Origin: a virus | Lineage: Duplodnaviria > Caudoviricetes | Strand: one strand, 5' to 3' | DNA length: 64,000 nt | Virus record (IMG/VR): IMGVR_UViG_3300027764_000001 | Span: 1,302-65,301 of that record | Shown here: positions 1 through 64,000 of the stretch, piece after piece | How positions within the stretch are numbered: position 1 is the first letter of the stretch | How the letters are laid out: each line of letters opens with the position of its first letter | Made by a program: the position numbers and the translations under genes | Notes under the pieces: generated by a model | What the model saw: only the letters and a program-made list of their open reading frames with translations | Database searches by the model: none | What the model was told of the DNA's origin: nothing

Positions 1-8
1 AAGAAACA

Positions 9-353
9 ATGGATTTTAAAAGTAAAAATAGCCCGATAAAACAAAGTATCGTAGATCCTTCTATGGTAAGACAAAACAGTATGGATCCTACACAAAATCC
101 ATATAGTCAAATAAAAACAGTTCAACCTGGTATGCAATATAATGGTATTAGTCCAAAAGCTATGAGTAATCAGAACACAATACAAAACGTAATGGGTTCA
201 CCAATGGCAAATACTCCATTTATGCAAATGACAGACCCTTTAACAGGTCAACCAATAGATCCTACTATGGATCAATCACCAGATCAACCAGTTCCACCAC
301 CAGCAGGTGTTCAGACAAGTGTTACACCAGGTTACGATTTAAACAATTACTAA
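9..353 (+). CDS. hypothetical Q/P/M-rich small protein
   Basis: ORF 114 aa in a co-oriented cluster; N-terminal NSPIKQ motif. Confidence 0.7.
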   Translation: MDFKSKNSPIKQSIVDPSMVRQNSMDPTQNPYSQIKTVQPGMQYNGISPKAMSNQNTIQNVMGSPMANTPFMQMTDPLTGQPIDPTMDQSPDQPVPPPAGVQTSVTPGYDLNNY

Positions 354-370
354 TAGTAAAATAAATAAAA

Positions 371-592
371 ATGAATATAAACGAAACAAAACACCCTACT
401 ACTGTTTTTGATAAAGAGGCAAAGATGTCAGGCGTTGGAGCAAATGCTCTTTGGAACGGTCCTTTTGATACAACTGGTTATCCAAAAGGTCAAGGATCTA
501 GTTCTGGTAAAAACGGAATTAAACTTAGATTTGCTGACCCAAAAGAATGCGGATGTGGTATGCCTATCACTTCTAGAGCAAAAATGAGATAA
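371..592 (+). CDS. hypothetical protein
   Basis: ORF 73 aa, A-rich leader, tight spacing to the next gene. Confidence 0.65.
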   Translation: MNINETKHPTTVFDKEAKMSGVGANALWNGPFDTTGYPKGQGSSSGKNGIKLRFADPKECGCGMPITSRAKMR

Positions 593-594
593 TA

Positions 595-1017
595 ATGTCT
601 TTAGGTATTATAAACAAAAATACTAGTTCTCCTTTCATGTTGAGAAGAAGTATTGTAGATCAAGGAGGTCAAGGTGGTGCTTACGAATCTGGTGGTTTTA
701 ATCCTGAAGAAAGTTATTCTGATGGAGGAACTGCTAACGCGATAGCTGCTTTAGGTAATACTATTGGTGCTGGTTTAGCTGCTAGAACAGCTGGGGACGA
801 AAATAAAGATAATTTATCTACTTCTAAAAGATTAGAAAAGAAATCAAAAAGAATTAGTGATAAAGTAATTAGTTCAGATACTAGTGAAGACAAGAAAAAA
901 AGACTAGATAAAAGACTAGGTAATGTAGGTGAAAAACAAGTAAAAGTAAAATCTAAAATAGATAAATACAACGAAATGGTAAAACCTACTTTAACTTCTG
1001 ATTTAAAAAAGATATAA
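595..1017 (+). CDS. hypothetical basic protein
   Basis: ORF 140 aa; SSPFML motif, Lys-rich C-terminus. Confidence 0.7.
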   Translation: MSLGIINKNTSSPFMLRRSIVDQGGQGGAYESGGFNPEESYSDGGTANAIAALGNTIGAGLAARTAGDENKDNLSTSKRLEKKSKRISDKVISSDTSEDKKKRLDKRLGNVGEKQVKVKSKIDKYNEMVKPTLTSDLKKI

Positions 1018-1020
1018 ATT

Positions 1021-1353
1021 ATGGCTTTTAAAATGTCTGGTCCTCCTTACAATGTTGACAATACTCCTATATATAGTATGGATATGGACGATAACGTTTT
1101 AGGAATGGCTCAATCAAACGGTACTATATTAGTTAACAAGAACGTATCTCCTTTAGAATTAAAGAAAAATCATACTATATCACATGAGAAAGTTCACATC
1201 GATCAAATGAAGAGAGGTGATTTAGACTATGATGATCAGAATGTTACTTGGAAAGGTAAGAAATATCCAAGATCTAAAATGAAAGAAGGTGATAAAAAAT
1301 TACCTTGGGAAATGGAAGCTTACGCAAAACAAGGTAAAAAAGTTAAAAAGTAA
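1021..1353 (+). CDS. small zincin-like metallopeptidase-fold protein
   Basis: HEKVH (HExxH) preceded by LGMAQSNGTILVN, downstream PWEMEAY. Confidence 0.6.
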   Translation: MAFKMSGPPYNVDNTPIYSMDMDDNVLGMAQSNGTILVNKNVSPLELKKNHTISHEKVHIDQMKRGDLDYDDQNVTWKGKKYPRSKMKEGDKKLPWEMEAYAKQGKKVKK

Positions 1354-1361
1354 ATAATACA

Positions 1362-1375
1362 TGTGATATATATAT
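1362..1375 (+). promoter_or_regulatory. putative phage middle/late promoter motif (GTGAT[A/T]A)
   Basis: TGTGATATATATAT in the intergenic region before 1406; similar motif at 19625, 43256(-), 54391, 62900. Confidence 0.45.
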
Positions 1376-1405
1376 TAATACTAATCTAATTAAATTTATA
1401 TCATT

Positions 1406-1771
1406 ATGAAAAAACTTATTTTAATTTTAGCGTTTGGATTATTTAATTTAAACACGTTTGCACAAGAAGAAATTAATACATTACAACTTATAGGTTGGTG
1501 GACGCCGGATAAACCGTCTGCACATTTATTCTTTTGGGAAACACCTGCGGGTGAATTAAAGGTTCAACAGATAAGTAGTACAACAGGAGAAAGTTTTATA
1601 AATAGAGATTTTAGAATTAATTTAGAATCTATATTTATTAAATCAAGTATCAAGGAAGAAGATAAAGCGTTAAACTATTATGTGATGTTAGAAAACGGAA
1701 CTATGGAATGCACTTCAACAAACTGTTATACTAATAAAGTTACAAAAATAATATATACAAAAACAAGATAA
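1406..1771 (+). CDS. secreted/periplasmic protein with Sec signal peptide
   Basis: MKKLILILAFGLFNLNTFA-QEE signal-peptide pattern. Confidence 0.7.
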   Translation: MKKLILILAFGLFNLNTFAQEEINTLQLIGWWTPDKPSAHLFFWETPAGELKVQQISSTTGESFINRDFRINLESIFIKSSIKEEDKALNYYVMLENGTMECTSTNCYTNKVTKIIYTKTR

Positions 1772-1798
1772 CAATTAACCTAAAACAAAACAAACAAA

Positions 1799-2326
1799 AT
1801 GGCATACAAACAAACACCAGGAAGAGGAAACGGTATGAAAACTGGTTCAGGACTTAGTTCTGCTTTATTACAAGCTAAGAAAAGAGAATCAGGAGTTACA
1901 CCTGAAAGAATAGAAGCGGCTCAAAAAGCTGTTAAATCTTACAAAAGCAACAGAGGTTTATCTGAAAGAGATTTACAGATAGAAGGAGGAGCGGCTATGG
2001 ATAGTATTATAGCTAGAAGAGATGCTGGAGATACTTATTCTAAAAGAGAACTAGCTAAAATTGGTAACAAAGCAGCTAATAGAACTCGTAAAGAAAGCGG
2101 AGCAACTACCACTGTTAAGAAAACTCAAGTAGAAGGTAAAAAAGGTTTTGAGGATAAATATACTAGAACTCCTGCTAAGCAGATGTCAAAACTTAAATCT
2201 GGTAAATCTCCAGCAAAGCAAATGTCTAAAATGCCAGCTAAAAAAGTTTCTGCTACAATTACAACTGAGAGAACAATTGCTCCTAAAGCTAGTAAAAAAG
2301 CTCCAATGAAAATGAAAAAATGCTAA
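1799..2326 (+). CDS. hypothetical highly basic protein
   Basis: 175 aa, K/A/R-rich, (T/S)PAKQM repeats. Confidence 0.75.
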   Translation: MAYKQTPGRGNGMKTGSGLSSALLQAKKRESGVTPERIEAAQKAVKSYKSNRGLSERDLQIEGGAAMDSIIARRDAGDTYSKRELAKIGNKAANRTRKESGATTTVKKTQVEGKKGFEDKYTRTPAKQMSKLKSGKSPAKQMSKMPAKKVSATITTERTIAPKASKKAPMKMKKC

Positions 2327-2581
2327 ATGAAAAATATATCTACAAAAGGTTATAAAAGAAATAGTCCTGATAAAGACAACTCTTACAATATTATACCAAG
2401 CGGAGATATAACTATGGAAGATGTAGATTTTCCGGTATTAGGCATAGATAATAAAGGTAATAAAAAAATAATGAAACCAGGGAAGAATTACAAGTTCCCT
2501 GGTAACGTTGTTTTAGAAATACCCATGAAGAAACAAAGTTTATATAATAGAATATTTAAAAAAATAGCAGGTGGGAGGTAA
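2327..2581 (+). CDS. hypothetical protein
   Basis: ORF 84 aa abutting the previous stop; 3' end overlaps the tRNA-like gene. Confidence 0.7.
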   Translation: MKNISTKGYKRNSPDKDNSYNIIPSGDITMEDVDFPVLGIDNKGNKKIMKPGKNYKFPGNVVLEIPMKKQSLYNRIFKKIAGGR

Positions 2582-2638
2582 GGTATCTCACGAGTCTCAT
2601 AAGCTCGCTTAAGCTGGTTCGACTCCAGTACGTTGCTA
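2566..2638 (+). tRNA. tRNA-Met(CAU)-like gene with a bulged acceptor stem
   Basis: D-stem GAGG/TCTC, anticodon arm CGAGT-CTCATAA-GCTCG, T-arm GCTGG-TTCGACT-CCAGT, acceptor AGCAGGT/ACGTTGCT with one extra nt. Confidence 0.7.
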
Positions 2639-2660
2639 CTAAACAATAAAATTAAATAAA

Positions 2661-2918
2661 ATGAAAAAAGCAAAAGCAAAACAAATTAAGAAAGAACAAT
2701 TAGAAAAAATTGTATCACAACAAAAAGATTTAGGAACATTGTTAACAAACTTAGGTGTATTAGAAGCTCAAAAGCATTCTATATTACACCAGGTTGCTGA
2801 TCTTAACAAAGACATCGAAGATTTTAAAGGTGTTTTAGAATCTGAATATGGAGCTATCAATATTAATTTAGAAGATGGTAGTTACGAAGATATTGAAACA
2901 CCACCAACTGATGACTAA
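2661..2918 (+). CDS. hypothetical coiled-coil protein
   Basis: ORF 85 aa with heptad pattern. Confidence 0.7.
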   Translation: MKKAKAKQIKKEQLEKIVSQQKDLGTLLTNLGVLEAQKHSILHQVADLNKDIEDFKGVLESEYGAININLEDGSYEDIETPPTDD

Positions 2919-3141
2919 TAATGTTATAAGAAAGATAAGCATTGGTGCAGATTATAAAAATGAAGCAATGCATTATTCTATAGGACAATCTGTTTATGGA
3001 GGTCATGAAATTGCTTATATTAAATTAGACAATGAAGATCATTCGTATAACATATATATAAAAAAAGGAGATGAAGTAATGCCGTGGAAGAAGTTTAATT
3101 CTAACATGGCTATATCTGTTGAATATGATTTAGAATACTAA
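2875..3141 (+). CDS. hypothetical protein (true start possibly the second Met)
   Basis: ORF 88 aa; TAATG overlap with the next gene. Confidence 0.7.
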   Translation: MVVTKILKHHQLMTNNVIRKISIGADYKNEAMHYSIGQSVYGGHEIAYIKLDNEDHSYNIYIKKGDEVMPWKKFNSNMAISVEYDLEY

Positions 3142-3752
3142 TGAGAAGTGTATTTGATTTTATCGTAAAGCCGATAGGTGATAGATACGATAATAAAATT
3201 GACGTAGAAGGAAAAGAACTTATACTAAATACAAAAATAGAAAGTTTTAAATCTGTGAATAATTTAGCGGAGGTTGTTGCAATCCCGCTAGCTTATTCTA
3301 CTAATATAAAAGTAGGTGACAAGGTTATAATACATCATAATGTTTTTAGAAGATTCTATGACATTAGAGGTAATCAAAAAAACAGTAGATCTTACTTTAT
3401 GAATGATTTGTACTTTTGTGGTGCAGATCAAATATATTTATATAAAACACAAAATGAAAAATGGAAGTCATTTGGAGATAGATGTTTTATAAAACCACTT
3501 AAGAATACAGACTATTTAAGCTTACAAAAAGAGCAGAACCTTATTGGTATACTAAAATATGGAAACAGCACCTTAGATGAGCTTAAAATAAGCGAGGGAG
3601 ACTTAGTCGGATATACTCCATTTGGAGAGTTTGATTTTATAGTTGACGGACAAAGATTGTATTGTATGAAATCTAATGATATTGTAATTAAATATGAATA
3701 TAAAGGAAACGAAACAGAATATAATCCTAGCTGGGCACAAAGCAGTACTTGA
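3141..3752 (+). CDS. groES: co-chaperonin GroES-like protein, two tandem GroES-type units
   Basis: Two units: FIVKP...AEVVAIP...IKVGDKVII and DRCFIKP...GILKYG...ISEGDLVGY; GroEL present in the same genome. Confidence 0.6.
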   Translation: MRSVFDFIVKPIGDRYDNKIDVEGKELILNTKIESFKSVNNLAEVVAIPLAYSTNIKVGDKVIIHHNVFRRFYDIRGNQKNSRSYFMNDLYFCGADQIYLYKTQNEKWKSFGDRCFIKPLKNTDYLSLQKEQNLIGILKYGNSTLDELKISEGDLVGYTPFGEFDFIVDGQRLYCMKSNDIVIKYEYKGNETEYNPSWAQSST

Positions 3753-3969
3753 GTTAATAAAAGTTGCTGAAGAAGCTATTATAGAAAATGGTGAAGATGA
3801 TTTATCTGCTGATAAATTAAAAAATGCGGCAGCAACTAAAAAACTAGCTATATTTGACGCTTTTGAAATATTAAGTAGAATACAAGAAGAAGAAAAACTA
3901 TTAATTGATGTTGAAAAAGAAACTGAGACTAAAGTTTTTAAAGGTTTTGCAGAAGGGAGATCTAAGTAA
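3694..3969 (+). CDS. helical protein upstream of TerL (possible terminase small subunit)
   Basis: 91 aa, TAATG-coupled to TerL. Confidence 0.4.
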   Translation: MNIKETKQNIILAGHKAVLELIKVAEEAIIENGEDDLSADKLKNAAATKKLAIFDAFEILSRIQEEEKLLIDVEKETETKVFKGFAEGRSK

Positions 3970-6191
3970 TGTACGAGCAAAGTTTATACAAAATAGTAGA
4001 TGCTCATATAAAACCTAGCGTTTTAAAACAAAACAACCGTCTTAAAAAATGGAAATATGGGTATGATAAGGATTATGACATGGTTGTTATTAGTAAGACT
4101 GGAAAGATTGGTGAGATACTTGAAATCCAAGACTTAAAAATAGCATTACCATTAGCAGAAGATACTTACTCTAGATCTAATAAAAAAGAAGATCAATATT
4201 GGGAACAAATGGAGTTTCCAAAAGAAATAAGTAAAATAAAAAGCACATTCGATTGGAATAGACAACCAGAGGTTTTTAAAGACAGATGGTATGACTATAT
4301 AGACAATGAGTTTAAATACAGAGAAGAAGGTTTATTCTTTTTTAATAACGGAAAACCTACTTATATAACAGGCACACATTACATGTACTTACAATGGAGC
4401 AAGATAGATATTGGTGCTCCAGATTACAGAGAATCAAACAGATTGTTTTTTATATTCTGGGAAGCTTGCAAAGCAGACCCAAGATGTTATGGTATGTGTT
4501 ACCTTAAAAACAGACGTTCTGGATTTTCTTTTATGTCTTCTTCAGAACTAGTAAACTTAGCGACTATATCTAGTGATTCTAGATTTGGTATTCTATCAAA
4601 GTCTGGAGCAGATGCTAAGAAAATGTTTACAGATAAAGTAGTTCCAATCTCAATTAATTATCCTTTCTTTTTTAAACCTATCCAAGATGGTATGGATAGA
4701 CCTAAAACAGAATTAGCATATAGGATTCCAGCATCGAAACTAACAAGACGAAAGTTAGATTCTAATGAAACGTTAGAAGAACTTGAAGGATTAGATACTA
4801 CGATTGACTGGAAAAATACTGGAGACAATAGTTATGATGGTGAAAAATTAAAACTATTAGTACATGATGAAAGTGGTAAATGGGAGAGACCAGATAATAT
4901 ATTAAATAACTGGCGTGTTACTAAAACAACGCTTCGATTAGGTAGTAGAATTATTGGTAAATGCATGATGGGTTCTACTTCTAACGCTTTAGACAAAGGT
5001 GGTGACAATTTTAAAAAATTATACTATAACTCTGATGTTAGAAAAAGAAACCGCAATGGACAGACTAGTTCAGGATTATATAGTTTGTTTATACCTATGG
5101 AGTGGTCCTACGAGGGATTCATTGATACTTATGGGTTACCTGTATTCGATAGTCCAGAAAAACCAGTTAAAGGCGTAGATGGTAACTATATAGAATATGG
5201 TGTTATAGAACATTGGCAAAATGAAGTAGATGGTTTAAAATCTGATCAAGACGGTTTAAACGAATACTACAGACAGTTTCCAAGAACAGAACAACACGCA
5301 TTTAGAGATGAAGCAAAACAATCTTTGTTTAATCTTACAAAAATATACGAACAAATAGATTATAATGAAGACTTAAGAAACACTAATGTTGTAACAAGAG
5401 GTAGTTTCCAATGGGAGAACGGTATACAAGATACAAGAGTTATATTCTATCCAAACAAAGATGGTAGATTTTTAGTCTCTTGGATTCCTCCAGTACATCT
5501 TCAGAATAATATTTTATATAAAAATGGAGTTAAATATCCAGGTAACGAGCATTGTGGTGCTTTTGGATGTGACTCTTACGATATATCAGGAACAGTAGAC
5601 GGAAAAGGATCTAATGGTGCTTTAAGCGGTTTAACTAAGTTTTCAATGGAAGATGTTCCACCAAGTAGTTTCTTTTTAGAATATATAGCTAGACCACAAA
5701 CTGCTGAGATATTCTTTGAAGAAGTATTAATGGCATGCGTGTTTTATGGTATGCCAATATTAGCAGAGAATAATAAACCTAGATTACTTTTTCATTTTAA
5801 AAGAAGAGGTTATAGAGGTTACTCAATGAACAGGCCAGACAAAACTTGGAATAATTTATCAGTAACAGAAAAAGATATTGGAGGTATTCCAAACTCAAGT
5901 AAAGATGTTATACAAGCACACGCTGCTGCAATAGAATCTTACATAGAAGAATTTGTTGGATTAAAAGAAACAGGGTATGGTGATATGTATTTTAATAAAA
6001 CATTAAACGACTGGGCTAGATTTAACATAAACGATAGAACAAAATTTGATGCTTCTATTAGTTCTGGTTTAGCAATAATGGCATGTAACAAACATAAATA
6101 CACTCCATCTGCTCCTTCTATTCAAAGAGTTTATGATTTAGGAATTAAGAAATATGATAACACAGGTTCTTCATCAAAAATAAATAAGTAA
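3969..6191 (+). CDS. terL: terminase large subunit
   Basis: Walker A-like KNRRSGFS, Walker B LLVHDESGK, MGST motif, RNase H-like FGCDSYD and FDASISSGLA; precedes the portal. Confidence 0.9.
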   Translation: MYEQSLYKIVDAHIKPSVLKQNNRLKKWKYGYDKDYDMVVISKTGKIGEILEIQDLKIALPLAEDTYSRSNKKEDQYWEQMEFPKEISKIKSTFDWNRQPEVFKDRWYDYIDNEFKYREEGLFFFNNGKPTYITGTHYMYLQWSKIDIGAPDYRESNRLFFIFWEACKADPRCYGMCYLKNRRSGFSFMSSSELVNLATISSDSRFGILSKSGADAKKMFTDKVVPISINYPFFFKPIQDGMDRPKTELAYRIPASKLTRRKLDSNETLEELEGLDTTIDWKNTGDNSYDGEKLKLLVHDESGKWERPDNILNNWRVTKTTLRLGSRIIGKCMMGSTSNALDKGGDNFKKLYYNSDVRKRNRNGQTSSGLYSLFIPMEWSYEGFIDTYGLPVFDSPEKPVKGVDGNYIEYGVIEHWQNEVDGLKSDQDGLNEYYRQFPRTEQHAFRDEAKQSLFNLTKIYEQIDYNEDLRNTNVVTRGSFQWENGIQDTRVIFYPNKDGRFLVSWIPPVHLQNNILYKNGVKYPGNEHCGAFGCDSYDISGTVDGKGSNGALSGLTKFSMEDVPPSSFFLEYIARPQTAEIFFEEVLMACVFYGMPILAENNKPRLLFHFKRRGYRGYSMNRPDKTWNNLSVTEKDIGGIPNSSKDVIQAHAAAIESYIEEFVGLKETGYGDMYFNKTLNDWARFNINDRTKFDASISSGLAIMACNKHKYTPSAPSIQRVYDLGIKKYDNTGSSSKINK

Positions 6192-8585
6192 ATGAAAGTA
6201 TACACAAATACAAATAGTGCATTCCCAAGTCAGGTAGTACCTGATTCTGTAAAGGCTTCGGAAGAATACGGTCTGCAAGTCTCTCGCGCTATAGAACAAG
6301 AATGGTTTGATCAAGGTAGAACTACACAGAACAGATACTCTTCTAATTGGAATAACTTTCATCAATTAAGATTATACGCAAGAGGAGAACAATCTGTACA
6401 AAAATATAAAGATGAACTATCTATAAACGGTGATTTATCTTATTTAAACATCGACTGGAAACCAGTTCCTGTTGTATCTAAATTTGTAGATATAGTTGTT
6501 AATGGAATGTCTCAAAAGACTTACGATATAAAAGCATACGCACAAGATCCAGAATCTTTAAAAGCAAGAACTTCTTACGCTCAGTCTATATTAAGAGATA
6601 TGTATTCTCAAGATTTAATAAACACAGCAAAAGAATTAACAGGAAAAGACTTTAATGCTTCTCCTCTTCCACAAGACGAGTTACCAGAAACAAAAGAAGA
6701 ATTAGACCTACACATGCAATTGTCTTATAAGCAATCTATAGAGATAGCTGAAGAAGAAGCAATAAACAACGTTCTAGCTGCTAATAAATGGGATTTAACT
6801 AGAAGAAGATTAAACTACGATTTAACTGTATTAGGTATTGCTTGTGTTAAAACAAGTTTTAATGTTAGTGAAGGAATACAAACAGAATATGTTGATCCAG
6901 CTTATTTAGTTTATTCTTACACAGAAGATCCAAACTTTGAAGATATTTATTATGTTGGAGAAGTTAAAGCAGTCACGATACCTGAATTAAAGAAACAATT
7001 CCCACGCTTATCAGAAGAAGAGTTGTACAAAATACAACAAATGCCAGGTAATAGACAATATATAACTGGTTGGGGTAATTATGATGAAAACACTGTTCAA
7101 GTTTTGTATTTTGAATACAAGACATATATGAATCAAGTGTTTAAAATAAAACAAGGTGAAAACGGCTTAGAAAAAGCTATTGAAAAAACAGATGATTTTA
7201 ATCCACCACCAAACGATAACTTTGAAAGAGTATCAAGAACTATAGAAGTATTATATACTGGAGCCAAAATATTAGGTACAGACATGATGATAGAATGGAA
7301 ACTATCTGAAAATATGACAAGACCTTATGCTGATACTACTAAGGTAGAAATGAATTATGTTATATGTGCTCCTAGAATGTACAAAGGAAGAGTTGATTCT
7401 TTAGTTAATAGAATAACTGGTTTCGCAGATATGATTCAATTGACACATTTAAAACTACAGCAAGTTATGTCTAGAATAATACCTGATGGTGTTTTCTTAG
7501 ATGTTGATGGTTTAGCTGAAGTTGATTTAGGTAACGGTACTAATTATAATCCAGCAGAAGCACTTAACATGTATTTCCAAACTGGTAGTATAGTTGGTAG
7601 GTCAATGTCACAAGATGGTGGTTTAAACCAAGGAAAAGTACCTATTCAAGAATTGTCTAGTTCTTCTGGTCAAGCAAAAATAGCAGCGCTTATACAAACT
7701 TATCAGTATTACTTACAAATGATAAGAGACGTAACCGGGTTGAATGAAGCAAGAGATGGAAGTGCTCCAGAAAGAGATGCACTAGTAGGTATTCAAAAGA
7801 TGGCCGCTAACGCGTCAAACACAGCTACTAAACACATTTTGCAAGCTAGTATGTATTTAACTCTTAGAGCGTGTGAGAACATATCTCTTAGAATTGCTGA
7901 TTGTTTAGATTTTCCACTTACAGCAAAAGTTTTAGAACAAAGTATAACAACATATAACGCATCTACATTAAAAGAAATAAAAAGTTTAAATCTTCATGAT
8001 TTTGGTATATATTTAGAATTAGAACCAGACGAAGAAGAGAAAATGATGCTAGAGCAAAACATACAAGTTGCTTTACAAAGTGGTACTATAGATTTAGATG
8101 ACGCTATTGACATAAGGCAAATAAAGAACTTAAAACTAGCTAATCAACTTTTAAAACTTAGAAAAACTAAGAAACAGAAGATGGTACAAGAGCAACAAAT
8201 GGCAAACATAAACGCTCAAGCTCAAGCTAATCAACAAACAGCACAACAAACAGCATTGTTTGAAGTTCAAAAACAACAAGCATTAACACAAGAAACAATA
8301 AACGTAGAAAGAGCAAAAGCTAATTTTGCAATTGAAAAACTACAAACAGAAATGCAATTAAAGCAACAACTGTTAGAACAAGAGTTTCAATATAACATGC
8401 AATTAGCTCAATTAGACTCTCAAACAAAATCACAAGGATTACAATTAGCAGAAGACAGGAAAGATGCTAGAACTAAAATACAAGCAACACAACAGTCTGA
8501 GTTAATAAATCAAAGAAATACAAACTCTCTACCAACAAACTTTGAATCATCAGGGTTTAATGGATTAGAAGACTTTGCAATGTAA
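6192..8585 (+). CDS. portal protein
   Basis: 797 aa directly after TerL; long Q-rich C-terminal coiled coil (barrel), as in P22-like/crAss-like portals. Confidence 0.85.
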   Translation: MKVYTNTNSAFPSQVVPDSVKASEEYGLQVSRAIEQEWFDQGRTTQNRYSSNWNNFHQLRLYARGEQSVQKYKDELSINGDLSYLNIDWKPVPVVSKFVDIVVNGMSQKTYDIKAYAQDPESLKARTSYAQSILRDMYSQDLINTAKELTGKDFNASPLPQDELPETKEELDLHMQLSYKQSIEIAEEEAINNVLAANKWDLTRRRLNYDLTVLGIACVKTSFNVSEGIQTEYVDPAYLVYSYTEDPNFEDIYYVGEVKAVTIPELKKQFPRLSEEELYKIQQMPGNRQYITGWGNYDENTVQVLYFEYKTYMNQVFKIKQGENGLEKAIEKTDDFNPPPNDNFERVSRTIEVLYTGAKILGTDMMIEWKLSENMTRPYADTTKVEMNYVICAPRMYKGRVDSLVNRITGFADMIQLTHLKLQQVMSRIIPDGVFLDVDGLAEVDLGNGTNYNPAEALNMYFQTGSIVGRSMSQDGGLNQGKVPIQELSSSSGQAKIAALIQTYQYYLQMIRDVTGLNEARDGSAPERDALVGIQKMAANASNTATKHILQASMYLTLRACENISLRIADCLDFPLTAKVLEQSITTYNASTLKEIKSLNLHDFGIYLELEPDEEEKMMLEQNIQVALQSGTIDLDDAIDIRQIKNLKLANQLLKLRKTKKQKMVQEQQMANINAQAQANQQTAQQTALFEVQKQQALTQETINVERAKANFAIEKLQTEMQLKQQLLEQEFQYNMQLAQLDSQTKSQGLQLAEDRKDARTKIQATQQSELINQRNTNSLPTNFESSGFNGLEDFAM

Positions 8586-8615
8586 AAAAAACAAATTATT
8601 TAATTATATTATATT

Positions 8616-9725
8616 ATGTCAGAAATTATTAAACAAGAAGGAGATTTTAAAATCCAAAAAAGAAAACCAAAAAACTTAAATGTTACGCAAGAAGTAACTA
8701 AAGTTGATCTATCTGTTCCCGCTAAGGAAGCAGACGTAATTAAAGTTGTAATACCTAATGTTGCCGAAGAAGTTGTAGAACAAGTTCAAGAAGTAGTAGA
8801 ACAACAAGAAATTGTTACAATGGAAGAGATTACAAGCGAAGTTGTTGAAACTGTAGATCCGGTTTTAGAACCTATAGTAGAACCAGTAGTACCTCAGAAA
8901 GCATTACCAGAAAACATTGAAAAACTAGTGTCTTTTATGGAAGAAACTGGAGGTTCTGTTGAAGACTATGTTAGGTTAAATACAGATTATTCTAACGTTA
9001 ATGAATTAACATTATTAAAAGAATATTACACAAATACAAAAACTCATTTAGATAAAGAAGAAATTGATTTCTTAATAGAAGACAATTTTTCTTATGATGA
9101 GGATTTAGAAGAAGAGCGAGATATTAGAAAAAAGAAACTTGCTTTTAAAGAAGAAGTTGCTAAAGCCAAAAAACACTTAGAGACAATTAAAGATAAGTAC
9201 TATGATGAGATAAAACTCAAACCAGGTACGAATCAAGATCAAAAAGAAGCTTTTGACTTTTTCAACAGATACAAGAAGAACGAAGATGAATCTAAACAGA
9301 GACATGATAAGTTCAAGAATGAAACTAAAAACTTATTTGCTAACGATTTCAAAGGTTTTGAATACTCAGTTGGTGAAAAAAGATTTAGATATGGCATTCA
9401 GAACAATGATCAAGTAGCTGAAAAACAGTCTGATATTAACAATTTTATAGGGAAGTTCCTTGATAAAGATGGAAATGTTAATGATGCTGCAGGTTATCAC
9501 AAGGCTTTATATACCGCTATGAATTCAGATAAAATTGCTCAACATTTTTATGAGCAAGGAAAAGCTGATGCGGTTAAAGAAGTTGTTAGCGGATCTAAAA
9601 ACCAATCTATAAACCAACCAAGACAAGCGTCTGGTGAGGTTTTTGTAAATGGTTTAAAAGTTAAAGCTATCAGTGGTTTTGATTCTTCTAAATTAAGAAT
9701 ACAAACAAAGAAATTTAACAATTAA
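8616..9725 (+). CDS. putative scaffolding/head assembly protein
   Basis: E/V-rich N-terminal half, helical; lies between portal and capsid. Confidence 0.55.
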   Translation: MSEIIKQEGDFKIQKRKPKNLNVTQEVTKVDLSVPAKEADVIKVVIPNVAEEVVEQVQEVVEQQEIVTMEEITSEVVETVDPVLEPIVEPVVPQKALPENIEKLVSFMEETGGSVEDYVRLNTDYSNVNELTLLKEYYTNTKTHLDKEEIDFLIEDNFSYDEDLEEERDIRKKKLAFKEEVAKAKKHLETIKDKYYDEIKLKPGTNQDQKEAFDFFNRYKKNEDESKQRHDKFKNETKNLFANDFKGFEYSVGEKRFRYGIQNNDQVAEKQSDINNFIGKFLDKDGNVNDAAGYHKALYTAMNSDKIAQHFYEQGKADAVKEVVSGSKNQSINQPRQASGEVFVNGLKVKAISGFDSSKLRIQTKKFNN

Positions 9726-9736
9726 AAATTAAAATT

Positions 9737-11215
9737 ATGGCGGCAGTTAGTCCAGCATTCGGTTCAATTAAACCGAGTCAAAAACAACAAGCGTTAGAAA
9801 CAAATTACTTAAACTTCACAGATGGAAGTGGTAACGATTTCGCGCAACAATATTTACCAGAAGTATACGAAGCAGAAGTAGAACGTTACGGAAACAGAAC
9901 GTTATCTGGCTTCTTACGTATGGTAGGAGCAGAAATGCCAATGGCTTCTGATCAAGTAGTTTGGTCTGAACAAAATAGATTACACATTGCTTACACAGAT
10001 GTTACTTGTGCTTCTGCAACGACTTTAACTTTCGTTACAGGTGGAACTGGTAAAAACTTCGTAAACAACGTGATTTCTGTAGGTCAAACTTTAGTAGTTA
10101 TGAGTCCTTCTACAGGAAAAGAACTTAAAGTTTATGTTACAGGATCAACTGCAAACGCTACAACAGGATCAGGTGGAGCAACAAATCCAGCTGTTATTAC
10201 TGTTAAACCTTATACTCAGTTAGATTTAACTACTGGTGTAGGTAATACAGTTAACTTTGCTGGAACGTCAAACCTTAAAATATTCGTTTACGGTTCTGAA
10301 TTTGGAAAAGGAACTACAGATGCTACTTTAAACTCTGTAACACCTTCTTTCACTCAATTCAGTAATTCTCCAATCATTATCAAAGAAAGATACCAAATCT
10401 CAGGATCTGATACTGCTCAAATCGGGTGGGTTGAAGTTGCAACTGAAGACGGTACTAGCGGTTTCTTATGGTATTTAAAAGCAGAGTCTGAAACAAGATT
10501 ACGTTTTGAAGATTACTTAGAAATGTCAGTTATTGAAGGTGAATTAGTTGGTGGTGGTTCTACATTAGCTGCTAATAACATTAAAGGTACACAAGGTTTA
10601 TTCTCTGCTGTTAAAGAAAGAGGAAATGTTGTAAACAACTTTACTGCAGCTTCAGGTTTAGATGATTTTGATTCTATCCTGAAAAACTTAGATACTCAAG
10701 GAGCAATTGAAGAAAATATGTTTTTCTTAAACAGAGCTACTTCTCTTGATTTTGATAACATGTTAGCTGCTGTTGGAGCTCCTACGGGTGGAGTATACCA
10801 AGGAGGTAGTTCTTACGGTTTATTTGAAAACTCTGAGCAAATGGCATTAAACTTAGGTTTCTCTGGTTTCCGTCGTGGATCTTACGATTTCTACAAAACT
10901 GACTGGAAATACTTAAACGATGCTTCTACTCGTGGAGGTATGGCTACTACTTCAATTGACGGTATCTTAGTTCCTGCTGGAACTTCTACAGTATACGATC
11001 AACAATTAGGTACTAACATCCGTAGACCATTCTTACACGTACGTTATAGAGCTTCACAAGCTGATGACAGAAGAATGAAATCTTGGATCACTGGATCTGT
11101 TGGTGGTGCTTACACTTCTGACTTAGACGCAATGCAAGTACACTTCTTATCTGAAAGATGTTTATGTGTGCAAGGTGCTAATAACTTTGTGTTATTCACT
11201 GCGTCTGCATCATAG
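9737..11215 (+). CDS. major capsid protein
   Basis: 492 aa, strongly biased codons, followed by a strong hairpin; size and position as in crAss-like phages. Confidence 0.85.
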   Translation: MAAVSPAFGSIKPSQKQQALETNYLNFTDGSGNDFAQQYLPEVYEAEVERYGNRTLSGFLRMVGAEMPMASDQVVWSEQNRLHIAYTDVTCASATTLTFVTGGTGKNFVNNVISVGQTLVVMSPSTGKELKVYVTGSTANATTGSGGATNPAVITVKPYTQLDLTTGVGNTVNFAGTSNLKIFVYGSEFGKGTTDATLNSVTPSFTQFSNSPIIIKERYQISGSDTAQIGWVEVATEDGTSGFLWYLKAESETRLRFEDYLEMSVIEGELVGGGSTLAANNIKGTQGLFSAVKERGNVVNNFTAASGLDDFDSILKNLDTQGAIEENMFFLNRATSLDFDNMLAAVGAPTGGVYQGGSSYGLFENSEQMALNLGFSGFRRGSYDFYKTDWKYLNDASTRGGMATTSIDGILVPAGTSTVYDQQLGTNIRRPFLHVRYRASQADDRRMKSWITGSVGGAYTSDLDAMQVHFLSERCLCVQGANNFVLFTASAS

Positions 11216-11230
11216 ACAAAAAATAGGTTA

Positions 11231-11261
11231 TATTACCCTCGTTGAATTTACGGGGGTAATA
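11231..11261 (+). terminator. hairpin terminator after the capsid gene
   Basis: TATTACCCTCG-ttgaattta-CGGGGGTAATA. Confidence 0.7.
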
Positions 11262-11298
11262 AATACCTTTAATTAAAAATATTAAATTATATTATATC

Positions 11299-12186
11299 AT
11301 GGCAACACCAATAAAAAAAACAACTGCACAAGCAGTAAAAAAAATAGAAACACCTACAGAAGAAATTAATATGGTTAATGAAATAGAAGTTAACGAATCT
11401 GTAGAAATTGTTACTAAAACTATAAAAAATAACGACAGAGAAGTAAAACCTGTTTGGGAAATTAAAGACAGAACATACGTTATATTAGATGGTGATTCTC
11501 CTTTAACATACACACTGCAATCTAGACACTCTATGAGATACCCGTTACTTTGGTTTAACAAAGAAACTGGCGAACAAGAAGAAATAAGATACGCAACTAA
11601 TCAAAACTCTCCATTAGTAAGAGATCAAAAAGGACAAGTTACGTTAGGTCGTATTATGTTTGACAACGGAATACTAAGTGTACCAAAAGAAAAACAAAAC
11701 CTTCAAAAATTATTATCAATTTATCACCCTGCTTTAAACAATAAGTATCATGAATTTGATCCTAAAGAAGAAGCGATCGATGAATTAGAACATTTAGAAA
11801 TCGAAATGGAAGCTATGAACGCTGCCTTTGAGATGGACATAGATCAAGCAGAAGCAATTGTAAGAGTAGAAGCTGGTTCTAGAGTCAATAAGATGAGTTC
11901 TAAGGAGATAAAAAGAGATTTATTGCTATTAGCTAGACGTAATCCTTATTTGTTCTTAGAATTAGCGAATGATGATAATGTTCAACTTAGAAATATTGCT
12001 ATCGTAGCGACAGAATCAAACATCATTAAACTATCTCAAGATAACAGAACATTTATGTGGGGAGAAAATGATAGAAAATTAATGACAGTTCCATTTGACG
12101 AAAACCCATACTCGGCTATGGCTGCATTTTTCAAGACAGACGAAGGAGTTAACATCCTTAGATCTATCGAGAAGAAATTAAAATAA
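11299..12186 (+). CDS. hypothetical (probable virion/assembly) protein
   Basis: 295 aa ORF in the structural module. Confidence 0.7.
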   Translation: MATPIKKTTAQAVKKIETPTEEINMVNEIEVNESVEIVTKTIKNNDREVKPVWEIKDRTYVILDGDSPLTYTLQSRHSMRYPLLWFNKETGEQEEIRYATNQNSPLVRDQKGQVTLGRIMFDNGILSVPKEKQNLQKLLSIYHPALNNKYHEFDPKEEAIDELEHLEIEMEAMNAAFEMDIDQAEAIVRVEAGSRVNKMSSKEIKRDLLLLARRNPYLFLELANDDNVQLRNIAIVATESNIIKLSQDNRTFMWGENDRKLMTVPFDENPYSAMAAFFKTDEGVNILRSIEKKLK

Positions 12187-12206
12187 AAAGTATAACACTA
12201 GTACAT

Positions 12207-12231
12207 GAGCGGTAACCAAAAACTACCGCTC
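12207..12231 (+). terminator. hairpin
   Basis: GAGCGGTA-accaaaaac-TACCGCTC, intergenic. Confidence 0.5.
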
Positions 12232-12254
12232 TAATACTATAACAAAGATAACAA

Positions 12255-13184
12255 ATGGCTATAAATGTAGATACAGTTTACAAAACAGTTTTATTAATAC
12301 TTAATAAAGAGCAGCGAGGATATATGACTCCTGATGAATTTAATAAGGTAGCAACACAAGTTCAACTTGAAACGTTTGAAAGTTATTTTGAAGATCTTAA
12401 TCAACAATTAAGAATACCAGAAAACGACAGTGAGTATTCTAATAGAATTAAAAACTTAGAAGAGCAAATAGCTGTTTTTAAAACAATAGGTAATTGTACT
12501 AATGTTCCAACTACTAATCAATTTAACTTACCTGTATCTTCAGGTATGACTGTTTATCCAGCAAATGTTATTCAAACTGTAATAGGTCAACCTCTTTATG
12601 TTTTAGCAACATTGACTCAAGCTCAGATACAGAACGGAACAACAAGAGTTTATTTTGCAGGAGTACTACAAAATTCTTCTGCATATTCTATAGTGAGTAA
12701 CTCTATAACACTAACGTCTTTACCAACTACGGTTTTTGAGGTTAGAGTAGAAGTTACTGCTAATGATTTTTACAGATTAGGTACTGTAATATATGATGAT
12801 TCTATTGAAATGCAAAGAGTGCAAAGAAATGATTTATTATATATAAACAAATCACCTTTAACTAAACCGACAAAAAAATACCCATTATATATATACGCTG
12901 AAGAAAAACTTTTTGTATACCCAACAGATATAACTACCGGTGTTACTGCTTCTTTTGTAAGAAAACCAAAAGACGTTATATGGAATTTCACAGCATCACC
13001 AGCTACTAATTATACATACTTGTATAATCCAAACACTTCACAACAATTTGAACTAATGCCTTCAGAACAGACTAACGTGATAACTAAAATACTTATGTAT
13101 TCAGGAGTTGTTATAAAAGATCCACAAATAGTACAGGCTGCTGCTCAACAAATTCAAACAGAGAACATAAATTCAAAATCATAA
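12255..13184 (+). CDS. head-tail adaptor/ring (tail tubular A-like) protein
   Basis: 309 aa, position after the capsid block; central beta-rich insertion. Confidence 0.5.
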   Translation: MAINVDTVYKTVLLILNKEQRGYMTPDEFNKVATQVQLETFESYFEDLNQQLRIPENDSEYSNRIKNLEEQIAVFKTIGNCTNVPTTNQFNLPVSSGMTVYPANVIQTVIGQPLYVLATLTQAQIQNGTTRVYFAGVLQNSSAYSIVSNSITLTSLPTTVFEVRVEVTANDFYRLGTVIYDDSIEMQRVQRNDLLYINKSPLTKPTKKYPLYIYAEEKLFVYPTDITTGVTASFVRKPKDVIWNFTASPATNYTYLYNPNTSQQFELMPSEQTNVITKILMYSGVVIKDPQIVQAAAQQIQTENINSKS

Positions 13185-13190
13185 TAAAGT

Positions 13191-14396
13191 ATGGCATTTC
13201 CTAATGGTGGTTTAATAACCGAGACAAATAGACAATATTATGCTGGATCTCAAGGTTTTCAAGTAGAAGGTCCATCAACTCAAACAGCATTTACTTTCAC
13301 TTTTAATACTGATTTATACTTAGGAAGTTATGATCCAGACGAAGCAAACTATACTTTAAACAATTTTAAATTATATAAAAGTGCAGACGGGATAACTTTT
13401 ACTGAATATATTTTACCATATCAATTAGAAAAAAACACAATAATTTTTACTACACCAATACCAGTAGGTCATTATGTGGTAGTACAATTAAAATCACTTG
13501 AAGGTGGTAATTATGGAAACTTCGATGCTTATGGTGAAGCTGTTGAAGACAACTACGGAGGTTATTCTTATATATCTTTAGACGACGTCGTAAACAACTT
13601 CATAGTAGCTTACGTTGGTGATGGAAAATTAATATTAAACGCAAAAAGAACAGACGTTATATTTCATGCTAAAAGAGCTTTGCAAGAATTTAGTTATGAT
13701 ACTTTAAAGAGTATAAAATCACAAGAACTTACTGTTCCTCCTAGTTTAAGTCTGATACTACCTCAAGACTATGTCAACTATGTTAAAATGTCTAGAATAG
13801 ATCATCATGGTATAAAACATGTTATATATCCTACTAATACTACTATAGATCCTTACGAAACACCTTTGCAAGATAATATAGGACAACCTATACAGAGTAG
13901 TTTTGACGACAATGTACAAGGTACTTCTATAACTGAAGAAAGATATAAAGATAATAACATGAATCTTTTATTTAATGAAGACTTTAACAGTAGAGGAGAA
14001 AATGGTTATACTAATAGAGGAAATTACTACGGAAGACAATATGGAATGGATCCTCAGTATGCTAATTACAATGGTAATTTTCACATAAACGACAGACAAG
14101 GTAAAATATCATTTTCTAGTAACTTAGTTAATTCATTATTAGTACTTGAATATGTATCAGATGGTTTAGCTTACGAGTTAGATTCTAGAGTTCCTAAAAT
14201 GGCCGAAGAAGCAATGTATTCTTACATATTGCATGCTATTATATCTACTAGAGCAAACCAACCTGAATATCTAGTGCAAAGATTAAAACAAGAAAAAAAC
14301 GCTAAATTAAGAAATACCAAAATTAGATTATCTAATATAAAACTAGAAGAAATATCTCAAGTTTTTAGAGGACAATCTAAATGGATAAAACATTAA
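13191..14396 (+). CDS. tail ring/tubular protein
   Basis: 401 aa between the adaptor and the stabilisation protein. Confidence 0.5.
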   Translation: MAFPNGGLITETNRQYYAGSQGFQVEGPSTQTAFTFTFNTDLYLGSYDPDEANYTLNNFKLYKSADGITFTEYILPYQLEKNTIIFTTPIPVGHYVVVQLKSLEGGNYGNFDAYGEAVEDNYGGYSYISLDDVVNNFIVAYVGDGKLILNAKRTDVIFHAKRALQEFSYDTLKSIKSQELTVPPSLSLILPQDYVNYVKMSRIDHHGIKHVIYPTNTTIDPYETPLQDNIGQPIQSSFDDNVQGTSITEERYKDNNMNLLFNEDFNSRGENGYTNRGNYYGRQYGMDPQYANYNGNFHINDRQGKISFSSNLVNSLLVLEYVSDGLAYELDSRVPKMAEEAMYSYILHAIISTRANQPEYLVQRLKQEKNAKLRNTKIRLSNIKLEEISQVFRGQSKWIKH

Positions 14397-14402
14397 TAAC
14401 AC

Positions 14403-17400
14403 ATGGCTGAAGTAAAAAATAGTTTTTTAAAATCCAAAATGAACCAAGATTTAGATGATAGACTTTTACCTAATGGTGAATATAGATCTGCTTTAAATAT
14501 ATCAGTTGGTAAGTCTGAAGCTGATGATATTGGTACTTTACAAAATATATTAGGTAACGAAAGATTACCTTTAACCGATTATAATAATCCAAACCTAGAA
14601 TGTATAGGTACATTTATGGATAATCAAAACAATTGTATATACCAGTTTTTAACTGATTACAACGACAATGAACCAAATAATATAACTCCACCAGTTAGTG
14701 GGACGATGATGATAACTATGTATAATCTTACTGGTGCTGGAACTTACTCAGTACTTGTTGAAGGATTATTTTTAAACTTTGCTAAAAATAAAGAATTTAA
14801 AATAACAAGTGTTAACTTAATCGAAGGATTGTTATTTTGGACTGATAACAGAAATCAACCAAGAAAAATAAACGTTAGTAAAGCGTTAAGTTCTTCTACT
14901 TATTACACTACAGAACATCAAATATCTGTTGCAAAATATGCGCCAGTAGATGCAATATCTTTATATAGAAAATTAACAGTTATAGTATCAAGTGTTACGT
15001 CAACTACCGTTTTTAACGTTCCAATTGGAACCGCTATAACAAAAGGAATGACTGTTATATCTGATGATATACCAGGAGGCGAATATGTTATTGTGTCAGA
15101 TTACAACGAAGCAACAGGTGCAGTTACTTTATATAAAGCACCTACGTTAGCTATAGCACCGAATGACGTTTTGACTTTTTTAATTTCAACAATGTCAAAC
15201 AAGTCAGACGTGCCTTCTTGGCCTGGTGATCCAGCTTTTTTAGAAGATAAATATGTTCGTTTTAGTTATCGTTTTAAATACGATGACAATGAATATTCTT
15301 TAATGGCACCTTTTACACAAATAGCCTATATTCCAAAACAAAAAGGTTTTTTCATAGATGGTAATGAAACAGACGCTTATAGAAGTACTGTTGTAAATTG
15401 GTTTGAAAATAATATAAACAATATAGACTTAATTGTGCCTCTTCCTGACAAGGTAAGTAATTTAAGTAACAATTATAAAATACAAGAAATTGATATTCTA
15501 TATAAAGAGTCAGATTCATTAGCTGTAAAGGTTTTTGAAACAATACCTGTTTCTTCTATAAATACTGAAATTAATTCAAATAATAACTACTACGTACAAC
15601 CGTACCAATCACAAAAACCATATAAGACATTACCAGAAGACCAAACAACAAGGGTTTATGATAAAGTACCTGTTAGAGCTAAAGCTCAAGAATCAGCAGG
15701 TAATAGAATAATTTATGGTAATTATTATGACAAGTATACTTCTTTGTCGTCTATAAACTATAATATATCAGTTCAACCTAAATCAGATATTGGAACTAGT
15801 TTTATAGAATATCCAAACCACACATTAAAAAAGAATAGAAATTATCAAGTAGGCTTTGTCATTGCTGATAAATTTGGTAGACAATCACCTGTAACGTTAT
15901 CATCAGTAGATTTAACAGGTTCTTTAATAGGAGATGGAACTTACACAAAAGGCTCAACTGTTTATTCAAGTTATGAAAATACTACTCTTTTTGAAGACGT
16001 ACGTTCTTGGTTTGGTGATGCTTTAATATTGTATTTAAACTCGCCAATAGATCAAATAAGAGATATACCTACTGGTCAACCAGGTTTGTACGCTATACCA
16101 ACATCAAATTCAGGTTTTGCAATTACAGCATCGACAATAACAGATACAACATATACTTTTACTTTAGACCCACCGGCAGTAGGAGGTTCTAATACTATTC
16201 CCGTTATTGGTGATATAATGAGAGGTTTTTATACAGATTACGTAACGGTAACTAATGTGCAAGTATCGCCAATTGTAATACCACCTACGCCATTTCCTAA
16301 TCCTCCTTCTGGATCTTATGTAGTAACTACTACTGGTAGAGTTGGTGATATATATAAATATACGCCTCAAATTGGAGGAGTTAAAGATATTAAGTTTGCT
16401 TACGAATATAATCCAATAGGTTGGTACTCTTACAAAATAGTTGTAAAACAACAAGAGCAAGATTATTACAACGTTTACTTACCTGGAATGCTTAATGGTT
16501 ATCCAAAGAATCAAACTTCTGGATCTCAAATTACATACAGTAATACTGGAGTTCCTTCAACACAACCAGGTGTGAACGTTACACAGTTTCCAGTAAGCGA
16601 AACAGGTAATACATCTCACATAGTTTTAATAAACGATAATATTAATAAGGTACCAAGAGACTTAACAGAAGTTGGACCGGATCAAAAACAATATAGAAGT
16701 AGTGTTCAATTATATGGTAGAGTACAGAACACTAGAGAAACACTTACGATCATAGGTGAAGCGCCTGGTTTTTCTTCTAAAACAATTACTTTAACATATA
16801 GTACATCAACAGTTGGGAACGAAGATTGGATTTTAATAAAACCAGGTGATGGTATACAATGTACAGAAGCAAACACACCAGTACAAGATACAACACCGCC
16901 AGCTACTACATCATCAGCTAAAAAACCAAACCAATATAGATGGTTGGGTAATACAGTTGTTGTTAGTAATGTTGTTTCTGGAACTACAGGCACTATAACT
17001 ATATCTTCACCAAACTGGGTGCTAGCAGCAGGGCAAAACCCAATTAGTTCTGGTCCAGGAAGTGGAGATTACAAGACGTTTGTTATAACTAGAGCAGAAA
17101 ACGAACAGTATTTTCCTACTAGAAAAGCAGATACGGTTATATCAATAGCGTATGCTGATGAATTTAATTTCATCGATAACTCTGATAATAATTTAAGCGG
17201 AACAGCTGGTTTAAATTTTTATCAATTACAAAACAAACCTCTTATAGGTAGAGTTTCTACAGTTAATGAAATAGGTGTTGTAGCTTCTGATATGATACCT
17301 TTTTTAAGTGTATATGAAACAAGACCAGACGAAAGTCTGTTAGAGATATTTTGGGAAACAGCAACAACAGGTTTAATATCTGACATAAACGCAGATGTTT

Positions 17401-19586
17401 CAACAGGATTTTCAGGACCTACTGGTTTTGCAGATCTTGAATATCTTCATTTTGAAAATCAAGATCCTAACGGTTTAGATTTTAACGTAAATAATTTTGG
17501 ACAATCAGATTCAAGATATATAACTAGTCAGTTTGTGCCAGTTGGTCAACAAGGTTTTCCTTTTGCAAATACCACAGTTAATTTATTAGAAGTTGTAGAT
17601 GGAGCAGGTAATATTAGAACATCTGAGTTTGGAATAGAATCAGGTACATCCGGTGGAAACGATGTGTACAGACTAAAGATAAACTATACTCCTACAAATG
17701 ATAGTAATCCTTTTGTGTTTAATCACACGGCTGATGTTTTACAAAAGTTTACTTTTAAATTTCATGTTACTAACGTAAATGAACCTGCTACTGCAACAGA
17801 TTTAACATTTGAAGGTAGATTAGGTAATATTGCGCCAACAATAACAACATCAGTTGTCAACTACAATATATTACAAACAACAACAACAATAACTACTTTA
17901 GAAGCAAAGAATGGTTCGTTTCAAATAGCTTCTTCACCTATTCCTGACTATGCTAAATCTGGTTTAAAATGGAGTATAATTAGTGGTAATTCAGGTGGTT
18001 ATTTTGAAATAGAACCTTATACTGGTATTTTAAAGTTAATAAACCCTTTAGTTCCTTTAAGTATTTATAATTTAGTAATAAGAGTAGAAGACGCTATAGA
18101 CACAACAGACGGAAGCGTACTAGAACCTGAAAATACTACTTTTGGAACTCTTCATAATGACAAAACGTTTACTATAAATGTTGGAGACGCTCCAATGCCA
18201 TATTGGTTAAGACCAGATTTTACAAGCGGAACTGTTTATGGAGGAGGTACTTGTAGTGCTTTTCAACCGAGTTCAAGTGGTATGATTTATATTGGACCTA
18301 ATACAACTCCAGACGGTAGTTATGTACCTACTATTCCAGGTTTATCTGGTACATATCAATTCATTGAAAATGTAGAAGTAGAAAACGCTGAAGACTTTAG
18401 TGTTTCTCCTATTATACCAGATGGTTTAAAACAAGGAGAATATAGAGTAAAAGTACAATTGCAAGTTGATCCACCTACAATATGTCCTCCACGTACGTTT
18501 GCAACAGCAAGAGGTCAAGTTCAAATATACTTATATAAAAGACAATATGCTTCTCCACCTAGTTTTGCTTGGGAATTAGTAGATAACGAAAACAATTGGG
18601 GAGGAACTCCGAGTCCTTATATAATAGGACCTTTGCAAGTAGGTACAATTGAAGTTGATGGAACTATCTCTTCTGGACCAACACAAATACTAACAACTTC
18701 ATTTACTATTGAAGCCGAAAGTACTTTACATGAATATGCTGTTGGTGTAAAAATGTTGAACTTAAGTAGCAATGTTGCTGGAAGTCCTATATCTGTTACT
18801 TTATTTGGTAACGATGCGAATTATTCATACCCACAAACACAACCATTTTCACCAGCTCAAACAAGTAACTTTAGTTATTATACTGGAGTAGAGACAATAA
18901 CAAATTATACATCAGGTGTACCTTACGATAGTCAAGATGCAACTAATGGAATTTCTTATAATTCAGCAACAAACGCAATTGCCTCTGGTGATGTAAATAC
19001 TGGTAATCCTACTGTTTCACTTGTTTTAACAACTCCTAACTATCAAATAGCAAAAGGACTTAAAACAGTACTTAGTGGTGGCGCAGGATTAGGTACAATA
19101 ACAAATGTTAACCCAGCAAATCCAGCTCAAATAACATTACAGTTAGATAACACGCCTTTGTCGTCTTATAGTTTAATTGGAGCTAACTTAGGAGTTTCTA
19201 CCATTGGTGCTAATGAAACATTAGGTAGACTATATGTTAACACTGAAGAAGGTACTGAAATAAAAAGATTTTACACAGATGCTGCGTTTACACAAAAATG
19301 GATTCCACCTGTTGCAGGTAAGTTTTATAACTTTATAACGACCAAGAACTATAATCCAGACGGAATAGTTTTTCCACCATCTTCACCGAGTAGTGGTATA
19401 TTAAAATATAGTTCGTTTCCATTCTATTGCGCTAGGGTTAATGCTGAAGGAGAAGTGATTCCACAAACCGCGCCAACACCAAACGTACAAACCGCTTGGA
19501 TTGGTCAAAACACTGCTAACACGGCTTCAATAGGTTTTGATAATTATAATTATAATGTATATTACACAAGTCCTGTAACTCCGTAA
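14403..19586 (+). CDS. tail stabilisation/nozzle protein (P22 gp10-like) with inserted adhesion-type domains
   Basis: N-terminus KMNQDLDDRLLPNGEYRSALNI..GTLQNILGN typical of crAss-like stabilisation proteins; cadherin-like segment around 17826-18100. Confidence 0.65.
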   Translation: MAEVKNSFLKSKMNQDLDDRLLPNGEYRSALNISVGKSEADDIGTLQNILGNERLPLTDYNNPNLECIGTFMDNQNNCIYQFLTDYNDNEPNNITPPVSGTMMITMYNLTGAGTYSVLVEGLFLNFAKNKEFKITSVNLIEGLLFWTDNRNQPRKINVSKALSSSTYYTTEHQISVAKYAPVDAISLYRKLTVIVSSVTSTTVFNVPIGTAITKGMTVISDDIPGGEYVIVSDYNEATGAVTLYKAPTLAIAPNDVLTFLISTMSNKSDVPSWPGDPAFLEDKYVRFSYRFKYDDNEYSLMAPFTQIAYIPKQKGFFIDGNETDAYRSTVVNWFENNINNIDLIVPLPDKVSNLSNNYKIQEIDILYKESDSLAVKVFETIPVSSINTEINSNNNYYVQPYQSQKPYKTLPEDQTTRVYDKVPVRAKAQESAGNRIIYGNYYDKYTSLSSINYNISVQPKSDIGTSFIEYPNHTLKKNRNYQVGFVIADKFGRQSPVTLSSVDLTGSLIGDGTYTKGSTVYSSYENTTLFEDVRSWFGDALILYLNSPIDQIRDIPTGQPGLYAIPTSNSGFAITASTITDTTYTFTLDPPAVGGSNTIPVIGDIMRGFYTDYVTVTNVQVSPIVIPPTPFPNPPSGSYVVTTTGRVGDIYKYTPQIGGVKDIKFAYEYNPIGWYSYKIVVKQQEQDYYNVYLPGMLNGYPKNQTSGSQITYSNTGVPSTQPGVNVTQFPVSETGNTSHIVLINDNINKVPRDLTEVGPDQKQYRSSVQLYGRVQNTRETLTIIGEAPGFSSKTITLTYSTSTVGNEDWILIKPGDGIQCTEANTPVQDTTPPATTSSAKKPNQYRWLGNTVVVSNVVSGTTGTITISSPNWVLAAGQNPISSGPGSGDYKTFVITRAENEQYFPTRKADTVISIAYADEFNFIDNSDNNLSGTAGLNFYQLQNKPLIGRVSTVNEIGVVASDMIPFLSVYETRPDESLLEIFWETATTGLISDINADVSTGFSGPTGFADLEYLHFENQDPNGLDFNVNNFGQSDSRYITSQFVPVGQQGFPFANTTVNLLEVVDGAGNIRTSEFGIESGTSGGNDVYRLKINYTPTNDSNPFVFNHTADVLQKFTFKFHVTNVNEPATATDLTFEGRLGNIAPTITTSVVNYNILQTTTTITTLEAKNGSFQIASSPIPDYAKSGLKWSIISGNSGGYFEIEPYTGILKLINPLVPLSIYNLVIRVEDAIDTTDGSVLEPENTTFGTLHNDKTFTINVGDAPMPYWLRPDFTSGTVYGGGTCSAFQPSSSGMIYIGPNTTPDGSYVPTIPGLSGTYQFIENVEVENAEDFSVSPIIPDGLKQGEYRVKVQLQVDPPTICPPRTFATARGQVQIYLYKRQYASPPSFAWELVDNENNWGGTPSPYIIGPLQVGTIEVDGTISSGPTQILTTSFTIEAESTLHEYAVGVKMLNLSSNVAGSPISVTLFGNDANYSYPQTQPFSPAQTSNFSYYTGVETITNYTSGVPYDSQDATNGISYNSATNAIASGDVNTGNPTVSLVLTTPNYQIAKGLKTVLSGGAGLGTITNVNPANPAQITLQLDNTPLSSYSLIGANLGVSTIGANETLGRLYVNTEEGTEIKRFYTDAAFTQKWIPPVAGKFYNFITTKNYNPDGIVFPPSSPSSGILKYSSFPFYCARVNAEGEVIPQTAPTPNVQTAWIGQNTANTASIGFDNYNYNVYYTSPVTP

Positions 19587-19624
19587 TACAAAACACTATA
19601 ATTAAACTAAAAACACTAAAAAAC

Positions 19625-19639
19625 AAGTGATTATAAAAT
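19625..19639 (+). promoter_or_regulatory. putative middle/late promoter motif
   Basis: AAGTGATTATAAAAT directly before the ATG at 19640. Confidence 0.35.
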
Positions 19640-21187
19640 ATGGCTGCAATATTAGAATTAAAATATTTTAACTCTTTTTGGTTAAAGAAGTTAGACACAA
19701 TAGTAGAAGTAGAAAATACAACAGCGACGGTTAGTCCAACAGTTAGTTTATCTCCAAACATAGTTATAACCGTATCAAACGGTGAAATAGGCGTTGGACA
19801 GTTGGTTAAATGGACAGATGGCGCTATAGAAGAAACAGCTTATGTTTATAGAAAAACAAATCCTACTAACATAGTACTAGACAGACCAGTAAGTATACCA
19901 AACAATACGGTTCTAAGTTTTGGACCGTTAACTGATTTTACTTACATACCAGCAGCTTATACCGCCAGTGAAGCAGAACCATCAACAGATTGGTATATAG
20001 AAGAAGCTAGAATACGAGGTGGTTACAACAATACAAACGTAGATTTAGGTGTTAAAGCTTATATTGTCGAAGATAACATTAATCAACAACATCGGAAAAG
20101 TTCTTTAATACATTCTGGTATGTTTAATTCTAGAACAGGTATAAATCAAACTAATCAATTTTCAGTTGGTGAAGACATAACAAGAAGTTTAGATCCGTAC
20201 AATGGTTCTATTCAAAAATTATATTCAGAAGACACAAACTTAACGGTGTTTCAAGAGTTTAAAGTAAGTAGAGCTTTAATAGACAAAGACGCTATTTATT
20301 CTGCTGAAGGTCAACCAATGACTACATCTGGAACACAGGTTATCGGACAAGTACAAGCTTATGCTGGTAATTATGGTATTGGTACTAATCCAGAGAGTTT
20401 TGCTACTTATGGTTATAGAAAATATTTTGTTGACAGAAACAGAAATGCTGTATTAAGGTTATCTCAAGACGGTATAACAGAAATTTCTGAATACGGAATG
20501 ATAGATTTCTTTAGAGATAGTTTATCACAAATAGGTAATAACGGTTTCATATCAGGTATGTGGGACATGCATAATAAACAATATGTTGTATCAATTCAAC
20601 CTGCAAACACACAAGAGTACCAAACTCTTTCTTTTGATGAAGATGTTAATGGTTGGACTAGTTTCTTTAGTTACAAACCAAACTGGGGAGATAGTTTAAG
20701 AAACAATTTCTATACTTTTAAAAATGGAAATATATGGCAACACTATTCAGATAACTCAAATTGGGGTAGTTTTTATGGTTTTGATTATGATTCTTCAGTT
20801 GACTTAGTGTTAAACCCAAATGTATCTACGATAAAAACATTTAAAACTATAAACTACGAAGGTAGTGAAGGTTGGGAAATGGAATATCTTTACACAGACA
20901 CAGATACTTCTGCCTCTGTTTTAAAATCAATAACAAATCAAGTTTTTACATTAGAAGATTTAGAACAACAACTTTTTATAAATTCTTTTAAAAGAAAAGA
21001 AAACAAGTATTTTTCTAATCTTATAAATATAACCCCTTCGGCAAGTACAGAAGTTCTTTGGGGAAATTCAGTAAGTGGATTAAAAGGAGCTTTTGCTACA
21101 ACAAGAATGAAGTTTTCTAACTTTAATAATTCTTTTAAAGCAGAATTATACGCGGTATCTTCTGAGTATGTAGAATCTTCGTATTAA
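19640..21187 (+). CDS. second tail stabilisation/nozzle subunit
   Basis: 515 aa beta-propeller-like (YGIGTNPESFA, YFVDRNRNAVLRLSQDGITEIS, GWTSFFSY). Confidence 0.6.
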   Translation: MAAILELKYFNSFWLKKLDTIVEVENTTATVSPTVSLSPNIVITVSNGEIGVGQLVKWTDGAIEETAYVYRKTNPTNIVLDRPVSIPNNTVLSFGPLTDFTYIPAAYTASEAEPSTDWYIEEARIRGGYNNTNVDLGVKAYIVEDNINQQHRKSSLIHSGMFNSRTGINQTNQFSVGEDITRSLDPYNGSIQKLYSEDTNLTVFQEFKVSRALIDKDAIYSAEGQPMTTSGTQVIGQVQAYAGNYGIGTNPESFATYGYRKYFVDRNRNAVLRLSQDGITEISEYGMIDFFRDSLSQIGNNGFISGMWDMHNKQYVVSIQPANTQEYQTLSFDEDVNGWTSFFSYKPNWGDSLRNNFYTFKNGNIWQHYSDNSNWGSFYGFDYDSSVDLVLNPNVSTIKTFKTINYEGSEGWEMEYLYTDTDTSASVLKSITNQVFTLEDLEQQLFINSFKRKENKYFSNLINITPSASTEVLWGNSVSGLKGAFATTRMKFSNFNNSFKAELYAVSSEYVESSY

Positions 21188-21202
21188 AATAAATTAAATC
21201 AA

Positions 21203-21610
21203 ATGGAATTAAAAACACGTGTATTAGAAGAATCAGACTGGGAAACTTTAACTTCATGGTGGAAATCATGGAGATGGCCAGAGATGAGTAAAGAAATACT
21301 ACCAATGAATGGAACTGGTGGCATTATGGTCTATAAAGACGATGTGCCGATAGTTTCAGGTTTTTTATATTTAACTAATTCAAAAGTAGCGTGGTTAGAT
21401 TGGATAGTATCTAATCCTTCTTATAAAGAAACTGATCGCAAAGAAGCGATAATGCTACTTATAAACACATTGGAAGAAATAGGTAAAAATCAAGGTTATA
21501 ATGTGATTATTAGTATTACTAGAAGTAAAAGTCTTATAAATATACATAGAGAACTAAACTATACGATAGATGAAAATCCATCATACGAAATATCAAAAAA
21601 AATAAATTAA
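21203..21610 (+). CDS. GNAT-fold protein at the tail/ejection boundary (T7 gp13-like position)
   Basis: 135 aa; GIMVY..IVSGFLY...AWLDWIVSNP pattern. Confidence 0.5.
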   Translation: MELKTRVLEESDWETLTSWWKSWRWPEMSKEILPMNGTGGIMVYKDDVPIVSGFLYLTNSKVAWLDWIVSNPSYKETDRKEAIMLLINTLEEIGKNQGYNVIISITRSKSLINIHRELNYTIDENPSYEISKKIN

Positions 21611-21611
21611 T

Positions 21612-22331
21612 ATGGCAGCAATAACAGCAGCAGTTGGAGGAGCAGTAGCAATAGGCGGTTCTTTAATACAAGCAAACCAAGCAAAACAAGCGGCAAAAAA
21701 TGCAAGTAATGACGCTAATAGAAAATCAGCTGAAATAGCTGCTTTAGAAAGAAATAGACAACCTATTCCAAATCCTTATGCAGGTGTTAAAGATCTTAGT
21801 TACATAGCTAAAGACCTTAGTGGTATGATAAGTAATCCTTATGCTAATTTAGGCGTAGCTACTCAAGCGGCAGAAATGCAGGCAGAAGAAGCTGATATAT
21901 CATTAGCTAATACATTAGATACATTAAGAGCTACTGGAGCAAGTGCTGGTGGAGCAACTGCTTTAGCACAAGCTGCTTTACAAAGTAAAAAAGGAGTGTC
22001 CGCTAGTATTGAACAACAAGAGGCTAACAATGAAAAACTAAAAGCACAAGGAGCACAAGACATGCAGACTGCTAAAATGGAAGAGAAGAAAAGAATACAA
22101 GGTGTTCAGTTTGGTGAAGCACAAAGAATGCAAACTGCTGAAACTGAAGGAATATTATTCAAATATGGAGAACAAGAATCAAGAGACATAGCTAAATTAA
22201 ACAGATTGTCTGGGCAAGAAGCTCAGGCAAGATCTGATTACAGTTCTGCTAAGTCAGCACAAAATGCCGCTATAGCTGGTGGTATAAGCGCTGTAGGTAG
22301 TATTGCTGGTGGATTTGCTGGTGGAAAATAA
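21612..22331 (+). CDS. internal virion/ejection protein (gp14-like)
   Basis: A/G/Q-rich with glycine-rich hydrophobic ends. Confidence 0.6.
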   Translation: MAAITAAVGGAVAIGGSLIQANQAKQAAKNASNDANRKSAEIAALERNRQPIPNPYAGVKDLSYIAKDLSGMISNPYANLGVATQAAEMQAEEADISLANTLDTLRATGASAGGATALAQAALQSKKGVSASIEQQEANNEKLKAQGAQDMQTAKMEEKKRIQGVQFGEAQRMQTAETEGILFKYGEQESRDIAKLNRLSGQEAQARSDYSSAKSAQNAAIAGGISAVGSIAGGFAGGK

Positions 22332-22357
22332 CAATAATAAAACAAAATATATAAAAT

Positions 22358-24139
22358 ATGGGATATTATGAAAACCCTCCAATAGTAAATTCTAATAGAG
22401 GAAGCGAGATGATTTCTTCAGCTATAGCTAATGCTGCTAGTTCTTTATCACAGGGTTTAATAAATAGAGGAGAAAGAAAAAGTCAAGAGGAAAAAGAAAG
22501 AAAATTAACTCTTCAGAAACTTCAAGATAGAAAAAATGAAACAGATCTATACTACAACGATAAACTATCAGACTGGTCTTCTAAGGTGTCAAAAACAAAT
22601 GACGCAGTAGATACTCAACTTAGTCAAATTGTTCAAAGTAAGATAGAGAAAGCGGCCGATTCAAGAATATTACTACTTAATGAAACTGACCCAAAAAAAA
22701 GACAAGAGTATTTAGGATATATAAAAAATGCAGATGTATTTTTACAGTCATCTACTAAATTTGCTAAATCAATAGCAATGCAAACGGCGACTTGGAGATT
22801 AGATACAAAAGCAATAAAAGTTGGAGAACCTGGAGGACACGTAGTCAACGGTTCTACAGATAAAGAAATAATAGACAATACTGCTTTTTTAGAAATAGTA
22901 GGTGGAATGGATGCTATGTATGAAGATGTGCAAATAAATCTTAGTGACGATGATACTGGGCAAGCGGCAATACTTAGAGTCTCTGGAAAACACAAAGATG
23001 GTACAACTTTTGATGTTGCTGTAAATTCTACTGATTTTGATAAAGCAGAAGCAGAGAGTGAAGATGGTTTATTACTTCCTGTAGAAAGTATAGATGGTTT
23101 TAATACACAAGTTAGAGAAGGAATAGTAGATAAGAAAGGAAATATATTGCCTGGTTATTTAAACCAAAAAAGAGAAACAGTAGATCTACCAAGTGCCGGT
23201 ACTTCTGGTGGTGTTGGTGGAGACATATATCAAATAGTTAATGGACAGAGACTAGAGGAAAAAGCAATAAAAGATTCAATATCAAAAAAAGCAGAAATTA
23301 CAGCAACAGGTTATTTAGGTGCCGATAGTCCTAATAGACTTAGAACTTTGATAGATTATAGTTTAAAACAAGGAATTGGTTTTTATGATAATCAATTTAA
23401 AACAAAAGATCCAGCAACACAAAAAGAAATACTAAAAGCTATTTTAACTGAAAAAGCTTTTAACGAAATGACTAGTACTTTAGAAAAAACAACACAAGAT
23501 GGTAAAACAGTTTACTGGAATCCAACTGCTGATATTAAAATTAAAGATAAAGTATCTGCTGCTAGTTTAAGATCAGACAAGCCAAAAGAAGAAAAACCAG
23601 AAGAAGAACCATTATATCAAGAAGAATACTTTGATGAGATTATAAATGGTTATAATCCTCCATCGGGAACAAAATTACTTCCAGGTCAAATAGATTACAG
23701 AACAAGAACTAATCTAGCAGAAAACTTAAACAAGTTATCTGGTGAAGATGATAAGTATATAACAAGAGAAGATCTTTATAAAACATGGTTAAATACACCT
23801 TATAAACAAGGTGATTATGATACTGGTTTAACAAAGCAAGAAGCATACAAAAACGGTAAAATAAAAGGTAAACCAGAAGATGCGTTTAAAAAGAGTTTTG
23901 ATGGTAAGTTATTTGTCAAAGGAGATGGTGGTGTTTACAGATCTGTTAAAGGATATGATTTAAAGACAGCTACCGGTAGAGTTAAACTAGCTTTAGATCA
24001 GGCAGCAAATGCTACAGAGAAAAAAACACTTCAAAAGAAATTATCAGGAGCTAGACTAGCAGACTGGATGCAGAAGAACCAAATTAAAAGTGGTGAATCA
24101 CAACAACAATATGCTATTAGAGCTCAAAAATCTATGTAA
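22358..24139 (+). CDS. internal virion/ejection protein
   Basis: 593 aa helical protein between small and giant ejection-type genes. Confidence 0.5.
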   Translation: MGYYENPPIVNSNRGSEMISSAIANAASSLSQGLINRGERKSQEEKERKLTLQKLQDRKNETDLYYNDKLSDWSSKVSKTNDAVDTQLSQIVQSKIEKAADSRILLLNETDPKKRQEYLGYIKNADVFLQSSTKFAKSIAMQTATWRLDTKAIKVGEPGGHVVNGSTDKEIIDNTAFLEIVGGMDAMYEDVQINLSDDDTGQAAILRVSGKHKDGTTFDVAVNSTDFDKAEAESEDGLLLPVESIDGFNTQVREGIVDKKGNILPGYLNQKRETVDLPSAGTSGGVGGDIYQIVNGQRLEEKAIKDSISKKAEITATGYLGADSPNRLRTLIDYSLKQGIGFYDNQFKTKDPATQKEILKAILTEKAFNEMTSTLEKTTQDGKTVYWNPTADIKIKDKVSAASLRSDKPKEEKPEEEPLYQEEYFDEIINGYNPPSGTKLLPGQIDYRTRTNLAENLNKLSGEDDKYITREDLYKTWLNTPYKQGDYDTGLTKQEAYKNGKIKGKPEDAFKKSFDGKLFVKGDGGVYRSVKGYDLKTATGRVKLALDQAANATEKKTLQKKLSGARLADWMQKNQIKSGESQQQYAIRAQKSM

Positions 24140-24154
24140 TTAAAATAAATAAAA

Positions 24155-27100
24155 ATGGAAGAAACATATACTTTACCTGACGGTTCAACAGTAGACATAT
24201 CTAGTTATTCTCAATTCCAGAAGACTAACTTCTTAATAAAGAATCCTGGAGCAAAAAAGTCGAAAGGTACTGCGAAAAGTGCGACCGCATTACCGAAAAA
24301 TCAAGCACTAGGTCAAAGTACGGAATCCAAGCAGGCAGGTGGTTCTTCGGGTTCCAAAAAATTTAGACTACCTACAGAAGCAGAGATAAATACACAGAGA
24401 AAGAAAGGTTTAATGCCTCCTCCTTCTACTATACGTTTTTCAGAAGGCGAATATAATGCTGATAGTTTTGAATATGATTTAAGAGGAAATCTAAGTAAGA
24501 AAAAAAATAAACCTTTACCAGAGTATAAATATGGTGAAGGTTACAAATCTAAACACGAAGAAACAAAAGAAGTCTATTTAGCTAGCAAAGATAATGCAAA
24601 AGTAAAAATAAATAAACCAATATCTACAACTACTAAATATATACAACAAGATATTGACGAAGCAGAAGTACCAGATCCATTTTTAAAGGATTTAAAAATA
24701 AAACAATTAGAAAGAGAAAAATCAAGAACAGATTCTGAACTAGAACATCCTTACTTGTATTATTCTTCTTTTAATCAAGAAAAACCAGACTCTTTTGTTA
24801 AAGACAACTTTAACGAATTAGAGTTAGAGGACATGGGTATAAATGCACAAGACTTTGATGGTTTCTTAAATAAAAATAAGTATAAAGAAGACTTTTTAGA
24901 TAAAGAACAAAGAGGTTTATTTACAGAAGGAACCGGCGTTTCTGGGTATGATGTAGAGTTAGCAAAAGAATTACAAAAGAAAAGATTGCTTACTTTATAC
25001 ATGTCTAATATTCAGAGTAGAGATATAACTAGACAAGTTATTAACCAAGATCTTGAAATAAACAAAGGACTTAGAGACAAAAGAGATATAAAAGAAAATA
25101 TTATTTTTGACGATAATAAGTTAATAAATTATGTAGAAAAAAACTTCCCTATATATACTCAAAAACTAAAAGAAAATGAAGTAAAGAGTAGAAAAATATA
25201 CGAAGAAGCAAAAACTGGTGGAACTGATTTTTGGAGTTGGAATACTGTTGAAAAAATAGGCAATGCAACTTGGAATGGTTTTACTGATAGAATACATCAA
25301 TTAAGTGCTACTACTTATGAAAAATTAGGCATGAGAGATCAAGCTGAGTATTCTAGATTTTTAGCAGATCAAGATGCTGTAGAGACTCCAGATGATAGAT
25401 CAGTGGGTTACGTAGGTGGTAAAGAAACTTACGTTGATGGTAAAAAATATTTGGTTAGTGCTAAAGGAGATGTATACGATGCTGATTTAAAAATTAGAAT
25501 AACAGACTTACTAGAACCAAAGAGTAGAGAAAAAATATACGATAGTTCAAAATATGGTAACAGTAGTTATATATTTAGTCCTCAAGGAGTAGCTGTAGGA
25601 ACAGCTGCTGTTATGGGAGATATGATTATACAAGCTGCTTTAACTAGAGGCGTTGGTGCTTTTGCAGGTATCGCAACTGAAAGTAGAATAGCTTTGAGTG
25701 TTGCTGGTAAACAAACACAAGCAAGTCAATTACTTAATAGCGCTTCTTCTGCTTTAAAGATGATACCAATTAAAAGATCTACTGGATATGCAATGGTATC
25801 TCAAGGAGCATTAGGATATTCACAAGGTTTTGAAGAAACATTAAAAGCAGCTAGAGAAAATGGTATAAATGACGAAGAAGCTTTTGCTTTAGCGTCTAAT
25901 GCAGCTCAAAGAATGGGTGTCTTGTATGCCACCACTGGTGTTATAAACCCACAAACAAATCTTGTTGATAATTTATTTACCGCTAAAAACGTAGTTAAAA
26001 AAGCAATAGAACAATATACTAAAACTGGTAAAAAAGGTTTTATTCAATCAATAGATGATGTTGTAAGAAACACGCCTAGAAATTTTGTTGAATTTGTTGA
26101 AGAAGGTGGAAAAGAAGTTGTGCAAGAAAACGTACAACAAGTTGGTGAAATTGCATTAAATAAAATAACAAACCTGGAAGCAGGTAAAAAAATACTTAAT
26201 GAAGAATATACTGCTAGTGATTTTATAAACACTTCTATACTTTCATTTATATCTTCTGGTTTAATATCTAAAGCAAAGTTACCTAACTTTCAACAACAAG
26301 ATAGTGATATAGATGATTTAACTTCATTAAGTAAATTAGCTCAAAATAAAGTTCAGTTCACAAAAACATTAGATGGTTTAGTTGATACTAAAGTATTTAC
26401 TATAGATGAAGCTAACAATTTAAAAGCAGATGTAGATACTTATTCTAATAATATAAACAAATTACGTAGAGACATATCTCCTTCAGCTGCTATGCCAGTA
26501 ATGAGAGAGTTAGACAAAGTAACTAAATTAGAAAATCAAAAGAAATCTGTAGACAAAGCATTTCATGAAGAAATAGATTTAGAAATAGAAGGAGTAAGAA
26601 ATAATATAAGAGATATAGTTTACAACGATCAAGTTAAATCAAAGAATCAAACTATATTTACCGCAATAAAAAAAGGAATTGTAAAAGACTTAGATCTTAA
26701 GACTTTTAGCACGACTGCAGAAGTAAAAGCATACTTAATGGAAGAACTTGGTTTTGATGAAAAATCAGCTGAGTTTCAGTCCAATCAAGGTGGTGCTATC
26801 ATACCTTATGAGGTATTAGCGGGCTTTTCAAATAATCCAGAATCAATAAAACCAGGTCAAAAAATAATAGTAGTAAACGAACAAAAAGGTAGAGAATCAG
26901 GTGCTAGTGAAATAGTACAACATGAATTTCTACATGGTTTAATACACGAAACAGTTAAAGATGATCCTGAAATACAAAAACTTTTAGGAGTAGCTTTATC
27001 TAAAGAATTGTTTAAACTAAAGGATATTGTTGAAGCAAAAGGAACTAAAGATAATCCAGTGCCTGATGAGTTTGTAAGAAGATTTGGTAAGTATGTTGAA

Positions 27101-30100
27101 TTTTATGATAAATTACAATTAAAAGAAAGAGTACGTTATCAAACTTTTGAAATAAGCAAGCAAGAGTATGAAGATAAAGTGAATCAACTTCTAGGTAATC
27201 AATGGGAAGAGGTTTTGACTTTATACTCAGATGCTATAAGTAATGGTACTGTTAAGTACGATGAAGGGACTTTTACTAGATTAAAAGATGTGCTTAGACA
27301 AGTTTTACAAAGACTTGGTATTAAAGATATTAAATTTGAATCTGGTAAAGATGTTTATAATTTTATAAAAGATTATAACAAAAGTGTTGAAACAGGAAAC
27401 TTTGGATTAGCAATGAAAAAAATTGGAAACTCAGGTGCCGAAGTTAACAAAGAAAAACTAAGACAAGAAACAGGTATAAAACCTTTTGAGTCAAAATTAA
27501 TAAGAAGACAAGACGACGTGTCTACTGATGGTATTAAATTCTCTTTATCAGAAAGAAAATCATCTGAAGACATAAAGAAAGACGTTAATAAAAATTATGA
27601 TAAAGATAAATGGGGAGCAGGTAGTGCTTTAAGCAGAGATGAAAACCCAGCTATTGAAAGAGTTCTTTATGACGTACTTAGTGAATACGATTATATAATA
27701 AAAGGTAAAGCAAAAGTATTAAACTTTGCTAACACTCCAGGTTATAACGACCTAGATATGATTAGTGAAACATATATACAATTAATGCCTCATATTAGAA
27801 ACTTTAACAAAGAGTTTCTACAAAAAAGAGAAGAGTTCAAGAAAGAACTTATAAGTAAAGGTTTAGAACCTAATAGCGCGGAACTTAAGCAAAAACTAGA
27901 AGAACAAGACAAGAAAGGTTATGAAGGTAAAAAAGGCATTGTAAAAGAAAATGATGACTTAAATGCTTGGATAAACTCTCAACTTGTGAACAAAATGAAT
28001 GCCGCTATGAAGTCAGGTAATGTTTCTGAAGAAGCGTTTACAGACGATATTGAAGGAGAAATGTTTAAAGAGTCTAGAATAGTAGATGGTTTTACAGGCG
28101 ATCAAAGTTATTTAGAAGACGAAGGGGATAGTGTTTTTGACTCAGAAGAAGATTTTGCTCAAGAACAAAACCAACTAGCTGTATTACTTAGTGATCCAGT
28201 ATATAGATTCGTAGATGAAAAAGGAAAACCAATAGATATTGAAACAGTACCATTTGGTGGTTTCTTTGTTACTGATATTTCAGACCCTAGTATTGCTGCT
28301 AATATAAAACTAAGAACAGAAACTGATCCTACTAAAACAGCAGAACTTAAAAGAGAACTAAACGATTTAAAAAGAGGTTTAGAATTACAAAACAAACAAG
28401 ACATTACATTTGAAGAAAAAGAAGAATTAAAACAATTAAAATCTTTTAAATCTTACGATCTTTCTACTGGATTAATGGTAAACACATTTAAAGCTCTTTC
28501 TATTCAAGATACACCTGCTAAAATCATTACTGATGAGGTTGGTAGAGAAATATTAAGATCTCCAAATATTCAAACATTAGAATATAGAAATTTTAAAGAG
28601 AAACTATCTACAACGTCTAAAACAATGGCGAGAAGAATGACTTTTAAAAACGGCCCAGAGATTGAGTCTTTAATGTATAATGAATGGAAATTACTTTACG
28701 ATGTTATAAATCATCCTGTAGATCCAGTTACTGGGCAATCTAGTTATGCTTCTAAGAAGTTACCACCTAGATTAAAAGAAACAGATGATAAGGGAAATTT
28801 TACAAAAATAAAAAATATAACTAGAGTTAGATTTCTACAGTCTTATTATGGAATAGATGAAGCTACTCGTATAATAAAAATATACGGAGGTGCTAATGTA
28901 GATAAAGAACTAAATGAGTTTGAGGATCCAGAATTAAGTGAAAAAGATGGTAACTCACTAAGACCTACAACTTACTTTGATAGAAGAACAGCTTTAATGG
29001 AATTATTCGGAGATGTTTTAGTTTTACAAGAAGCTAGAAGACTTATACGTAATCCTGAATTTTTAGATAGAGTAGCTGGAAGAAATGTAAACCTATATAA
29101 CGAATTAAAAGATGATGTAATTAGAGCTAGCGTTTTAAATGACATGTCTAAAGGCAAAAGTGATTTAGTTAAATTTAGTTTAGCAGATAAAAAAACCGTT
29201 AAAAGAAAACCAGACTATACTACTGCTAGTCCAATTAATACTCTTGGTAATGATCCTTTTTACTCTTTAAAGTATGTTGAATTGTTTAGTAGTCCTTCTG
29301 AACTTGTTAAATTTAGTCTTACTGATATCGAAGAAGAAGCAGAAGAACCTGCATCTAAATTTAAAGATTTTTTATCTAGAATAGACTTTAGAGAACTTAA
29401 TGATGATGATGGTTGGATATTAAAAACACTTCAACAATCAGACTTACAAGACGATAATATAAATACAAAAAAACTTCATACATTAAGATCTACAAGTGAA
29501 TTGTACGATGAAATTTCTGATAGATTTGACAATTTATTTGGTTCTTTGTCTGTTACAAATTCTGAAAATCAGTGGATAATTAAAGAATATAAAGATGGTT
29601 ATATAGATGCCATGCTTGATAGATCTTTAACAATTCCAGAAGAAGCTTTCAACGAACCGTATTGGAGTAAGATGAAAATTGATGAATCTTTTAGAAAAGA
29701 AGAATTACTAAAAGTGCAAAATCAACAAAGAATAGCTTTAATATTATTATCAGAAACTGTTAATGAGATTGATTCTTTTGAATACAGTATGTTCTTTAAG
29801 TACTTGTTAATGAAGGATGCGTTAAGTAATAGATATTATCCTGATGGAGAAAAAGGTATAATAAAAAAATCTATTAAAAAATCTGAATATAGAACAACAA
29901 TACAACCTATACAAGACTATAGCAATCTTGATTTTGTAAAAGAAATTCAAAAAGACTATAAGTACAAAAAAAATGTTGGTATTGGCGCTATATATTTAGC
30001 TAAAAAAATGACCGAAGTGCCTCTTGATTTTTCTAAAAACTTTATTCAAGAAGTTGACTATAGAGATAATCTATATAAGTTTAATAGAGGAGAAGAACAA

Positions 30101-33100
30101 TCAGAAATAAATGCCTTAAATAAATTAGCATCGTATAGTGTTAAGTCTGGTTATCCAGGTTCTTCTTGGTGTACAGGATCTTCTAAATTTATGGCTGCTA
30201 ATCAGTTAAAAGACGGAGACTTCTATATATTTGCTAACAAGCAAACTAAAATACCTACATTAGCCGTAAGATATGTTGGTGACAATATAGCTGAAATGGC
30301 TGGTACTAGAGATAACCAAGATTTATGGAAACAAGACTTTGACCAAGTTGAGTTTGCTATAAACAATTTGCCTGCTAGTAATAAAGAAATAGCATTAAAC
30401 CAAGTTGAAATAGCAAAAAGATTATCAAAAGTTACAGGTAAAGAAATAAAAGAAATAGAAGAAGAAAAAGTTTTAAACAAACTAATATTTTCAAAAGAAA
30501 TAAATATACATTTTGAAAAAGATCTTTATCAAAAATCAAGATCTGCTTTTTTGAAGTTAAAAGAATTAGCTTTACAGAAAGTTATGAAAGCAGGGGGTTC
30601 ACTTTTAGAACTATATAAAACAGGTTTTAATATTGATGAAAACGGAACTAGTTTTGTTACTAACGAACTTGACTTAGGAACGATAAATAAAATAGATGAA
30701 TTTACTGAAAATGTAAGCATTAAATTACAATACGCCGTAGATGAAGCAAACGATATAGAATTTTCAGAAAATGTAATATTCCCTTATGAGTATTTAGAAT
30801 TAAATGAATTAAAGAAAGCGAAAATATTAAGTATAAATGGAGTAACAAGTCTAACAATTCCAAAATTAACTGAAGCTGAATTACTTTCCGTTGATTTTGA
30901 TAAATTAGTAGAAGAACAATCTGCAATTAGTTTGCCTTCAAAAACTAACTATAATATAGATTTTCAATTTAGCGATAACGATCAAGATGAAATAAGCGAA
31001 TTTTTAGTTTTTGATAAAGACATTGACATGTCTGATTTTGACTTAGGACTATATTTTAATGAGTTAGAAATGGAAGGTATTAATTTGTCTAATGTACAAA
31101 ATGCTAAAGAAATAAGTATAAGTGCTGCTTTCGTAGATTACATTTATTTATCTAAAAAAATAAAAACATTATCAACAGAAAATTTGTATGGTAAATCAAC
31201 TAGTAGCATTGAAGTACAAGGAGTAGAAGAAATAGATACTTTAAAAATGGAATGGGCTAATTTTGATGGAATTCTTTTTGAAGATTTAAAAAAAATAGGT
31301 ACTGTAGAAATAACTTTAAGAGATGAATATGATGATGACCTTGAAGATATAATAAGAGGCAGCGAGGTATTTAGATTAGCAGATAATGTTTTCTTTACTT
31401 TTGAAGATTACGAAAGTAGTAATTTTAAAACAAAAACTTTAAAATCTAAATCTTTACCATCTGTTAAATTTAGTTTAGCAGAAGAAAATAATGGTAAATT
31501 AAATCCTTTATTAAAAGGTCTTCCTTTTTCTAAACAATGGATTGTTGCTAGAGATATAGATAATGCTATCAACAAAGGTAGAGCTGCTGAAGGAATAAGA
31601 ATACCATTTAGTGTGCCAAGTAGATCTAAATTCTCTGACGAAGAAACTGCTTATTTTATAATACAAAAAGTAGCAGAAGGTTTTAATGATTTTGAATTTA
31701 GAGTTAAGAAAAATGCTAAAGGACCTTTAACTAAACAAGTACTAGATGCGTTAGATGTTAAATCTAAAGAGTATCAAAACAGAGCGGAAAGAAATAACAA
31801 CATAGAGAAAACTATAAATGACTTTATAGAGGAAAACAAAGGCGTTGCTTCCAGTGAGACTTTCTCTCCTGAGACTGCTAAAAACATTGGTAAAAACATT
31901 GGTAAATATGAAATGTACTTACCACCAGAAGATGAAGATTTCTTAGGTTTGCTATACACACTTGCAGGCGCTAAAGGTAAAAAAGGTGATGAGCAATTAA
32001 AATTCTTAACAGACACTTTGCTAAAGCCATATAGTGACGCAATGCTTAACTTAATGAAGGCAAGACAGACTATGTATAAAGACTGGCAAGACTTAATTAA
32101 TAAAAAGCATAAAGGTATAAGTAAATTGCTTAAACAAGATTCAGGATATGGAGGTTATTTAGTTGACCAAGCGGTTAGGGTTTATCTTTGGAGTACTGCT
32201 GGTTACGATATACCTGGATTAGATAAAAAAGATTTATTCCACTTAAGAGAAATAGTAAGAACTAATCCTAAACTAAGAACTTTTGCTGCTGATGTATCTT
32301 TACTTTCTAAACAAGCAAATGGCTATACTGAACCAGATAGTAACTGGGGATTTGGAAGTGTGGTAAGTGATATTAACGGAGTTATATCTAAATCTAATAG
32401 AAAAAAGTATTTAGAACAATGGCAAAATAACATTGATAAAGCTTTTTCTAAAGACAACTTAAGTAAGATAGAAGCTGTTTATGGAAGAAAGTATGTTAAA
32501 GCTCTAAGAAATACACTAGATAGAATGAAGACTGGTAGCAACAGAGCAGAAGGATCAAATGATTCATTTCTTAACTGGTTAAATGGAGCTACTGCAGTAA
32601 CGATGTTTACTAATATTAGGTCTGCTTTTCTTCAAACATTAGGTGCTGTCAATTATTTAAACACATCTGATAATAATATAGTAAAAGCTGGCGCTGCACT
32701 TTTAAACGTACCACAGTTCCTTAAAGATTTTAACACTATATGGAATTCAGATTACTCTAAAGATAGAAGATCAGGTCTTACCAATGATATAGCCGAAGCT
32801 GAATTAGCACAGGTAATGAATGATCCTAGAAACAAAAGTGTTATAGATAAGTTCAAAGCAGCTAATTACTGGATATTGAAAAAAGGATATGGTCCTACTA
32901 GATTTGCAGATAGTTTTGCAATCGCTTTTGGTGGTGCTACTTTTTATAGAAATAGACTAGACGCTTATACTAAAAAAGGTATGAGTGAAGCAGATGCTGA
33001 AAAAGAAACAATGCGTGACTTCTATGAAATATCAGAATCTTCACAGCAATCAGCAGACGTTTCTAAAATATCAATGAACCAAGCAAGTACAAAAGGGCGT

Positions 33101-33853
33101 TTATTACTATCTTTCTTAAATACACCATTTCAGTACTCGAGAATAATAAAGAGATCTGTTATTGATTTAGCTAAGGGAAGAGGAGATGTTGCAAATAATA
33201 TTGCTAAGATAGTTTACTATTCTACTATTCAAAACATTATGTTTAACTTCTTACAAAATGCTTTATTTAGTATTATATGGGACGATGATGACGAAAGAGA
33301 TGAAGCAGGTAATGGTAAATTTGATAAAGCTAAGATCAGAGCAGTAAGTGGATCTTTAGATACATTATTAAGAGGTTCTGGATTACAAGGAGTAATTATA
33401 TCTACCGTTAAGAATATAATAATAAAATGGTATGAGAAGAGTGGTGATCCAAAAGGATATGGAGATGTATTATTAGAAGCTGCAAACCTTGCTCCTTCTA
33501 TAGGTATTAAAGCGAGAGCTTTGGCTAAGTCTTATAAAGCTGTTGAATACAATAAAGATGAGATAAAGTATAAAGGATTTAGTCTAGATAATACTTACGC
33601 ATTAGAAGCATTGACATCTTTGACATCAGCCGCAACAAACGTACCAGTAGATAGATTAATGCAGAAATTTGAAAATGTATCAAACGCATTAAATGAAGAA
33701 TATGAAGCATGGCAAAGAGTTGCTTTTGCGATGGGTTATAATAAATGGAACTTAGGTATTAGCGACGAGAAAAATGTGTCAACAAATGCCGCGGGTGAAT
33801 TGAAGATACCAGAGTTAAAACAAGCTGAATTAAAAATGCCAGAATTAAAATAA
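24155..33853 (+). CDS. giant multidomain internal virion (ejection/polyvalent) protein
   Basis: 3232 aa, last gene of the virion module; HEFLH zincin motif, sigma-region-2-like segment, SSWCT..DFYIF domain, four (V/I)KFSL motifs, helical C-terminus. Confidence 0.75.
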   Translation: MEETYTLPDGSTVDISSYSQFQKTNFLIKNPGAKKSKGTAKSATALPKNQALGQSTESKQAGGSSGSKKFRLPTEAEINTQRKKGLMPPPSTIRFSEGEYNADSFEYDLRGNLSKKKNKPLPEYKYGEGYKSKHEETKEVYLASKDNAKVKINKPISTTTKYIQQDIDEAEVPDPFLKDLKIKQLEREKSRTDSELEHPYLYYSSFNQEKPDSFVKDNFNELELEDMGINAQDFDGFLNKNKYKEDFLDKEQRGLFTEGTGVSGYDVELAKELQKKRLLTLYMSNIQSRDITRQVINQDLEINKGLRDKRDIKENIIFDDNKLINYVEKNFPIYTQKLKENEVKSRKIYEEAKTGGTDFWSWNTVEKIGNATWNGFTDRIHQLSATTYEKLGMRDQAEYSRFLADQDAVETPDDRSVGYVGGKETYVDGKKYLVSAKGDVYDADLKIRITDLLEPKSREKIYDSSKYGNSSYIFSPQGVAVGTAAVMGDMIIQAALTRGVGAFAGIATESRIALSVAGKQTQASQLLNSASSALKMIPIKRSTGYAMVSQGALGYSQGFEETLKAARENGINDEEAFALASNAAQRMGVLYATTGVINPQTNLVDNLFTAKNVVKKAIEQYTKTGKKGFIQSIDDVVRNTPRNFVEFVEEGGKEVVQENVQQVGEIALNKITNLEAGKKILNEEYTASDFINTSILSFISSGLISKAKLPNFQQQDSDIDDLTSLSKLAQNKVQFTKTLDGLVDTKVFTIDEANNLKADVDTYSNNINKLRRDISPSAAMPVMRELDKVTKLENQKKSVDKAFHEEIDLEIEGVRNNIRDIVYNDQVKSKNQTIFTAIKKGIVKDLDLKTFSTTAEVKAYLMEELGFDEKSAEFQSNQGGAIIPYEVLAGFSNNPESIKPGQKIIVVNEQKGRESGASEIVQHEFLHGLIHETVKDDPEIQKLLGVALSKELFKLKDIVEAKGTKDNPVPDEFVRRFGKYVEFYDKLQLKERVRYQTFEISKQEYEDKVNQLLGNQWEEVLTLYSDAISNGTVKYDEGTFTRLKDVLRQVLQRLGIKDIKFESGKDVYNFIKDYNKSVETGNFGLAMKKIGNSGAEVNKEKLRQETGIKPFESKLIRRQDDVSTDGIKFSLSERKSSEDIKKDVNKNYDKDKWGAGSALSRDENPAIERVLYDVLSEYDYIIKGKAKVLNFANTPGYNDLDMISETYIQLMPHIRNFNKEFLQKREEFKKELISKGLEPNSAELKQKLEEQDKKGYEGKKGIVKENDDLNAWINSQLVNKMNAAMKSGNVSEEAFTDDIEGEMFKESRIVDGFTGDQSYLEDEGDSVFDSEEDFAQEQNQLAVLLSDPVYRFVDEKGKPIDIETVPFGGFFVTDISDPSIAANIKLRTETDPTKTAELKRELNDLKRGLELQNKQDITFEEKEELKQLKSFKSYDLSTGLMVNTFKALSIQDTPAKIITDEVGREILRSPNIQTLEYRNFKEKLSTTSKTMARRMTFKNGPEIESLMYNEWKLLYDVINHPVDPVTGQSSYASKKLPPRLKETDDKGNFTKIKNITRVRFLQSYYGIDEATRIIKIYGGANVDKELNEFEDPELSEKDGNSLRPTTYFDRRTALMELFGDVLVLQEARRLIRNPEFLDRVAGRNVNLYNELKDDVIRASVLNDMSKGKSDLVKFSLADKKTVKRKPDYTTASPINTLGNDPFYSLKYVELFSSPSELVKFSLTDIEEEAEEPASKFKDFLSRIDFRELNDDDGWILKTLQQSDLQDDNINTKKLHTLRSTSELYDEISDRFDNLFGSLSVTNSENQWIIKEYKDGYIDAMLDRSLTIPEEAFNEPYWSKMKIDESFRKEELLKVQNQQRIALILLSETVNEIDSFEYSMFFKYLLMKDALSNRYYPDGEKGIIKKSIKKSEYRTTIQPIQDYSNLDFVKEIQKDYKYKKNVGIGAIYLAKKMTEVPLDFSKNFIQEVDYRDNLYKFNRGEEQSEINALNKLASYSVKSGYPGSSWCTGSSKFMAANQLKDGDFYIFANKQTKIPTLAVRYVGDNIAEMAGTRDNQDLWKQDFDQVEFAINNLPASNKEIALNQVEIAKRLSKVTGKEIKEIEEEKVLNKLIFSKEINIHFEKDLYQKSRSAFLKLKELALQKVMKAGGSLLELYKTGFNIDENGTSFVTNELDLGTINKIDEFTENVSIKLQYAVDEANDIEFSENVIFPYEYLELNELKKAKILSINGVTSLTIPKLTEAELLSVDFDKLVEEQSAISLPSKTNYNIDFQFSDNDQDEISEFLVFDKDIDMSDFDLGLYFNELEMEGINLSNVQNAKEISISAAFVDYIYLSKKIKTLSTENLYGKSTSSIEVQGVEEIDTLKMEWANFDGILFEDLKKIGTVEITLRDEYDDDLEDIIRGSEVFRLADNVFFTFEDYESSNFKTKTLKSKSLPSVKFSLAEENNGKLNPLLKGLPFSKQWIVARDIDNAINKGRAAEGIRIPFSVPSRSKFSDEETAYFIIQKVAEGFNDFEFRVKKNAKGPLTKQVLDALDVKSKEYQNRAERNNNIEKTINDFIEENKGVASSETFSPETAKNIGKNIGKYEMYLPPEDEDFLGLLYTLAGAKGKKGDEQLKFLTDTLLKPYSDAMLNLMKARQTMYKDWQDLINKKHKGISKLLKQDSGYGGYLVDQAVRVYLWSTAGYDIPGLDKKDLFHLREIVRTNPKLRTFAADVSLLSKQANGYTEPDSNWGFGSVVSDINGVISKSNRKKYLEQWQNNIDKAFSKDNLSKIEAVYGRKYVKALRNTLDRMKTGSNRAEGSNDSFLNWLNGATAVTMFTNIRSAFLQTLGAVNYLNTSDNNIVKAGAALLNVPQFLKDFNTIWNSDYSKDRRSGLTNDIAEAELAQVMNDPRNKSVIDKFKAANYWILKKGYGPTRFADSFAIAFGGATFYRNRLDAYTKKGMSEADAEKETMRDFYEISESSQQSADVSKISMNQASTKGRLLLSFLNTPFQYSRIIKRSVIDLAKGRGDVANNIAKIVYYSTIQNIMFNFLQNALFSIIWDDDDERDEAGNGKFDKAKIRAVSGSLDTLLRGSGLQGVIISTVKNIIIKWYEKSGDPKGYGDVLLEAANLAPSIGIKARALAKSYKAVEYNKDEIKYKGFSLDNTYALEALTSLTSAATNVPVDRLMQKFENVSNALNEEYEAWQRVAFAMGYNKWNLGISDEKNVSTNAAGELKIPELKQAELKMPELK
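29168..29187 (+). repeat. 20-bp direct repeat, copy 1 (encodes VKFSLA)
   Basis: GTTAAATTTAGTTTAGCAGA, identical at 31463-31482. Confidence 0.9.
31463..31482 (+). repeat. 20-bp direct repeat, copy 2
   Basis: GTTAAATTTAGTTTAGCAGA, identical to 29168-29187 and in the same frame (offset 2295 nt). Confidence 0.9.
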
Positions 33854-33901
33854 CAGGAACAAGACAACTGAGCACCATACTCAAAGTTCCTATATAAAGA
33901 A

Positions 33902-33926
33902 AGGGGATCACTTAATTGTGTCCCCT
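33902..33926. terminator. hairpin at the convergence of + and - operons
   Basis: AGGGGATCAC-ttaatt-GTGTCCCCT between convergent genes. Confidence 0.6.
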
Positions 33927-33943
33927 ATTCTTGTTTATAGTTA

Positions 33944-34144
33944 TTAATCAATTTCTTCTTTTTCTTTTTTAGCTTTTTCAGTCATAGACTTAATAGCTTC
34001 ATCATAACCAGGCATTAATTTTAAAGTTTGAAAAGTACCAGAAGCTAACGTGGTTAAGTTCTGTTGCTCGTTCATAACTTGTTGTAGAACTCTTACTAGA
34101 GCTTCTATCTTATTCTTCATTTCAATTAAAGTTTGTTCTTTCAT
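33944..34144 (-). CDS. hypothetical coiled-coil protein
   Basis: 66 aa ORF coupled to the upstream gene. Confidence 0.65.
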   Translation of the reverse strand: MKEQTLIEMKNKIEALVRVLQQVMNEQQNLTTLASGTFQTLKLMPGYDEAIKSMTEKAKKEKEEID

Positions 34145-34145
34145 A

Positions 34146-34718
34146 TTAAATTGTTTTATAAAACATTACAAATACATATCTTCCTTTTTCCCAAGCAGTC
34201 GCTGGATATTTACTATGAAAATAGTTAGAAGGATAACTAACTAGTCTATTTTCGTTATTTCCTATAAGTGATTTTAATTTCCACTTTTTTTCTTCATTAG
34301 AATCTTCTAATATCATTCTATCAAATTCCTCAGAAGTAACATAATCAGGAAGTTTATCTCCATAATGTTCGTGTTCCCAAAAAGCAGTTCCATTTAAACC
34401 TTCTAGTTCTGATTTAGACATGTATAATACACAAGCTCTATCTGGTTTAACACCTTCAATTATATAATCAGAGTGTATTCTTAAATCATTATCTAGTTTA
34501 TCAGTAGCACATCTAAAGAAAGATAATATAGGTTGTATTGTTTTGTTTTCTTTTTCAGAAAGTATATTACAAACTACTTCAATAAAATCTTCATCTACTT
34601 TTTGTACGTAGAAAGATTTTTCACCCATAACAACTTCAGTATTTTCATTGTTTTGAATAGTATAAGAATAAAAATCATAATAACTTTTTTCTAAAAAATT
34701 ATCTACTACATATATCAT
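34146..34718 (-). CDS. 2OG-Fe(II) oxygenase superfamily protein
   Basis: IHSD (HxD), VLYM, GTAFW, distal FHSKYP and conserved R (GRYVFVMF). Confidence 0.7.
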   Translation of the reverse strand: MIYVVDNFLEKSYYDFYSYTIQNNENTEVVMGEKSFYVQKVDEDFIEVVCNILSEKENKTIQPILSFFRCATDKLDNDLRIHSDYIIEGVKPDRACVLYMSKSELEGLNGTAFWEHEHYGDKLPDYVTSEEFDRMILEDSNEEKKWKLKSLIGNNENRLVSYPSNYFHSKYPATAWEKGRYVFVMFYKTI

Positions 34719-34799
34719 ATATTTTCTTTTTTAATGTTGTTAACCTGCCACAAATCATTTATGTAGCAGGTATATATCCAACATTTAGTTCCTAAATAA

Positions 34800-36668
34800 C
34801 TATACAACTTCACAATTACCACCTCCACAAGCTGCAGAGTCTGAAAAATTAGTGTTATCTTGTACTTCTACAACCTTAGACAAATCAACATCTTTTAATG
34901 TAGACATCATTTGTTCATAAACTTCTTTAGTACAATCTTCAAACGGTGTTTGTTTATATGTTCCACCATTATAAGGTAACACAGATAAACCATTGTAGTA
35001 ATCTTTGTTTGCCCACATCCATTCACCAATGATTTTCCATTCATCATCTCTTACTGAAACAGTACAAGATACGTTATGAGTATTATTACCTTTAATATGA
35101 CCAGGTTTAACCCAGTCTTTAGATATTAGTTTTACTCTTTCAAGAGCGTCTAACGTAGACTCGTGTCTTGTTATTGCTCCTTCTGGCGCTTTCTGAGGTA
35201 CAGAAATTACAGATTGTAGTGTAGGATTAAAATATTCATCTTCTAATAATTCTGGGTGATTAATAGCTAAATAAGAGTATATAGCTTCGTTTTTACCTAA
35301 TCGCATTCTACGAATATAGTAATCATTATGCCAAGCGTGAATACCACTAGATGTGCCAAGCACCAAACTAGTAGTTCCTGCTGGTTTGACGGCTGTAGTA
35401 CGAGCAGCAACATTAATTCCAAGAATATTAGCAATATCATTATTCGTAGCTTTAACGATGTTAGCAGCTTCTTCATAGTTTAATTCTAAATTTGATTTAG
35501 AGGCAATACCAGTCATTGATACACCTAATAACGCGTCTTTTTCTGTATTCTTTTTCCATATATCACGTAGATAATGAAAATCAGAATATGATGCTTGTAG
35601 TGTGCCTAGAAACGATGCTGCCGATGATCTAGCATTAAACTCTTCTTGACTGTCTATATCAGACATATTTATCTCTGTTAAGTTACAGAATTGATAAGGT
35701 CTCAAAGCAATTTCACAACAAGGATTAGTTCCCCAGTCTTTATCATTAGTTAAGTATATACCGGGTTCACCAGAACCAGAAGCTTCAATACGCTCCCATA
35801 CTTTATCAAAAGTCTTTTTATTAATTTTATGACGTACTAAAACAACAGAATTATTAGCTCTACCTCTTTGTGGGTTGTCTTCCCACCAATTACCTGCTTT
35901 ACAATTCAACATCGCGCTGCTATCTAAATCAAATAAAGAGATCATCGCTGCTCTTCTAATTCCACCTGCTAAAACAGCATCAGCTATATGGCATTGAATA
36001 TCATGACACTCAATATCTGTTAGTTTTGATCTATCCTCTTTTTCTCTAAGAATAGCTTCGATCTTAACTAACGCTAATCTCAATGGTTCTGGACCAGGTG
36101 CTTTACCACCAGCGGTAACAAGTAATGCTCCTTTCTGTCTAATATCTGATAAATCAAATTCTATATGAGATGTTAATCCTCCAGTATAAGACTTGAACAA
36201 GGTTTTAACTGCATCTGCCCAACCAATAATACTGTCTTGAACTACATATCTTTTCTTTCTATCATAATTAGGTTTTCTAATTTCTGGTAATTTTTCTATT
36301 TGATGATTTTGTACTGAATATCCAACGCCTGTTCCGCCTAACAACAAGAACATCGTTTCTGAAAAACTATGTATGCTATCAACAGGTAAAAAAGCACAAT
36401 TATAAATCCGTGCGTTATTGAGCTCGATTGCTTTACCGCCGAATTGTAAACTACGCATTGATGGTAAAACCTTTTTATTAAATACAAAATTTTCATAAAT
36501 ACCTTTTATACTTTCTTTTAATTGTGGAAACTTCTCTATATGCATTTCCATATTCCTTGTTACTAATTCTTCCCAAGTTTCTCGCCTTTCTTTTTGTGGC
36601 AGATATTTAGCGTACTTAGTGTATACCGTGATTTCAGATAAAATCTGTTTGTCTAGTGTTAAACTCAT
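34800..36668 (-). CDS. nrdJ: class II (adenosylcobalamin-dependent) ribonucleotide reductase
   Basis: NCAF, GTNPCCEI, FCNL, TTAVKPAGTTSL, C-terminal CGGGNC; no nrdB nearby. Confidence 0.9.
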   Translation of the reverse strand: MSLTLDKQILSEITVYTKYAKYLPQKERRETWEELVTRNMEMHIEKFPQLKESIKGIYENFVFNKKVLPSMRSLQFGGKAIELNNARIYNCAFLPVDSIHSFSETMFLLLGGTGVGYSVQNHQIEKLPEIRKPNYDRKKRYVVQDSIIGWADAVKTLFKSYTGGLTSHIEFDLSDIRQKGALLVTAGGKAPGPEPLRLALVKIEAILREKEDRSKLTDIECHDIQCHIADAVLAGGIRRAAMISLFDLDSSAMLNCKAGNWWEDNPQRGRANNSVVLVRHKINKKTFDKVWERIEASGSGEPGIYLTNDKDWGTNPCCEIALRPYQFCNLTEINMSDIDSQEEFNARSSAASFLGTLQASYSDFHYLRDIWKKNTEKDALLGVSMTGIASKSNLELNYEEAANIVKATNNDIANILGINVAARTTAVKPAGTTSLVLGTSSGIHAWHNDYYIRRMRLGKNEAIYSYLAINHPELLEDEYFNPTLQSVISVPQKAPEGAITRHESTLDALERVKLISKDWVKPGHIKGNNTHNVSCTVSVRDDEWKIIGEWMWANKDYYNGLSVLPYNGGTYKQTPFEDCTKEVYEQMMSTLKDVDLSKVVEVQDNTNFSDSAACGGGNCEVV

Positions 36669-36678
36669 TAATTGTTTT

Positions 36679-36840
36679 TTAATATATTATTGTTAGTGAA
36701 ATTGTTACAAATGGAATATATAAAGCAAAGCATCTTTCTTGATTTATATCATCTTCGTATATTCTAAAGCCTAATAATAAACCTGGATATAATCCAACTT
36801 CAAATTCCCATTCTTCGTATTCGTTATTGTTTAGTGTCAT
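36679..36840 (-). CDS. small hydrophobic protein (53 aa, not in the ORF track)
   Basis: Hand-translated MTLNNNEYEEWEFEVGLYPGLLLGFRIYEDDINQERCFALYIPFVTISLTIIY; fills the operon gap. Confidence 0.55.
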   Translation of the reverse strand: MTLNNNEYEEWEFEVGLYPGLLLGFRIYEDDINQERCFALYIPFVTISLTIIY

Positions 36841-37312
36841 AATTTCTATTTTTTAAGATTAATTCAACTGTTATATCACATTCTTTTTGACTTTGCGGTT
36901 TGTATAATGTTCTATCATCTTTTTCTATATACATTAAATACTTAAACATTTTCCAACGTAATGGAAACGAATCATTTGCTCTACCTTTTGTTTCTATTAT
37001 AAAATCATCTCCAATAAAATCTGGTGTATATTTAAGGTTTAACACCTTTTTATTTCCTCTGTTTATATAATCACCTTTACCGTTTGATTGTCTTTCATAA
37101 CATTCACTATTAAAATGAAAAGCTGGTAGTAATTCAAATGTTTTGCCTTCGTACTTAAATTCTAGCCCTGCGTCTTTTAAAACTTTATACATGTATTTTT
37201 CTAAACCAGAAGCAAAGGTGATACCGTCGTATACCACCTTTTTTGAAACTACTGGTCCTTTTTTTCTAACTATTCTCTTCATAGTGTAAACCGTCATTGC
37301 CGTTTTGGCCAA
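36824..37312 (-). CDS. T7 endonuclease I-like resolvase
   Basis: FASGLE...YEG...YTPDF...IETKG pattern. Confidence 0.75.
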   Translation of the reverse strand: MAKTAMTVYTMKRIVRKKGPVVSKKVVYDGITFASGLEKYMYKVLKDAGLEFKYEGKTFELLPAFHFNSECYERQSNGKGDYINRGNKKVLNLKYTPDFIGDDFIIETKGRANDSFPLRWKMFKYLMYIEKDDRTLYKPQSQKECDITVELILKNRNYDTKQ

Positions 37313-37622
37313 CTACTTCCATTCTGTCTTCATCTATAATAAACTTGTAGTTATGACCATCCGGAACGTCTTTAAATTCTTGTATCAAAGCTTCTTCAGT
37401 TAAATCTTGAATTTCTTCTTTGCACGCTTGTATGTATAGCACAGCATCCATTAACTCTTCCTGAACATCGTTTAGATATTTAAAAAGACCTTTCATTTTT
37501 TTAGTACGCTCGTCGTGTAGAGTATTTCCATACTTAGCAAAACCTACATCTGATCTTGATACAAACTTGTCTACTACTCTTTCTACTACTGGATCTCTAA
37601 ACTTGATTTTCTTTTCTGTCAT
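37266..37622 (-). CDS. all-alpha NTP pyrophosphatase-like small protein
   Basis: GFAKYGNTL...VQEELMDAVLY, EExxD-type metal-binding pattern. Confidence 0.4.
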   Translation of the reverse strand: MTEKKIKFRDPVVERVVDKFVSRSDVGFAKYGNTLHDERTKKMKGLFKYLNDVQEELMDAVLYIQACKEEIQDLTEEALIQEFKDVPDGHNYKFIIDEDRMEVVGQNGNDGLHYEENS

Positions 37623-37623
37623 A

Positions 37624-38442
37624 TTATAAAGTTGATTTTAAATGTTCGTTTATTTTTTTAACAAATGTTCCATTAACCATTTCGCCTTGTCTTGATTTAA
37701 TTACATCATAAGCTGATACAACACAATCTTCTACTTTTAATCCTTCTAACGCAGCTAAATTAGTTAATACAACCATCATGTCGCCAATAGCATCAATAAA
37801 TTCTGCTCTATCATTTTTAAGAATAGCTCTAGCTAATTCACCAGCTTCTTCTTGTAACTTAGCGAACTGAGTTTTAGTATCACCAGATTTGTATATACCA
37901 CGATCATCTGCCCATTGCCTAATTAAATCATACACATTAGGAGTTTCACTACTTTCGTCTAAACAAGATGTATCTTGCTGTTTTAAAAACTCACTCATTG
38001 CTTTATTGTATACATAACACCTAGAAGGATTATACATAGACGTTTTAGCGTTTTTAACAATCCAGTCAGCTAATGCATAAGTTAAACCGTGTTTACCAAA
38101 ATAAGTTTCTATCTCCATACCAATGTTGTCCATTAGATTACCTTTCAACTTGTTAATTGGAAAAGGAAATGTTGTTGTTTGTTCTGTTACGTTTAATACC
38201 ATTTGATTTAATTTTTTAGTTTTTCTACTAGTTATTAATTGTTTATAAGATTGCCTATCTACTTTGTAACCATAGACAAGTTGAAGTTCTAATTCTTTTT
38301 CAGATATATAATCTATATCATCGCTAGAGTCTAGAACTTCATATTCGCCACAAGCATAACCTTGTTGTCTTGTTAACCTATCCTTAAGATCACACGTTAC
38401 GCCGATCTTTTTACCAAAAATGTGATATAAATAATACGTCAT
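37624..38442 (-). CDS. mazG: fusion: N-terminal GIY-YIG-like domain + C-terminal MazG-like NTP pyrophosphohydrolase
   Basis: YYLYHIFGKKIGVT..RL at the N-terminus; QWADDRGI..KLQEEAGEL..DAIGDMMVVL at the C-terminus. Confidence 0.65.
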   Translation of the reverse strand: MTYYLYHIFGKKIGVTCDLKDRLTRQQGYACGEYEVLDSSDDIDYISEKELELQLVYGYKVDRQSYKQLITSRKTKKLNQMVLNVTEQTTTFPFPINKLKGNLMDNIGMEIETYFGKHGLTYALADWIVKNAKTSMYNPSRCYVYNKAMSEFLKQQDTSCLDESSETPNVYDLIRQWADDRGIYKSGDTKTQFAKLQEEAGELARAILKNDRAEFIDAIGDMMVVLTNLAALEGLKVEDCVVSAYDVIKSRQGEMVNGTFVKKINEHLKSTL

Positions 38443-38445
38443 TTT

Positions 38446-38625
38446 TTATTCTTTTACAATTACTTCTAAATTAAAAGACTCTAAATCTACAATTATTCCA
38501 ACAGGTTCAAGTCCTTCGTTAATTAATTTGCCAAAAAACTGTTTTAAATCACTTCTGATGAAATATCCACCTTTTGCAGCGTAATCACCATCTTTCCAAA
38601 ATTCTATTGTTTTACTTTCTTGCAT
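38446..38625 (-). CDS. hypothetical protein (59 aa, not in the ORF track)
   Basis: Hand-translated MQESKTIEFWKDGDYAAKGGYFIRSDL...; fills the operon gap. Confidence 0.5.
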   Translation of the reverse strand: MQESKTIEFWKDGDYAAKGGYFIRSDLKQFFGKLINEGLEPVGIIVDLESFNLEVIVKE

Positions 38626-38828
38626 TTGTCTTGTTTTTTATCATTAAAAGTTTGTTTATATTCTATAATAAATCCTATAGCTACTATTATATTCATTCCT
38701 AACGATGCTATTATCTCATGTATATCTTTATATATGTTTGTAGTTAAATGTATATGACCAACCATCCAAAATGGTATTGATAGATTATTAGCAATCCAAG
38801 TTATTGTAAACGTTAAAAACTGTTTCAC
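38604..38828 (-). CDS. small membrane protein
   Basis: 74 aa with hydrophobic stretches; overlaps the stop of the thymidylate-synthase-family gene. Confidence 0.55.
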   Translation of the reverse strand: MKQFLTFTITWIANNLSIPFWMVGHIHLTTNIYKDIHEIIASLGMNIIVAIGFIIEYKQTFNDKKQDKCKKVKQ

Positions 38829-39463
38829 TGTTTATCGTTGTATAAATGTAAGTTGTGTGCAAAGTGATAGTATGTACCAACTTCTAATTGTAGAACTTCA
38901 GCAACATCTTTTTGTAACATTGAAAAACAGAATTGATCGTTACAGAAACCGTACCAGAGATCATTAGAACGCATTAGAACAGACATATTTAATTTTCCGT
39001 CTAAGATTGTGAATTGAACTGCGTACGTGCAAGGAGTGTCATTAGAATACGTATCTATTTCTTTACCGTCATATATAGACAATGTTGCTTTTCTAGTGTT
39101 TGGATTATCTTGTAACATCTTTACAACTTTGCCTAATTGATCGTTTCTTCGCCATTGCCAACCGTAATTAGATCTAACGTTACCATCTTCGTCCATCATT
39201 TTTTTCCACATTGGTGCATACTTAGATATTTCGACACCAGAAGGATCACCAGATAGGTACCATTGCCATTCTCTCATTGCATAAGTAGGATTCCATTTTC
39301 TTTCAGCAAATTGTATATGGTTATCTTCAGGATTTTGAATTTCAAAACCAACATTAAATAAAGCTTTAGTATTATCAAAACCAATACCGTCTTGCCTTAT
39401 TTTATCTAGAAAATAAACAAATGCTTCATCAGCGTTTTTAAAACTATTTCTTGTATTTTTCAT
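38825..39463 (-). CDS. thymidylate synthase family enzyme, dCMP-hydroxymethylase-like (Asp-type)
   Basis: SNYGWQW, NPNTRKA, DTPCT (catalytic Cys), MRSNDLWYGFCND, HNLHLY; likely start MKNTRN at 39463. Confidence 0.8.
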   Translation of the reverse strand: MKNTRNSFKNADEAFVYFLDKIRQDGIGFDNTKALFNVGFEIQNPEDNHIQFAERKWNPTYAMREWQWYLSGDPSGVEISKYAPMWKKMMDEDGNVRSNYGWQWRRNDQLGKVVKMLQDNPNTRKATLSIYDGKEIDTYSNDTPCTYAVQFTILDGKLNMSVLMRSNDLWYGFCNDQFCFSMLQKDVAEVLQLEVGTYYHFAHNLHLYNDKQ

Positions 39464-39698
39464 AATAGTAAATATAAAATTCATACATTTTTTTCCATAT
39501 ATCCATTTTTTTATAAGACTCAGGACTAACACTTATTTTTTTATTCATTTCAATGCATATATACCATTCTAGAGTTGATTTTGCTAATGGAGATATATAT
39601 ATACCGTTTTTAATGCACCAATCTCTTGCTTCTTTTTCTTTAGTAGAATATAAGTAGTTACCCATGTCTATAACAACTCTTTTTGCCATTATTCCCAA
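39444..39698 (-). CDS. hypothetical protein
   Basis: 84 aa ORF coupled to neighbours. Confidence 0.6.
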   Translation of the reverse strand: MGIMAKRVVIDMGNYLYSTKEKEARDWCIKNGIYISPLAKSTLEWYICIEMNKKISVSPESYKKMDIWKKMYEFYIYYYEKYKK

Positions 39699-41410
39699 GG
39701 CATTTTAACGTCAGACATATCTGGCGGTTGTTGAGGTATAAAGCAACCAGATCTTGGTTCCCATTTAAAATGAGCTTCAGCACCGTTTTCACCTAAGTTT
39801 TGAAATTTAACTTTTAATACTTTACATTTAACAGTCTTCTGTTCATAATCTCTATGTACTAATAAACCATGATAAGATGCATCGTACCATTCACCACCAC
39901 CTTTAATATTGTACATTGTTGGTTCTTCTATTTTACCATCTTTATCTTTGTACATTTTAGTTGGGTGAGCAACTACTATAACTAATACGTCATACTTTTT
40001 AGCAAATATCTCTATCTGTTGTAAATATTCTAATGTATATACATTAACATCTCCAGAAGCGTCTGTAGCTCTAACTTTATTAAATGGATCTATAACTAAA
40101 CACTTGATACCTTTTCGTTTAACTAGTTCAGCACCTTTTCTAAGAACAGACTCTAACGTGTATCTTTCCATATCTATAAAGAAATAGCTTTCATTAACAT
40201 GAGCTGCGACTTGATTCCATTTTTCACCGTGTATATCTTCAGGCGAAGGCATATCACCCCATGTTTTACGCATTAGTTTATGAGCATGTAGATAAGTTGG
40301 TTGATTTTCAGGAGAAGCGAATGCAGTCTTCCAACCATAATTACCGTTATATCCGATAACCATTTGGTCAACAAAGTCAGATTTACCTGAACTAGGTATT
40401 CCAGTAACTGTAATGAATTGACCAGTGTATGTAGAAAATATACTATCAAAATTGCTAAGCCCAACTTGAAAACCTGGTTTAAAACCATTTCTAACGAAAT
40501 CTGTAACGTCATCTTCTATGTCTTTAAATGTTTTAACGTTTTCTAATGGAACAGGTCTTGATTGAGATATTCTTTGCGATAACTTTTCTTTACCATACTT
40601 TAATAAGTATTCATTCGCATCTTTACAATCTTCAAACGATGCTAAATAGCATACTTCTGAACCTAGTCTACGTATTAACTCTGTTTGTAATGCTTGACCA
40701 GCAGCGTCAGAATCTACTGCTAATATAATCTTTTCTTTATCATCAAAGTAATCAATACAACTATCTAAATAATCTAAGTTGTTTGTATTTAAAGTAGCAC
40801 CGTTTGGAACAGATATAACATTTGTTATACCGGCTTCGTGTAAAGCTAATACATCCATTTCGCCTTCTACTATTATACAATACTCGTAACCTACAATACT
40901 GTTTATGTTATAGAATACTTTTTCTGCGCCTTTATATAATTTAAAATGCTTATGACCATCTCTATATTTTATGTTGACCAATTCATCGCCAACAAAGTAA
41001 TTAAAGTGTATAGCATTTTCTTCTTTGCCTGTTTGAGGCATAAATTCTTTTCCCTCTGATATTCGTAATTCATAAAGAGTTTCTTTTGAAATACCACGAT
41101 CGTTAAACCATTTTATTACTGGTTCACTTATTTGCATTTCTTCAACGTGTTCTTTAACAGCTGGTTTAATATAAACCTTTTCACTAGAACCTTTACGTTG
41201 ATAAGTATGTAACTGAAATGACTTATTACAATTATGACAAGTTCCTAATCCTCTTTCCCAGTCGTACGAGGCACACTTTGCTTTCTCATTCTTAGGTTTT
41301 CTATCAGAAGAGCACAAAGGACAAATGCCTTGTGTTTTACCTTCTTCAAGACCATACTTATTGAATGTATCAATTAAGAAACCATTGATCTCCGTGTTGT
41401 TTACTTGCAT
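39689..41410 (-). CDS. T7 gp4/Twinkle-like primase-helicase
   Basis: Zn finger CPLC..CHNC, TOPRIM VEGEMD and DSDAAG, Walker A TGIPSSGKS, VIDP, VVAHP. Confidence 0.92.
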   Translation of the reverse strand: MQVNNTEINGFLIDTFNKYGLEEGKTQGICPLCSSDRKPKNEKAKCASYDWERGLGTCHNCNKSFQLHTYQRKGSSEKVYIKPAVKEHVEEMQISEPVIKWFNDRGISKETLYELRISEGKEFMPQTGKEENAIHFNYFVGDELVNIKYRDGHKHFKLYKGAEKVFYNINSIVGYEYCIIVEGEMDVLALHEAGITNVISVPNGATLNTNNLDYLDSCIDYFDDKEKIILAVDSDAAGQALQTELIRRLGSEVCYLASFEDCKDANEYLLKYGKEKLSQRISQSRPVPLENVKTFKDIEDDVTDFVRNGFKPGFQVGLSNFDSIFSTYTGQFITVTGIPSSGKSDFVDQMVIGYNGNYGWKTAFASPENQPTYLHAHKLMRKTWGDMPSPEDIHGEKWNQVAAHVNESYFFIDMERYTLESVLRKGAELVKRKGIKCLVIDPFNKVRATDASGDVNVYTLEYLQQIEIFAKKYDVLVIVVAHPTKMYKDKDGKIEEPTMYNIKGGGEWYDASYHGLLVHRDYEQKTVKCKVLKVKFQNLGENGAEAHFKWEPRSGCFIPQQPPDMSDVKMPWE

Positions 41411-41448
41411 TTGTTACTTTATTTAATTGTTACTAATTCTAGATAGAA

Positions 41449-41469
41449 AAACCCCAACTTGTGGGGTTT
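41449..41469 (-). terminator. hairpin terminator after ssb
   Basis: AAACCCCA-acttg-TGGGGTTT, U-run on the - strand. Confidence 0.6.
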
Positions 41470-41476
41470 ATTTATA

Positions 41477-41794
41477 TTAAAAAGGTAAATCATCTATAGG
41501 TGCCACTTGTTTTGCAGGAGCACTACGTTGCTGTGGTTGACCGTCTCGAGGTCCAACATCTACATTGTTACCGTTAGTCCAAGATACTTTAACATTACCT
41601 AAATAAACTTTAGGAGACTTAGATTCTCTCTCTTCTTTGCTTTGACCAACAGTGATTGGACCTTGATTACCAAAATTATCTGGTTCATCATTTAAGACTA
41701 TAGTTATAGGAAGGTACTTACCTTTTTTTCCGTCTATAATCTTGTTTTTTGGAATTTCATTAAGATTAATGCTTGCGTTGATAATTGATGCCAT
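41477..41794 (-). CDS. ssb: single-stranded DNA-binding protein
   Basis: 105 aa beta-rich, acidic DDLPF tail. Confidence 0.7.
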   Translation of the reverse strand: MASIINASINLNEIPKNKIIDGKKGKYLPITIVLNDEPDNFGNQGPITVGQSKEERESKSPKVYLGNVKVSWTNGNNVDVGPRDGQPQQRSAPAKQVAPIDDLPF

Positions 41795-41795
41795 A

Positions 41796-41921
41796 TTAGA
41801 ATATATTAAATTGGTTTAAAAATTGTTTTAATCTTTGGTAAACGCTAAGTTGTTGTTTTACTTCTTTGTAGACTTTTAAGTCTTGTGGTACAACAGGTGT
41901 TGTTTTCTTTGGTCTCGCCAT
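41796..41921 (-). CDS. small hypothetical protein (41 aa)
   Basis: Hand-translated MARPKKTTPVVPQDLKVYKEV...; fills the operon gap. Confidence 0.4.
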   Translation of the reverse strand: MARPKKTTPVVPQDLKVYKEVKQQLSVYQRLKQFLNQFNIF

Positions 41922-41927
41922 AAATAA

Positions 41928-42659
41928 TTAAAGTGTTAAATTAATAAAATAGTTTTCAGGTTTAAATTCTGGGTTATTATAAAAAAGATTATATGCTTCT
42001 ACTGCTTTTTCTACTTTTTCTTTACCTCTGTTTAAAAATTCATCAGAGCAATCATAAACACCTATTTGATGTGTATTCTTATCTATTGCCATAAATACTA
42101 AATCATAACCAAATAGTTGCCTATAAATATATGCTTGACTATCATAGTTATATTTCTTTGCAGAATACTTAAAGTCTAATATATTAGATGTTGTTTTAAG
42201 ATCTATAATTAATTTCTCTGAATGATTAAGTATATCTGCTTTTCCTTTCCACATAGCACCACTTATTTCAGCGATACCAGGAACTTCATAATCAACATTG
42301 TCTGATCTTATTAAACCACGACATACTTCGTTTGAAAGCATTTTGTCTATCATTAATTCTAGTTGGTCAACTTCATGCTGTAATAAGCACATTTCACCTT
42401 CAGATATTTCTTTATATACATTAGTATTTCTTGTTGAAGATTGTATTACTTTGTATTTCTTAAGTTTATCTGGTTCTAATATAGCGGTATGAAAATAACC
42501 ACCAACTAAAAAGTTTACGTTAGATTGCTGTGGATCTTTTAAAGCTAAAGGGTTTGTAAGTAATGTAGATATATTTGAATTACTAAGAAATTGTTTACCA
42601 AAGTCGCCATAATATTCTGCATCGTCTTTTAACTTTTCTAATATAAGTTCTTTCTTCAT
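41928..42659 (-). CDS. PD-(D/E)XK exonuclease (RecE/exonuclease VIII-like)
   Basis: WKGKAD...IIDLKTT...YDSQAYIY; adjacent to ERF. Confidence 0.8.
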   Translation of the reverse strand: MKKELILEKLKDDAEYYGDFGKQFLSNSNISTLLTNPLALKDPQQSNVNFLVGGYFHTAILEPDKLKKYKVIQSSTRNTNVYKEISEGEMCLLQHEVDQLELMIDKMLSNEVCRGLIRSDNVDYEVPGIAEISGAMWKGKADILNHSEKLIIDLKTTSNILDFKYSAKKYNYDSQAYIYRQLFGYDLVFMAIDKNTHQIGVYDCSDEFLNRGKEKVEKAVEAYNLFYNNPEFKPENYFINLTL

Positions 42660-42660
42660 A

Positions 42661-43221
42661 CTATAGTTTTGATAAAATTGTTACTGCTTCTTTGCTTAAA
42701 TCGTATTTACCTTTAATAGTATCAATAGAACCGCCATTAGCTACAAATTGTTTTGCTTTCTCAAAAGCATCATCTTTAACATCTAGTTTTGTTTTAGCAA
42801 CTGGTTCCTTACCGTGTGTAGCCGTAGCGTCTGCATCAGCAGTATCATCAATAAGTAATAAATTACCTAAAGCATATTTTTTACCGTAAGAAGATGCTGA
42901 ACCAAAAGCTTGAGGCGTTTGCATACCTTTTTGCTGTAAGTCTACACCAACTATTGCTTTTACTTCGATAACGGCGTCACTGTTTACATCGTGTATAGCA
43001 GCTTTGCTGATAATAACTGGTAATTCATGCGAATACAGATAATCTTCGTTGACTGTAAAGAATACTCCGTATTGTGCATTAAAAGGTTTTAGACCTTCAA
43101 GTATATCTTCTGCAGAACGGAAGTTGTACTTACCAAAGGAATTATACCTACTTTTGTTTGCTTTAAATTCAATTTGAATTTTAGATAACTTTTCAGATAA
43201 ACTCATTTCAATTTTACTCAT
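42661..43221 (-). CDS. erf: ERF-family ssDNA annealing protein
   Basis: YNSFGKYNFRSAEDIL, GSASSYGKKYAL..LLLIDDTADAD. Confidence 0.85.
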   Translation of the reverse strand: MSKIEMSLSEKLSKIQIEFKANKSRYNSFGKYNFRSAEDILEGLKPFNAQYGVFFTVNEDYLYSHELPVIISKAAIHDVNSDAVIEVKAIVGVDLQQKGMQTPQAFGSASSYGKKYALGNLLLIDDTADADATATHGKEPVAKTKLDVKDDAFEKAKQFVANGGSIDTIKGKYDLSKEAVTILSKL

Positions 43222-43255
43222 TATATTTGATTTAATTAGTTTAAGTTGTTATATA

Positions 43256-43270
43256 TATAATCACACATTT
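43256..43270 (-). promoter_or_regulatory. putative phage-sigma promoter for the recombination/replication operon
   Basis: Minus strand AAAAATGTGTGATTATATATA between the sigma stop and the erf start. Confidence 0.45.
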
Positions 43271-43280
43271 TTGACATAAC

Positions 43281-44063
43281 TTACATGAAGTCAATTACTT
43301 GTGACGAGTCGACGTTAGCTATTAATTTTGAAATAGCAAACTTTTTTAATTCTGAAACCCTTACATAAGCACTTGGACCTTTGAAGTCTAAAATTTCTGC
43401 AATTGCATTTGCTGAATGCTTATCACAGTCTAAACCATAACTAAGTCTTAATACATTTGCTTCAACATCTGTTAAATGTTTCTTAAATATACTAAGTAAA
43501 TAAGCGTTTAGTAAATCTATATTATATTCAGTTGATTTGTCTTCATATTGATACATACCTTTTTCTGAATTAGGATAGAAATCTGAAGAGTCAGCGTCGT
43601 TAAAACCAATGTCTATACTTTTAAATATACTATTAAAAAACATTTCAAGTATCTGTTTGTCTTCAGGATTTTTACGTATTTCATTTATTTTATATTCAGG
43701 GATTCTCATTGTCCCTCTATATACATTTATCGCATATCTAATGCGTCCTTTAATACGTTTAGATAGAAATGATTTGATTGTCTGTTCTTGGTTCTCAGAT
43801 GTGTTTATTTTATCCCAGTCTATTTTATCTACTGACATTATTAATCCTATACTACCTTCTTGTATTAAGTCATTTATATCTAAAATACCAGAAGCTTGGT
43901 CTGCAGTTGAAAACTTTTTAGCTATATTTTCTACTAATGGAAGGAACATGTTTATTAGATCATCTCTTGAATACTCATTGTATTGCTTTTGTTCTAATCT
44001 ACCAATAGTCTTTTTTACATCATTTTTATATATTAGATGGTTTTGTAAGTTATACTTTTTCAT
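43281..44063 (-). CDS. phage RNA polymerase sigma-70 family factor
   Basis: Region 2 LPLVENIAKKF..DLIQEGSIGLIMSVDK; region 4 HTH LTDVEANVLRLSYGL..IAEIL..RVSELKKFAISKL. Confidence 0.88.
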   Translation of the reverse strand: MKKYNLQNHLIYKNDVKKTIGRLEQKQYNEYSRDDLINMFLPLVENIAKKFSTADQASGILDINDLIQEGSIGLIMSVDKIDWDKINTSENQEQTIKSFLSKRIKGRIRYAINVYRGTMRIPEYKINEIRKNPEDKQILEMFFNSIFKSIDIGFNDADSSDFYPNSEKGMYQYEDKSTEYNIDLLNAYLLSIFKKHLTDVEANVLRLSYGLDCDKHSANAIAEILDFKGPSAYVRVSELKKFAISKLIANVDSSQVIDFM

Positions 44064-44177
44064 ATTCTGTAATTTTTAGAAATGCTTTTGTCATTTGTTC
44101 ATTATCAGAGTAATATAGATTACGCATGTTTTTCATCCACTCGTTAAATTTAATAGCTTCTTCCATGTTGTTTAGTT

Positions 44178-44477
44178 TTAGTTAATTAATAATTTTAATG
44201 CTTCAAAATGACCATCTACCGCATCGTTAAAAGAATAATATCTTTCTTGATATTGGTCGTGTTCTCCTCCAAATATCATAGTTTCCCATAGTAACGGTTT
44301 AGTATCGTCTCTTGGATAAGAATGATCTAAACCAAGAAAAACTGTAGATATACGTATTCCTTCAACTTCTTGTTGCATTACAATTCTTTGTATTTCATTA
44401 TCTGAAACCCAATTAAAATAATCTCTACTGCTACTTGCTTTTACAGGATTATTGTTTTCGTCTAATTTGTACCACAT
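44178..44477 (-). CDS. hypothetical phage protein
   Basis: 99 aa; ISTVFLGLDH..WETMIFGG..YQERY pattern. Confidence 0.65.
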   Translation of the reverse strand: MWYKLDENNNPVKASSSRDYFNWVSDNEIQRIVMQQEVEGIRISTVFLGLDHSYPRDDTKPLLWETMIFGGEHDQYQERYYSFNDAVDGHFEALKLLIN

Positions 44478-45091
44478 AAATCTTGATTTAGTAATTCTTT
44501 TTCTTTTTTTAATTCATTGCTCATGTTTCTATATATAGTTCTTGTAGAACAATTTAAGTAACTAGCTAATTTGTCAACTGTTATTTTATTGCCTTCATCA
44601 TGAGTGTATAGCATGGCATCATAAATCTCTGACTCTGAAAGTTTTTTACGACCGATAATTTGACCTACGATTTGTAGTTTTTGTTCTGCCGTTAATTGGC
44701 ATGTATCTTTAAAAATTATCTTACGTATTTTGTTTTTAGGTGGCCGTTCTAAATCATGCATGCTAACATCATGAAGTATTGTTTTTAATATATGCTCTGA
44801 AACATTAAAGGTAACAAAGTTATTTGACTTATCACATATAAATCTAAATAAATTTTCTAATTTATCTTGATCTAATTGAGGATTAAGATACCATATAACT
44901 AATATATGCCACTTTAGACTTTTATAAGTATTTATTTTGGCTTTGCTTCTAAATAACTCATAATACTCAGTAGTACCTTCTTCATAATAATCACCCCATT
45001 CAAACCTTGCTGATGGTTGATCATTAATAGGTGCTCTTCTGTATATTATACGCCTATCTGTTAAATACTTTATTTTTCTATCGTGTGACAT
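44462..45091 (-). CDS. DNA-binding protein with C-terminal HTH (possible replication initiator/regulator)
   Basis: ITVDKLASYLNCSTRTIYRNM HTH; start codon lies inside a 46-bp inverted-repeat site. Confidence 0.65.
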   Translation of the reverse strand: MSHDRKIKYLTDRRIIYRRAPINDQPSARFEWGDYYEEGTTEYYELFRSKAKINTYKSLKWHILVIWYLNPQLDQDKLENLFRFICDKSNNFVTFNVSEHILKTILHDVSMHDLERPPKNKIRKIIFKDTCQLTAEQKLQIVGQIIGRKKLSESEIYDAMLYTHDEGNKITVDKLASYLNCSTRTIYRNMSNELKKEKELLNQDLCGTN

Positions 45092-45129
45092 TAGCCCCTT
45101 ACTAGTTATATATACAGCCTATTGTCACA
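45084..45129. promoter_or_regulatory. 46-bp inverted-repeat site A
   Basis: TGTGACATTAG-N24-CTATTGTCACA; same arms and length at 52323-52368. Confidence 0.75.
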
Positions 45130-45247
45130 GTTCTGTATAATTATTAATATAATATTCTTCTTCGCAATCACATTCATTATTCATTTCATTTCTCATTTCT
45201 TCGAAATATTCTTTTGTTTTTCCCATACTTAATAGGCTATTTTCATG

Positions 45248-45523
45248 TTAAGTTCCATTTAATATATTTTCGATTTCTTTAATACGTTTTACACATAAGC
45301 CAGCTTCTTCATATTGCTCGTTTACTTTAAACGCTTCCAACATAACTTTTAATTTACTTAGTTCCATTAAAAGCTTTTGGTCGTCTTCAACTCGTTGATG
45401 AACCTCTATAGGTATACCACTGCTTTCAAGGTCTTTAATAAACTCTTTGTCTAACTCTTTTTGTTTATTGTACATTTTACCTACAATAATGTCTGCTAAT
45501 TCGTTCATCTCTTCTTTCGTCAT
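45248..45523 (-). CDS. hypothetical protein with C-terminal UVR-like coiled coil
   Basis: LEAFKVNEQYEEAGLCVKRIKEIE. Confidence 0.55.
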   Translation of the reverse strand: MTKEEMNELADIIVGKMYNKQKELDKEFIKDLESSGIPIEVHQRVEDDQKLLMELSKLKVMLEAFKVNEQYEEAGLCVKRIKEIENILNGT

Positions 45524-45544
45524 ATATAATTGTTTAATTGTTAC

Positions 45545-45578
45545 GATATTATCTACAAACTTTTCTGTTAAGTCCGTG
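45545..45578 (-). promoter_or_regulatory. early promoter motif copy 1
   Basis: Minus strand CACGGACTTA-N15-GATAATATC, 22 nt before the ATG at 45523. Confidence 0.75.
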
Positions 45579-45689
45579 TAGTATTTACATTCTACCTATT
45601 TCTTTCATCTTCAATACTAAGAAGATAATAATGATAGTAACATAGAATATTACTAGTTTTATTAAGTTTAATACATTTTTTATCATAAA

Positions 45690-45962
45690 TTAATCTAATA
45701 AAATCATATATGCTTTAGGGTTGTTTTTAATAAACCAGTCAATAGACATGTCAAAGTCACGTATTATGCCTTTGCTTAATATTCCTACATTAGAAAAAGC
45801 TTCACAACCTTTTATAAAGTCGTATATACTTAAACTAATTGGATCTAGAAATACTGATTCGCCAGAAAAAGGATTAGTAACTTCTTCACCTTTGGTGTAA
45901 ATTTGTCCTTCAAAGAATTCAGGAACAATTAATTCTTTTCCAAATATATCTTTATCTTCCAT
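45690..45962 (-). CDS. hypothetical protein
   Basis: 90 aa ORF. Confidence 0.65.
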   Translation of the reverse strand: MEDKDIFGKELIVPEFFEGQIYTKGEEVTNPFSGESVFLDPISLSIYDFIKGCEAFSNVGILSKGIIRDFDMSIDWFIKNNPKAYMILLD

Positions 45963-45972
45963 AATAACTGTT

Positions 45973-46188
45973 TTAAGTGTTATCTTTTTCTATTAAAGTA
46001 GCTATATAATTCCATATATCTATTTCTTTTTTAACATGATTAATAACGCCTTCTAATTCATTTAGCGTTATTCCACCTGTTAAACCCATGTGATAATCTC
46101 TTTCTAAAGACACTAATTCAAATCTAAGTGAAGATAGTTTAGAAAAAGCTTTGTCACTAGTTTTTTCTTTTAATTCTATAATATTCAT
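45973..46188 (-). CDS. hypothetical protein
   Basis: 71 aa ORF, coupled. Confidence 0.6.
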   Translation of the reverse strand: MNIIELKEKTSDKAFSKLSSLRFELVSLERDYHMGLTGGITLNELEGVINHVKKEIDIWNYIATLIEKDNT

Positions 46189-46189
46189 A

Positions 46190-46492
46190 TTACTGAGTTA
46201 ATAAAAGTTCTACTTCTCTAGCTGCTTCAAATGTTATAGCAGAACTATTACCACCAATATGCCATTCGATTTCTTCGTCTGTTTCAATAGTTCTATATTC
46301 TTTCCAGTCATAAATTGTAAAAACATCACCATTATCTGTTTCACATGTCCATTCGAAGTTTACTTTATCGTCACCATCGTTTGATTGGTATTGTGCTTGT
46401 CCTAATGTTCTATTTAATTCATCTACTGTAGCGTATATAGTAGAATTGTGGAAACTAGTTCCATCTGCTGTTTTTTCTGTTAATTTTGCCAT
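46190..46492 (-). CDS. hypothetical phage protein
   Basis: 100 aa; GTSF..DKVNFEW..FTIYDWK..WHIGG. Confidence 0.65.
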   Translation of the reverse strand: MAKLTEKTADGTSFHNSTIYATVDELNRTLGQAQYQSNDGDDKVNFEWTCETDNGDVFTIYDWKEYRTIETDEEIEWHIGGNSSAITFEAAREVELLLTQ

Positions 46493-46547
46493 GATTTTTT
46501 GTTTTAAGTTTTAGTTTTTTTTAAGTTTTAGTGTGTATAGCAAAGTG

Positions 46548-46766
46548 TTACTCTACTATTTTAATGAAATTACCTTGTTTGTCATGTAATGTAGTAAGTT
46601 CGAATTCTCGATCTAAATGATCAAAAGCATGGTCAACCATTAAGTGTATGGCGCCAGCGTTAAATTCAGCAAATGTACCTTTAAATCCTTTTAACAAAGC
46701 ATACTGATAAAAGAAATTTACATCTACTATTTTTTTATTTCTCATTTTTATATAATCCTCTTTCAT
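46548..46766 (-). CDS. hypothetical protein
   Basis: 72 aa ORF. Confidence 0.55.
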   Translation of the reverse strand: MKEDYIKMRNKKIVDVNFFYQYALLKGFKGTFAEFNAGAIHLMVDHAFDHLDREFELTTLHDKQGNFIKIVE

Positions 46767-46780
46767 AAAACGAATGTATT

Positions 46781-46810
46781 AAAAAGACCCACCTTTCACA
46801 GTGGGCCCTT
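46781..46810 (-). terminator. Rho-independent terminator after the vWA gene
   Basis: Minus strand AAGGGCCCAC-tgtgaaag-GTGGGTC-TTTTT. Confidence 0.65.
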
Positions 46811-46817
46811 TAAATTA

Positions 46818-48248
46818 TTAAAAAGCGTTACTTTGAGCTTTTTGAGCTCTTTCAGCCATTTGTGCTTTTTTACCATCATCAATGATAGTAGTACCTTCTT
46901 CTGCATAAGCAGTAACAGAACAGTCACGATCAACTCTAACTTGTTTACCACCAGTTTTAATACATAGTGTTTTTAACTCGTCGCTGAATTCCATTAATGA
47001 TATTGCGTTTACTTTATAGGGTAAAGTATCATAGCCAACTTCATCTTGACCATCATTAATAATTAATATCTCTGGTTTTTCTTGTGATAAATCCATATTT
47101 AGATTACCTAAATGTTGATTACTAATATCTTCAGATATACTAGTTACAATACCACCAATATCAGTTGTACCACCATTAGGATCATTAGAAAACCAAGACC
47201 AGAAGTTCATTACATCTTCTCTGTTTTTAAGATGATGAAACTGTAATTTACTTGGACTACATACAAAGTAGCTAAAGAATACTTCAGCTTCTTCTTTCAT
47301 AACGTATTTTAAACGGTCAATGAGTATAGCATTCACCCATATCTGTTTTTCAGGATAACCCATACTACCAGAATAATCTAATAATATAATTATCTTTTGT
47401 TTTTGTTCTTTTTTGTCTACAGGTACGTTGACTGTTAAGTCTTTAGTTAAGAACTTAGTACGAAAGTTTGGAAACATTTTTTGATATAACTCTATGTTAC
47501 TGAACTGAGCATAGTCACGCATAATCTTTTTAGCGTATTGGTCAGAGTTAGATACAATTTTTTCTTCAACTTCTTTTTCTACTTTGAATTGATCACCAAG
47601 ATTACCAACGATAGATATTTTATCTAATATATCCATTTTACGCTCTTTACTTAATTCATTAAAGTCAAGTTGATCGTTAATGTCTGCGTCAGAATATATT
47701 TTTCTATCGAAGTTTAAACTAGTTTCAAAATCAACATCTTGTTCTTCACCACGATCACCAGTCTCGCTGTTGCCACCTATTTTTTTGTAAATGGCAATAG
47801 CTTGTTCTAGTGGAGTATTACCTGGAATAAAAGTATCAAACAAAGAATCATACAATTGTTTTTTCTTTTCATAGTCTGCAACTTCGCTGTCAGATAATTT
47901 ACTTGTGTCTGAATATTTTTCTTGAAAATAATCACGCTCATCAATCATCTTGAAATAACAAACTCTAGCTAGTTCTTTGATAGTGTCTATTGACTTATCA
48001 ATCCATACGTGAGTCTTAGCTTTAATGTCTGACTTAGTAGGCGTTATATAAGTAACTGGGTCTTTGATTGATAAATTAGAATTATCATCTAACACACTAG
48101 CGCCATTCCAAGAATAATTAGACCATACACTTGGTTGCCAAACATTTTTTGTATAAGATTTAGAACCACCGTAACCATAACCGTAATCATCATAACCATC
48201 GTTGTAACCATCGTTACTGCCGTAGTATTTACTCCAATATTTACTCAT
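46818..48248 (-). CDS. von Willebrand factor A (vWA) domain protein
   Basis: MIDAS motif LLDYSGSM, GGTTD, ILIINDG; Y/G/D-rich N-terminus. Confidence 0.85.
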   Translation of the reverse strand: MSKYWSKYYGSNDGYNDGYDDYGYGYGGSKSYTKNVWQPSVWSNYSWNGASVLDDNSNLSIKDPVTYITPTKSDIKAKTHVWIDKSIDTIKELARVCYFKMIDERDYFQEKYSDTSKLSDSEVADYEKKKQLYDSLFDTFIPGNTPLEQAIAIYKKIGGNSETGDRGEEQDVDFETSLNFDRKIYSDADINDQLDFNELSKERKMDILDKISIVGNLGDQFKVEKEVEEKIVSNSDQYAKKIMRDYAQFSNIELYQKMFPNFRTKFLTKDLTVNVPVDKKEQKQKIIILLDYSGSMGYPEKQIWVNAILIDRLKYVMKEEAEVFFSYFVCSPSKLQFHHLKNREDVMNFWSWFSNDPNGGTTDIGGIVTSISEDISNQHLGNLNMDLSQEKPEILIINDGQDEVGYDTLPYKVNAISLMEFSDELKTLCIKTGGKQVRVDRDCSVTAYAEEGTTIIDDGKKAQMAERAQKAQSNAF

Positions 48249-48268
48249 GTTATATTATTTAAGGTTAA

Positions 48269-49306
48269 TTACTCCATTATTGAAGTTACAGTTTGTTTCT
48301 TAGATAAACTTGTATATAATTCTGTAGCTGTTTTGATTAACGAAGCGTGAGTTGAAATAAGATCGTCTGTTACAGTTAATTTTTTCATTTCTTTAATACC
48401 AGTAGCCAGTAAACCAAGATCATTAGTGAATTTAGCTTTTTCCTCAGTAGTAATCATATTATTACTTTGTAATTGACTGATAGTAACATCAAGATCGTTA
48501 GATAATTTTCTGAATTTTAACGTACTTTGATATTTTTTAAGCGTATCAGCGATTAACGTAGGTTTTTTAGCAAACTCTGCGATAAAACTTAACGAGTCTG
48601 GACCACATTCTTGATAAACTGTATAAGCAGTTACTGCAACACGAGGTGATATTGTAATACCACCACGGTGATATTCCTGTAATAAGAATGGAATAATAGG
48701 ATCTATATTACCTTCGCCAAACTTTGTTTCTAATAATTTATTATAACTAGCTTCAGTATAATTATCCCATATAACATTTAACTCAAGTGGAAAACGTTCC
48801 ATTAAAGCTTTTAACGATGCATTTTTAGAGAATTCTTCACGAGTACGATTAGTACAACAGATAATGAATTTTGTTTTGATAGGGAAAATCTGCGTACCAT
48901 TTCTGAACACTTTAGAAGATAAAATATCTTTTAATTGTTCTAATATAAAATCAGGAGCATCAAATAATTCTTCGAATATAACATACTCGTTATTCATAAA
49001 AGAGTTTTCAACTAAATACTCGATTTTACCTGTTTTTTCGAATGTAGGTATATCAAGACCACCGAATAATCTATCTGTAGTCATACCTGTACCCATTGTA
49101 ATAACATAAGGATCAATACCTTTTTCAGCAAGATATGCTAATGTAAGTTCTGATTTACCGTGACCACCTGGACCGTAGAGTACGATGTTTTTACCAGTCT
49201 TAAGACCGATGTCTAAGATACTAAGTGATTTATCCATAAATACGAAGTCAGCACCTACGCCTTGGACTTCTTCTACTACTGCTTTTGTTTTTCTAGCTGT
49301 CGCCAT
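48269..49306 (-). CDS. MoxR/RavA-type AAA+ ATPase
   Basis: Walker A YGPGGHGKS, DRLFG, Walker B variant IFEEL, CTN sensor, ALMERF; paired with vWA. Confidence 0.85.
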   Translation of the reverse strand: MATARKTKAVVEEVQGVGADFVFMDKSLSILDIGLKTGKNIVLYGPGGHGKSELTLAYLAEKGIDPYVITMGTGMTTDRLFGGLDIPTFEKTGKIEYLVENSFMNNEYVIFEELFDAPDFILEQLKDILSSKVFRNGTQIFPIKTKFIICCTNRTREEFSKNASLKALMERFPLELNVIWDNYTEASYNKLLETKFGEGNIDPIIPFLLQEYHRGGITISPRVAVTAYTVYQECGPDSLSFIAEFAKKPTLIADTLKKYQSTLKFRKLSNDLDVTISQLQSNNMITTEEKAKFTNDLGLLATGIKEMKKLTVTDDLISTHASLIKTATELYTSLSKKQTVTSIME

Positions 49307-49357
49307 AATTAAAGGGTTTAAAGGGTTAAATAAATAATTACCAACGTGGTAACTTTG

Positions 49358-49422
49358 TAACTAAGAGAGGATCGAACTCTCAACGCCAACTCAGTCGGAG
49401 CGTCATCTGCCAAGATTTAGTT
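49358..49422 (-). ncRNA. short tRNA-like RNA (65 nt)
   Basis: Closing stem AACTAA/TTAGTT, ATCT-TGGC-AGAT arm, long central arm, T-arm GAGAG-TTCGATC-CTCTC. Confidence 0.5.
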
Positions 49423-49455
49423 GCCGCACTATGTCAAAGTGTGTATAGCAAGCCG

Positions 49456-49566
49456 CTAAGACTCGTCTGGTTCTGTTTCAAACTCACAATGTTCAAGACA
49501 ATCAGCGCATAATTCATCAAATATGTAGTGTCTACCAGCACTACAACAATTACTATATTCTTCCAT
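49456..49566 (-). CDS. small Cys-rich acidic protein (36 aa)
   Basis: Hand-translated MEEYSNCCSAGRHYIFDELCADCLEHCEFETEPDES. Confidence 0.5.
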   Translation of the reverse strand: MEEYSNCCSAGRHYIFDELCADCLEHCEFETEPDES

Positions 49567-49587
49567 AATATTTATTTGTTTTAAATG

Positions 49588-49797
49588 TTACTTTCTACGC
49601 CACGACTTGTGAACCGCTGCGCTTAGTTCTTGACTTACAATCTGAATTGTATTACCGGTTTTATGTTCTATGATAGGTATATAACTATACGTTTTCATAG
49701 TTGAACAGTTTACACATTTAGTATAACCTAACTCTATCCTAACAGGATGCATTTGACTTCCACATCTACAATACATAATATTAATTTTTAAATTCAC
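49588..49797 (-). CDS. zinc-finger protein
   Basis: CRCG...CVNC; downstream of promoter copy 2. Confidence 0.6.
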   Translation of the reverse strand: MNLKINIMYCRCGSQMHPVRIELGYTKCVNCSTMKTYSYIPIIEHKTGNTIQIVSQELSAAVHKSWRRK

Positions 49798-49798
49798 A

Positions 49799-49831
49799 TA
49801 TATTATCTTGCTATTTTATTAATAAGTCCGT
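49799..49831 (-). promoter_or_regulatory. early promoter motif copy 2
   Basis: Minus strand ACGGACTTA-N15-GATAATAT. Confidence 0.75.
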
Positions 49832-49960
49832 AAGGCATTCAGGTGTATCTTCTAATCTGTATAATTCAATTATTACTTGTTGTTGGTACATAGTCAAACA
49901 GTCATAAGACATATCGAAATATTCTTTAGATAATGAATCTAAACTTGCCATAATACTCAT
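49811..49960 (-). CDS. small hypothetical protein (49 aa)
   Basis: ATGA overlap with the upstream stop; MSIMASLDSLSKEYF... Confidence 0.45.
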   Translation of the reverse strand: MSIMASLDSLSKEYFDMSYDCLTMYQQQVIIELYRLEDTPECLTDLLIK

Positions 49961-50277
49961 GATAATAAACTTACTTTAGCTAATAAATCTTTTGTTTCTC
50001 TTAAAATCATTTTATCTTTGATAGTAAGATCTAATCCACCTTTTATATTTCTATAAAGATCGTTTACACTACGGTGATTATAATCTACTGGCTCGTTATA
50101 TGTACCGCAATGACTTTTCTTATAACCACTTGCTTGATAAAGATAATCACCACTGTAATCACCATTTTCTTTTAAGAAAGATTTTATCTGATTAGTTATA
50201 TCGTTTGCAAAATCTCTAATCTTTTGATCTACTTTATCTTCGATCAATTTGTCTAATTTACCTGTTGTATTTGACAT
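49957..50277 (-). CDS. hypothetical protein
   Basis: 106 aa ORF. Confidence 0.65.
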   Translation of the reverse strand: MSNTTGKLDKLIEDKVDQKIRDFANDITNQIKSFLKENGDYSGDYLYQASGYKKSHCGTYNEPVDYNHRSVNDLYRNIKGGLDLTIKDKMILRETKDLLAKVSLLS

Positions 50278-50298
50278 AGTTATATAGTTTAATGTTAG

Positions 50299-50370
50299 TA
50301 GTCAGAGCAGGAATCGAACCTGCATTGTGGGCAACTGATCGGCCTGAGTTTACCATTACTCCTTCTGACT
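50299..50370 (-). tRNA. tRNA-like gene with a non-canonical anticodon arm
   Basis: Acceptor AGTCAGA/TCTGACT+A, D-arm GAGT-AATGGTAA-ACTC, T-arm GCAGG-TTCGATT-CCTGC; anticodon arm GGCCGATCAGTTGCCC is imperfect. Confidence 0.65.
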
Positions 50371-50378
50371 CCGGTTGT

Positions 50379-50900
50379 TTAGTTTCTGCGTATTGTACTA
50401 ATTAAATCGCTAAACAAAGCGTGTATAGCAGCTAATTCTGGCATCTCATTACTAGCTTTTGTTTCAGTAATTTTGTTTAATGGTTTAATCCATTTGCCTT
50501 GTTTAAACACTTTAATGTTACTGTAAAAGAAATCACCGTTAGCTAATAACTCATTAGGATAACCTTTTACAATTTCACCGTGCTTAGTCATGACACCAAT
50601 AGCGAAACCACGTCTTTCAGCTTCTTCAGTGTATACATCTAAATCATTTTTTGTCTTACTACTACTAGATCGTTGCTCGTCTATGTCGTCCCAAAACTGT
50701 TGACCTTCAGGCGATTGACTCCAGCTAAAAGCCATAGACAATGGTAGATCTTGATTAATACACCGAGTACCGTCTTCGATACCTCTTTGTCTTACTACGT
50801 TACTAAATACTTTTTCCCAGTGCTCTTTTGGCACTTCACTTAATTGAATTCCCATGATAATATAATTTAAAGTTAATGATACAAATTTATTCTTCGCCAC
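50379..50900 (-). CDS. hypothetical protein
   Basis: 173 aa ORF (start may be the internal Met). Confidence 0.65.
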   Translation of the reverse strand: MAKNKFVSLTLNYIIMGIQLSEVPKEHWEKVFSNVVRQRGIEDGTRCINQDLPLSMAFSWSQSPEGQQFWDDIDEQRSSSSKTKNDLDVYTEEAERRGFAIGVMTKHGEIVKGYPNELLANGDFFYSNIKVFKQGKWIKPLNKITETKASNEMPELAAIHALFSDLISTIRRN

Positions 50901-51111
50901 GTCTTACGTGTCTATGATTCCACAATCTAGTACAAGAGAATTTCTTGCTTTTACTGAATGTAGACTTCTGCCTAATTATTATACTGTTGTATTCTATGTT
51001 TGTTAAACCGCTACACTTTTTCTCGTTAGTGTTATTAACTAGATGTTGTTCTATTCTTTGTCTACGAATATTGTTACAATAATCCATAGCTGCTACTGCT
51101 GTTGCTTCCAT
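50887..51111 (-). CDS. hypothetical protein
   Basis: 74 aa ORF. Confidence 0.55.
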   Translation of the reverse strand: MEATAVAAMDYCNNIRRQRIEQHLVNNTNEKKCSGLTNIEYNSIIIRQKSTFSKSKKFSCTRLWNHRHVRRGEE

Positions 51112-51113
51112 AG

Positions 51114-51302
51114 TTAATTATTTATTTCTAAATTTAATTTCTCAGTTGTCATATACTCTACGTTACTGATACTAAAATTATCAGTTATATAATCTTCTAT
51201 ATATTCTTCAATATCTAAACCATCTGGTATCTTATGTATTATAACTCTACCATTCATAAAATCTAATATGCTTAAATACATAGTTATGTTCTTTGCACCC
51301 AC
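51114..51302 (-). CDS. hypothetical protein
   Basis: 62 aa ORF. Confidence 0.55.
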   Translation of the reverse strand: MGAKNITMYLSILDFMNGRVIIHKIPDGLDIEEYIEDYITDNFSISNVEYMTTEKLNLEINN

Positions 51303-51392
51303 GCTGCTGCGTTAGCTAAATTAATAAATGTTACTTTGAACTTTAATAGTAATACACTGATAATGTTTGCTTGCTTTTTCATAGTTAATTGT

Positions 51393-51575
51393 TTAAGGGT
51401 TGTTATATACTAATTCTAATATTTCTTCTAATATAATACTGCGCTCGTAATTAGAATTCCAACTACACTGAGTGTAAATGTATTCTGATATCTCTCTGAC
51501 TATCTGGTCTCTGCTTCCGCCGCATTTGACGAAAGCTTTGAAACCATCGATAGCATCATTAACCTGCTGGCTCAT
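51393..51575 (-). CDS. hypothetical protein
   Basis: 60 aa ORF. Confidence 0.55.
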   Translation of the reverse strand: MSQQVNDAIDGFKAFVKCGGSRDQIVREISEYIYTQCSWNSNYERSIILEEILELVYNNP

Positions 51576-51576
51576 A

Positions 51577-51783
51577 TTACCAACCAGTGTTTAAATCATC
51601 TTTTAATATAAAAGTCCAACCTTTGTGGTTAAACCATGAAGTTAAACCATCTTGCTCTTTATCTTCGTTATAAATGAAGGCAAATCTTGCTGGTAAATTA
51701 CCAATTAAAAAACCACGGTATTCTCTTTTGTTTAACCAGATAGTTGAACCTCTTCTTTTGTAAGTTTGAACTGTTGTTGACAT
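51577..51783 (-). CDS. hypothetical protein
   Basis: 68 aa ORF downstream of promoter copy 3. Confidence 0.6.
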   Translation of the reverse strand: MSTTVQTYKRRGSTIWLNKREYRGFLIGNLPARFAFIYNEDKEQDGLTSWFNHKGWTFILKDDLNTGW

Positions 51784-51825
51784 AGTAAATAGGTATTAAA
51801 GATTAATATTAAATTTAATTTCGAA

Positions 51826-51860
51826 TATATTATCTGACTTGTTTATTATTAAGTTCGTGA
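51826..51860 (-). promoter_or_regulatory. early promoter motif copy 3 (variant)
   Basis: Minus strand TCACGAACTTA-N15-GATAATATA. Confidence 0.7.
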
Positions 51861-52106
51861 AGATATTATAAATGTACTTACATAACAATCTTCTTCTTCA
51901 TTATACTCATCGGTATTATCAGGGTATTCATCTAATAATTCACCGTATATATTATCTTTGAAAGACTCCAAAGTATGGTGTATTATTAATAAATGAACTG
52001 GTACTTCATCACCACTAGGATCTTGCCAGTAACCAGGTTCCATGTTAAATTCTTTTAGACCATTCATGGTTGATACTACTTTCGCTAATAGATTAAAATC
52101 TCGCAT
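51849..52106 (-). CDS. hypothetical acidic protein
   Basis: 85 aa, D/E-rich C-terminus. Confidence 0.55.
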   Translation of the reverse strand: MRDFNLLAKVVSTMNGLKEFNMEPGYWQDPSGDEVPVHLLIIHHTLESFKDNIYGELLDEYPDNTDEYNEEEDCYVSTFIISSRT

Positions 52107-52225
52107 AGTTTAAGGTGTTAAAATGTTTATTAGATAAAAATGGTTAGGAGGTATATTACTACATCTCTATGAGTCTTATAACACTTTTTAAATAATTTAC
52201 ACTTGGTTGGTTGATTAATTTCATA

Positions 52226-52260
52226 TATATTATCTGAAGTGAAACAAAATAAGTCCGTGA
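52226..52260 (-). promoter_or_regulatory. early promoter motif copy 4
   Basis: Minus strand TCACGGACTTA-N15-GATAATATA. Confidence 0.8.
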
Positions 52261-52322
52261 AGTGTATAGCAAAAGCTACTAAACAGGAAATAATGGCACA
52301 ACAAAGCAGTTAATTTAAAAAC

Positions 52323-52368
52323 TGTGACATTAGGGTATTATATTATATAGTAACAGGCTATTGTCACA
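52323..52368. promoter_or_regulatory. 46-bp inverted-repeat site B (candidate origin/operator)
   Basis: TGTGACATTAG-N24(AT-rich)-CTATTGTCACA, same as site A. Confidence 0.75.
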
Positions 52369-52401
52369 CTTTTGTAGTGTATATTTTCACTAAAAAAAGA
52401 T

Positions 52402-52427
52402 AAAAAAAAGACCACCGAAGTGGCCTT
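52402..52427 (-). terminator. Rho-independent terminator
   Basis: Minus strand AAGGCCAC-TTCG-GTGGTC-TTTTTTTT. Confidence 0.85.
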
Positions 52428-52436
52428 CTTCAATAA

Positions 52437-52730
52437 TTATACCAATGTTGGTAAATTTCTTACAAAGACTGGTAAATCTTTCGAGTTAGTATAACTACCA
52501 TACTTGTCGAAGCAAGGCATTAAGTCGAATTTTGCTCGTAAAGCATTATAAACTAAGTCGTGGTTATAGACTTTTAACTCATTCTTATGATTAGTAAAAC
52601 TAATTATAGTATTACTACCAATTAATGACTTACGAATAACAAACCTTTTAGTAGTTAGTTGATTTGTAGTTGAAACTACTGCAGGAGCTGCCACTGGCGC
52701 TACAACTGCACTTGATTTTTTTACTGACAT
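52437..52730 (-). CDS. early protein paralogue 1 of 3 (TTKRFVIRKSLIG family)
   Basis: Shares blocks LTTKRFVIR.SLIG.NT, Y.HD.VY, MPCF.KYGSYTN, LP.FVR.L with 53159 and 53704. Confidence 0.85.
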   Translation of the reverse strand: MSVKKSSAVVAPVAAPAVVSTTNQLTTKRFVIRKSLIGSNTIISFTNHKNELKVYNHDLVYNALRAKFDLMPCFDKYGSYTNSKDLPVFVRNLPTLV

Positions 52731-52774
52731 AGTATATAAAATTAAAATTATAAAGATTATTATTAATCTTCGTA

Positions 52775-52809
52775 TATATTATCAATAATAAAATGTCGTA
52801 AGTCCGTGA
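52775..52809 (-). promoter_or_regulatory. early promoter motif copy 5
   Basis: Minus strand TCACGGACTTA-N15-GATAATATA. Confidence 0.8.
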
Positions 52810-52931
52810 AGTGCTATACATAATCGACCTTAATACTATAAGTAGCGATTAAAGTCAGCTCTGCCTGCCCATTCCACAGTTAAGTAGAGTAAAAGCTACT
52901 ATTTCTAGCAGCTTATTTAGTGACTATGTTG

Positions 52932-53105
52932 TTATAACTCTGTAAATTCTATTAAACTGTTATCAGAGTTAGATATTGTAGCATCAAATGATACTGTTAT
53001 AACTCTCACTAGTACATCATCTTCATATATGAATGTATTTGTACCATCTGTGTATTCTGTGTACACTGTGCCAGATTCTTTGCTGACTGCTTTAAGTAAT
53101 TTCAT
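52932..53105 (-). CDS. small acidic protein (57 aa, not in the ORF track)
   Basis: Hand-translated MKLLKAVSKESGTVYTEYTDGTNTFIYEDDVLVRVITVSFDATISNSDNSLIEFTEL. Confidence 0.55.
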   Translation of the reverse strand: MKLLKAVSKESGTVYTEYTDGTNTFIYEDDVLVRVITVSFDATISNSDNSLIEFTEL

Positions 53106-53158
53106 AAGATATAATTTAAGATTAATAAGCAGTTTATTGACTTGCTTAGGTCATTTTA

Positions 53159-53395
53159 TTAGACTATTTCTTTTAAGTTTCTAACAAATAGTGGTAGATT
53201 GTTAGTATTAGTATAACTACCATACTTATTAAAACAAGGCATACTTTCAAACTTATCTTTTAGTTGATTGTAGACTTTGTCATGGTCATAAGTCATTACT
53301 ACATTTTTGTTGTTAGTAAATGATACTACTGTGTTTGTACCAATTAGACTTCTTCTAATTACAAATCTTTTTGTTGTTAATTCTACTTTAGACAT
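53159..53395 (-). CDS. early protein paralogue 2 of 3
   Basis: Same conserved blocks as 52437-52730. Confidence 0.85.
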   Translation of the reverse strand: MSKVELTTKRFVIRRSLIGTNTVVSFTNNKNVVMTYDHDKVYNQLKDKFESMPCFNKYGSYTNTNNLPLFVRNLKEIV

Positions 53396-53437
53396 AATAT
53401 ATAAATTAAATTATAAAGATTAAAATTAATCTTCATA

Positions 53438-53471
53438 TATATTATCTTAATAAAAAACTTGTAAGTCCGTG
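53438..53471 (-). promoter_or_regulatory. early promoter motif copy 6
   Basis: Minus strand CACGGACTTA-N15-GATAATATA. Confidence 0.8.
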
Positions 53472-53494
53472 TGGTTGCTATACATATTGATGCT

Positions 53495-53520
53495 AAAAAA
53501 AGACCACATATAGTGGCCTT
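53495..53520 (-). terminator. Rho-independent terminator
   Basis: Minus strand AAGGCCAC-tatat-GTGGTC-TTTTTTT; same stem as 52402. Confidence 0.8.
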
Positions 53521-53539
53521 ATTTAATTGTTATGATATG

Positions 53540-53641
53540 TTACACTGACATCATGAATTGTAATGCGAAGTATACTCCGATGTATAATGAAAGTACTATT
53601 AGTGGTTTGATCTGTTGTAATGTGTTAGATAAATGTCTCAT
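53540..53641 (-). CDS. small membrane peptide (33 aa)
   Basis: Hand-translated MRHLSNTLQQIKPLIVLSLYIGVYFALQFMMSV. Confidence 0.45.
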   Translation of the reverse strand: MRHLSNTLQQIKPLIVLSLYIGVYFALQFMMSV

Positions 53642-53703
53642 GATTATATGATTTAGTTAGATTAATAAAATAAGCAGTTTAACGATTTGCTTAGATCGAT
53701 TCA

Positions 53704-53970
53704 TTATACTATTTCTTTTAAAGCTCTTACGAACGCTGGCAGATTATTAGTATTAGTATAACTACCGTATTTAGCGAAGCATGGCATTGCATCAAACTTA
53801 GCTTTTAACTGATCATATACTTTATCATGATTATAAGTACATTCAATACTTTTATTATTCATGAATGTAATTACTGTATTCGTACCGATTAATGATTTTC
53901 TGATTACGAATCTTTTAGTAGTCAATACTACTTGTGGTGCTGCTGCTGCAACTGCTGTTGATTTTGACAT
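53704..53970 (-). CDS. early protein paralogue 3 of 3
   Basis: Same conserved blocks as 52437-52730. Confidence 0.85.
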   Translation of the reverse strand: MSKSTAVAAAAPQVVLTTKRFVIRKSLIGTNTVITFMNNKSIECTYNHDKVYDQLKAKFDAMPCFAKYGSYTNTNNLPAFVRALKEIV

Positions 53971-54013
53971 AGTTTATTATATTAAATTATAAAGATCTTA
54001 ATTAATCTTCATA

Positions 54014-54048
54014 TATATTATCAACATCATATTGTAGTAAATCCGTGA
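54014..54048 (-). promoter_or_regulatory. early promoter motif copy 7 (degenerate tandem copy 8 at 54051-54083)
   Basis: Minus strand TCACGGATTTA-N15-GATAATATA; upstream CACGGAGTTA-N15-GATGTTAT. Confidence 0.75.
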
Positions 54049-54382
54049 ACATAACATCTTATTAAGATCGTAGTAACTCCGTGCGAGTGCTATACATACG
54101 CATAAGGTAAAAGCTAAATCCTATTACGACATCACGCGCGTATGACTCACATCATCAACCTAAAGGTTAAAAAGTTGGGGGACCCGGCAATTTGAAAAGC
54201 GTTTTCCTTTTCGAAAATAAAAGTAGAAGCCAGGTAGTAACACTCAAATTCTCCTCATCTCATCAAATTCACCCAGGCCCTTAAAAATTTTTTTAATATT
54301 TTTTTTTCTTATACCTCATTGGGTACAATACTTTACATTTAAGGGCATAATATACCTGATTTGGTATAATGTAAATATTTAC

Positions 54383-54398
54383 TTTTTCGTGTGATTAG
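54383..54398 (+). promoter_or_regulatory. putative late promoter motif
   Basis: TTTTTCGTGTGATTAG before the first + strand gene. Confidence 0.35.
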
Positions 54399-54430
54399 AA
54401 AGAGTATATATCACTCGTTAAAAATAGACT

Positions 54431-54721
54431 ATGGCATTTCAATTAAGGAGTCAATCTTTAGAAAATCAATCACCTTTATTAAAGCAGAAACTTTCTCCAA
54501 AAGCGGCTAAGGCCAAAGCTGAGAGAGATCTTGCCTATGCTAAAACTGATGATAGACGAAAGAAGAAAGCGCACTCACAAAGAATGCACCGCAAATACCC
54601 TAATGGTAAAGGTAAGGATTGGGATCATGAAGACGGTAGGTTTGAATCTGTTAAACAGAATAGAGGTAACGAAGGAGAAGGAACAAAGAAAGAAAGTGGT
54701 AAAAGATATAAAGTAAAGTAA
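54431..54721 (+). CDS. basic protein with a degenerate HNH-like C-terminus
   Basis: GKDWDH...SVKQNRG; SPLLKQ motif. Confidence 0.55.
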   Translation: MAFQLRSQSLENQSPLLKQKLSPKAAKAKAERDLAYAKTDDRRKKKAHSQRMHRKYPNGKGKDWDHEDGRFESVKQNRGNEGEGTKKESGKRYKVK

Positions 54722-54722
54722 T

Positions 54723-54902
54723 ATGAAAGGAATAGGACCGCAAGGATTAGGTACAAGAAAGAATAACGGTTATACGGTAGGAGAAAGTCCTGCTAAACAG
54801 ACTGTTAAAGATGCTTGTTATAGAAAAGTAAAAGCTACGTATAAGGTATTTCCTTCTGCTTATGCTTCAGGTGCTATTGCTAAATGTAGAAAAAATAAAT
54901 AA
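54723..54902 (+). CDS. small basic protein (59 aa, not in the ORF track)
   Basis: Hand-translated MKGIGPQGLG...GESPAKQTVKDACYRKVKATYKVFPSAYASGAIAKCRKNK; TAATG overlap with the next gene. Confidence 0.7.
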   Translation: MKGIGPQGLGTRKNNGYTVGESPAKQTVKDACYRKVKATYKVFPSAYASGAIAKCRKNK

Positions 54903-55174
54903 TGTATACTTCACCATTACAAGCAATTCGTAAAACTGATAAAGGAGCATCGTTGAAAAGATGGTTCGCCGAGAAGTGGACTGACGAGAAAGGCAACGAG
55001 TGTGGTTCTTCTAAAAATAAGAACACTAAAGTATGCAGACCTTCTAAAAGAGTAAATAGTAATTCTCCAAAACCTTGGGGAGAAATGAATAAAGGAGAAA
55101 AAACTAAAGTCATATCAGCTAAGAAAAAAGTTGGTATGGGCAACAGAAGATCAAGTAGCAGTAATGTATCATAA
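54902..55174 (+). CDS. small basic conserved phage protein
   Basis: LKRWFAEKWTD..CG...CRPSKRV. Confidence 0.7.
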   Translation: MYTSPLQAIRKTDKGASLKRWFAEKWTDEKGNECGSSKNKNTKVCRPSKRVNSNSPKPWGEMNKGEKTKVISAKKKVGMGNRRSSSSNVS

Positions 55175-55184
55175 ATAAAAATAT

Positions 55185-55484
55185 ATGGCAGTCGCAAAAA
55201 AAACAACACCGTTAAAGAAAACAGCAGCTTGGACACGTAAAGAAGGTAAAGATCCAAAAGGAGGATTAAATGCTAAAGGTGTCGCAAGTTATAGAAGAGA
55301 AAACCCAGGTTCTAAATTACAGACTGCTGTAACTAAGAAACCTTCAGAATTAAAAGCAGGTAGTAAAGACGCTAAGCGTAGAAAGTCTTTCTGTGCTAGA
55401 ATGTCTGGTATGCCAGGAGCAATGAAAAAACCAAACGGTGAACCAACAAGAAAGAAACTTGCATTAGACAAGTGGAATTGTTAA
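55185..55484 (+). CDS. small basic conserved phage protein
   Basis: AAWTRKEGK.PKGGLNAKG...RRKSFCARM...KWNC. Confidence 0.75.
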   Translation: MAVAKKTTPLKKTAAWTRKEGKDPKGGLNAKGVASYRRENPGSKLQTAVTKKPSELKAGSKDAKRRKSFCARMSGMPGAMKKPNGEPTRKKLALDKWNC

Positions 55485-55502
55485 ACAACTAATTATATAT
55501 AC

Positions 55503-56129
55503 ATGTCAGGAATAATATCATATCCTGTAGGAGCGCCTCAATTAGACGACTTACTATTAGGTACAGAAATAAAAGAAGATAGTAACTTAACTAGAAACTT
55601 TGAAGTAAGTTCAGTAAGATTATTGTTTGCAGAAAACACACCAATACAAGTTGCTAACTCACTAGTAGCAGAAAGTTCTGTAACAAACTTAGAAGCAACA
55701 GTTGGTGCTACAGATTATATACGTCTAGGTCAAAACGTAAATACTAGTAATAATGATGTTTTTTATGTAGAACAAACCGGTAGATATATATTTAAACCAG
55801 GACTTTACTTTATTAAATTTAAAGCACAAGTTAGTGCTGTTAACATAAGCATACCTGGACACTTATATATAGGTAAGTTTTTTAATGGAACATCAATTGA
55901 TACACCGACTATGGTTAGCGTACCTTTTATTCCAGGATCAACAGCATATTCGGAAAGTTTTTGGTTAAATGTACAAGACGAGGGTGATGAACTAACATTT
56001 GCAATAACAGCTACAACAATACAAGGATCTGATCCAGCTTCTTTAGCGTGTATTGATGTAAACACAAACGGCTGGACTAATCATTCTTCTATTTTCACTA
56101 TAAATATACAAAAAGTAAATCTAGTATAA
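55503..56129 (+). CDS. putative structural protein (beta-sandwich C-terminus)
   Basis: 208 aa at the start of the fibre module. Confidence 0.5.
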   Translation: MSGIISYPVGAPQLDDLLLGTEIKEDSNLTRNFEVSSVRLLFAENTPIQVANSLVAESSVTNLEATVGATDYIRLGQNVNTSNNDVFYVEQTGRYIFKPGLYFIKFKAQVSAVNISIPGHLYIGKFFNGTSIDTPTMVSVPFIPGSTAYSESFWLNVQDEGDELTFAITATTIQGSDPASLACIDVNTNGWTNHSSIFTINIQKVNLV

Positions 56130-56130
56130 C

Positions 56131-56877
56131 ATGGCAATAATCTATAGCTACCAAACAAATACGAATATATTAGCTACAGATCTTGTTATAGGTTCTTCAA
56201 CTAAAGTTGTAAACGGAAAAAATAGGAATGTAACTAAGAACTTTGAGATAGGCAGTATCGCCGAGTTCTACAATGAAATAAGCGCCATTGCTATCGCTGG
56301 TCAAAACAATTTCTTTTTTCAAAATCAGATTTCACCAGGTAGAAAACCAGGGTCAATTAGTTTTACAAGCGGAGGAGGAACAGGTACTTTGTTTAGCAAT
56401 ATAACTGTATTGCGTTTAAGTAAATTTGCCACATCAGGTAATCTTATTATAGACTATATAAATACTCTAGTAGGAGAAGCTATTATTATTGCGCAGTGTG
56501 ATGATCTAAACAATTTCGGTATATATAAGTTTATTAGCATAACGCCAGTTTCAGGTCAACCTAATTTTGTAGACATCGTAATAGAAGCTGTCAATGCTCA
56601 CGGTAGTATACTGCAAGATAAGTTTTACGCTATCGCGGTATATCCAGGGTTTGTTAATCCGGATATAGATCCTGGAGCAGGTGACAAGAATTTTGTATAT
56701 ACTCAATCTGTGCCTTCTACACTTTGGACAATAACTCACAATTTAGATAAGTTTCCTTCAGTAAGTGTTGTAAACATAAATAACGTTACAATGTACGGGA
56801 ATGTTGTTTATTTAAACGAAAACGAATTGCAAATAGAGTTTTCAGCTGGTTTTTCTGGCAAAGCATATATGAACTAA
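56131..56877 (+). CDS. putative structural/fibre-associated protein
   Basis: 248 aa; C-terminus WTITHNLDKFPSVSVV..G.V.Y..N.L.I.F. Confidence 0.55.
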   Translation: MAIIYSYQTNTNILATDLVIGSSTKVVNGKNRNVTKNFEIGSIAEFYNEISAIAIAGQNNFFFQNQISPGRKPGSISFTSGGGTGTLFSNITVLRLSKFATSGNLIIDYINTLVGEAIIIAQCDDLNNFGIYKFISITPVSGQPNFVDIVIEAVNAHGSILQDKFYAIAVYPGFVNPDIDPGAGDKNFVYTQSVPSTLWTITHNLDKFPSVSVVNINNVTMYGNVVYLNENELQIEFSAGFSGKAYMN

Positions 56878-56895
56878 TTAATAAAAAAAATAAAA

Positions 56896-58089
56896 ATGGC
56901 AATAAATTTTTTAAATAGCGTTAACCTAAATCAAAACGAGCTAATAAAAGCTAGGATTGAGAATCAACCAAACAACACAGCTGCCGGTACAGGTGTAGAA
57001 GGACAACTATACTACGACACAACATTAGACGTTTTAAAGGTATGGGCAAATGGTGCTTGGACTGAAGTTGGCGGTGGTGTAACTTCCTTAACGGCTACTG
57101 ATGGGACGTTTATAAATCTAACACCTAATACAACACAAAGTGGAGCAGCTACTTTAACAGCAGACCTTAGTGCAACAGGAACTCCTAGTAGTACAGTATA
57201 TTTAAGAGGTGATAATACTTGGTCCCCAATATCAGGAATATACAGTTGGTCAATACAAGGCGGAACAGGTGGACCTACAACTGTAGCATCAGGTACAAAT
57301 ATAACTTTTGCTGGAGGAACAAACGTAACAACAACATTAGTTGGTAGTACGTTAACAATAAATGCAACCAATGCAAATATCACATTGACTGGAGAAGTAA
57401 CTGGATCAGGTACAACTTCAATCACTACTACTGTAGCTAATAATGTTTTAGACATCGACAACTTTACTACCGCTACAATTGTAACAGCGGCAGAAGGAAT
57501 TGAAAACAACAACAACGATACTACATTACCAACTAGCGCGGCGGTTAAAGCTTATGTTGATGCATCTGTGGCTGGAGGTTTAATATACCAAGGTGGATAT
57601 GACGCAGCAACAAATACTCCCAACTTGGATTCGCCACCTACAATTGCAGGTATCAAAAAAGGTTGGACATATACTGTTACAGTAGAAGGAACATTCTTTA
57701 CAGAACAAGTTAGAGTTGGTGATGTATTAATTGCTGAAATCGACGCGCCTACAACATTAGCAAATTGGACTACTGTTCAAAACAACATTGACTTAGCCAG
57801 TTTAACACAAGTTGGTATTGGTAACGTAAATGCTGGAACAGGTATTGATGTATCTTATTCTTCTGGTACAGCTACTGTAAGTACTCAAGTTACTTCGTAT
57901 TCTACGACTATTAGCGCAACAGGTACAATTACACATAATTTAGGAACAAGAGATATAATAATTCAATTATACGATACTGTAACTTACGAAACAGTGTATT
58001 CTGATAATGTGAGAACAACTACAAATACAGCTACAATAACATTTGCATCCGCGCCTACAAATCCTATAAGAGTAGTAGTACAAAAATAA
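56896..58089 (+). CDS. putative head/tail fibre protein
   Basis: T/G-rich; GQLYYDTT, LPTSAAVKAYVD, GDVLIA, ITHNLGTRD motifs. Confidence 0.6.
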   Translation: MAINFLNSVNLNQNELIKARIENQPNNTAAGTGVEGQLYYDTTLDVLKVWANGAWTEVGGGVTSLTATDGTFINLTPNTTQSGAATLTADLSATGTPSSTVYLRGDNTWSPISGIYSWSIQGGTGGPTTVASGTNITFAGGTNVTTTLVGSTLTINATNANITLTGEVTGSGTTSITTTVANNVLDIDNFTTATIVTAAEGIENNNNDTTLPTSAAVKAYVDASVAGGLIYQGGYDAATNTPNLDSPPTIAGIKKGWTYTVTVEGTFFTEQVRVGDVLIAEIDAPTTLANWTTVQNNIDLASLTQVGIGNVNAGTGIDVSYSSGTATVSTQVTSYSTTISATGTITHNLGTRDIIIQLYDTVTYETVYSDNVRTTTNTATITFASAPTNPIRVVVQK

Positions 58090-58099
58090 AATTTAATAT

Positions 58100-61000
58100 A
58101 TGAAATTTAAAAGCGATATAGAGGTCCAGGCGGGTCTGAGGGATTCTTCAGGTGCCCTTGGTGCTTCTGGGCAAATACTATCTTCAACTAATGGCAATGT
58201 TAGTTGGGTAGCGTCCACAGTAAATACGGTTGCTAGAGACGTTCAGAATGAAGTTAAGGCGGGTGTCGCTATAAACAAAGGGCAGGCTGTATATGTAACA
58301 GGTGCTGACGGAACAAATATAATTGTAGGATTGGCATCTAACACATCTGAAGCTACGTCATCAAAAACTTTAGGTTTACTTAATGCAACAGTTGCTATTA
58401 ACGGTTTTGCAGATGTTGTGCAAATAGGTAGGTTAGCTGGATTGAATACAATCGGTGCTACCGTAGGAGATCCGGTATGGTTAGGTACAAATGGTAATCT
58501 TATTTATGGATTAACCAACAAGCCTTATGCTCCAGCACATTTAGTTTTCATTGGTGTAGTTACTAGAGTTAATGCTAACAATGGAGAAATATTTATAACG
58601 GTACAAAACGGATTTGAACTTAATGAAATCCACGATGTTGACTTAAAAACAACAGTGCCTATAAATGGAGATATATTAGGGTATAATGGTACTCTATGGG
58701 TTAACAAAACAATTGCTGGTTGGCTAGGTTACACACCTGCTAATGCAAGTGGTACAACAAACTACGTTTCTAAATTTACAGGATCTACAACATTAGGTAA
58801 TAGTCAAATATTTGACAATGGAACCAATGTTGGTATTGGAACTTCAAGTCCAATTTCTTTATTACATATAAATACTGCAACAACAAATCCAAACGCCTTA
58901 ACAGTTGGTAATAATAATAACGGAGCAATATATGGTTGCACGACATCTGGAAATCCAATCATAGGCGCTTTTAGTGGTGACTTACCAATTCAATTTGGAT
59001 ATTTTTCTGGGGGTTTTAATACGTCTTTTACCGAAAGAATGCGTATTGCTTCAAGCGGTAACGTTCTTATTGGTACAACAGCAGACTTAGGATATAAATT
59101 AACAGTAGCGGGAAATGGTAATAGTTTTAATGTAATAACCGCTGGTGCTGGCATAGATTTATACAGTACGGGTAACTTTGCTCCGCATTATCAAAGTGAT
59201 TTTAGTTGGTATACAGGTGTTCCAGGAGCAGGAACTTTTAGAGCAAGACTAGATGCTAATGGTAACTTTGGAATAGGAACTGCAAGTCCTTCTCAAAAGC
59301 TAGAGGTAAACGGTACTATATTAAGTACTGATGGAAGTTTTGGGACATTGGCTCTTGGAGCTATTAGCACAAGAATTGAAGGAAATGCAGCAACAAGAGA
59401 AATGAAGTTTTATACTTACAACTCTGAAAAAATGATTATTGACGGGTTAGGTAACGTGGGTATTGGGACGACATTACCTGGAAATAAATTACAAATTAGT
59501 GATGCTGATTCATCAGATCAACTTTTAAGACTTAGTGTTCAATATAATACAATTCGTTCGTTAAGAGGAGGTATTAATTGGCACGATGGAGGAAATACCA
59601 CAGGTCAAATTAGCACAGAGTACGATGGTACAATGGTTAGTATGACGTTTGGTAGTTTATATAGTTCAGGATATAATTCAAACACTCTAATGACTATTAG
59701 AGGAAATGGCAACGTAGGTATTGGAACAAGTAGTCCTGTAAACAAGTTGGAGGTAAATGGTAGGACACTTGTAAATGAATTACAATATACAAAAGCAATA
59801 AATATATCAAGCACAAATCTTAATGATTATACATTTGCTGGATTCTACAACGGAGAATCAATGACAAATGCTCCTAATAGTGGGTGGTTTTGGGTTACAG
59901 TTGAAAGATATTCAGGGGATGATGGTTGGGCACATCAAACAGCAACGTCTTTTGGAGCTGGAAACACAGCTAATGAGGTTTATACAAGAACAAAGACAGG
60001 TGGTACTTGGACACCTTGGAAAACTTTAACAACAAGTTCAGATATATCAGGTACAACGAATTATGTATCTAAGTTTACAGGTGCAAACTCGTTAGGAAAT
60101 AGTTTAATTTATGACAATGGTACGAATGTAGGAATAGGCACAACAAGTTCTGGAGTAAGATTTGTAAACGCAGGAGGTCCTCTTGCAAGTAATCCAATTC
60201 TTGGATCAGGAACAGTAGGTTCGCAAGCTTTAATATCAGAAAACGGTCTGTATGGTCAGTATTCTGGAGTTTCTGGTAGCGGAGATGTATGGCATCAAGT
60301 CCAAAGAAACGACGGAAATACAACTCCTTATAATTTATTATTACAACCAAGTGGTGGTAACGTTGGAATTGGAACAAGTAGTCCAACAAAAAGATTAGAT
60401 GTAGTTTCCTCAACTAACGATAGTTTTGATGCTATTGTAGTAAGACCTTTAAATCAAACACAAACATTAAATATAGGTTGGCAAGGAATATCGGCTTCTT
60501 TAAATTTCATTGTAAATGCAGGTGCTTCTGAAAGAATGAGAATAACCAATACAGGTAACACAGGTATAAACACATCAATCCCAGAAACAAAATTACAAAT
60601 AGAAGATGTTACAAAAGTATTAACAAATAATGTAGCAGGAGTTGCACAAGGAACTTTATCTTTGGCTTCTACTGACGCACAAGCTGCAAACATAGGAACT
60701 TCTTTATTGTTTGGAGGTAATTTTATTACTGGTAATCAAACTAGAATAGCTTATGCTGCTATAACAGGTAGAAAAGCAAATGGTTCATCAGGTAATGCTG
60801 ACGGCTATTTATCTTTCCTTACTTGGCGATCTACAGGTTTAACAGAAGCAATGCGAATTACGCCAGCAGGCTACCTGGGTATTGGAACAACAAGTCCAGG
60901 CGCAAAATTACACGTTGTAGGAGATACTTATGTTCAGTCAGGTGCTTTATTTACAGATACTATTGGAAGTTATTCAACAGGAAGTGTAACCTTGTGGCCA

Positions 61001-61234
61001 TCAACAAAATTTATTGTTCCATCTGAAAGCGTAGGTATTGGAACGACAACACCCGCTAGTTCTGCTGCTTTAGATATAACATCAACAACTCAAGGTTTCT
61101 TACCTCCTAGAATGGATGGAACCAGCAGAGACAACATAACTTCCCCCGCTGAAGGATTAATAATATGGAATACTGATATAAGAACAATAGAAGTGTTTGA
61201 TGGAACAAATTGGCAGAGAGTTGCTTTTGTATAA
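58100..61234 (+). CDS. tail fibre / receptor-binding protein
   Basis: Repeated GNVGIGT(T/S)SP units, knob domain (NLNDYTFAGFY..WTPWKTL), C-terminal QGFLPPRM..GLIIWNTD. Confidence 0.8.
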   Translation: MKFKSDIEVQAGLRDSSGALGASGQILSSTNGNVSWVASTVNTVARDVQNEVKAGVAINKGQAVYVTGADGTNIIVGLASNTSEATSSKTLGLLNATVAINGFADVVQIGRLAGLNTIGATVGDPVWLGTNGNLIYGLTNKPYAPAHLVFIGVVTRVNANNGEIFITVQNGFELNEIHDVDLKTTVPINGDILGYNGTLWVNKTIAGWLGYTPANASGTTNYVSKFTGSTTLGNSQIFDNGTNVGIGTSSPISLLHINTATTNPNALTVGNNNNGAIYGCTTSGNPIIGAFSGDLPIQFGYFSGGFNTSFTERMRIASSGNVLIGTTADLGYKLTVAGNGNSFNVITAGAGIDLYSTGNFAPHYQSDFSWYTGVPGAGTFRARLDANGNFGIGTASPSQKLEVNGTILSTDGSFGTLALGAISTRIEGNAATREMKFYTYNSEKMIIDGLGNVGIGTTLPGNKLQISDADSSDQLLRLSVQYNTIRSLRGGINWHDGGNTTGQISTEYDGTMVSMTFGSLYSSGYNSNTLMTIRGNGNVGIGTSSPVNKLEVNGRTLVNELQYTKAINISSTNLNDYTFAGFYNGESMTNAPNSGWFWVTVERYSGDDGWAHQTATSFGAGNTANEVYTRTKTGGTWTPWKTLTTSSDISGTTNYVSKFTGANSLGNSLIYDNGTNVGIGTTSSGVRFVNAGGPLASNPILGSGTVGSQALISENGLYGQYSGVSGSGDVWHQVQRNDGNTTPYNLLLQPSGGNVGIGTSSPTKRLDVVSSTNDSFDAIVVRPLNQTQTLNIGWQGISASLNFIVNAGASERMRITNTGNTGINTSIPETKLQIEDVTKVLTNNVAGVAQGTLSLASTDAQAANIGTSLLFGGNFITGNQTRIAYAAITGRKANGSSGNADGYLSFLTWRSTGLTEAMRITPAGYLGIGTTSPGAKLHVVGDTYVQSGALFTDTIGSYSTGSVTLWPSTKFIVPSESVGIGTTTPASSAALDITSTTQGFLPPRMDGTSRDNITSPAEGLIIWNTDIRTIEVFDGTNWQRVAFV

Positions 61235-61252
61235 AATAAATAACTAAATAAT

Positions 61253-61603
61253 ATGACAAATTTTAAATGGGTTTTTGGACCAATGGAATGCTACGTAGAT
61301 GTAGATGGATTAACGGATGTAGTATATACAGTTAACTGGAGATACAATGCTACAAGAGAAAATGATGGTAAAGAATACTTTGCTGGAATGTATGGTGCAA
61401 CAGGAGTTGCTTTCCCAGATCCAGCAACGTTTGTTCCTTATGATGAAATCACAGAGGAAATGACAATTGGTTGGATGGAATCTACTTTAGATGTTCCAGC
61501 AATGCAAGCAAACTTAGACAAACAGATTGATTTACAAATCAACCCTATTACAGTAACTTTACCTCCTCCTTTTGTAAACACTGAGATTACAGAAATTAAA
61601 TAA
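61253..61603 (+). CDS. fibre-associated/assembly protein
   Basis: 116 aa directly after the fibre; FVPYDEITEEMTIGW. Confidence 0.5.
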   Translation: MTNFKWVFGPMECYVDVDGLTDVVYTVNWRYNATRENDGKEYFAGMYGATGVAFPDPATFVPYDEITEEMTIGWMESTLDVPAMQANLDKQIDLQINPITVTLPPPFVNTEITEIK

Positions 61604-61605
61604 CA

Positions 61606-61803
61606 ATGAGTACAAAAGAAAAAGTAGATCTATTTTTAAACAAGTGGGTTAGTAGAAAATTAACTGTATTTGTAATAGCTTCCATAGGATTATTCTCTGG
61701 AAGTCTTACATCTACTGATTGGGTTATTGTTGCAACTTCCTATATAACAATAGAAGGAGTTACAAATATTGTTGAACGTCTAATGAAAACTAAAAATGTC
61801 TAA
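61606..61803 (+). CDS. holin-like membrane protein
   Basis: Two hydrophobic segments, SRKL..F start, upstream of the endolysin. Confidence 0.55.
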   Translation: MSTKEKVDLFLNKWVSRKLTVFVIASIGLFSGSLTSTDWVIVATSYITIEGVTNIVERLMKTKNV

Positions 61804-61975
61804 CACAGATCTTAAACTTTACACGCTAAATAGTATAACTATGGCATTAAGCTTTTCAAACTTAGAAAACACTTTAAAAATAGTGTTATTGATAGCATCG
61901 ATATTCTACACTATATTAAAAACAGTAGAAACATTAAGAAATAAGAAAAATGACGACAAAGGAGACAATAACTAA
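61796..61975 (+). CDS. second holin-like membrane protein (59 aa, not in the ORF track)
   Basis: Hand-translated [59 protein letters not shown]. Confidence 0.55.
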
Positions 61976-62414
61976 ATACGGTAAACCAAATATAACTGGC
62001 GAAGGTTACTTAGTTACTATATTATTACCTTATCCAATGCGTTTAGCTTGGGACACGGGAACTGTGGTACACAAGATGAGATGTCATAAGCTAGTGTCAG
62101 GTAGATTTTTAGCGGTTTTTAATGAGATTCATCGCAAATATGGTTATGAGAAGATAAAAGAACTAGGTATTGATTTGTTTGGTGGTTGTTTTAACTTTAG
62201 AAAAATGAGAGGTGGAAATGACTGGAGTAAACACTCATGGGCAATAGCTATTGATTTAGATCCAGGAAGAAACCAATTGAAAGAAACAAGTAAAACCGCA
62301 AGGTTTGCAAGACCAGAGTATAAAGCGATGATTGACATTTTTTATAAACATGGGTTTATATCTTTAGGAAGAGAAAAGAATTACGATTGGATGCATTTTG
62401 AAATAAAAGAATAA
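61950..62414 (+). CDS. endolysin, peptidase M15 family
   Basis: [19 protein letters not shown]...DWMHFE Zn ligands. Confidence 0.85.
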
Positions 62415-62418
62415 AACT

Positions 62419-62883
62419 ATGAAATATATTTTAATATTATTATCTACTATGTTTTTTGCATGTGGTGCAAGAAAAGTAAACAAACAAGAAAAAGTAGAAG
62501 AAAAATTAACCACAGAGGTTATTATGCAGAAAGATTCGGTAGTTGAAGTTGTTAAGACAGAGATTAAATACGATGTAGAAACGCATGAAATAGAAGTAAC
62601 CGCAATTGATTCAACAAAAGAATTCGTAGTTGAAGGAAAGAAGTATTTTAACGCACGTATTAAGATCAAAAAGAAAAAAGACAACACTATATACTCTGAA
62701 GACAATAAAGTGTCTAAGACTAGTTTAAAACAGTCTAAAACAGTGATTAAAGAATTAAAGAAAGATAAGGTTAAAACAGTGGATAAAAAAGCTAGTTATG
62801 CTTGGATCTCATGGTTGTTGATTTTATTATTAATACTTTATACAATATGGAGAAATAGAAGAAGACTCATTGGTTTATTGTAA
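62419..62883 (+). CDS. unimolecular spanin-like lipoprotein
   Basis: Lipobox-like MFFAC plus C-terminal TM WISWLLILLLILYTIW and basic tail, after the endolysin. Confidence 0.7.
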   Translation: MKYILILLSTMFFACGARKVNKQEKVEEKLTTEVIMQKDSVVEVVKTEIKYDVETHEIEVTAIDSTKEFVVEGKKYFNARIKIKKKKDNTIYSEDNKVSKTSLKQSKTVIKELKKDKVKTVDKKASYAWISWLLILLLILYTIWRNRRRLIGLL

Positions 62884-62891
62884 AAGTTACA

Positions 62892-62908
62892 AAAAACGAG
62901 TGATATAT
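62892..62908 (+). promoter_or_regulatory. putative late promoter motif
   Basis: AAAAACGAGTGATATAT before groEL. Confidence 0.4.
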
Positions 62909-62936
62909 GAAGTAAGTAATCTAATCAAATTAAAAA

Positions 62937-64000
62937 ATGTCAGAAGCAATAGTTAAAAATCTAAGCTTTGGTACTGAAGCAAGTAGCAAGGTATTTGAAG
63001 GAATAGAAAAACTAACAAGAGCAGTTAGTTCTACGTTAGGAGCAAGTGGTAAATGTGTTTTACTAGAAGATCAGTTTGGTAATCCAACGATAACAAAAGA
63101 TGGTGTAACAGTAGCTGATTCTATAATCTTGCTAGATCCTGTTGAAAACATGGGAGCTAAACTTCTTAAAGAAGCGGCAAGAAAAACAGTAAGAGAAGCA
63201 GGTGATGGTACTACAACGGCCACGGTGTTAGCTCATGCTATTTTAAAAGAAGCTTATGCTTCAAAAGAAGCAAACACAAGAAAAATAAAAGAAGGAATAA
63301 ACAAAGCTGTTGAAAACGTTATAAAGTATTTAGATTCAGTATCTATACTTGTTGACGACAACATGCTTGATCAAATAGCTACTATATCAACTAATAATGA
63401 TCCTGAATTAGGAAAAATAGTTGGCGATGCATTTAGATCAGTAGGTAACACTGGTATTGTAATGATGGAAACATCTGTTAATCCAGAATGTAGTTTACAA
63501 GTGGTAGAAGGAGTTCAGTGTGAAATGGGATTAACTAATTCTCACTTTATTACTAACCAAAAGAATAAGACAGCAGAACTAGATAATCCATTGGTGTTAT
63601 TAATTGAATCTCCTGTTGATAGTATTAGACAGATACAGTCTGTTTTAGAGTACGTAATAAAGAATAACAAATCATTGCTTGTAGTTGCAGATTTAGACCA
63701 AGTGGTTTTATCTACATTAGCAATGAACAAATCAAAAGGTAACATAAAAGTGAACGTTATAAACGCTCCTACTTTCGGTGTTAACAGAAAAGAAATATTT
63801 GATGATTTAGCTTTATTGACTGGAGCTACATTAATCAACGAAGATCTAGGAGATGATCTAGATTTAATACAACCAGATTTATTAGGAACATGTTTAAAAA
63901 GTGTTACTAATCATGAAGAGACAATACTTCACGTAGAAGAAAGTTCTGAGGAAGTATTAAGCATTATAGATGATATTAAAAAATCATTACTAGAAAAGAA
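62937..64000 (+). CDS. groEL: chaperonin GroEL (partial, runs off the window)
   Basis: Hand-translated [61 protein letters not shown]. Confidence 0.93.

Follow-up and report, generated by a model that had tools for sequence, protein, structure and literature searches.

A giant protein encoded in the virion structural operon of an uncultured, marine, flavobacterial phage contains a domain that, judged from sequence profiles and a predicted structure, is a true, very divergent homologue of sigma-70 domain 2 (regions 2.1-2.4), closest to the ECF and gp55 types and interrupted by a lineage-specific insert of 46 residues. As the protein that harbours this divergent sigma2 is a probable component of the particle, the phage may seize the host transcription enzyme at entry. 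The phage family is abundant in marine metagenomes, where it accounts for hundreds of near-complete flavobacterial phage genomes, each about 65 kb long. Features are collected in Table 1 in the coordinates of the window, the whole stretch of 64,000 nucleotides that was analysed.

Table 1. Features of the giant protein, the free sigma factor and the early promoters, with window coordinates
Feature	Coordinates	Strand	Basis or remarks
Giant ORF, candidate polyvalent ejected protein	24155..33853	+	3232 aa; final gene of the virion structural operon
HEFLH (HExxH) motif in module 1, candidate zincin-like processing peptidase	26921..26935	+	Motif scan and homologue conservation
First (V/I)KFSL junction (IKFSL, aa 1127-1131), boundary of modules 1 and 2	27533..27547	+	Motif scan
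Sigma2-like domain, aa 1136-1293 (module residues 8-165)	27560..28033	+	AlphaFold, fold search, hhalign, ESM Atlas
Region 2.2-like helix ...DLDMISETYIQLMPHIRNFNKE	27746..27814	+	Aligns with sigma region 2.2
46-residue insert, aa 1221-1266	27815..27952	+	Two charged helices and a beta-hairpin; conservation, model, excision
Region 2.3/2.4-like helix DDLNAWINSQLVNKMNAAMKSG, aromatic residue and Asn at +7	27953..28033	+	Aligns with ECF 70-92, sf.aWi.RI..N..iD..Rk
Acidic disordered linker	28046..28207	+	30% D+E; pLDDT <50
Domain B, 321 aa, mixed alpha/beta, no recognisable fold	28208..29170	+	Model pLDDT 86
Second junction motif VKFSL	29168..29182	+	Motif scan
Variable cassette between VKFSL motifs 29306-29320 and 31463-31477	29306..31477	+	Missing in ~2450-aa homologues
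Module 4, part of the giant protein conserved most widely	31478..33853	+	E ~1e-200 in distant giants
Free complete sigma-70-family factor, regions 2 and 4.2	43281..44063	-	Pfam, PHROG, PDB
Eight early promoters yACGGACTTA-N15-GATAATATA	45548..54083	-	Motif scan; family kept in relatives

Sequence evidence for an embedded sigma2 domain

The peptides in which an earlier note had recognised a sigma region 2 lie in the giant ORF, where 27657-28015 encodes residues 1168-1287, just past the first IKFSL. Conservation of the segment extends to more than 100 metagenomic homologues, which are 40-97% identical. Its invariant residues (module numbering) are R87, N88, F89 and N90, followed by D124, G127, Y128, G133, E137, N138, L141, I145 and N146, the six from D124 to N138 being carried by the insert.

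Profile comparisons with hhalign place this conserved segment in the sigma register. Three independent sigma profiles matched it with the region 2.2 motif in register (P 0.0024-0.047), the combined phage-sigma and sigmaA profile giving P 0.0024, and when the whole giant protein was searched as 62 sliding slices the top three all overlapped the sigma2-like site, the next best reaching P 0.03. With an ECF profile the 2.2 helix scored P 0.011 and the W helix, collinear with it, P 0.054 on its own. The 2.2-like helix, which corresponds to the core-binding helix of true sigmas, aligns with ECF DLVQETF...F-D, Bacteroidota sigmaA DLIxEGNxGLI..FD and DLIQEGSIGLI of the phage's own sigma; the 2.3/2.4-like helix is the best-conserved piece in distant giants (E 8e-11 and 5e-9). 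Both the region 2.2 motif (D-h-h-Q/x-E-G/T ... F-D/N) and the collinear 2.3/2.4 helix that mark sigma2 membership are present, and the conserved positions coincide with those that define sigma regions 2.2-2.4, namely D-M-x-x-E-T, F-N or F-D-P, and an aromatic residue with Asn at +7. An alignment with the phage's own sigma, made by eye in the earlier note, is not recovered by BLASTP (best E 3.9), but its register is the one that hhalign returns with all three sigma profiles, and it reappears with the insert excised, in natural insert-less relatives and by fold search.

The charged insert that had been noticed between regions 2.2 and 2.3 is likewise borne out, as the best sigma alignment is obtained when exactly 46 residues are excised. 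The ECF sigma profile then gives a single ungapped 50-column alignment (81%) with a P of 1.2e-5, which is the pick from 100 boundary pairs with a median of 9e-4; the excision scan on nine control slices gave P 0.021-0.25. Only the ECF profile gained from excision, the match to the phage-sigma/sigmaA profile becoming no better. Distant relatives carry the domain naturally without the insert (...KFDPSKNDSLYGYINAQLANRM...): it is absent from two genomes (G021 and G036), in which the MAFFT gap falls at the insert site, and a third (G024) probably holds another insert-less version (P 1.9e-4). Relatives show F-D-P-x5-L-Y-G-Y-I. In ECF sigma structures, the loop that bears the insert here sets -10 specificity.

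Routine annotation passes over the domain, and we attribute its place below all routine thresholds to this one loop insertion. Pfam Sigma70_r2 (PF04542) gave no match up to E 10 for the whole protein, the 240-residue segment or the insert-less relatives, and a six-frame search of the genome with Sigma70_r2 found the free sigma alone. PHROGs returned no sigma for either the whole giant protein or the segment, and a whole-protein profile run against PDB sequences produced only a chance gyrase row (E 0.11).

Predicted fold

An AlphaFold model built from 42 related sequences has a pLDDT of 78 overall and of about 83-89 over the sigma2-like domain. Searched VIA-wide against 48,161 chains, its residues 3-170 retrieved sigma2 domains in 23 of the 25 best rows (Z 5.2-6.6, rmsd 3.1-4.3, 78-105 residues aligned). 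The top match was 7d7d_F (Z 6.6, rmsd 3.3 over 94 residues, 16% identity), which we take from the entry title and chain position to be T4 gp55; SigR 1h3l_B aligned over 78 of 78 residues at Z 6.5, and SigC, sigmaE, sigmaS, sigma28, sigma32 and SigW were further sigma2 chains among the best rows. Z scores of 5-6.6 may, as the tool itself warns, reflect a common helical arrangement, so it is the identity of the matching chains, and not the score, that carries the fold argument. Domain B, taken through the identical search as an internal control, drew an unrelated mixture of chains.

In the ESM Atlas, 11 of 30 feature matches carry Sigma70_r2, and Foldseek against PDB and BFVD gave nothing below E 0.09. 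The structural match to sigma region 2, on which the earlier note had made its idea depend, comes from the VIA-wide search with a predicted model and not from Foldseek; on that model, the domain belongs to the sigma2 fold.

The predicted helix topology is shared with sigma2 of ECF/group 4 factors (SigR 1h3l, SigC 2o7g, sigmaE 2mao, CnrH 4cxf). Their likeness extends to region 2.2, which is in register (DMISETY here, DLVQETF there, ending F-N and F-D), and to the aromatic residue with Asn at +7. In contrast to sigma2 of sigma-70 proteins, the domain falls below Pfam/HMMER thresholds, holds a 46-residue structured insert between 2.2 and 2.3, is followed by no sigma4, and is embedded at residue 1136 of 3232 rather than free-standing.

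Position and modules of the giant protein

The 5' neighbours of the giant ORF are a terminase, a portal and a 'virion structural protein' by PHROGs, and giant 'structural protein' genes occupy the equivalent position in Elemovirus, phi38:1 and the Manatee Spring phage. No intrinsic terminator was found between the convergent operons. The HExxH motif of module 1 occurs in every homologue sampled, with H, E, F and H each at least 90% conserved among 42 homologues and HEFxH near-invariant; Pfam gives no peptidase, MPTase or LPD family match. Between zero and two cassettes separate the VKFSL motifs of homologues, and the middle modules vary by clade while module 4 is constant. The protein is giant, multi-module and encoded among virion genes, and its domain content varies between relatives, as in polyvalent proteins. 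With the near-invariant HExxH, (V/I)KFSL junctions around swappable cassettes and one Cys in 3232 residues, it looks like a polyvalent ejected protein. By gene position and analogy, it is probably carried in the particle and ejected.

As regards cultured phages, none of 50,697 phage records matched modules 1, 2 or 4 by blastn or tblastn. An HMM search of Elemovirus gp18 yielded a weak match confined to the HExxH region, that of phi38:1 gp101 with the giant-protein modules yielded none, and neither of these syntenic giants has a detectable module 2. A phmmer search with the module over 1.8 billion representatives returned this phage family only, with no free-standing form.

A reading of the giant protein as a virion RNA polymerase was rejected because it has no conserved catalytic motif and no similarity to such an enzyme. 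The earlier statement that no DxDxD is visible needs amending, as there are three D-x-D-x-D strings (residues 716, 2274 and 2287), but all lie in unconserved stretches; the protein has no catalytic module with a conserved acidic motif. The genome shows no RNA polymerase gene and no second free sigma. PF00940 has no match in the genome, in a search that left the control sequence unmatched as well.

Domain B is confined to the clade with CACGGACTTA promoters and was not detected in five distant giants. VIA-wide, Foldseek and ESM Atlas searches with it gave nothing coherent and no sigma3 or sigma4. This agrees with the earlier failure to see a region 4 HTH, none of which was detected in the giant protein; PF04545 has no match in the genome at E 10, a search that misses the free sigma's own region 4 too.

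Early promoters and the free sigma

The separate sigma gene to which the earlier note had pointed is real (Pfam Sigma70_r2 E 8e-6; PHROG 351; PDB SigA 7e-9, including region 4.2). Its product is 57-71% identical in relatives whose embedded domain varies greatly, and the gene sits behind an early-class promoter, at 45548-45578 here and directly 5' of its ATG in L085. The proposed CACGGACTTA-N15-GATAAT promoter family also proved genuine, with five exact copies where none is expected and eight when variants are counted (box starts at 45578, 49832, 51859, 52259, 52808, 53471, 54047 and 54083). As had been suggested, these promoters are unlike the Bacteroidota type: TTTG-N17-21-TAnnTTTG was found four times against 3.6 expected. 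Where a phage lineage has the embedded domain, it also has a sigma and a promoter system of its own; in neighbouring lineages all three are absent.

Co-variation between promoters and proteins cuts both ways on the identity of the promoter reader. Among 14 genomes compared for box and module 2, nine have CACGGACTTA together with the insert and domain B, and five have TACAAA..AAyACGA and neither. One apparent exception (G007; CACGGACTTA promoters, no module 2) was set aside, its linear contig ending within the giant gene. The upstream box particular to each clade agrees with the giant-gene tree but disagrees with the tree of the free sigma (AU p 9e-7). On the giant-gene tree, however, the association of box and module 2 amounts to a single evolutionary event, and the two promoter types are also told apart by residue 230 in the 4.2 helix of the free sigma. 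The -10-like GATAATATA does not change between relatives, in which the embedded domain occurs with the insert, without it or in barely detectable form. The sigma2-plus-sigma4 geometry of the CACGGACTTA-N15-GATAAT promoters fits the free sigma better, and this factor is a simpler candidate reader of the early promoters than the embedded domain.

Discussion

Several known systems resemble parts of what we describe here. T4 gp55, the best structural match, is like the embedded domain a phage-encoded sigma2 without region 4, but it is a small free protein made during infection, whereas the domain here is part of a giant protein. In T4, gp55 is the late sigma, has a sigma2-like domain only, and acts with gp33 and the gp45 clamp on late promoters. 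The virion RNA polymerases, crAss-like phi14:2 gp66 and N4 gp50, offer an equivalent gene position in a Bacteroidota podophage and a proposed purpose that would be shared, which is early transcription without new protein synthesis. Unlike them, the giant protein has no conserved Asp triad and, as a whole-protein profile, no sequence similarity to any chain in the PDB, which presumably includes the crAss-like and N4 enzymes.

Polyvalent proteins of phages and conjugative elements, including N4-type virion RNA polymerase-zincin fusions, were described by Iyer, Burroughs, Anand, de Souza and Aravind (2017, PMC5512222), whose account covers zincin processing and 'jump-start transcription' modules and never mentions sigma. 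Our protein shares with them its giant multi-module build, its place at the end of a virion block, a conserved HExxH module and variable cassettes, along with the theme of a delivered protein that would jump-start transcription; it differs in that its candidate transcription module, instead of being a polymerase, would be a sigma-like domain that docks on the host enzyme. An ECF sigma, gp32, appears in the virion proteome of SU10 (PMC4281155), but as a single peptide, in company with many non-structural proteins, DNA polymerase among them; gp32 also stands alone and is not built into a cargo protein.

The explanation we favour starts from a giant, late-expressed protein with the traits of a polyvalent protein that, as its genomic context suggests, would travel inside the particle and be ejected together with the DNA, perhaps to be cleaved afterwards at the (V/I)KFSL junctions. 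By homology, its sigma2-like domain, which belongs to the conserved core of the protein, would dock on the beta-prime clamp helices of the host core RNA polymerase, the site used by every sigma2, and would take the core enzyme from host sigmaA at the entering phage DNA. In a speculative hand-over, the free phage sigma would then read the yACrrA-N17-GATAATATA promoters largely or entirely by itself. As a whole, with the embedded sigma2 of an ejected protein docking the host polymerase and the free sigma reading promoters, this account has slightly less than an even chance of being right, and we advance it tentatively.

The earlier note had gone further and made the embedded domain a virion-delivered minimal sigma of the gp55 kind, which with domain B would direct the host core to CACGGACTTA-N15-GATAAT and so bootstrap the free sigma. 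We consider this unlikely, and doubtful too is the more specific form in which the giant protein is a virion-delivered initiation factor whose domain reads GATAATATA while insert and domain B read the clade-specific upstream box. Such an 'injected sigma factor' would allow the host core to initiate on phage DNA ahead of all phage gene expression, a third solution to early transcription next to host promoters and virion RNA polymerases. T4 gp55 is a working sigma2-only factor as well as the top structural match, yet no sigma4 or other recognisable DNA-binding fold adjoins the domain here. The free sigma gene lies behind a promoter of its own class, so something must start the circuit, and host-type promoters are not enriched; the promoters themselves, however, with their -35/-10 geometry and 17-bp spacer, fit a complete sigma, which the free factor is. 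That the 2.3/2.4-like helix is the best conserved across clades would suit a promoter reader, although GATAATATA stays invariant where the embedded domain differs by 46 residues or can barely be detected. Similarly, the agreement of box type with module-2 type in the 14 genomes and with the giant-gene tree rather than the free-sigma tree speaks for a role of the giant protein, but it traces to one evolutionary event, and free-sigma residue 230 tracks the promoter types as well.

Two further readings would remove the docking or the delivery. A domain derived from sigma2, or simply resembling it, might make no contact with polymerase and serve as a bundle with a structural or scaffolding role in an internal protein of the virion or ejectosome. 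The failure of every standard sequence tool on the domain, the modest Z scores, its fast evolution between clades and a large insert with invariant residues of its own all point this way; we nevertheless find it improbable, given that the conserved positions are those that define sigma regions 2.2-2.4, that the domain persists in insert-bearing and insert-less lineages, and that domain, own sigma and promoter system occur together and are missing together from neighbouring lineages. Alternatively, the protein might never be virion-delivered and might act late in the producing cell as a sigma2-like decoy that shuts off early transcription, for example by titrating core or the site of the free sigma. 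The giant gene is co-transcribed with late structural genes, and packaging is argued from gene position and analogy. A nearly Cys-free, cassette-bearing protein of 3232 residues that ends a virion operon is, however, the standard signature of ejected cargo (PMC5512222), and its positional analogues are annotated as structural proteins, which makes a decoy very unlikely.

The very clean promoter family and the separate free sigma make the question of who reads the first promoter directly testable with three purified components. For annotation, the case illustrates that a sigma2 domain can escape all routine thresholds through a single loop insertion. Phages are known to start transcription by two routes, through host-type promoters or, in N4, phiKZ-like and crAss-like phages, with a complete RNA polymerase that the particle brings along. 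If our preferred explanation is true, a sigma-type docking domain in ejected cargo would be a cheaper third route, in which the phage brings only the handle that captures the host enzyme.

Architecture and relatives of the giant gene

The window comprises almost the entire 65,301-bp virus record, whose ends are direct terminal repeats. A 15-nt gap separates the tail genes from the giant gene, with which the late operon ends. The earlier note had proposed that the encoded protein contains a candidate injected sigma factor, a sigma-70 region-2-like segment corresponding to residues 1168-1287, directly past the first IKFSL; the peptides it quoted are found as written in the open reading frame. 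This segment is shared, at 40-97% identity, by over 100 metagenomic homologues, nearly all of them from contigs close to 65 kb in length, and an exhaustive phmmer search of 1.8 billion representatives matched this phage family only and found no free-standing form of the module.

Homologues share one module order: module 1 (~1130 aa, with a near-invariant HEFxH), K(F/L/Y)SL, module 2 (~545 aa), VKFSLAE, variable cassettes and module 4 (~795 aa). There are 0, 1 or 2 cassettes per homologue, each closed by another VKFSL, and these bracketed units suggest modular exchange at the junction motif. The HExxH also occurs in distant giants whose only common parts are that stretch of module 1 and module 4; judged by its motif, this module may be a zincin-type peptidase that processes the protein at the (V/I)KFSL junctions. 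The giant protein has one cysteine in 3232 residues. An AlphaFold model of module 2 (42-sequence alignment, mean pLDDT 78) has three parts, namely a helical domain (module residues ~8-165), an acidic disordered linker (170-223) and an alpha/beta domain B (224-544), which reaches pLDDT 86 when modelled on its own.

Positions of the features discussed, in window coordinates
Feature	Position	Strand	Description
Giant ORF	24155-33853	+	3232 residues; final gene of a block with terminase, portal and several PHROG 'virion structural protein' families
HExxH, HEFLHGLIHE	26921-26935		near-invariant in all homologues
Region-2-like segment	27657-28015		
Domain B	28208-29170	+	321 aa
VKFSL-bracketed cassette	29168-31477		~720 aa; missing in ~2450-aa homologues; other homologues have one or two different cassettes
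Leftward operon	34800-49306	-	class II-like ribonucleotide reductase, MazG, primase-helicase, ERF recombinase, PDDEXK nuclease, MoxR-type ATPase
Free sigma	43281-44063	-	
Early promoters	45548-54083 (45.5-54.1 kb)	-	eight copies, variants included
10-mer TGCTATACAC	41015, 43000, 44613, 46542, 49450, 50430, 52271	-	seven copies, this strand only; several inside ORFs
TGTATAGCA, inverse of TGCTATACAC	near 52820, 53485, 54095		just upstream of several early promoters
-10-like boxes GGTACAAT, GGCATAAT, TGGTATAAT	54330-54395	+	consecutive, before the rightward late operon

A domain probably related to sigma region 2

No sigma similarity was found by BLASTP against the phage's own sigma, by Pfam up to E 10 or by PHROGs; a whole-protein profile of the giant against all PDB sequences gave no sigma match, nor did Foldseek searches of PDB and BFVD. 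A structural search independent of Foldseek was run against 48,161 PDB representatives, using, as throughout, predicted models from the 42-sequence alignment. The sigma2-like domain accounts for 25 of the 27 best rows, and 23 of these 25 are sigma-factor domain 2. They include chain F of 7d7d, the T4 gp45-dependent activation complex (Z 6.6, rmsd 3.3, 94 residues), which we take to be T4 gp55, and SigR 1h3l (Z 6.5, 78 of 78 residues aligned), with further matches to CnrH, SigC, sigmaE region 2, RpoD, sigmaS, sigma28, SigB, pro-sigmaK, sigma32, SigW, SigA domain 2, WhiG, BldN, SigH, AlgU and others. Such Z values are common for helical bundles, as the tool itself warns, so the weight rests on the identity of the matching chains. 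Domain B, an internal control in the same search, matched an unrelated mix (EMSY ENT domain, designed repeats, eIF2B-epsilon, DpnI). By the language-model features of the ESM Atlas, 11 of 30 matches for the first domain were clusters with Sigma70_r2, and domain B returned nothing usable.

Profile comparisons drew on the phage's own sigma family, Bacteroidota primary sigmaA (loci L032-L046 and L049-L059) and 19 ECF-type sigmas from three Flavobacteriales genomes. With all three, D-L-D-M-I-S-E-T-Y-I-Q-L-M-P-H-I-R-N-F-N aligns to sigma region 2.2 in one register (P 0.0024 to 0.047), and in a scan of 62 sliding slices along the entire giant protein, the top three all overlapped this site (P ~0.002; next 0.03). 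Against the 544-residue module, the ECF profile best matched N-A-W-I-N-S-Q-L-V-N-K-M-N-A-A-M-K to the 2.3/2.4 helix, pairing W with W and, seven residues on, N with N; this match is collinear with that to 2.2 and lies 50 residues further along. Excising the residues in between yields a single ungapped alignment of 50 columns (P 1.2e-5, probability 81%), a value picked among 100 boundary pairs with a median P of 9e-4. The six best pairs each remove exactly 46 residues. Applied to nine further slices of the giant protein, the same scan reached at best P 0.021-0.25.

Two more distant phages of the group, G021 and G036, lack the insert altogether: their giant protein reads ...MEEMTSYVKVSMLPYIQKFDPSKNDSLYGYINAQLANRMKAALKSG..., the 2.2 helix ending in a classical F-D-P with the aromatic helix eight residues later. 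The module HMM matches the second half (E 8e-11 and 5e-9), and MAFFT places the extra residues of the window's clade exactly between F-N/F-D and the E-N/K-N preceding the helix. When G021 serves as the master sequence, so that no boundary is hand-picked, 56 columns align to the ECF profile at P 0.0014. By profile comparison, G024 probably carries a copy that has diverged further (merged profile, P 1.9e-4), a copy in G008 is doubtful and none was detectable in G010. The alignment first drawn by eye, insert included, was essentially right, its register being reproduced with three sigma profiles and the insert-less relatives. Far from being a loose linker, the insert comprises two helices plus a hairpin; its residues D124, G127, Y128, G133, E137 and N138 are invariant. 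In ECF sigmas the 2.2-2.3 loop helps to form the pocket that receives the flipped -10 base, and the insert presumably occupies the position of that loop. Because fold, profile and insert-less relatives agree, we consider the domain very probably a real sigma2 homologue.

As the earlier note had stated, there is no sign of a region 4 HTH beside the domain: PF04545 has no match in the genome, though it also misses the region 4 of the free sigma, and fold searches found neither sigma3 nor sigma4 in domain B. Its remark that no DxDxD catalytic motif is visible needs amending, as three D-x-D-x-D strings exist, all unconserved. The whole-protein profile of the giant matched no PDB chain, although the virion polymerases of N4 and phi14:2 should be among them. 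No polymerase gene was found in the genome, and among ten proteins of the leftward operon scanned with Pfam none was a DNA or RNA polymerase.

Early promoters and their reader

The promoter CGGACTTA-N15-GATAAT has 5 copies where 0 would be expected by chance; host-type promoters are not enriched, in keeping with the earlier view that these sites do not resemble the Bacteroidota consensus. Across 80 related IMG/VR loci centred on the free sigma, GATAATATA(a/t)(a/g)TG(T/A)AA is found family-wide, with yAC at a fixed distance of 25 nt upstream; the rest of the upstream half, typed by eye from aligned sites, is clade-specific: the window's group has CACGGACTTA, the others TACAAAnnAAyACGA or GGTTGACACGA. 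Near-identical phage sigmas also lie on short contigs in MAGs labelled Shapirobacteria, Aliivibrio, Clostridium, Woesearchaeota, Rickettsiaceae and others (loci L005-L031); these labels are binning contamination by this abundant phage group, not host information. Separately, the 10-mer TGCTATACAC has at least 4 copies in 50 of the 80 loci and probably serves either to bind a regulator or as a second class of promoter. The boxes before the rightward operon resemble neither the early promoters nor the host consensus; they may represent a class of late promoters.

Two observations argue that the free sigma, the sole complete sigma of the genome (regions 2 and 4.2), is the main reader of the early promoters, one of which lies upstream of its own gene. 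The promoters show -35/-10 geometry, and their -10 word is invariant and free sigmas remain 57-71% identical while the embedded domain is insert-bearing, insert-less or barely detectable. Another set of findings favours the embedded domain itself as reader, a reading we consider rather unlikely. In the window, G004-G006 and G037-G041, nine genomes whose promoters carry CACGGACTTA, module 2 always includes the insert and domain B, at identities as low as 45%; five genomes with the other box lack both insert and domain B. In trees of 14-17 genomes, those five form one clade for the shared module 4 (FastTree support 1.0), whereas the free-sigma tree splits the CACGGACTTA genomes into two groups and rejects a topology that keeps the promoter types apart (AU p 9e-7, log-likelihood difference 54.6). 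The box therefore tracks the giant gene rather than the whole free sigma. However, this association amounts to one event on the giant's own tree, and one free-sigma residue tracks box type too: position 230, at the start of the 4.2 recognition helix, is the single alignment column that splits promoter types (P/V versus A/K/N/S/T), as expected if the free sigma reads the box.

Probable packaging and a possible role at entry

Indirect evidence, namely its place at the end of the late operon, its single cysteine, its HExxH and cassette organization and the giants in its position elsewhere, makes it on balance likely that the giant protein is packaged in the particle. Elemovirus gp18 (3694 aa) and gp101 of Cellulophaga phage phi38:1, giants at the same gene position, carry the annotation 'structural protein', the latter because it resembles a phi18:1 protein, and Manatee Spring phage has a 3859-aa gene there with an uninformative product name. 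Module 2 is not detectable in cultured relatives, and the neighbouring lineages Elemovirus, phi38:1 and Manatee Spring lack it together with the free sigma and the promoter word.

The HExxH and cassette organization is shared with polyvalent proteins. The paper on these (Iyer et al. 2017, PMC5512222), which nowhere mentions sigma, suggests that zincin peptidases act in processing of the polyprotein and that some modules 'jump-start transcription'. Polyvalent proteins and virion RNA polymerases are the closest known systems for delivery logic; ECF-type sigma2 domains and T4 gp55 are the closest for the fold. No published account of a cargo protein of the virion with a sigma domain within it came to light. 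The nearest case is a free protein, the ECF sigma of phage SU10, one peptide of which was detected in a particle preparation alongside DNA polymerase and other non-structural proteins (PMC4281155).

We tentatively propose, at somewhat less than even confidence for the whole chain, that an ejected polyvalent protein would carry a sigma2-derived docking domain to the host. At entry this domain would bind the beta-prime clamp helices of the host core polymerase, compete with host sigmaA and so make core available at phage DNA, where the free sigma would read the promoters.

Follow-up and report, generated by a model that had tools for sequence, protein, structure and literature searches.

Three paralogues of a predicted new domain head the replication arm of a freshwater flavobacterial phage and have rare fused counterparts in bacteria

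Phages with hydroxymethylated pyrimidines make abundant proteins that distinguish modified from unmodified DNA, as is the case for TF1 of SPO1, which has the HU fold, and for T4-type proteins. In phage phi29 the histone-like early protein p6, encoded by a single gene, coats and organises the phage genome (PMC10899789), and on the host side UDG-fold glycosylases have been proven to defend against phages with modified bases, with many Brig2 homologues adjoining an integrase (PMC11078745; bioRxiv 10.1101/2025.10.29.685425). The products of the locus described here resemble p6 in their small size (about 10-12 kDa), apparently early and abundant production and the DNA coating that we propose for them, but several gene copies are present instead of one, searches showed no similarity in sequence or fold and DNA binding is a prediction. 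The likeness to the SPO1 and T4-type systems is that the phage clade carries a cytosine-hydroxymethylase-like enzyme, which would imply DNA modification, although the domain model does not match HU; PDB searches with the domain by sequence and by fold brought up neither p6 nor the HU fold. Small size, presumed early production and the need for stoichiometric excess are shared with Ocr, Tad1/Tad2 and Acb2, whereas our proteins are basic, not acidic, and match none of these in fold or sequence.

The window, a stretch of 64,000 nucleotides, belongs to an uncultured freshwater flavobacterial phage whose replication-gene arm begins with three paralogue copies. As claimed in a preliminary description of this DNA, three diverged ORFs of 97, 78 and 88 aa that can be aligned were found on the minus strand, namely paralogue A (53704..53970, 88 aa, pI 9.70) with a short Ala-rich N-terminal tail, paralogue B (53159..53395, 78 aa, pI 9.72) without an N-terminal tail and paralogue C (52437..52730, 97 aa, pI 9.94) with a long Ala/Val/Pro-rich N-terminal tail. 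Their pairwise identity is 63-74%, all three match the profile of the family (E 1e-49 to 1e-56), and the sequence blocks quoted earlier (TTKRFVIR.SLIG.NT, Y.HD.VY, MPCF.KYGSYTN and LP.FVR.L) lie within the 49 invariant columns of their alignment. Each protein has 12-13 K+R against 5-6 D+E. An Ocr-type DNA mimic, already thought unlikely for so basic a protein, was rejected because it needs a strongly acidic surface and the pI here is 9.70-9.94. The family had not been recognised at first reading, and the three paralogues likewise gave no match in Pfam-A, PHROGs v4, NCBIfam or PADLOC (best PHROG E 0.017), nor did an 85-sequence family profile match PDB sequences.

The family comprises 6,644 protein clusters, and blastn and tblastn searches of 50,697 phage records returned no match to it. 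Also, the family profile was not found in five cultured relatives (Elemovirus, phi19:3, phi38:1, Gundel and MW202828). Another 11 TerL-bearing partial contigs (45-77% complete) are without the family, but these contigs stop short of the region, so that nothing follows from this absence, and four matches to longer proteins on contigs of ~1 kb were discarded as they resemble chimeric or frameshifted calls. TerL relatives of the phage number at least 600, and metagenomes of freshwater and other aquatic origin very commonly contain its clade. A copy-number survey of relatives, suggested in the preliminary description, gave 1-4 copies at 78 related loci, so that the gene is not invariantly single-copy, and no known housekeeping family was matched. 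In all 78 loci the block comes first beside the divergent junction, and the claimed location at the upstream end of an early region is borne out as to position, both there and in the window (leftward arm), while early timing is suggested by this position only. The paralogues are old, with saturated dS between them and dN/dS of 0.05-0.33, and they fall into positional orthologues across relatives, with N-terminal tails that differ. Selection on them is strongly purifying and the orthologues are ancient, which fits an inhibitor shaped by an arms race no better than a conserved core function (for example nucleic-acid binding).

Each copy has its own promoter, as had been claimed, in the form of two boxes (CACGGAnTTA-N15-GATAATATAT) upstream of A, B and C, with C or T at the variable position, CACGGA(C/T)TTA. 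The window holds 9 copies of this 10-mer where 1.9 would be expected, all of them on the minus strand, and the phage encodes its own sigma factor, the promoters being of a non-host type. The promoter of unit A (54013..54047, minus strand) consists of CACGGATTTA at 54038-54047, a 15-nt spacer and GATAATATAT at 54013-54022, and further upstream a degenerate second box, CACGGAGTTA, with a GTATAGCA motif ahead of it is present at 54074..54095 on the same strand. The GTATAGCA motif also accompanies the minus-strand promoters of unit B (53437..53483 with the motif; CACGGACTTA at 53462-53471, GATAATATAT at 53437-53446) and unit C (52774..52819 with the motif; CACGGACTTA at 52799-52808, GATAATATAT at 52774-52783). 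The two matching GGCCAC/GTGGTC terminators described earlier are present on the minus strand at 53500-53520, closing unit A (AAGGCCAC-UAUAU-GUGGUCUU, then U7), and at 52404-52431, closing unit C (GAAGAAGGCCAC-UUCG-GUGGUCUUUUUU; -15 kcal/mol, z -4.7), and they insulate the paralogue units. Weak 3′ hairpins (TAAGCA..TGCTTA) lie on the minus strand 10 nt past the stop codons of paralogue A (53671..53693) and paralogue B (53126..53148).

Stabilising stem-loops at the 5′ terminus occur in bacterial and phage mRNAs, an example being the ompA 5′ UTR. The conserved 5′ hairpin noted for every copy, AAGAUUA...UAAUCUU, was found immediately past the second promoter box in unit A (53989..54012, 9 bp, -6.5 kcal/mol), unit B (53413..53436, 10 bp, -7.2 kcal/mol) and unit C (52752..52771, 8 bp, -5.0 kcal/mol), in all cases on the minus strand. 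Each is individually weak (MFE -5.0 to -7.2 kcal/mol, z -1.5 to -2.5), and no hairpin follows the two promoters of this class nearby (52250 and 51850). Among relatives at least 8 distinct stem sequences occupy the same site past the GATAAT box, though the hairpin is limited to the closer ones. In an alignment of such sites, with rows preselected by MFE <= -4, both sides of a pair were changed in 19 cells against 8.4 in shuffles (0/500), and the covariation score was 0.304 against 0.170, with slid registers giving 0.04-0.12; these pairs were counted on the named structure, RNAalifold giving no consensus and one stem class lying in another register. One pair (17-30) occurs as AU:9, UA:5, GU:4, GC:3 and CG:1, and G.U pairs are frequent in the stems. 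Since the stem sequence varies and yet pairing is kept, G.U pairs included, the hairpin is read as an RNA 5′ stem-loop, and the compensatory changes expected of a 5′-terminal stabilising stem-loop are observed in relatives. It probably stabilises the message. Like ompA-type stem-loops it lies at or within a few nt of the predicted 5′ end, is conserved in structure and not in sequence, and has an AU-rich leader without structure after it; it differs in its restriction to closer relatives. That the palindrome acts instead as a DNA element, an operator or an N4-type hairpin promoter, could be argued from its adjoining the promoter and from a giant 3,232-aa ORF in the window resembling those of N4-like phages. 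However, a DNA hairpin and a sequence-specific operator are both disfavoured by the common G.U (G.T) pairs and by stems differing between copies, the two-box promoter upstream of the hairpin is complete and is also found without it, and the giant ORF has no PHROG match, virion RNA polymerases included, which makes the DNA element extremely unlikely. The G.T pairs in the stems and the giant ORF without a PHROG match also led us to abandon the idea of an N4-like phage that uses hairpin promoters. Taken as an RNA stem-loop, the hairpin completes a unit design (promoter, covarying 5′ stem-loop, terminator) that forms a compact natural expression cassette for Bacteroidota, in which expression signals are poorly characterised.

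Structure prediction, proposed earlier as a check, suggests that the paralogues encode a new alpha/beta domain of ~72 residues (AF2, pLDDT 84.9), and no usable fold match was found for the model against PDB by Foldseek (best E 1.7), by VIA-align wide (best Z 3.5, to D212 nuclease over 69 residues, rmsd 4.1) or against BFVD (best E 0.53), an ESM Atlas search also giving no usable match. No nucleic-acid-binding fold or motif was recognised in the domain. Phage and fused forms share F, Y-x-H-D, C, Y, Y-T and P as invariant residues, which are not basic ones, and the fused forms do not keep the basic patch, KR..RK, of the phage proteins. These invariant non-basic residues could equally well line a pocket for a small ligand or a protein.

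The fused forms, a new finding here, are cellular proteins of a few bacteria that carry the domain at the C-terminus behind a Swt1-HEPN, UDG-fold or HNH-like N-terminal partner; among sampled Flavobacteriaceae genomes, 1 of 401 carries the domain. In Robertkochia (WP_203057532.1, which NCBI names a Swt1 family HEPN protein) the partner matches Swt1-HEPN PF18731 with 31.7 bits against a cutoff of 27.5 and has EARNMVAH, an R-x4-H motif. The UDG-fold partner is a module of ~255 aa (the N-domain of P0298/P0228), whose predicted structure has the UDG alpha/beta fold: Foldseek gave probability 0.99-1.0 (E 8e-4), and VIA aligned 174 residues with a family-4 UDG chain of 192 residues (Z 11.5, rmsd 3.6), with UDG, UdgX, SMUG1 or TDG in all top rows. 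Judged by eye alone, GLNPS and H-T-D-x-C-S-P in this module are similar to motifs A and B of UDG. The CxxC..H..CxxCH region of P0192 appears HNH-like, also as read by eye only, and has no Pfam match even at E 10; P0228 and P0192 were not found when searched for in viral contigs. Genomic contexts were read for two fused forms, namely that of Robertkochia, where the gene adjoins a divergent WYL-WCX regulator, and that of one metagenome contig, where the UDG-fold fusion gene (P0228/P0274) adjoins integrase and surface-repeat genes. By fold (Z as above) and integrase-adjacent context the latter resembles Brig1/Brig2 and Brig2 respectively, a likeness that concerns the partner and not the phage protein, and Brig1/Brig2 differ in not being reported with the C-terminal domain found on P0228/P0274. 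The fusions in these island-like contexts tie the domain to conflict systems, and since its partners are enzymes that attack RNA and DNA, a role in the contest of phage and host over nucleic acids is probable.

Our leading reading, held tentatively and somewhat short of probable, is that of an abundant early nucleic-acid-targeting protein which coats or shields DNA. As the first product of the leftward replication and nucleotide-metabolism arm, the domain would be made in large amounts, the high output coming from several gene copies, each with a phage-specific promoter, 5′ RNA stem-loop and insulating terminators. It would target nucleic acid, DNA being most likely, and the free basic phage proteins would coat DNA stoichiometrically. 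The DNA coated would probably be the phage's own, presumably cytosine-modified, genome, which would thus be organised and shielded against host enzymes that find their targets via the same domain. What we observe are the gene anatomy, the RNA-level covariation of the hairpin, the copy number of 1-4, the old paralogues under purifying selection, the cellular fusions, the UDG fold of one partner and the cytosine-hydroxymethylase-like gene, whereas early timing, high abundance, nucleic-acid binding, shielding and DNA modification are what we infer. Against shielding, a protein made only after injection cannot guard the entering genome, and because HEPN is an RNase the fusion partners disagree on DNA as the target.

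The retained copies had earlier been taken as a sign of an anti-defence family. HEPN and UDG-fold fusions in island-like contexts lend this idea indirect support, and it is plausible, while inhibition of a defence by the phage copies is unproven. In its protein-targeting form, the free domain would block host defence proteins, such as the domain-bearing HEPN, UDG or HNH-like effectors, homotypically as an anti-defence factor or decoy, or else the host domain would be an integrated bait that senses the abundant phage protein and sets off the effector. The genes head the arm in multiple copies with strong expression signals, the partners in the fusions are of effector type and have island contexts, and the domain is almost exclusive to phages, judged by cluster numbers against the single flavobacterial genome above, so that it looks host-captured. 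Yet selection is strongly purifying on ancient paralogues and no rapid diversification was seen, known anti-defence families gave no match, and the fused forms are so rare that they are unlikely to be the main selective force on a block kept in every relative found. We regard this alternative as doubtful, though one that carries some weight.

A rather improbable alternative is host takeover by stoichiometric binding of a conserved machine (RNA polymerase, nucleoid or ribosome), which would be redirected to the phage. It would suit the arm-leading position, the high-expression design, a conserved core that suggests a conserved target, and the non-host promoters with a phage-encoded sigma factor; a weak GreA/GreB C-terminal-like stretch in two fused forms points the same way, but at E 1e-3 it is below the cutoff. 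Known RNAP-binding phage proteins are unlike the domain, and the HEPN or UDG-fold fusions would be left unexplained. Very improbable is an immune-signal sponge, in which the domain is a small-ligand sensor on host effectors and free phage copies absorb the signal in the manner of Tad1/Tad2/Acb2. A ligand pocket could be formed by the aromatic, His and Asp residues that are invariant, high dosage is what a sponge requires, and the layout of an effector with a small C-terminal domain (HEPN-X, HNH-like-X, TM-X) parallels that of CBASS and type III CRISPR effectors. However, no cyclase or other signal-producing gene was seen beside the Robertkochia HEPN fusion gene, the UDG-fold partner is not known as a signal-activated effector, and no known sponge or sensor resembles the domain in fold.

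Returning to a DNA-coating protein, the presumed cytosine modification is suggested by a phage ThyA-family protein that is closest to the CMP 5-hydroxymethylase MilA (E 7e-24; thymidylate synthases gave 1e-14 to 1e-17) and whose RSNDLWYGFCND is conserved clade-wide. The gene is present in 19 of the 20 near-complete genomes that carry the family, the exception being G432 (family present, enzyme absent), and is missing from the five cultured relatives, all without the family; this co-occurrence is confounded by phylogeny, two clades being contrasted. In a more specific and decidedly unlikely version, the domain would be a reader of phage-type cytosine-modified DNA, at which hosts aim fused UDG-fold, HNH-like or HEPN effectors, and the phage would answer with a flood of free copies, three tail variants in all, occupying the same sites and so shielding its DNA. 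If true, this would mean a new fold and a new counter-defence by 'competitive shielding' in abundant freshwater and marine flavobacterial phages. The product of the first gene of this abundant clade, probably also the one expressed most strongly, has no known relative or fold, and the HEPN and UDG-fold fusions in host islands offer a concrete, testable route to its function; the outcome may be a new domain by which bacterial defence enzymes find their targets, together with the matching phage counter-measure.

Two further minus-strand ORFs lie between the paralogues, namely a 33-aa hydrophobic ORF (53540..53641) kept in the closest relatives and a 57-aa acidic ORF (52932..53105, pI 4.1) kept in close relatives. 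One lake metatranscriptome contig covers 52940-53140, the region of the 57-aa ORF. RNA contigs from one RNA run span the neighbouring 85-aa and 57-aa ORFs, the family genes lying outside this coverage, and the joints in these contigs (85% likeness, short sides) probably derive from relatives.

The three paralogues are encoded on the minus strand of the window, which spans bases 1302-65301 of its 65.3-kb IMG/VR source record, a virus sequence with direct terminal repeats. Paralogue A (88 aa) lies at 53704-53970, B (78 aa) at 53159-53395 and C (97 aa) at 52437-52730. On alignment they share a core of ~75 residues with 49 invariant columns and a pairwise identity of 63-74%, and every sequence block quoted in the preliminary description was recovered in all three. 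They are basic (pI 9.70, 9.72 and 9.94 for A, B and C, respectively), and most of the difference among them lies in an N-terminal tail rich in Ala, Val and Pro, of ~12, 0 and 25 residues in the same order. A 33-aa hydrophobic ORF inside unit A and a 57-aa acidic ORF inside unit B (a unit being a paralogue with its own promoter and 5′ stem-loop) are kept in the closest relatives. In a confident AlphaFold2 model from 85 sequences (pLDDT 84.9, core about 91), four beta-strands are followed by three short helices, another strand and a final helix; no structural match to this model was found (best E 1.7 by Foldseek against the PDB, best Z 3.5 by VIA-align wide, best E 0.53 in BFVD). The residues invariant in the phage form are R20, F21, G29, Y46, H48, D49, C64, Y68, Y71, T72 and P78.

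Ahead of each paralogue is a bipartite promoter motif, CACGGA(C/T)TTA-N15-GATAATATAT. The window has 9 copies of the first box, where 1.9 would be expected, all of them on the minus strand, and at 7 of these sites the second box is found at a fixed distance. Strong intrinsic terminators with a GGCCAC/GUGGUC stem are present at 53500-53520 and 52404-52431. Imperfect matching hairpins (TAAGCA-N11-TGCTTA) lie 10 nt past the stop codons of B (53126-53148) and A (53671-53693). They are weaker than the terminators and lack a U-tract; transcript processing or mild attenuation are possible roles. The phage also encodes a sigma factor (43281-44063, minus strand; Pfam Sigma70_r2; phrog_351, E 2.7e-15), which shares the leftward arm with the family; a promoter of the family's class lies upstream of it, at 45569. 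An octamer, GTATAGCA/TGCTATAC, has 13 sites in 31950-54095 (e.g. 52264-52271 and 52812-52819) against 2.4 expected. In 10 of these, many of which fall within genes, the minus strand (the transcribed one) has TGCTATAC(AC), and the other 3 are in the opposite orientation directly upstream of family promoters; in relatives it lies ahead of family promoters in either orientation.

Directly past the second box, all three units have an 8-10-bp hairpin with a folding energy of -5.0 to -7.2 kcal/mol and a z of -1.5 to -2.5; none follows the second box of the next two promoters of this class in the window. Closer relatives carry a hairpin in the same place after the GATAAT box with differing stem sequences (AAGAUUA/UAAUCUU, AAGGUUA/UAACCUU, AAGUUUA/UAAACUU, GUAAGC/GCUUAC, GAGCU/AGCUC and UCGGCCAU/AUGGUCGA, for example), and more distant relatives have none after the promoter. 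Of 104 family promoters, 34 are followed by a hairpin with an MFE of -4 or lower; the proportion for GATAAT matches elsewhere is 24 of 265. In a 24-sequence alignment of the 10-pair helix, 19 cells were changed on both sides compared with 8.4 in shuffles (0/500 reaching this value), a count of compensatory changes at fixed columns that is not inflated by the pre-selection of rows for folding, as the percentage paired is. The covariation score of this helix was 0.304 versus 0.170, with slid registers giving 0.04-0.12. Judged from these comparisons, the hairpin behaves as an RNA structure. The many G.U pairs in the stem alignment and the variable stems argue against two alternatives, an operator at the DNA level and a DNA hairpin promoter of the N4 type; the giant ORF of 3,232 aa, moreover, had no PHROG match. 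If initiation occurs ~7 nt past GATAAT, the stem would stand at the extreme 5′ end of the transcript. Stem-loops in this position shield bacterial mRNAs from 5′-end-dependent decay.

The family comprises 6,644 clusters at 90% identity, nearly all of 75-100 aa, and 438 clusters at 50% identity. In all 78 loci fetched from IMG/VR, the family genes are on a single strand with the upstream long ORFs on the opposite strand and the downstream ones on the same strand; the family block is therefore always first beside a divergent junction. Loci hold 1-4 copies; of the 38 flanked on each side by 2.5 kb or more, 13 carry a single copy, 17 two, 6 three and 2 four. Nearly every copy in relatives has its own promoter, in which the GATAATATA box is invariant and the upstream box varies by lineage. 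By its large terminase, the phage groups near the Elemovirus, Baltivirus, Callevirus and Gundelvirus phages that infect Flavobacteriia, and the family is absent from those cultured phages. Sequencing runs in which window DNA occurs bear metagenome labels of freshwater, lake, river or runoff, none of which supports a marine origin. Contigs over 51500-54500 from three independent freshwater/lake metagenomes are just 0.1-1.2 kb long in runs that hold contigs of 43-75 kb, and many IMG/VR contigs stop 0-500 bp from the family block; assembly probably fails at the repeated units. One lake metatranscriptome has contigs at 51947-52198 (an 85-aa ORF with its leader) and 52940-53140 (the 57-aa acidic ORF), with 4-5 differences each and possible DNA carry-over, and none over the family genes.

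Between the paralogues of the window, synonymous sites are saturated and dN/dS is 0.05-0.15; for positional orthologues across other genomes it is 0.07-0.33. In the tree, first and last copies sit together in a supported clade (95/95). For eight related genomes the middle copy falls outside this clade, and more distant genomes have duplications of their own. The tail is always long on the last copy and missing on the middle copy. From saturation, dN/dS, tree and tail types together, the triplication is old. Every copy is functional, the set has split into distinct types, and the pattern is not that of a fast arms race.

Several insulated units, each with a promoter and a 5′ stem-loop of its own, suggest a design by which a small basic protein is made at once and in large amounts. 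That this product is a host-takeover factor seems improbable to us, and a signal sponge very improbable. The profile search also retrieved longer proteins with the family domain at the C-terminus. In P0262/P0271 (WP_203057532.1) of the flavobacterium Robertkochia sediminum, the N-terminal part is a Swt1-type HEPN domain; its gene (6714-8735 of locus L082) is divergent from an adjoining WYL-WCX regulator gene, and neither Pfam nor PADLOC gave a match for the genes around it. A gene for a GH25 lysozyme is found at a distance of 2 kb, and the region is possibly a defence island or what is left of a prophage. The N-terminal part of P0228/P0190/P0274 is a ~255-aa module without a Pfam match, whose model (pLDDT 89) has the UDG fold, with a Foldseek probability of 0.99 and a VIA Z of 11.5 across 174 residues; the fused gene adjoins tyrosine integrase and surface-repeat genes. 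The family of this module (P0298-P0315, and 7836-8954 of metagenome contig L189) occurs alone or with various C-terminal extensions, in one case beside an integrase, and its members are candidates for Brig-like glycosylases of defence. Glycosylases with the UDG fold are known to defend cells against phages whose bases are modified (PMC11078745). P0192 has a candidate HNH-like region (CxxC..H..CxxCH), read by eye and without Pfam confirmation, and P0232/P0249 a transmembrane segment with a sub-threshold GreA-C-like stretch. Few cellular genomes carry the domain: it turned up in 1 of the 401 sampled from Flavobacteriaceae and, in a pattern scan, in one species genome.

The cellular partners of the domain all act on nucleic acids. 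Since this coincides with the high-output design, we favour, tentatively and at somewhat less than even confidence, a protein made in abundance that targets nucleic acid, most likely by coating DNA. The anti-defence role proposed earlier from the retained copies draws partial support from the fusions, the copy pattern itself giving none; a protein-binding anti-defence factor or decoy is rather unlikely.

The phage ThyA-family protein (38825-39532, minus strand) matches the CMP 5-hydroxymethylase MilA best (E 7e-24), as against E 1e-17 or worse for thymidylate synthases. Its motif RSNDLWYGFCND is kept across the clade (19 relatives), and in the alignment with MilA the last Asp of the motif falls opposite an Asp. 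The gene is found in 19 of 20 near-complete genomes carrying the family and not in five cultured relatives without it, a correlation confounded by phylogeny. Phage DNA may contain modified cytosine, and a coat of the family protein might screen the presumably modified genome from enzymes that the family domain guides. A MazG-like gene (37624-38442) adjoins the ThyA-family gene.
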